The translations under genes and the position numbers were made by a program. A DNA stretch of 18,101 nt, from positions 1 through 18,101 of the forward strand of contig JBGATO010000075.1 of the NCBI GenBank assembly GCA_044229145.1. Direction: 5' to 3'. The stretch is from Candidatus Eiseniibacteriota bacterium (GTDB lineage: Bacteria > Eisenbacteria > RBG-16-71-46 > CAZEPH01). The notes beneath the pieces are model-generated. The model was not told the origin of the DNA and did no database searches. It saw nothing but the letters and a program-made list of their open reading frames with translations. The stretch's first letter is position 1, and the number at the start of each line of letters is the position of its first letter. Shown here piece by piece: positions 1-18,101 of this stretch.

Positions 1-417
1 CACGCGGCGTCGCTCGGTCAGGGTTTCCCCCATTGCCGAAGCCTCTCGACTGCTGCCTCCCGTAGGAGTCTGGGCCGTATCTCAGTCCCAGTGTGGCTGA
101 CCATCCTCTCAGACCAGCTACTGATCGTCGCCTTGGTGAGCCGTTACCTCACCAACAAGCTAATCAGACGCGGGACCATCCCAAAGTGGCAGGCCTTACG
201 GTCCCCACCTTTAATCGCCAAATGATGCCACCCGGCGATACCATGCGGTATTAGCACCCCGTTGGGAGTGTTATTCCACGCTTCGGGGCAGGTTTCCCAC
301 GCGTTACTCACCCGTTCGCCACTCGCTTGAGGAGCAAGCCCCTCTCACGCGTTCGACTTGCATGCCTAATCCACGCCGCCAACGTTCGTTCTGAGCCAGG
401 ATCAAACTCTCCGTATA
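1..417 (-). rRNA. rrs: 16S rRNA, 5' portion (runs off window start)
   Basis: Reverse complement of 391-410 is AGAGTTTGATCCTGGCTCAG (27F site). The EUB338 target GCTGCCTCCCGTAGGAGT is at ~52-69. The mature 5' end is approximate. Confidence 0.99.
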
Positions 418-538
418 AAAAACTAGAAACGCTTACCACTCTCACCAGACCACGACTCCGAAGAGTCAGGCCGGCAGGAGATGGCTTGCGTCATTGAATC
501 CGCAAGGCTCTCCCCCCACCTCACCTCCCACACACAGG

Positions 539-551
539 TTGTCAAAGAGCA
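539..551 (-). promoter_or_regulatory. rrn antitermination boxA
   Basis: Minus strand reads TGCTCTTTGACAA in the 16S leader, matching the boxA consensus. Confidence 0.85.
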
Positions 552-607
552 GTTGGGCGCGCCGTGTACCCAGGCAAGCGCCGAAGCCCCGTCAAGGGCG
601 AGAGGGG

Positions 608-637
608 AAAGTACTCTTTCGAGTGCTTCCGGGTCAA
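608..637 (-). promoter_or_regulatory. rRNA promoter P2 (sigma70-type)
   Basis: TTGACC-N18-TACTTT with an AT-rich upstream segment, upstream of boxA. Confidence 0.65.
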
Positions 638-771
638 CAAGAAATTCTCACTTGCGTGAACTTTTCTTGAGGCCTGAACCGGCCGCGCCTATCCGAGGCG
701 CTGCTTCAGGCGGAGCGGCTCGTCCGTGCCGTCCCCTCAACCGCGTCGCTCGGTGAGCGGCGCGGACGGGA

Positions 772-810
772 GTTATACGCGCTGACAGGGGGCCGCGCAA
801 GGACTTTTTT
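772..810 (-). promoter_or_regulatory. rRNA promoter P1 (sigma70-type) with A-tract UP-like element
   Basis: AAAAAA-gtcc-TTGCGC-N17-TATAAC on the minus strand. Confidence 0.65.
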
Positions 811-950
811 CGGCGATCGGCCGAAATTTCTGAATTCGATTCGATCGCAAGGGGTTAGCGGCGCATGTTTCGGGCGTCGAGTGGCGTCGGCGCCGGCGCG
901 TTTCGCCCACGAAACGCGCAGCCGCGATGAGCTTGTATTGTCATCTGTTG

Positions 951-2168
951 TTATGAAGCAGTTACCTTCCAGTACTTGCGGCCGACGCGCAGATGAAATG
1001 CAGGCGACAAAGACTGTTGAATCATCGGATCCGTGACGCGTTCGCCGTCGACGCTCACCGCACCGTCGCGAATCAGGCGGGACGCCTGCGCGTTCGAGGG
1101 AGCGCCGCCGCAGGCCACGACCAGATCGCGGAGGGACATGGTGCCCTCGCCGCGCGGCACGGTCACCTCGGGCGCGTCCTGTGGGATCTCACGGCGCGCG
1201 AACTGCCGCTGGAACTCCTCGGCTGCGGCGGCCGCGGCCTCCGGCGAGTGGTACATCCCCACGATCTCCGCGGCGACCCGGCGCTTCCACTCGACCGGGT
1301 TTACGCTGCGCGCGGCGATTTCCCGCTCGGCACGCGCGACCTCGTCCGGCGACACTCGGGTCGCAAGCGCCAAGTACGTCACGATCGCGGAGTCCGGGAT
1401 CGACATCACCTTGCCGAACATCTCGCGGGGCGATTCGGTGAGCCCGATGTAGTTGCCGAGGCTCTTGCTCATGCGTCGGACGCCGTCGACGCCGGGCAGA
1501 ATCGGCAGCGTCATCACCACCTGCGGCACCTGCCCGTACTCGGTCTGGAGGGCGCGGCCGATGAGCAGATTGAATTTCTGCTCGGTGGCGCCGAGTTCGA
1601 CGTCGGCCTCGATGGCGACCGAGTCGTAGCCCTGGGCCAACGGGTAGAAGAGTTCGTGGAGGCCGACCGGCTGGCCGGCGTTCAGGCGCTGCTCGAAGTC
1701 GTCGCGCTCCGTGATCCGCGCCACGGTGATCTTCGCCGACAACCGGATCACGTCGGCGAAGGTCATGCTGTCGAACCATTCGCCATTCCAGTGGATCTCG
1801 GCCTGTTCGACGTCGACCACACGGCCGAACTGCTCGAGATAGGTGCGGGCGTTGGCTTCGAGCTGCTCCTGCGTGAGCATCGGGCGTGTCTTGGAGACGC
1901 CGCTGGGGTCGCCGATGCGGCCGGTGAAGTCGCCGACGATGAGCACGACCTTGTGCCCCAGCTCTTGGAACTGCCGCAACTTGCGCAGGCCGACGGCGTG
2001 GCCGAGGTGGATGTCGGGCGCGGTCGGGTCGAAGCCTTGCTTGACGCGCAAGGGCGTGCCGGTGGCGGCGGCGCGCTCGAGCTTGGCGCGCAGTTCGCCG
2101 GCGGGCAGCACGTCCACGGTGCCGGCGGTCAGCAGGGCGAGTTGTTCGTCGACGGACAGACGGGACAC
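951..2168 (-). CDS. tyrS: Tyrosine--tRNA ligase
   Basis: GFDPTAPDIHLGH (HIGH), RMSKS (KMSKS), C-terminal S4-like domain. Start reassigned to GTG at 2168, after a GAGGA RBS and downstream of a promoter at 2212-2240. Confidence 0.97.
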   Translation of the reverse strand: MSRLSVDEQLALLTAGTVDVLPAGELRAKLERAAATGTPLRVKQGFDPTAPDIHLGHAVGLRKLRQFQELGHKVVLIVGDFTGRIGDPSGVSKTRPMLTQEQLEANARTYLEQFGRVVDVEQAEIHWNGEWFDSMTFADVIRLSAKITVARITERDDFEQRLNAGQPVGLHELFYPLAQGYDSVAIEADVELGATEQKFNLLIGRALQTEYGQVPQVVMTLPILPGVDGVRRMSKSLGNYIGLTESPREMFGKVMSIPDSAIVTYLALATRVSPDEVARAEREIAARSVNPVEWKRRVAAEIVGMYHSPEAAAAAAEEFQRQFARREIPQDAPEVTVPRGEGTMSLRDLVVACGGAPSNAQASRLIRDGAVSVDGERVTDPMIQQSLSPAFHLRVGRKYWKVTAS

Positions 2169-2211
2169 GGCGATCCTCACGGAAGACGGCGAGCGGCGAT
2201 GGAATCCGCCT

Positions 2212-2240
2212 ACCCTATCGAGACACGGCCGGGGCGGCAA
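2212..2240 (-). promoter_or_regulatory. tyrS promoter
   Basis: TTGCCG-N17-TAGGGT on the minus strand. Confidence 0.6.
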
Positions 2241-2256
2241 GAGTGGAGGCGCTCGC

Positions 2257-2286
2257 TTGACCGCGCGTGGCGCACCTCCGTAGAGT
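2257..2286 (+). promoter_or_regulatory. PBP1A promoter (probably leaderless transcript)
   Basis: TTGACC-N18-TAGAGT. An in-frame GTG lies 7 nt after the -10 box and there is no SD sequence. Confidence 0.6.
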
Positions 2287-2293
2287 CTCGCGC

Positions 2294-4504
2294 GTGATGA
2301 AATTCTGGCGCGTTGTCCTCATCCTCGTGGTCTTGCTCGTCTGCATGTCGGGCGGCGCCGTGCTGGGCGCGGCGAGTTGGCTCGGGCAAGACCTGCCTTC
2401 CACCGATGCCCTCGAGCGCATTACGCCGCCCGTCAAGACGCAGGTCTTCGACGTCCGCAACCAGATCATCGGCGAGTTCTACAAAGAGAACCGCAGTCTG
2501 GTGCCGCTGAAGCAGGTGCCGCGCAACCTCACGGCCGCGTTCATCTCGGTCGAGGACCGGCGCTTCTATCAGCACTGGGGCGTCGACGTCTTCCGCATCG
2601 GCAAGGCGGCGATCAAGGACATCATGTCGCGCTCGGCGGCCGAAGGCGGCGGCACCATCACACAGCAGCTGGCGCGCAATCTCTTTCTGACGCACGAAAA
2701 GACCTTCACGCGCAAGATGAAGGAGACGCTGCTCGCGATGGAGATCGAGCGGCGCTACACGAAGGACGAGATCCTGCAGATGTACGAGAACCAGATCTAC
2801 TTCGGATCTGGGGCGTACGGCGTGCAGGCGGCAGCGCGTGTGTTCTTCGACAAGGACGTGCAACAGCTGACGTTGCCGGAGTGCGCGTTGCTCGCCGGGC
2901 TGCCGCGCAATCCGGTGGGATACGATCCGCGGCGGCGGCCGGACGCGGCGTTGCGGCGGCGCAGCATCGTGTTGCGCGCGATGCTCGACACCGGCGCGAT
3001 CACGCGCACGCAGTACGCGCAGGCGCAGGCGTCCCCGCTCGGCGTCACGCCGGAGCGCCGCCCGCGCCAGGCGCCGTACTTCCTCGAGGCGGTGCGTCAG
3101 TATCTCGACGAGCGCTATGGGTCGAACCTGCTCTACGAAGGCGGCCTCAAGGTGTACACGACGCTCGACCTGCAGCTGCAGCATCTCGCCGAGGATGCGC
3201 TCGAGCGACAACTCTCCGCGCTCGAGGTGGCGAACGGCTACCGCATGCGCTACAGCGCACCGGCCGGGCGCCGCGCCGCGCCGGGCGAGCTCCCGCGCTA
3301 CCTCCAAGGCTCGATGCTGGCGATGGACCCGCGCTCGGGTGCCGTGCGTGTGATGATCGGGGGCCGCGACTACACCGACAGCCAATTCAACCGCGCATTG
3401 CAATCGCGCCGCCAGACCGGCTCGCTGTGGAAGCCGTTCGTGTACGTCGCCGCGATCGACGAGGGCATGCGGCCGAACGACACCATCGCCGACACGCCGA
3501 TCGAGTTCCCGGGCGCCGACGCCGGACAGACCTGGGCGCCGCAGAACTACGATCACAAGTTCCGCGGCACCATCACGCTGCGCTACGCACTCCAGCACTC
3601 GGTCAACATCCCGGCGGTACGGCTCGCCCAGAAGGAAGGCACCGACAAGGTCGCAGCCTACGCGCAGAAACTCGGCGTGAAGTCGCCCATCGTGCGCGAT
3701 CTGTCGATGGCGCTCGGCACCACCGAGGCCACACTGATCGAAATGGTTGGCGCGTACGCCGCGTTCGACAACGGTGGCGTGGCGGCGGCGCCCTACTACG
3801 TCCAGCGCGTCGTCGACCGCAACGGCAAGCCGCTCGAAACCACGCGCCCGCAACTGCGCGAGGCCCTGAGCGAAGGCACCGCGAGCACGCTCACGTCGAT
3901 GTTGCAAAGCGTGATCGATGGCGGCACCGGCTACCCGGCGCGCGCGGCGGGCTTCACCGCACCCGCCGCCGGCAAGACCGGCACCACGAGCGACTACACC
4001 GACGCGTGGTTCGTCGGCTACACCCCGACGCTGGTGGCCGGCGTGTGGGTCGGCTTCGACCGCAAGATGCAGTTGGGAGAAGGCATGACGGGCGGGCGCG
4101 CGGCGCTGCCGGCGTGGACGCAATTCATGCTCGGCGTGCAGGCGCTGCAGCCGTCGGGCGCCTTCCCGCAGGTGACCGAGGTGGTGACGCGGCTGGTGTG
4201 TCCGGTGAGCGGCGCGCTGGCGCGCACCGGGTGCCCTCCCCCGATCTCACAGACCTTCAACGCGGGCGAGGAGCCGTCGGAAGTGTGTAGCGCACACGGC
4301 GGCGAACCTGTCGCGCAGCCGTCGACGAGCGAGCCGGTGGTGCCGCCCGTGGGCGATGACGAACATGAGGCGCCGGTGCCGGACGCGGAAGCGGCCGCGC
4401 CTGGGGCGCCGGGCATCGTTCCCGCGGGGGCGCCTGCAACACGGGCCACACCCACACCACCGGCGACTCGGGCACCGGTCACCGCGCCCGCGAAAAAGCG
4501 CTAG
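2294..4504 (+). CDS. mrcA: Class A penicillin-binding protein (PBP1A family; transglycosylase/transpeptidase)
   Basis: N-terminal TM helix. GT51 motifs EDRRFYQHWGVD, GGGTITQQLARN and RKMKE. Transpeptidase motifs SLWK, SVN and KTGT. Cys/His and Pro/Ala-rich tail. Start is GTG 2294 or ATG 2297. Confidence 0.95.
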   Translation: MMKFWRVVLILVVLLVCMSGGAVLGAASWLGQDLPSTDALERITPPVKTQVFDVRNQIIGEFYKENRSLVPLKQVPRNLTAAFISVEDRRFYQHWGVDVFRIGKAAIKDIMSRSAAEGGGTITQQLARNLFLTHEKTFTRKMKETLLAMEIERRYTKDEILQMYENQIYFGSGAYGVQAAARVFFDKDVQQLTLPECALLAGLPRNPVGYDPRRRPDAALRRRSIVLRAMLDTGAITRTQYAQAQASPLGVTPERRPRQAPYFLEAVRQYLDERYGSNLLYEGGLKVYTTLDLQLQHLAEDALERQLSALEVANGYRMRYSAPAGRRAAPGELPRYLQGSMLAMDPRSGAVRVMIGGRDYTDSQFNRALQSRRQTGSLWKPFVYVAAIDEGMRPNDTIADTPIEFPGADAGQTWAPQNYDHKFRGTITLRYALQHSVNIPAVRLAQKEGTDKVAAYAQKLGVKSPIVRDLSMALGTTEATLIEMVGAYAAFDNGGVAAAPYYVQRVVDRNGKPLETTRPQLREALSEGTASTLTSMLQSVIDGGTGYPARAAGFTAPAAGKTGTTSDYTDAWFVGYTPTLVAGVWVGFDRKMQLGEGMTGGRAALPAWTQFMLGVQALQPSGAFPQVTEVVTRLVCPVSGALARTGCPPPISQTFNAGEEPSEVCSAHGGEPVAQPSTSEPVVPPVGDDEHEAPVPDAEAAAPGAPGIVPAGAPATRATPTPPATRAPVTAPAKKR

Positions 4505-4508
4505 GTCG

Positions 4509-5897
4509 CTACTCCGTCGCCGCGCGGCACAGCAGGGCGTCCGCCTCGGCGCTCCCCCACGCGGCCATGCCGCCGGTCGCCACGACCGCGAGGATGCGCG
4601 ACGCGAGCGGTGTCACCGCTGTCCCCACAGGCGCGAGATCGACCGCGGCGCTCACCGCCTCCTCACCGATCATTTGACGCTCCGCCGAGTTGGCGAAGAC
4701 GTGCGCCAAGACGTCGCCCTCGCGCACCGCATCGCCCACGCGCATGCGGAGGTCGAAGCCGGCGCCCGGATCGATGACGTCCTCGCGGCGCGCGCGTCCG
4801 GCACCCATCGCCACGCCGGCGAGGCCGAGCCGCAGCGAGTCGATGTCGCGCACTACGCCGTCGCGCGACGCGCGGACGGTGGCCTGATGCGCGGACATCC
4901 GCAGCCACGCAGGATCGTCCACCACCCCGAGGTCGCCGCCGTGTGCGTCGACCATCGCGCGGAACTTCGCCAGGCCGCTGCCGTCGGCGATGCGCGCGTG
5001 CATCGCGGCCGCCGCTTCCTCGAAGCCCGGCTGCGCGCCGGCGAGCATGAGCATCGCGGCACCGAGCACCACGGTTTCCTCGACGACGTCGGCTGGCCCG
5101 TCGCCGCGCAACACGGCGACCGACTCCGCGGCCTCGTTCGCATTGCCGATGGCGGCGCCGAGCGGCGCGTTCATGTCGGTGAGGATCGCCACCGCGCGGC
5201 GGCCGGCGGCCACTGTCGTCGCGACCAAGCGCTCGGCCAGCGCCTCCGCCTCGGCGCGCGTCTTGAGGAACGCGCCGCGCCCGCACTTGACGTCGTAGAC
5301 CAGCGCGCGCGGCCCGGCGGCGAGCTTCTTCGAGGCGATGGACGACACGATCAGCGGCAGCGATTCGACGAAGCCGGTGACGTCGCGCAGCTCGTACAGC
5401 ACGCTGTCGGCGGGCGCGAGGTCGGCGGACTGCCCGGCGATCGAACAGCCGACGCGCCGCAGGATGTCGACGAACTCGTCGTAGGTCAGGCGCGTGCGGT
5501 AGCCGCGAATCGCCTCGAGCTTGTCGAGCGTGCCGCCGGTGTGGCCGAGACCGCGGCCGCTGCACATCGGCACGGTGACGCCGTTGGAGGCCACCAGCGG
5601 CGCGAGCGGCAGCGAGATCTTGTCGCCGACGCCACCGGTCGAGTGCTTGTCCGCCGTCGGCACGCCGAGCGCGGAGAGGTCGAACATGCGGCCGCTGCCG
5701 GCGATCGCCGCGGTGAGCGTCGCCAACTCGCGCGGCGAGAGCCCGCGGTGGAACACGTTGGCGAGGAATGCCGCCGCCTGATAGTCGGGGATCTCGCGCG
5801 ACGCGATGCCGCGGATGAACCACTGGATGTGCGCGTCGGTCCATTCGGCACCGTCGCGCTTGGCGCGCAGGAGATCGACCGCGAGGAAGTCCGCCAT
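4509..5897 (-). CDS. pdp: Pyrimidine-nucleoside/thymidine phosphorylase
   Basis: AKRDG N-terminus, DKHSTGGVGDK, SGRGLGHTGGTLDKLE, SIASKK, DVKCGRGAF. Confidence 0.95.
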   Translation of the reverse strand: MADFLAVDLLRAKRDGAEWTDAHIQWFIRGIASREIPDYQAAAFLANVFHRGLSPRELATLTAAIAGSGRMFDLSALGVPTADKHSTGGVGDKISLPLAPLVASNGVTVPMCSGRGLGHTGGTLDKLEAIRGYRTRLTYDEFVDILRRVGCSIAGQSADLAPADSVLYELRDVTGFVESLPLIVSSIASKKLAAGPRALVYDVKCGRGAFLKTRAEAEALAERLVATTVAAGRRAVAILTDMNAPLGAAIGNANEAAESVAVLRGDGPADVVEETVVLGAAMLMLAGAQPGFEEAAAAMHARIADGSGLAKFRAMVDAHGGDLGVVDDPAWLRMSAHQATVRASRDGVVRDIDSLRLGLAGVAMGAGRARREDVIDPGAGFDLRMRVGDAVREGDVLAHVFANSAERQMIGEEAVSAAVDLAPVGTAVTPLASRILAVVATGGMAAWGSAEADALLCRAATE

Positions 5898-5900
5898 GCG

Positions 5901-7370
5901 CTACGCCGCGCCGCGCGCGCCCTTGCGCGCCGCGGCCGCGATCTTGACGCTGGCGCTGGTGCCGAGACGCGTCGCGCCGGCATCGACCATCGCCTGTGCG
6001 GCTTCGTAATCGCGGATGCCGCCGCTCGCCTTGACGCCGAGTTCCTCGCCCACCACCTCGCGCATGAGCGCGACGTCTTCCACCGTGGCGCCGGACTTCG
6101 CGAAGCCGGTCGATGTCTTGACGTAGTGCGCGCCGGCCGCCTTCGACAGGCGGCACGCGGTGATCTTCTCCTCACGCGTGAGCAGCGCGGTTTCGATGAT
6201 GACCTTCACGAGTATGCGCGAGCCGCACGCCTCGACGACGGTGCGGATGTCGCGCTCCACCGCCTTGAGGTCGCCCGACTTGAGCGCGCCGACGTTGATG
6301 ACCATGTCGACTTCGGTGGCGCCGTCGCGGATGGCACGCTGCGCCTCGTACGCCTTGACCTCCGGCAGCGACGCGCCGAGCGGGAAGCCGACCACCGTGC
6401 ACACGCCGACCCGCGAGCCGCGCAAGTTCGCCGCGGCGCGCTTCACCCACGTGCCGTTCACGCACACGGTGGCGAAGCTGTGCTGCACCGCCTCCTTGCA
6501 CAGCGTGTCGATGTCCTGCGCGCAGGCGTCCGGCTTGAGCACCGTGTGGTCGATCATGCTGGCGATGTCGGGTTCGGTCGGACACCAGCCGGGCGATCCG
6601 CCGATGCGGCAGGCGCCGCTGGCGATCATCGCGCGCACCGTCTTCGGGCGGCGCACGCCGCAGCCGACGCAGTTGTGGCACGGCGTGCAGGCGTCCAGCG
6701 TGCCGAAGTCCACCACCGGGCCGGGCGTCCGCGCGCCGGGCGCCGCCTTGATGGTGTTCGGCTCGTAGAGCGACAGCGGCACGCGGCCGCCGCCGGACAT
6801 CGTCGGAAGCGGCGCCGGACCGCTGGGCGCGTCGCCCAAGCGGCGAAGGACTTCGGCGGCGATGCGTTCGACCAGGGTGTCGTCGGAGGCGCTCATCGGG
6901 ACTGTCCGGTCTTCTTGCGCGCGGTACGGCTTGGTGGCAAAGGTGAAGGCGTGCGGCAGCAGTTCCTGCACGGTGAACGCCTGGTAGGACGAACCGCCGA
7001 GGTCGACGATGACGTCGGCGTTCGGGGCGAGTTCGGCGATGACTTGGCGGCACGCGCCGCACGGCCACGGCGTCGCCTTGCCGTCCGCGGTGACCGCGAC
7101 GCCGATCAGATGCGCCGCGCCGCCGGCCGCCACCGCGCGGGCGAGCGCGGTGCGCTCGGCGCACAGGCTCAGCGGGTAGGAGGCGTTCTCGATGTTGCCG
7201 CCGGTCCACATCTGGCCGGTGCGGCTGAACACCGCGGCGCCGACGCGATAGCGCGAGTACGGCGCGTAGGAATCCTTCGTGGCTTTGCGTGCGGCACGCA
7301 CCAGCGCCATGCACTCACCGTGGGTGAGGTGGCGCGACCCGGACTGTGCCGGGGCGTTCGACTTCGGCAT
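5901..7370 (-). CDS. deoC: Cytidine deaminase :: Cys-rich linker :: deoxyribose-phosphate aldolase fusion (cdd-deoC)
   Basis: N-terminal ~145 aa has YAPYS, NIENASY, CAERTA and PCGACRQ (tetrameric-type CDA). C-terminal ~220 aa has [28 protein letters not shown] and GVKASGGIR (DERA). There is no stop between them. An in-frame ATG at 6896 could be an internal start. Confidence 0.9.
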
Positions 7371-7463
7371 CGAAATGCGCCTCTTCCTTCCGGTCGTCGG
7401 GGGACGTCGGTCACCGCGCGCTGGGAGGCGCGGGGCGAGCGGAGGAGAGTAGCACGCGCGGTG

Positions 7464-8126
7464 CTACGGATGCCAGAGAGCCTTGACCGCGCCCCAGGAG
7501 GTGGCTTCGACCGGCGTGTAGCCGTCGCAGGTGTGGCTGCCGCCGCCGCCGACCGTGATGATCGGCGCGACGATGGTGGCCTGGTCGACGCGGCCGCTGG
7601 CATCGAGAGTCGCGCAGTAGTTGAGAGAGACGCAGCCCTGGCCTTGCGTGCAACCGTCGGTCTCGAACTGGATCTGCAAGATGGCGCCCGACGTGCAGCC
7701 GGTGCTGGTGGCGCTGTTGGTCCAGGCGACGTGGAATTGGCTGATGTTGTCGTCCACGACGATCGGCGCCGCGCTGCCGCGGTTGAGGTAGGTGCACGTC
7801 GAGCCGCTGCTCGTCTTGTACACGGTGCCGATGTGGGCGAAGCACGTGCCGGCAAAGTTGGTGGCCGGGTCCCAGCTGACGAAGATCTCGGCTCCGGCGA
7901 AGGTCAAGCCGCCGCTGCGGTAGAGCCGGACGTAGGCGTTGTTGACCGAGGCCGGGCTGGTGTCGGTGACCTGGCTGGTGGCGCTCCAGGACAAATAGGC
8001 GGCGGTGCCGGCGTTCGAGCCGGCGTGCGCGGACCCGGCGATGGCCAGCGCGAGGCAGACCAGCGCGGCGCACGCGTCGCGGAGGGCGCCCTGTCGCAGG
8101 CGCGTTGTCAGGTCAAGACGGGGCAT
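7464..8126 (-). CDS. Secreted hypothetical beta-rich protein with C-terminal TPVEATSWGAVKAL motif
   Basis: GAGGTGG RBS; signal peptide ending AHA; Ser/Thr/Cys-rich mature part; coding-like GC3 bias. Confidence 0.8.
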   Translation of the reverse strand: MPRLDLTTRLRQGALRDACAALVCLALAIAGSAHAGSNAGTAAYLSWSATSQVTDTSPASVNNAYVRLYRSGGLTFAGAEIFVSWDPATNFAGTCFAHIGTVYKTSSGSTCTYLNRGSAAPIVVDDNISQFHVAWTNSATSTGCTSGAILQIQFETDGCTQGQGCVSLNYCATLDASGRVDQATIVAPIITVGGGGSHTCDGYTPVEATSWGAVKALWHP

Positions 8127-8195
8127 GAAACGTCCACCTCTCGGCGGTGTGCAGGGCCGGGAGCAGGGGCCTCCGGCGCCGGGGTCTTCGCCCCG

Positions 8196-8204
8196 ACTCT
8201 ATCA
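8196..8204 (-). promoter_or_regulatory. Extended -10 promoter for the 220-aa secreted protein
   Basis: TG-A-TAGAGT on the minus strand; the same -10 hexamer as the PBP1A promoter. Confidence 0.45.
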
Positions 8205-8345
8205 GAATTCGTCCGGGCGGCGGGCGGGAGTTTGCGTCGTGGGTGGCGAATCGGGCGATTCCCGCCAACGCGGGAGCCGGTCCCGCGACAGAGGCGGTGT
8301 TCCGGGCCTCGGCCCTCGACCCCACCTCGTTCACGGAGACTTGCC

Positions 8346-11114
8346 ATGCGTACACGACGAGTGCCGCGAGCCGCCTTGCTGGCGGCCGCACTGGCGATCC
8401 TTCCCGGGGCGGCCGTACGGGCCGCCACGGAGACCGGCGATCCGGCTAACCGCTTGAGCTACTCACGGATCGCCTCCACCGCGACGGCGCCCGGCGACGT
8501 CGAGTCTGCCGCCACTGCCTTGCTCGACGGCAATGCCGGCACCGGCATCACGTTGGCCGCCGGTGAGAGCATCACGTTCCGCTTCATCGGCGCGCCGCGC
8601 TGGGTCAGCCACCTGCGCATCGCGGCCGGCGGTGCCGGCGTCCTCGTGCACGGTCTCGACGCCCAGGGGGCGCGTGTCGAGGTGGCGCGGATCGCCGCCG
8701 CGGCGAACGACGCCGCGCGCGACGTCGAGTGTCCGGCGAGCTACCTGACCGAGCTGACGTTCACCGCCGACGGCGGCGCCGTCCGGCTCGCCGACCTGTC
8801 GGCGCGCTTCGTGTCACGCGACCCCGACGACGCGCGGCTCGGCACCGGCGACGAAGGCACGCGCGAATACCACTACGACTACTGCAACGACTATCCCGGC
8901 TCCGCCGACGACCTCACCAACACCGACGACAACGCGCACGACCTGCGCGACAAGCTGCCCTCCGACTGGACCACCTACGGCCACGGCGACAGCAACGCGC
9001 ACGAGGAGCACCTCAAGAACTCTTCGCTCGGCGGCGTCAACAACGACCACATCGACAATGCCGACCTCTCGCTGTGGTGCGGTCACGGCGGCGTCGGCTG
9101 GGACGATCCGGCGACCGGCACCGACCTCGGCTCGATGATCTTCGGCAACACCACCGCCGACGACGACAACTGCGTGCCGAGCGACGCCGCCGACGCCTGG
9201 GGCGACTCCGACATGGAGTGGTTCGACGCCATCTCGTGCCAGACCCTGCGCGAAGTCGGCCAGGACTACTGGGCCGACGCGCTCGCCGGCCAGCACTTGA
9301 TCTGCGGCAGCGAGGATGACATCAACGCCAAGAACTACGGGACGAAGCTCGGCGACTACTACATCGACAACGGCGCCTTCGACAGCGCGAAGTCGATCAA
9401 GCAGGCGTGGTTCGACGCCATCGACGCGCACAACGGCGGGCACGACATCGCCGTGGTGATCGGCGAGAACTCGACCATGGGCAACGACTACCTCTGGGGC
9501 CAGGGATCGACCGCCTCCGACCCGACCGTCGACGGCACCTACTCGTGCTGGGAGTACGACGTCGGCTTGCTCGGTCCGCACCACCAGTCGGCGCCGGTGC
9601 CGGCGCTCACCGACCCGGTTACCCGCCGGGCCGAGCCGGGTCGTGGCTGGACGGTGACGTATGATCGCGCGCTCCTCGGGACGGCCACGCCGTCGCAGAT
9701 GCCGGTGTACAACGTGGTGCCGCGGCTGGTGGACTCGGTCTACGTGCGGATGCTGGCCAATTCGCTGTGCGGCATCGGCATGCCGGTGTGCGGCGGCGAC
9801 ATCGGCCCCGGCAATCCCGGCGACCTCAACCTGATTCAAGGCACCAAGGAGCTGCGCGTGCGCACGCAGTCCGGCGCGTGGCACTACGAGGACGTCGCCA
9901 AGTGGATGGCGTGGCGGAACACGCCGCCGCAGTTGCTGACTGGCGAGGCGGCGATTTCGCAGGCCGAGCAATTCCTGTCGCAGATGGGCCGCCGGCCGAC
10001 TGACGCCGTCGTCGAGGGCGTGCACTACCTGAAGCAGCACGCCTCGCTCAAGGGCGCGGGCGGGCAGACGACCGCCGACCTGCCGGAGTCGACGTTCGCG
10101 ATTGCCTCGCAGGTGCGCTACACGCGGCGCCTCGGGACCACGCCGGTGTTCGGTGCCGGCGCGAGCCTCACCGTGTCGCTGGGCGCGGGCGGCGGACTCG
10201 AGCGCATCTGGCACGGCGGCTGGCGCCAGGTGCAGCCGGGGCAGAACGTCACCGTGCTGCCGCTCGACTCCATGATCGTCGCGCTCACCTCGATGGGCAA
10301 CGCGTCGCTGGTGGACAACATCGCGCGCAAGGTCACCGGCATCCAGATCAACTCGAGCGAACTCGGCTACTACGAGCCGAGCTGCTACGACTCGCCGGCG
10401 AATCTGCGCCCGGTGTGGTGCCTGCACTGCACGCTGTTCGGCCCGGGCGGCGACAGCGACCCCGCCGACTTGCTCCTGTGGGCCGACGCGATGCCGGTCC
10501 GCGCGCACATCCAGTCCTCGGCCGGGCAGCCGGCGGGCGGTCCGGCGAGCATGATGCCGTCGGTGCCGGCCGGTTCGACCGTCAGCTTCACCGGAAGCGC
10601 CGATCACGGCGTGCCGCCGTACACCTTCACGTGGTTCCGCGAGAGCAGCGTGGTCGGCAACGGCCCGACGTACGCCGGCGTGTGCGACTTCCACAACTCG
10701 GGCGACGACGTCGACAGCACCGTGACGGTGCGGTTGCAGGTCAAGGACGCGCTCGGCGACATCGGCTACGCGCTCTACAGCCTCCGTTTGAACGCGGTGA
10801 CCGGCGTCGCCTCTCCGGAGTGGGCCGCGGCGCGCGGCTTGACGCTCGACGCGCCGAGCACCATGCGCGGAACCGCCGGCGTGCAGTTCACCGTGGGATC
10901 GCGCGGCGTGGAGGCGCCGGTCACGTTGCGCCTCGTCGACGCGGCGGGACGCGTGGTGCGCACGTTCGACGCCAGTGGCGCGCGCGGCGGGATCGCCAGC
11001 GTGTCGTGGGATGGCCGCGACACCGCGGGGCATCCGGTGGCAGCGGGCACCTACATGCTGCGCGCTGCGGCCGGCGAGGTCGTCACGGCTCGCAAGCTGA
11101 CGGTCGTGCGGTAG
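8346..11114 (+). CDS. Large secreted multidomain protein (922 aa): discoidin-like domain, DUF6345-like His-Cys domain, PepSY/YcdB-like region, PKD-like domain, FlgD-Ig/T9SS-like C-terminal domain
   Basis: True start ATG 8346 after GGAG; signal peptide MRTRR...AVRA. Motifs DNADLSLWCGHGG, WGDSDMEWFDAISCQTL, GSTVSFTGSADHGVPPYTFTW, and C-terminal LVDAAGRVVRT..WDGRDTAGHPVAAGTY..RKLTVVR. Confidence 0.85.
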   Translation: MRTRRVPRAALLAAALAILPGAAVRAATETGDPANRLSYSRIASTATAPGDVESAATALLDGNAGTGITLAAGESITFRFIGAPRWVSHLRIAAGGAGVLVHGLDAQGARVEVARIAAAANDAARDVECPASYLTELTFTADGGAVRLADLSARFVSRDPDDARLGTGDEGTREYHYDYCNDYPGSADDLTNTDDNAHDLRDKLPSDWTTYGHGDSNAHEEHLKNSSLGGVNNDHIDNADLSLWCGHGGVGWDDPATGTDLGSMIFGNTTADDDNCVPSDAADAWGDSDMEWFDAISCQTLREVGQDYWADALAGQHLICGSEDDINAKNYGTKLGDYYIDNGAFDSAKSIKQAWFDAIDAHNGGHDIAVVIGENSTMGNDYLWGQGSTASDPTVDGTYSCWEYDVGLLGPHHQSAPVPALTDPVTRRAEPGRGWTVTYDRALLGTATPSQMPVYNVVPRLVDSVYVRMLANSLCGIGMPVCGGDIGPGNPGDLNLIQGTKELRVRTQSGAWHYEDVAKWMAWRNTPPQLLTGEAAISQAEQFLSQMGRRPTDAVVEGVHYLKQHASLKGAGGQTTADLPESTFAIASQVRYTRRLGTTPVFGAGASLTVSLGAGGGLERIWHGGWRQVQPGQNVTVLPLDSMIVALTSMGNASLVDNIARKVTGIQINSSELGYYEPSCYDSPANLRPVWCLHCTLFGPGGDSDPADLLLWADAMPVRAHIQSSAGQPAGGPASMMPSVPAGSTVSFTGSADHGVPPYTFTWFRESSVVGNGPTYAGVCDFHNSGDDVDSTVTVRLQVKDALGDIGYALYSLRLNAVTGVASPEWAAARGLTLDAPSTMRGTAGVQFTVGSRGVEAPVTLRLVDAAGRVVRTFDASGARGGIASVSWDGRDTAGHPVAAGTYMLRAAAGEVVTARKLTVVR

Positions 11115-11150
11115 CGGTCTCGCGGATGGTTCGGCGTTCGTGAGACGGCG

Positions 11151-11181
11151 ACGGGGCGGAGGCACCTGGCCTCCGCCCCGT
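11151..11181. terminator. Hairpin between convergent genes (probable bidirectional terminator)
   Basis: Perfect 13-bp inverted repeat ACGGGGCGGAGGC / GCCTCCGCCCCGT with a 5-nt loop; weak T tract on the + strand. Confidence 0.7.
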
Positions 11182-11201
11182 TCGTTGTCGGTGCGACGTG
11201 C

Positions 11202-12371
11202 TCAGCCGCGCAGCGCGGAGAGGAAGCTCGTCCCGTTCCCGGTGCCGGTGACGCCGAACGCCTCGGCGATGGTGGCGCCGACGTCGGCGAAGCTGGCGCG
11301 GTCGCCGATCGGCGCGCCGCTGCCGCCCGGCGTCCAGGCGACCAGCGGGACGTACTCGCGCGTGTGGTCGGTCGAGACGTCCGTCGGGTCGTTGCCGTGG
11401 TCGCCGGTGATGAGCAGCAGGTCGCCCGGCCGCAGCTGCGCGGTGAGGGACGGCAGTGCCTCGTCGAAGTCGGCCATCGCCTGGACGAAGCCGTGCGAGT
11501 CGTTGCGGTGGCCCCACAGCGTGTCGAAGTCGACGAGGTTGATGAACATCAGGCCGTTGTCGAGCGCGGGCAGATGTTCGAGCGCGTTCTTCATCGCCTC
11601 GGCGTTCGACTCGCAGTGGAACGACTTGGTGAGGCCTTGATGCGCGAATAGGTCGTCGATCTTGCCGACCGCCCACACCTCGATGCCGTGGCCCTTCAGG
11701 ATGTCGAGGATCGTCGGGGCGATGGGCAGCACGCTGTAGTCGCGGCGCGCGTCGACGTCGCGCTTGTAGGCGCCGCTGGTGCCGGCGAAGGGTCGCGCGA
11801 TGACGCGGCCGACGCGGTGTTCGCCCTGCAGTTGCTCGCGGGCGATCTCGCAGATGCGGTACTGCTCGGCGAGCGGGATGACGTCCTGGTGCATGGCGAT
11901 CTGGAAGACGCTGTCGGCGCTGGTGTAGACGATCGGCGAGCCGGTGCGCACGTGCTCGTCGCCGAGCGTTTGGATGATCTCGGTGCCGCTGGCGGCGACG
12001 TTGCCGAGCGAGCCGCGGCCGATGGCATCGTGGAAGCGCTGCAGGACGTCCGGCGGGAAGCCGTTCGGGTAGGTCGGGAACGGCGTGTCGAGGACGACGC
12101 CGGCGAGCTCCCAGTGGCCGGTGACGCTGTCCTTGCCGGGCGAACGCTCGCCGAGGCGGCCGTAGACGCCGTCGAGCCGCGTGTGGGCGCCGGTGACGCC
12201 GGGCATGCGGGTGAGTTCGCCGAGGCCCAGGTTGGCGAGGTGCGGCAGCGCCATCGGGCCGTACTGCCGCGCGAGGTTGCCAAGGGTGTCGGAGCCGACG
12301 TCGCCGTAGGCTGCGGCGTCCGGCAGTTCGCCGACGCCGACGCCGTCACAGACGATGAGAACGATGCGCAT
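11202..12371 (-). CDS. deoB: Phosphopentomutase
   Basis: IVCDGVGVGELPDA, GKDSVTGHWE, YTSADSVFQIA, RVIARPF, DFDTLWGHRND, GDHGNDPT, DHTREYVP. Confidence 0.97.
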   Translation of the reverse strand: MRIVLIVCDGVGVGELPDAAAYGDVGSDTLGNLARQYGPMALPHLANLGLGELTRMPGVTGAHTRLDGVYGRLGERSPGKDSVTGHWELAGVVLDTPFPTYPNGFPPDVLQRFHDAIGRGSLGNVAASGTEIIQTLGDEHVRTGSPIVYTSADSVFQIAMHQDVIPLAEQYRICEIAREQLQGEHRVGRVIARPFAGTSGAYKRDVDARRDYSVLPIAPTILDILKGHGIEVWAVGKIDDLFAHQGLTKSFHCESNAEAMKNALEHLPALDNGLMFINLVDFDTLWGHRNDSHGFVQAMADFDEALPSLTAQLRPGDLLLITGDHGNDPTDVSTDHTREYVPLVAWTPGGSGAPIGDRASFADVGATIAEAFGVTGTGNGTSFLSALRG

Positions 12372-12435
12372 GGAGTGTGAAAACCTCTACCGTGGATGCG
12401 GCGGGCGCCGCGTGTCGAGCCAACGTGGTCGCCCG

Positions 12436-12447
12436 GACCTTAGCAAA
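12436..12447 (-). promoter_or_regulatory. Extended -10 promoter motif upstream of deoB
   Basis: TTTGCTAAGGTC (TG-n-TAAGGT); an identical copy lies upstream of alr. Confidence 0.55.
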
Positions 12448-12463
12448 CCGCAGCGGCGCGACG

Positions 12464-13067
12464 CTAGCGCGCCGTGGCGAGGGCGCGGGTCAGCGCGGCG
12501 GCTGGCGCATGGTCGCCGAGACTCTGCTCGGCGTGGACGTACGACGCGTCCGCCGCGCGCCACCACGACGGCGCCGCCGAGTTGCAGCCCATCGCCCTGG
12601 ACGCCGATCTGCGTGAAGCCGCGGCGCTTCATCTGGACGGCCTGCCAGATGCTGCGCGGGCCGAGGGTGCGCCACCATTGGCGCTTGAGGCCGGCGGCGG
12701 TGTAGGTGGCGCGCGTGGTGTCACTCAGCACCCATGCGCCAGCGGTGCGGAGCTGGAACTCGTCGTCGAACGCGCGGGCGAAGTGCGGCGCGCCATTGCC
12801 GATCACCACGACGCGCGCGCCGGTCTGCGTCCACTCGGCGATGTGCGGCCGGTACCCGGCCACGGCCTCACGGCAGGCGATTCAGCCGTAGTGGCGCAGG
12901 AACAACAACACCGCGGGACGATCGCGCCAGGCGTCGCCGAGGACGCGCGTCGCGCCGTCGGGATCCACGAGTTGCGCGGTGGCGAACGACGGCGGCACCG
13001 GAGCGCCGACGTCGACACGTGGCGTGGCGGCCGCCGCGACGGCGGCGAAGGCGAGTGCGCCGATCAT
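12464..13067 (-). CDS. Peroxiredoxin-like (AhpC/TSA, PRXL2/SelL/SelU-like) selenoprotein with UxxC motif; apparent frameshift at ~12542
   Basis: ATG 13067 overlaps the alr stop (ATGA). Reads LLFLRHYG-TGA-IACREAVAG in frame, followed by VVVIGNG and GDGLQLGGAVVV. The family-like end YVHAEQSLGDHAP...TAR* is in another frame and stops at 12464. Confidence 0.85.
12843..12863 (-). promoter_or_regulatory. Putative bacterial SECIS hairpin
   Basis: GTGGCCGGGTACCGGCCGCAC begins 18 nt after the in-frame UGA. Stem GGCCG/CGGCC with a G-initiated apical loop about 25 nt from the UGA. Confidence 0.65.
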
Positions 13068-14218
13068 AGATCCCCCACCAGCGTGGTGATCCGCATCGGC
13101 ACATGATTGCGCAGATAGACGCGCGGCACACGCTTGCCGATCGAGATCATCACGTCGTAGCTGAGCGTCTCCGAGTCGCGCGCGACGTCCTCGAGGCTGA
13201 GGCGCGCGTCGCCTTGTGAGCCGAACAGCACGACTTCGTCGCCGACTTCGACGCCATCGACATCGGTGACGTCGAGCATGCTCATGTCCATCGTCACGCG
13301 CCCGACGATCGGCGCCTTGACGCCGCGCACCAGCACGTGGCCGCGGTTCGACAACTTCACGCTCAAGCCGTGGCCGTAGCCGGCGGGAATCACGGCGATG
13401 CGCGACGGACGTTCGACGGTAAACGTGCGGTCGTAGGAGACGGTGCGACCAGGCTCCATGTCCTTGAGCAGGACGATGCGCGATTTGAGCGCCATCACCG
13501 GCCGCAAGTGTTCGGCGATGCCGATGCCGGTGTGCGTGTGGCCATACATCATGAGGCCGGGGCGCACCATGTCGAATCGCGCGTCGGGGACGCTGAGCAT
13601 GCCGGCGGTGTTGGCGGCGTGCGCGATCGGCAGCGCGATGCCGTCGGCGCGCAGCGTCCGAACGAGGGCGAGGAAGTGCGCGGTCTGCTGTTCGGCGAAC
13701 GCCGTGTGGCCGGGCGCGGCGTCGGGAAAGTGCGTGAAGATGCCTTCGATCTCGACCGCGGGCAAAGCGGCGGCAGCGCGCACCAGCGCCGCGGCGTCGG
13801 CTTCGTTCACGCCGCTGCGGCCCATGCCGGTGTCGACTTCGACGTGGACGATCGCGGTGACGCCGCGCGACGCGGCGCGCGCCGACAAGGCCTGCGCGTA
13901 GTCGAGCGACGACACCGTCGGCCGCAGCGTGTGCGCGAGGATGTCGTCGATTTCGGCGGGCAGCGTCGGGCTCAAGATCAGGATCGGCGCGTCGAGGCCG
14001 GCGCGGCGCAGCTCGATGCCCTCGTGCACGGTGGCGACACCGAGGAACTCGACGCCAGCGGCCGCGGCGACACGCGCGACTTGCGGTGCGCCGTGCCCAT
14101 AGCCGTCCGCCTTCACGACGAGACAGATGCGGCGGTCCGCGCCGATGCGGCGGCGGACTTCGGCGATGTTGTTGTCGAGAGCGTCGAGGTCGACTTCGAC
14201 CCAGGTCGGGAATTGCAC
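13064..14218 (-). CDS. alr: Alanine racemase
   Basis: WVEVDLDAL, VVKADGYGHG (PLP Lys), VDTGMGRSG, MVRPGL, VSYD (catalytic Tyr), GRVTMD; GGAG RBS before the GTG start. Confidence 0.96.
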   Translation of the reverse strand: MQFPTWVEVDLDALDNNIAEVRRRIGADRRICLVVKADGYGHGAPQVARVAAAAGVEFLGVATVHEGIELRRAGLDAPILILSPTLPAEIDDILAHTLRPTVSSLDYAQALSARAASRGVTAIVHVEVDTGMGRSGVNEADAAALVRAAAALPAVEIEGIFTHFPDAAPGHTAFAEQQTAHFLALVRTLRADGIALPIAHAANTAGMLSVPDARFDMVRPGLMMYGHTHTGIGIAEHLRPVMALKSRIVLLKDMEPGRTVSYDRTFTVERPSRIAVIPAGYGHGLSVKLSNRGHVLVRGVKAPIVGRVTMDMSMLDVTDVDGVEVGDEVVLFGSQGDARLSLEDVARDSETLSYDVMISIGKRVPRVYLRNHVPMRITTLVGDL

Positions 14219-14263
14219 GCAAGGCTCCAGGTGGCGTGCAGCGCCGTGCCGGCGCCGCGCGGC

Positions 14264-14275
14264 GACCTTAGCAAA
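14264..14275 (-). promoter_or_regulatory. Extended -10 promoter motif upstream of alr
   Basis: TTTGCTAAGGTC, identical to 12436-12447. Confidence 0.55.
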
Positions 14276-14307
14276 GCCGCGCGGGGGCGGCTACGACCGA
14301 TGCCGCG

Positions 14308-16741
14308 CTAGCGGCGCGCGGCGAGCGCCGGCTCGGGCGCCCACGCGCCGGCGGCCGGCCACGGGGCGGGCGACAACTGCGCGCCCAACATCGCCCCGTA
14401 CTCCTGCTCGAGGGTGAGTGCGGCGGTGGTCCAACTCGCGGCCTCGGCAGCGCGGCGCGCGCTGGCGCGCATCGCGTCGTGGCGTTCGCGGTTCGACAAC
14501 AGAGACCAGGCGGCTTGGGCGAAAGCGTGCGCGTCGCCGGCGGGACAAACGAGGCCGGTGTCGCCGTGGGCGACGGTTTCCGGCGGGCCGCCCCGTGCTC
14601 CACCGGCGGCCGCTGGCGAGCACTTCGAGGACGACGAGGCCGAAGGTGTCGGTGGTGCTCGAGGACAAGGAACAGCTCGCTGGAATGAGCGAAGCGGCGA
14701 GTTCGTCGCCACCGAAACCCTGGTGAACAGCACGTCGTCGCCGGCGTAGCGTTGATGAGCGCAAGGACGAAGAGCCGTCGCCGACCCTGCAGGTGATGAG
14801 ATCGGCCACGCAGCTCGCGCCGCGCCGAACAACGCGTCAGGCCTTCTATCAACCGACGCGGCCGACGTAGACGATCACCGCGGTCGCGGTGCAGGCCGCG
14901 CGAGCGCCAGAACGCGGCGGCGGCGAAGGCGTGGCGACTACCGCAGTATTGACGCCTTCAGGAACAACCCGAGCCGCGCGTCAGGCACTGATAGCGTAAT
15001 CGCACGCTGTTACAGCATGCCCGCGCTCGCCTCCTCCGCCGTACGGCGCATCTTCGATGAACTCGCCGGTGAGCACGCCGTTCCCGGCCAGCCGCGCCAT
15101 GCGGCGCTCGGTGCTGACCGAGCACCGAAAACCGCAGCAGGCCGCTGCGCGTGAAGGCGATGGTGCCGAGCGGGCCCGGCGTCGCCAGGTGCACGAGGTC
15201 GATGCGGCGGCGGCGCAGCAGTTCGAAGACGCCAGGCGCTGAGGACGCGCAGGACGTACTCTCCATGCAGCGCCAGCGTTTCGGTGAGCGCTGGCCGCCG
15301 TGTCCTTGCGATGCCGCGAGTCGTGCGCGAGCGCGGTGACCTCGAGCACGTCGAGGCCGGTCACGGCGAAGGCGCGCGAGAGGTTCACGTAGGTGATGCT
15401 GACGCCGTCCTGGTGATCGGCGGCGTCGAGGATGACGGCGACGCGCGGGCGGCGCGGCGGCGTGCCGTGCGCGTGCGCCGGCGTGGTGGGCGGTGCGCAC
15501 GCCTCGCAGCTGCGCGCACGCCTCGCCTTCCTGCGCGAGTTCGCGTGCCGCGAGCACCATGGGCGCCTCGAGCGCGACGTGCGCCAGCGCGCTGCCGACC
15601 GCGCGGCGCGTGGCGCCCAGGCGTCCGCCGCGCAGCGCCGCGCTGACGCGGGCGCGCAGGCGGTCGGCATGCGCGTGCGCGCCGAGCCACTGGTCCGCGT
15701 CGACGCGCTGCTGGTGTGCGCCGCCAGTTCGTTGACCGCGCCCACCGCGTCGATAAAGCGGACGCCGTGCACGTCGCCTTCAGCAGGTCGATGGCGGTGC
15801 GCGCGATGAGGCGGCTGTCGAACTGCGCGGCGACGACGTCCTCGGCGTAGCGCGCCAGCTCCTCGCCCCCGCATGCGGCGACGCCCGGCCACCGGCTCAC
15901 TTTCGAGACGCTCGCCGAGACGTTCGCGGGCAGCACGTGGCGGCGAGGAGCCGCAGCTCGTGCAGCCACGCGGCGTAGGCCGATGCGCGCGGAGATTTGG
16001 CGCGCGCGTGCGCTCCGGCGGCGCGGACGCGTCCGGCGCGCAGGTGCGCGAGGAATTCGTCGACGCTGGAAGCGGGTGGCGTCAGCGTGTAAACTCGCGC
16101 GACCTCCGCGAGCGTGTACGCGCCGGAGACGCCGATGCCGGGCACGCTCACCGGCGTCGGACGCTCGCCCTGCGCGGCGTCCGGCAGGCTGGCGAGCGCG
16201 AGCGCCGCGGCCGCATCGTTGGCAGCGGCGGAGCGCCAGCCGCTGCGCGTCTGCCACAGCGGGAACAGCGCGGCTTGACGGCGCGCGATCGCCGGCGCGC
16301 GAGCGGCGCGGCAAGCAGCGCCTCGAGCGGATCGGCGAGGACGGTGACCCAGCGGCGCGTTCCGGCGCGGGCGCGCAGCGCGGCGGCATCATCGCCGGCG
16401 GCGGTGAGGGCGCGGTGGTCGGCGTCGTCGTGGAGGCCGAGGACGAGGACGGTCCACTCGACGCCGCCGGTTGGATCGCGCACCACGACCTCTTCGCCCA
16501 GGATGACGTCGCCGTAGTGGCGCAGCGACAGCGCGCCGTCGAGCGTGCCGCGGTCGGTGATGGCGACGAAGCTCATCCCGCGGCGGCGGGCCGCCTCGTA
16601 GGCTTCTTCCGGGTCGACGACGGAGACCAGGCGCGGGGTACCAGGCGCGTCAGAGGCGGCGACGGGAGACGAATAGCGGGTGTGCAGGTGCAGATCGGCG
16701 CACGCTGCATCGCCGGCAGGGCCGGCCGCGGATCGCGTCAC
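14308..16741 (-). pseudogene. PHP-domain + GT4 glycosyltransferase fusion with multiple frameshifts (pseudogene or sequencing errors)
   Basis: Colinear motifs in different frames: ADLHLHTRYS, RRRGMSFVAITD, ILGEEV; ARVYTLTPPASSVDEFLAHLRAG; RVAVILD..DGVSIT; IDLVHLATPGPLG; VIVYVGRV; STTDTFGLVVLEVLASG; ETVAHGDTGLVC. AGGAG RBS before GTG 16741. Confidence 0.8.
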
Positions 16742-16832
16742 CCGGAGTCTCCTAAGAGGGTTCAGAGGCCAAACGGCCGCGCGATGTCCGGGCGGGCCGC
16801 CGGCGGCGGGGTCGGCCCCGTCGCAGCCGCTG

Positions 16833-16862
16833 GTGATACCAGGAGCCGGGCCGGGGTGTCAA
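16833..16862 (-). promoter_or_regulatory. Promoter for the PHP-GT4 gene
   Basis: TTGACA-N18 (ending TGG)-TATCAC on the minus strand. Confidence 0.55.
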
Positions 16863-16882
16863 CGCGAGGCGGTCCGGGCGGC

Positions 16883-16912
16883 TTGACGGCGGGGCGGATC
16901 GCTCACTAGGGT
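16883..16912 (+). promoter_or_regulatory. mazG promoter
   Basis: TTGACG-N18-TAGGGT; the same -10 hexamer as the tyrS promoter. Confidence 0.6.
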
Positions 16913-16961
16913 CGCCGGCTCGCGGGGCGCCCGGCCTCGCGCTGGCCCGGAGCCGCCGACC

Positions 16962-17768
16962 ATGTCCCGCCGCACGCCCGAAGAGATCGGCGCCGCCGTC
17001 GCCGAGGAGATCCGCATCGCCCGCCGCCTGCTCGCCGAGGACGGCTGTGCGTGGGATCGCGAGCAGACGCTCGCGTCGATGACGCCCTACCTCATCGAGG
17101 AGGCCCACGAGGTGGTGGAGACCATCGCACACGACGACGGACCGCATCTGCGCGAAGAGTTGGGCGACGTGCTGTACCTCGTCGCCTTCTTCGCCGAGTT
17201 GGCCGAGCGCGCGTACGGATTCGATCTCGCCGATGTCGCCGCCGACAACGTCACGAAGCTGACACGCCGGCATCCGCACGTGTTCGGCGACCGCGATGCG
17301 GCCGACGCGACGATGGCGCTGCGCGCGTGGGAGGAGTTGAAGGCGGCGGAGCGCGGCGGTGTCGCGGGCGCCAAGCCGGAACATCCGCTCGGCAAGTTTC
17401 CGAAGGGTCTGCCGGCGTTGATCGCCGCGTATCGCACGCAGCAGAAGGCGGCGGCGGCGGGGTTCGACTGGGCGACGGCGGGCGATGCGTTCGCCAAGGT
17501 GCGCGAGGAAGTTGGCGAGGTGGCCGAGGCGCTGGACGCCGGCGATCACGCGGCGCTCGGCGATGAGATCGGCGACGCGCTGTTCGCTCTGGCGACGTTC
17601 GCGCGACACGCGGGACACGATCCGGAGCAGGTGTTGCACAGTGCGGTGCGGCGGTATCGCGAAAGGTATGCGCGGATGGTGGGGCAGCTCGAGGCGCGCG
17701 GGGCGACGGTGGGCGGCGAGTCGCTCGAGGCGTTGTTGGCGGAGTGGAAGGTGGCGAAGGGTCGCTAG
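16962..17768 (+). CDS. mazG: Nucleoside triphosphate pyrophosphohydrolase MazG (two-domain)
   Basis: GCAWDREQT, LIEEAHEV, LREELGDVL, KLTRRHPHVFG, GFDW, KVREEVGEV, EIGDALF; GGAG RBS. Confidence 0.95.
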   Translation: MSRRTPEEIGAAVAEEIRIARRLLAEDGCAWDREQTLASMTPYLIEEAHEVVETIAHDDGPHLREELGDVLYLVAFFAELAERAYGFDLADVAADNVTKLTRRHPHVFGDRDAADATMALRAWEELKAAERGGVAGAKPEHPLGKFPKGLPALIAAYRTQQKAAAAGFDWATAGDAFAKVREEVGEVAEALDAGDHAALGDEIGDALFALATFARHAGHDPEQVLHSAVRRYRERYARMVGQLEARGATVGGESLEALLAEWKVAKGR

Positions 17769-17787
17769 AGACCCAGCGCCCGCTCCA

Positions 17788-17928
17788 CACGAGTTCGGCG
17801 AGCCGCGTCAACGAGATGCGTCCCTGCGCGACGCCTTCGGAGTACGCGAGCGACAGCAGCATCTCGATGACGGGCGCGCCGTTGCCGCATTGGTCGAACG
17901 GCACGGCGCCGCGCTTCTTCTCCACCTC
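17788..17928 (-). pseudogene. Fragment resembling the C-terminal part of a cyclic amidohydrolase (dihydropyrimidinase/allantoinase/dihydroorotase)
   Basis: EKKRGAVPFDQCGNGAPVIEMLLSLAYSEGVAQGRISLTRLAELV resembles the family segment F..xPNG.PGIE..L.LLYSEGV..GRISL.R.VEL. Flanking sequence shows no similarity. Confidence 0.6.
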
Positions 17929-17985
17929 GATGCGGAGGGCTCGGCCTGGCAGCACCGGAAACGAGTGTGGGATGCACGGTGAAAC

Positions 17986-18015
17986 GGAGGGGCGGGGATC
18001 TCTCCCCGCCCCTCC
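17986..18015 (-). terminator. Intrinsic terminator-like hairpin
   Basis: Perfect 13-bp inverted repeat GGAGGGGCGGGGA / TCCCCGCCCCTCC with a 4-nt loop, followed by GTTTC on the minus strand, ~36 nt after a minus-strand stop. Confidence 0.7.
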
Positions 18016-18051
18016 TGTCGACTCAGCCTTGGCTGAGGTCTGTCGTGCCCG

Positions 18052-18101
18052 CTAGCGGACGATCAGCAGGCGGCTGGTGAGCCGCTCGCCGGCGATCGTC
18101 G
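18052..18101 (-). CDS. 3' end of a protein with a FlgD/T9SS-like C-terminal tail (partial)
   Basis: Reads ...TIAGERLTSRLLIVR*, which parallels ...AGEVVTARKLTVVR* of 8346-11114, and is followed by a terminator hairpin. Confidence 0.55.
   Translation of the reverse strand, partial: TIAGERLTSRLLIVR

Follow-up and report, generated by a model that had tools for sequence, protein, structure and literature searches.

A putative encapsulation peptide on the deoxyribose-phosphate aldolase of a nucleoside operon in Candidatus Eiseniibacteriota

Gene and domain layout of the locus

We analysed an 18,101-nucleotide stretch of a Candidatus Eiseniibacteriota genome (assembly GCA_044229145.1, contig JBGATO010000075.1, positions 1 to 18,101), hereafter the window, in which a first-pass annotation had noticed a helix resembling the encapsulation peptides (EPs) of bacterial microcompartments (BMCs) on the deoxyribose-phosphate aldolase DeoC. 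As assembled, the cytidine deaminase gene (cdd) and the aldolase gene are continuous and in frame, so that a single open reading frame (ORF) covers both, with the parts listed in Table 1. Its deaminase portion was matched by Pfam PF00383/PF08211 at residues 15-116 and by NCBIfam TIGR01354 at residues 23-143, and its aldolase portion by PF01791 at residues 272-466 and TIGR00126 at residues 269-477. A pyrimidine-nucleoside phosphorylase gene (pdp) comes next, giving the order cdd-deoC-pdp, and the phosphopentomutase gene deoB lies ~4 kb away; DeoB aligned over residues 2-386 of its 389 and therefore has no extension.

Table 1. Position of the features of the window, with the evidence for each
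Feature	Position	Strand	Residues or context	Evidence
Single 489-aa ORF as assembled	5901..7370	(-)	cytidine deaminase, tail, candidate EP, linker, Cys/pre-barrel module, DeoC	ORF list
Cytidine deaminase domain, tetrameric type	6942..7370	(-)	residues 1-143	TIGR01354, 129 bits (cut-off 113.65)
Deaminase tail and junction	6897..6941	(-)	residues 144-158, ending in CGATGAGC	three-frame reading
Candidate EP helix	6834..6896	(-)	residues 159-179 (M159 to G179)	translation, AlphaFold2, hydrophobic moment, conservation
Pro/Gly-rich, poorly conserved linker	6696..6833	(-)	residues 180-225	gap-rich and variable in alignment, low pLDDT
Conserved pre-barrel module	6576..6695	(-)	residues 226-265	CxxCxxCxxC, P242, R246, G252, A253, R255
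Deoxyribose-phosphate aldolase TIM barrel	5901..6575	(-)	residues 266-489	TIGR00126, 295.7 bits; AlphaFold2 pLDDT >90
Pyrimidine-nucleoside phosphorylase	4509..5897	(-)	begins 3 nt beyond the stop codon of deoC	TIGR02644, 486.8 bits; Pfam
Phosphopentomutase DeoB	11202..12371	(-)		NF003766, 488.9 bits; TIGR01696, 420.2 bits
220-aa protein	7464..8126	(-)		
916-aa protein	8364..11114	(+)		

Translation of positions 6834-6899(-) yielded a proline followed by the 21-residue peptide, which makes the position that the first-pass annotation had given for the helix, 6834-6896(-), exact. The amphipathic helix and the Pro/Gly-rich linker that it had described were both recovered. An AlphaFold2 model from a 50-row alignment placed one helix at residues 161-179 (block pLDDT 78-83) between two disordered linkers at residues 141-160 and 181-196 (pLDDT <50); the deaminase part of this model is poor, since the alignment did not cover the deaminase. 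The top helical hydrophobic moment of the whole protein, 0.722, was found in the 15-residue window starting at V167 and ranks at the 99.8th percentile when set against 251,690 windows drawn from the coding-like frames of the genome; the signal of the helix exceeds chance. Across 50 homologues, conservation reaches at least 90% at each of the hydrophobic residues L166, I170 and V174. The stretch that follows the helix, from about residue 180 to 225, is Pro/Gly-rich, gap-rich and variable in both length and sequence.

Between this linker and the barrel lies a second conserved element, the pre-barrel module, in which C228 and C231 are at least 90% conserved, P242, G252, A253 and R255 are invariant and R246 is conserved among the same 50 homologues. 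The module (residues 226-265) had no Pfam match and was modelled with moderate confidence. It is missing from the DeoC of the shell-less genomes described below, which points to a Cys-containing module specific to compartment-associated aldolases. In some families the module is kept and its cysteines are missing.

Shell and cargo genes in the genome and in its relatives

The first-pass annotation had placed the microcompartment elsewhere in the genome and had reported no shell genes in the window, and both statements held. In a profile search of the genome (164 contigs totalling 4.23 Mb; completeness 89%) we found six PF00936 and three PF03319 domains, all of them on contigs C55 and C5 and none on the window's own contig. 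Contig C55 carries, in one direction, PduL, BMC-H, BMC-H, BMC-P, an acylating aldehyde dehydrogenase, a tandem BMC-T, BMC-P and BMC-P, that is, two BMC-H, one tandem BMC-T and three BMC-P genes within ~3.6 kb; no aldehyde-producing signature enzyme was found in this shell cluster. The dehydrogenase (NF011927, 639 bits) and PduL (PF06130, 200 bits) share an N-terminal amphipathic helix with a Pro/Ala-rich stretch behind it. One of the two RpiB genes of the genome stands alone on a third contig, C112, and encodes an N-terminal extension of ~60 residues composed of a helix and a Pro/Ala linker. The moments of these N-terminal helices fall at the 99.6th (dehydrogenase), 97.2nd (PduL) and 99.3rd (RpiB) percentiles.

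Far from the main shell locus, on contig C5, the gene of a PduS-like flavoprotein (L012:7303-9179(+); Complex1_51K, 4Fe-4S dicluster and RnfC_N domains) directly precedes a second, tandem BMC-T, and the two are likely an electron-export pair. The window DeoC is the sole PF01791 match in the genome and is single-copy. When we searched the genome with an HMM of 23 DeoC helices, only the window DeoC was found (E 5e-7), the dehydrogenase helix coming tenth with an E value of 9, which indicates that the cargo helices share properties and not sequence. The cargo genes of such a compartment can thus occupy four or more separate sites in one genome, and locus-based catalogues would under-describe it. 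The second RpiB gene, on contig C125 (L015:214-1920(-)), is part of one 568-aa ORF in which an N-terminal RpiB is joined to serine hydroxymethyltransferase-like sequence.

We then compared the 40 nearest genomes of the same class and the window's own genome (41 in total). The first-pass annotation had considered that the genome and its relatives might lack shell genes; PF00936 was present in 30 of the 41 genomes. DeoC was recovered in 28 of these 30 and in 6 of the 11 shell-less genomes, and the two shell-bearing genomes with no DeoC match were G001 (70% complete) and G019 (94%). The frame upstream of the barrel was read in all 35 DeoC loci of 34 genomes, one of which has two copies. The same annotation had also considered that the helix might occur on DeoC regardless of microcompartments. 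Upstream of the barrel, 27 of the 28 shell-bearing genomes encode an EP-like helix, and none of the six DeoCs of shell-less genomes has one; as the genomes of the survey are kin, these counts are not independent events and no statistic is attached to them. Detection relied on a permissive short BLAST with the window peptide in 23 of the 27 and on inspection by eye in the other four (G024, G013, G007 and G027). The shell-bearing genome G005 has kept the Cys module and lacks the helix. Among the shell-less genomes, the DeoC of G003 starts 7 residues before the barrel, and that of G015 (locus L045) has a different 37-residue N-terminal extension, in which a short helix-like segment leads into a Pro-rich run. 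We count this extension as a possible exception; it may be vestigial or have no relation to the EP. Counted by family, the extended form is found in 11 shell-bearing families and is missing from four shell-less ones.

In six genomes of two families, the EP-bearing DeoC lies less than 1 kb from a BMC-H gene, after an EP-bearing RpiB and before an EP-bearing aldehyde dehydrogenase, an arrangement that is a textbook sugar-phosphate-utilisation (SPU) locus. The closest homologues of the window DeoC (87, 81 and 79% identity; 334-341 aa) carry the same peptide at their N-terminus. Two relatives of one family of the same class, L037 (G007) and L046 (G026), encode RpiB-linker-EP-DeoC fusions, so an internal EP does occur naturally. 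The RpiB of these two fusions has no N-terminal helix, and both SPU signature enzymes appear to share the single internal EP.

Outside the class, we examined 80 DeoC loci of many phyla and their neighbours within 6 kb. Of the 40 loci in which the DeoC alignment reached the N-terminal extension, 36 had RpiB and 15 had shell genes nearby, compared with one and none, respectively, of the 40 core-only loci, which are mostly from Bacillales. The architecture is abundant in public data, with 7976 of 8000 scored candidates matching it. Two proteins of 484-486 aa (P0053 and P0086) consist of an N-terminal EP, an extra domain of ~180 residues, the Cys module and the barrel, and are probably the 'Flav+DERA' cargo named in PMC12747264. 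A DeoC tree of 33 rows, from which the truncated rows of G002 and G026 were left out, had no support for 12 of its 30 inner branches and put the window DeoC on a polytomy with an unresolved backbone; it therefore identifies neither a donor nor a sister group, and the window DeoC cannot be placed beside the DeoCs of main loci.

Compartment type and proposed route

EPs have been defined as terminal stretches of 15-20 residues that form an amphipathic helix, are joined by a poorly conserved linker and are found only on compartment-associated homologues (PMC4594438). The predicted helix at residues 161-179 and its moment agree with this definition, as does the variable stretch at residues 180-225; the conserved module at 226-265 behind it lies outside the definition. 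The restriction to compartment-associated homologues is seen both in the class survey and in the counts across phyla. As to position, the peptide is internal in this assembly, and N-terminal in the closest homologues and in 19 of the 19 comparable relatives with separate cdd and deoC. The central inference made from the window is thus borne out: the helix fits the published definition and tracks the presence of shell genes, and residues 159-179 are very probably the EP of an SPU-type microcompartment aldolase. The peptide resembles the EPs of PduP, PduD, EutC and CcmN, which have ~18 residues, a predicted amphipathic helix and a poorly conserved linker and occur only on compartment-associated homologues, and differs from them in the conserved 40-residue Cys module before the barrel and in being internal (Aussignargues et al. 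2015, PMC4594438). A complex prediction of residues 155-200 with three copies of BMC-H gives weak support to binding, with a score of 0.35 and 0.00 for the best control. Of 157 solved complexes, 116 reach this mark, as do 2 of 215 mismatches; at 0.60 or under, only 18 of those 157 and both mismatches do. The runs agreed in at least 61% of contacts, with a partner pLDDT of at least 50.

SPU microcompartments with DeoC and RpiB were catalogued in 2014 (Axen et al., PMC4207490) and in 2021 (Sutter et al., PMC8217296), with a proposed role in the breakdown of deoxyribose-5-phosphate from DNA, which takes away much of the novelty that the first-pass annotation had attached to the locus. We read the SPU type from gene content. 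BMC-H (PF00936) and BMC-P (PF03319) stand in one main locus on C55, together with the acylating aldehyde dehydrogenase (639 bits) and PduL (200 bits). In common with the catalogued SPU type (PMC4207490, PMC8217296), the genome has a DeoC-type aldolase (pfam01791) and RpiB (pfam02502) as signature enzymes, both here with EP-like extensions, a dehydrogenase-PduL core with no alcohol dehydrogenase, a PduS-like protein, BMC-H, BMC-T and a triplet of BMC-P. It departs from the type in that DeoC and RpiB are both outside the shell locus; relatives from two further families have both genes inside it. A pfam01791 gene with an EP-like N-terminal extension distant from the shell locus has been described in some genomes, and satellite loci, by the 2021 definition, contain shell genes (both PMC8217296); the label 'satellite locus' that had been proposed for the window is accordingly better replaced by distal cargo gene.

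The HO type shares with this genome a BMC-P triplet, an aldehyde dehydrogenase in the shell locus and a distal DeoC-family gene with an EP-like extension (PMC8217296), but PduL and an EP-bearing RpiB are present here, as in SPU. For the class II aldolase/BMC-P satellite of the HO type, our search of the genome returned two PF00596 genes, neither of them on a shell contig and neither with a clear EP.

Within the class, cdd directly upstream and pdp directly downstream of deoC is a common arrangement in shell-bearing and shell-less genomes alike, so we regard cdd-deoC-pdp as an ordinary nucleoside-catabolic unit whose aldolase is tagged where a shell exists. DeoB converts deoxyribose-1-phosphate into deoxyribose-5-phosphate; the phosphorylase and this mutase act between cytidine deaminase and the aldolase, which do not work on consecutive intermediates. 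In the route that we propose, cytosolic cytidine deaminase, pyrimidine-nucleoside phosphorylase and phosphopentomutase, all three encoded in the window, would convert pyrimidine deoxynucleosides into deoxyribose-5-phosphate. The amphipathic helix, on its flexible linker, would bind the inner face of the shell and/or co-aggregate with other cargo helices, and in this way would load the sole DeoC of the genome into a shell made from the C55 genes. There, the EP-bearing acylating aldehyde dehydrogenase would trap acetaldehyde as acetyl-CoA, PduL would recycle CoA, and the PduS-like flavoprotein and BMC-T of C5 would probably carry electrons out. Since DeoC is the only deoxyribose-phosphate aldolase in the genome, the compartment would handle the entire breakdown of deoxyribose.

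For archaeal SPU compartments, a cytosolic route from nucleosides to deoxyribose-5-phosphate was reconstructed in a 2025 preprint (PMC12747264). A link of the cdd-deoC-pdp operon to a microcompartment was not found in the text of the papers searched, though the supplementary locus diagrams of the catalogue (PMC8217296) may show dispersed loci of this kind; nor did these papers include a paper joining 'encapsulation peptide', 'microcompartment' and 'cytidine deaminase'. Our comparison adds gene-order support to the published substrate proposal, as across one class the operon aldolase is tagged in genomes with shells and untagged in those without, and the nucleoside origin of the compartment substrate becomes testable within one operon.

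The deaminase junction and alternative readings

In 20 of the 195 DeoC loci examined, cdd lies immediately upstream of deoC on the same strand, and only the pair in the window forms one frame without a stop. In G002, of the same family, the cdd TGA precedes the deoC GTG start by 8 nt, and in L051, from a Candidatus Eisenbacteria MAG, the stop of cdd is the TGA within an ATGA stop/start overlap inside CGATGAGC. The same CGATGAGC is found at the window junction, but there the TGA is out of frame and cdd reads through in the frame of the ATG. When the tail in the window is read in the other frame, its last ~14 codons encode a basic tail ending at the TGA, like the basic tails of G002 and L051. 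From the shared CGATGAGC and basic tail it follows that two coupled genes and one fused gene differ here by one net change of frame in the last ~16 codons. The fusion reflects a recent change of this single kind or else an error of the assembly, and the attached deaminase may be an assembly slip.

We looked for this junction in Logan contigs and in other assemblies. Among the Logan contigs listed from the likely source sample, pieces stop at 6838 and resume at 6946, with positions 6930-6945 unbridged, and no indel was seen in 6840-6960 among the Logan rows; no RNA sample was among those listed. The contig of the same-genus genome G001 ends 12 nt past the pdp start, before the junction. A degenerate helix pattern matched no stretch of the metagenome contigs, and a protein scan of them returned only relatives of 49-64% identity, with no closer copy of the junction. 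Taken together, we consider it somewhat doubtful that the deaminase fusion is real.

A functional fusion, in which deaminase, EP and aldolase form one polypeptide loaded through its internal EP, would bring a nucleoside-level enzyme into the lumen of the SPU compartment and let the pathway start at nucleosides. If true, a deaminase would for the first time be counted among such cargo, and the protein would show in nature that a mid-chain EP can load two unrelated enzymes at once. The continuous ORF argues for it, as does third-position GC, which by a count by hand is slightly higher in the fused frame (12/16) than in the frame of the ATGA stop (9/14); moreover, by analogy with the RpiB-linker-EP-DeoC relatives, an internal EP would be no barrier to loading. 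Second domains on the aldolase are also known from other SPU cargo, namely RpiB-aldolase in Marinimicrobia (PMC4207490) and Flav+DERA in Hodarchaeales (PMC12747264), although a cytidine deaminase partner was seen neither among the database matches listed nor in the literature searched. Against it stand the single fused pair among 20, the use of CGATGAGC as a stop/start overlap in L051 and the relative-like basic tail that ends at the out-of-frame TGA. The closest DeoC homologues, at 334-341 aa, start at the EP, and PF01791 was found on none of the 120 long deaminase matches listed of 1579. Furthermore, the mutase has no extension and the C-terminal tail of the phosphorylase aligns only in same-genus and same-family genomes; as these two enzymes act between the fused ones and have no shell-linked tag, a deaminase in the shell would be a passenger with no metabolic gain. 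We therefore judge a functional fusion unlikely. Of what the first-pass annotation had proposed for it, the internal, in-frame position of the peptide behind cytidine deaminase stands for the sequence as assembled, whereas the fusion is confined to one of 20 cdd-deoC pairs and absent from the closest homologues, and the extension of the organelle upstream to nucleosides is not supported, in view of the intermediate enzymes.

The helix itself could be explained in other ways. One would make it a mere inter-domain linker of a bifunctional deaminase-aldolase that channels substrate in the cytosol, in line with the presence here of two domains of one pathway in one ORF. We give this very little credence: the helix predates the fusion, as both the closest homologues and all 19 comparable relatives with separate genes have it at the N-terminus, the steps of the two enzymes do not follow directly on one another, and no recurrent deaminase-helix-aldolase fusions without shells appeared among the 195 loci or the deaminase matches listed. 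An oligomerisation or regulatory extension of DeoC unrelated to microcompartments is slightly less improbable and still highly so. Amphipathic helices are common, the short-peptide HMM did not link the DeoC helix to those of the other cargo and the complex prediction was weak (0.35). The distribution of the helix (27 of 28 shell-bearing relatives, none of six shell-less DeoCs), the same type of DeoC inside the shell loci of other families and the association of the extension with RpiB and shell genes across phyla all argue for the encapsulation peptide instead.

Among the database proteins, P0156 (600 aa) joins a cytidine deaminase to a full pyrimidine-nucleoside phosphorylase, and most of the other long deaminase matches listed are fused to YbeY (PF02130). 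In the window, the gene just upstream of the deaminase, also on the minus strand, encodes the 220-aa protein; the start of this protein resembles a signal peptide, and neither Pfam nor NCBIfam matched it. The 916-aa protein consists of DUF6345 and a C-terminal FlgD Ig-like domain, and is embedded in an artefactual open frame of 2252 aa, as is typical of this genome of 69% GC.
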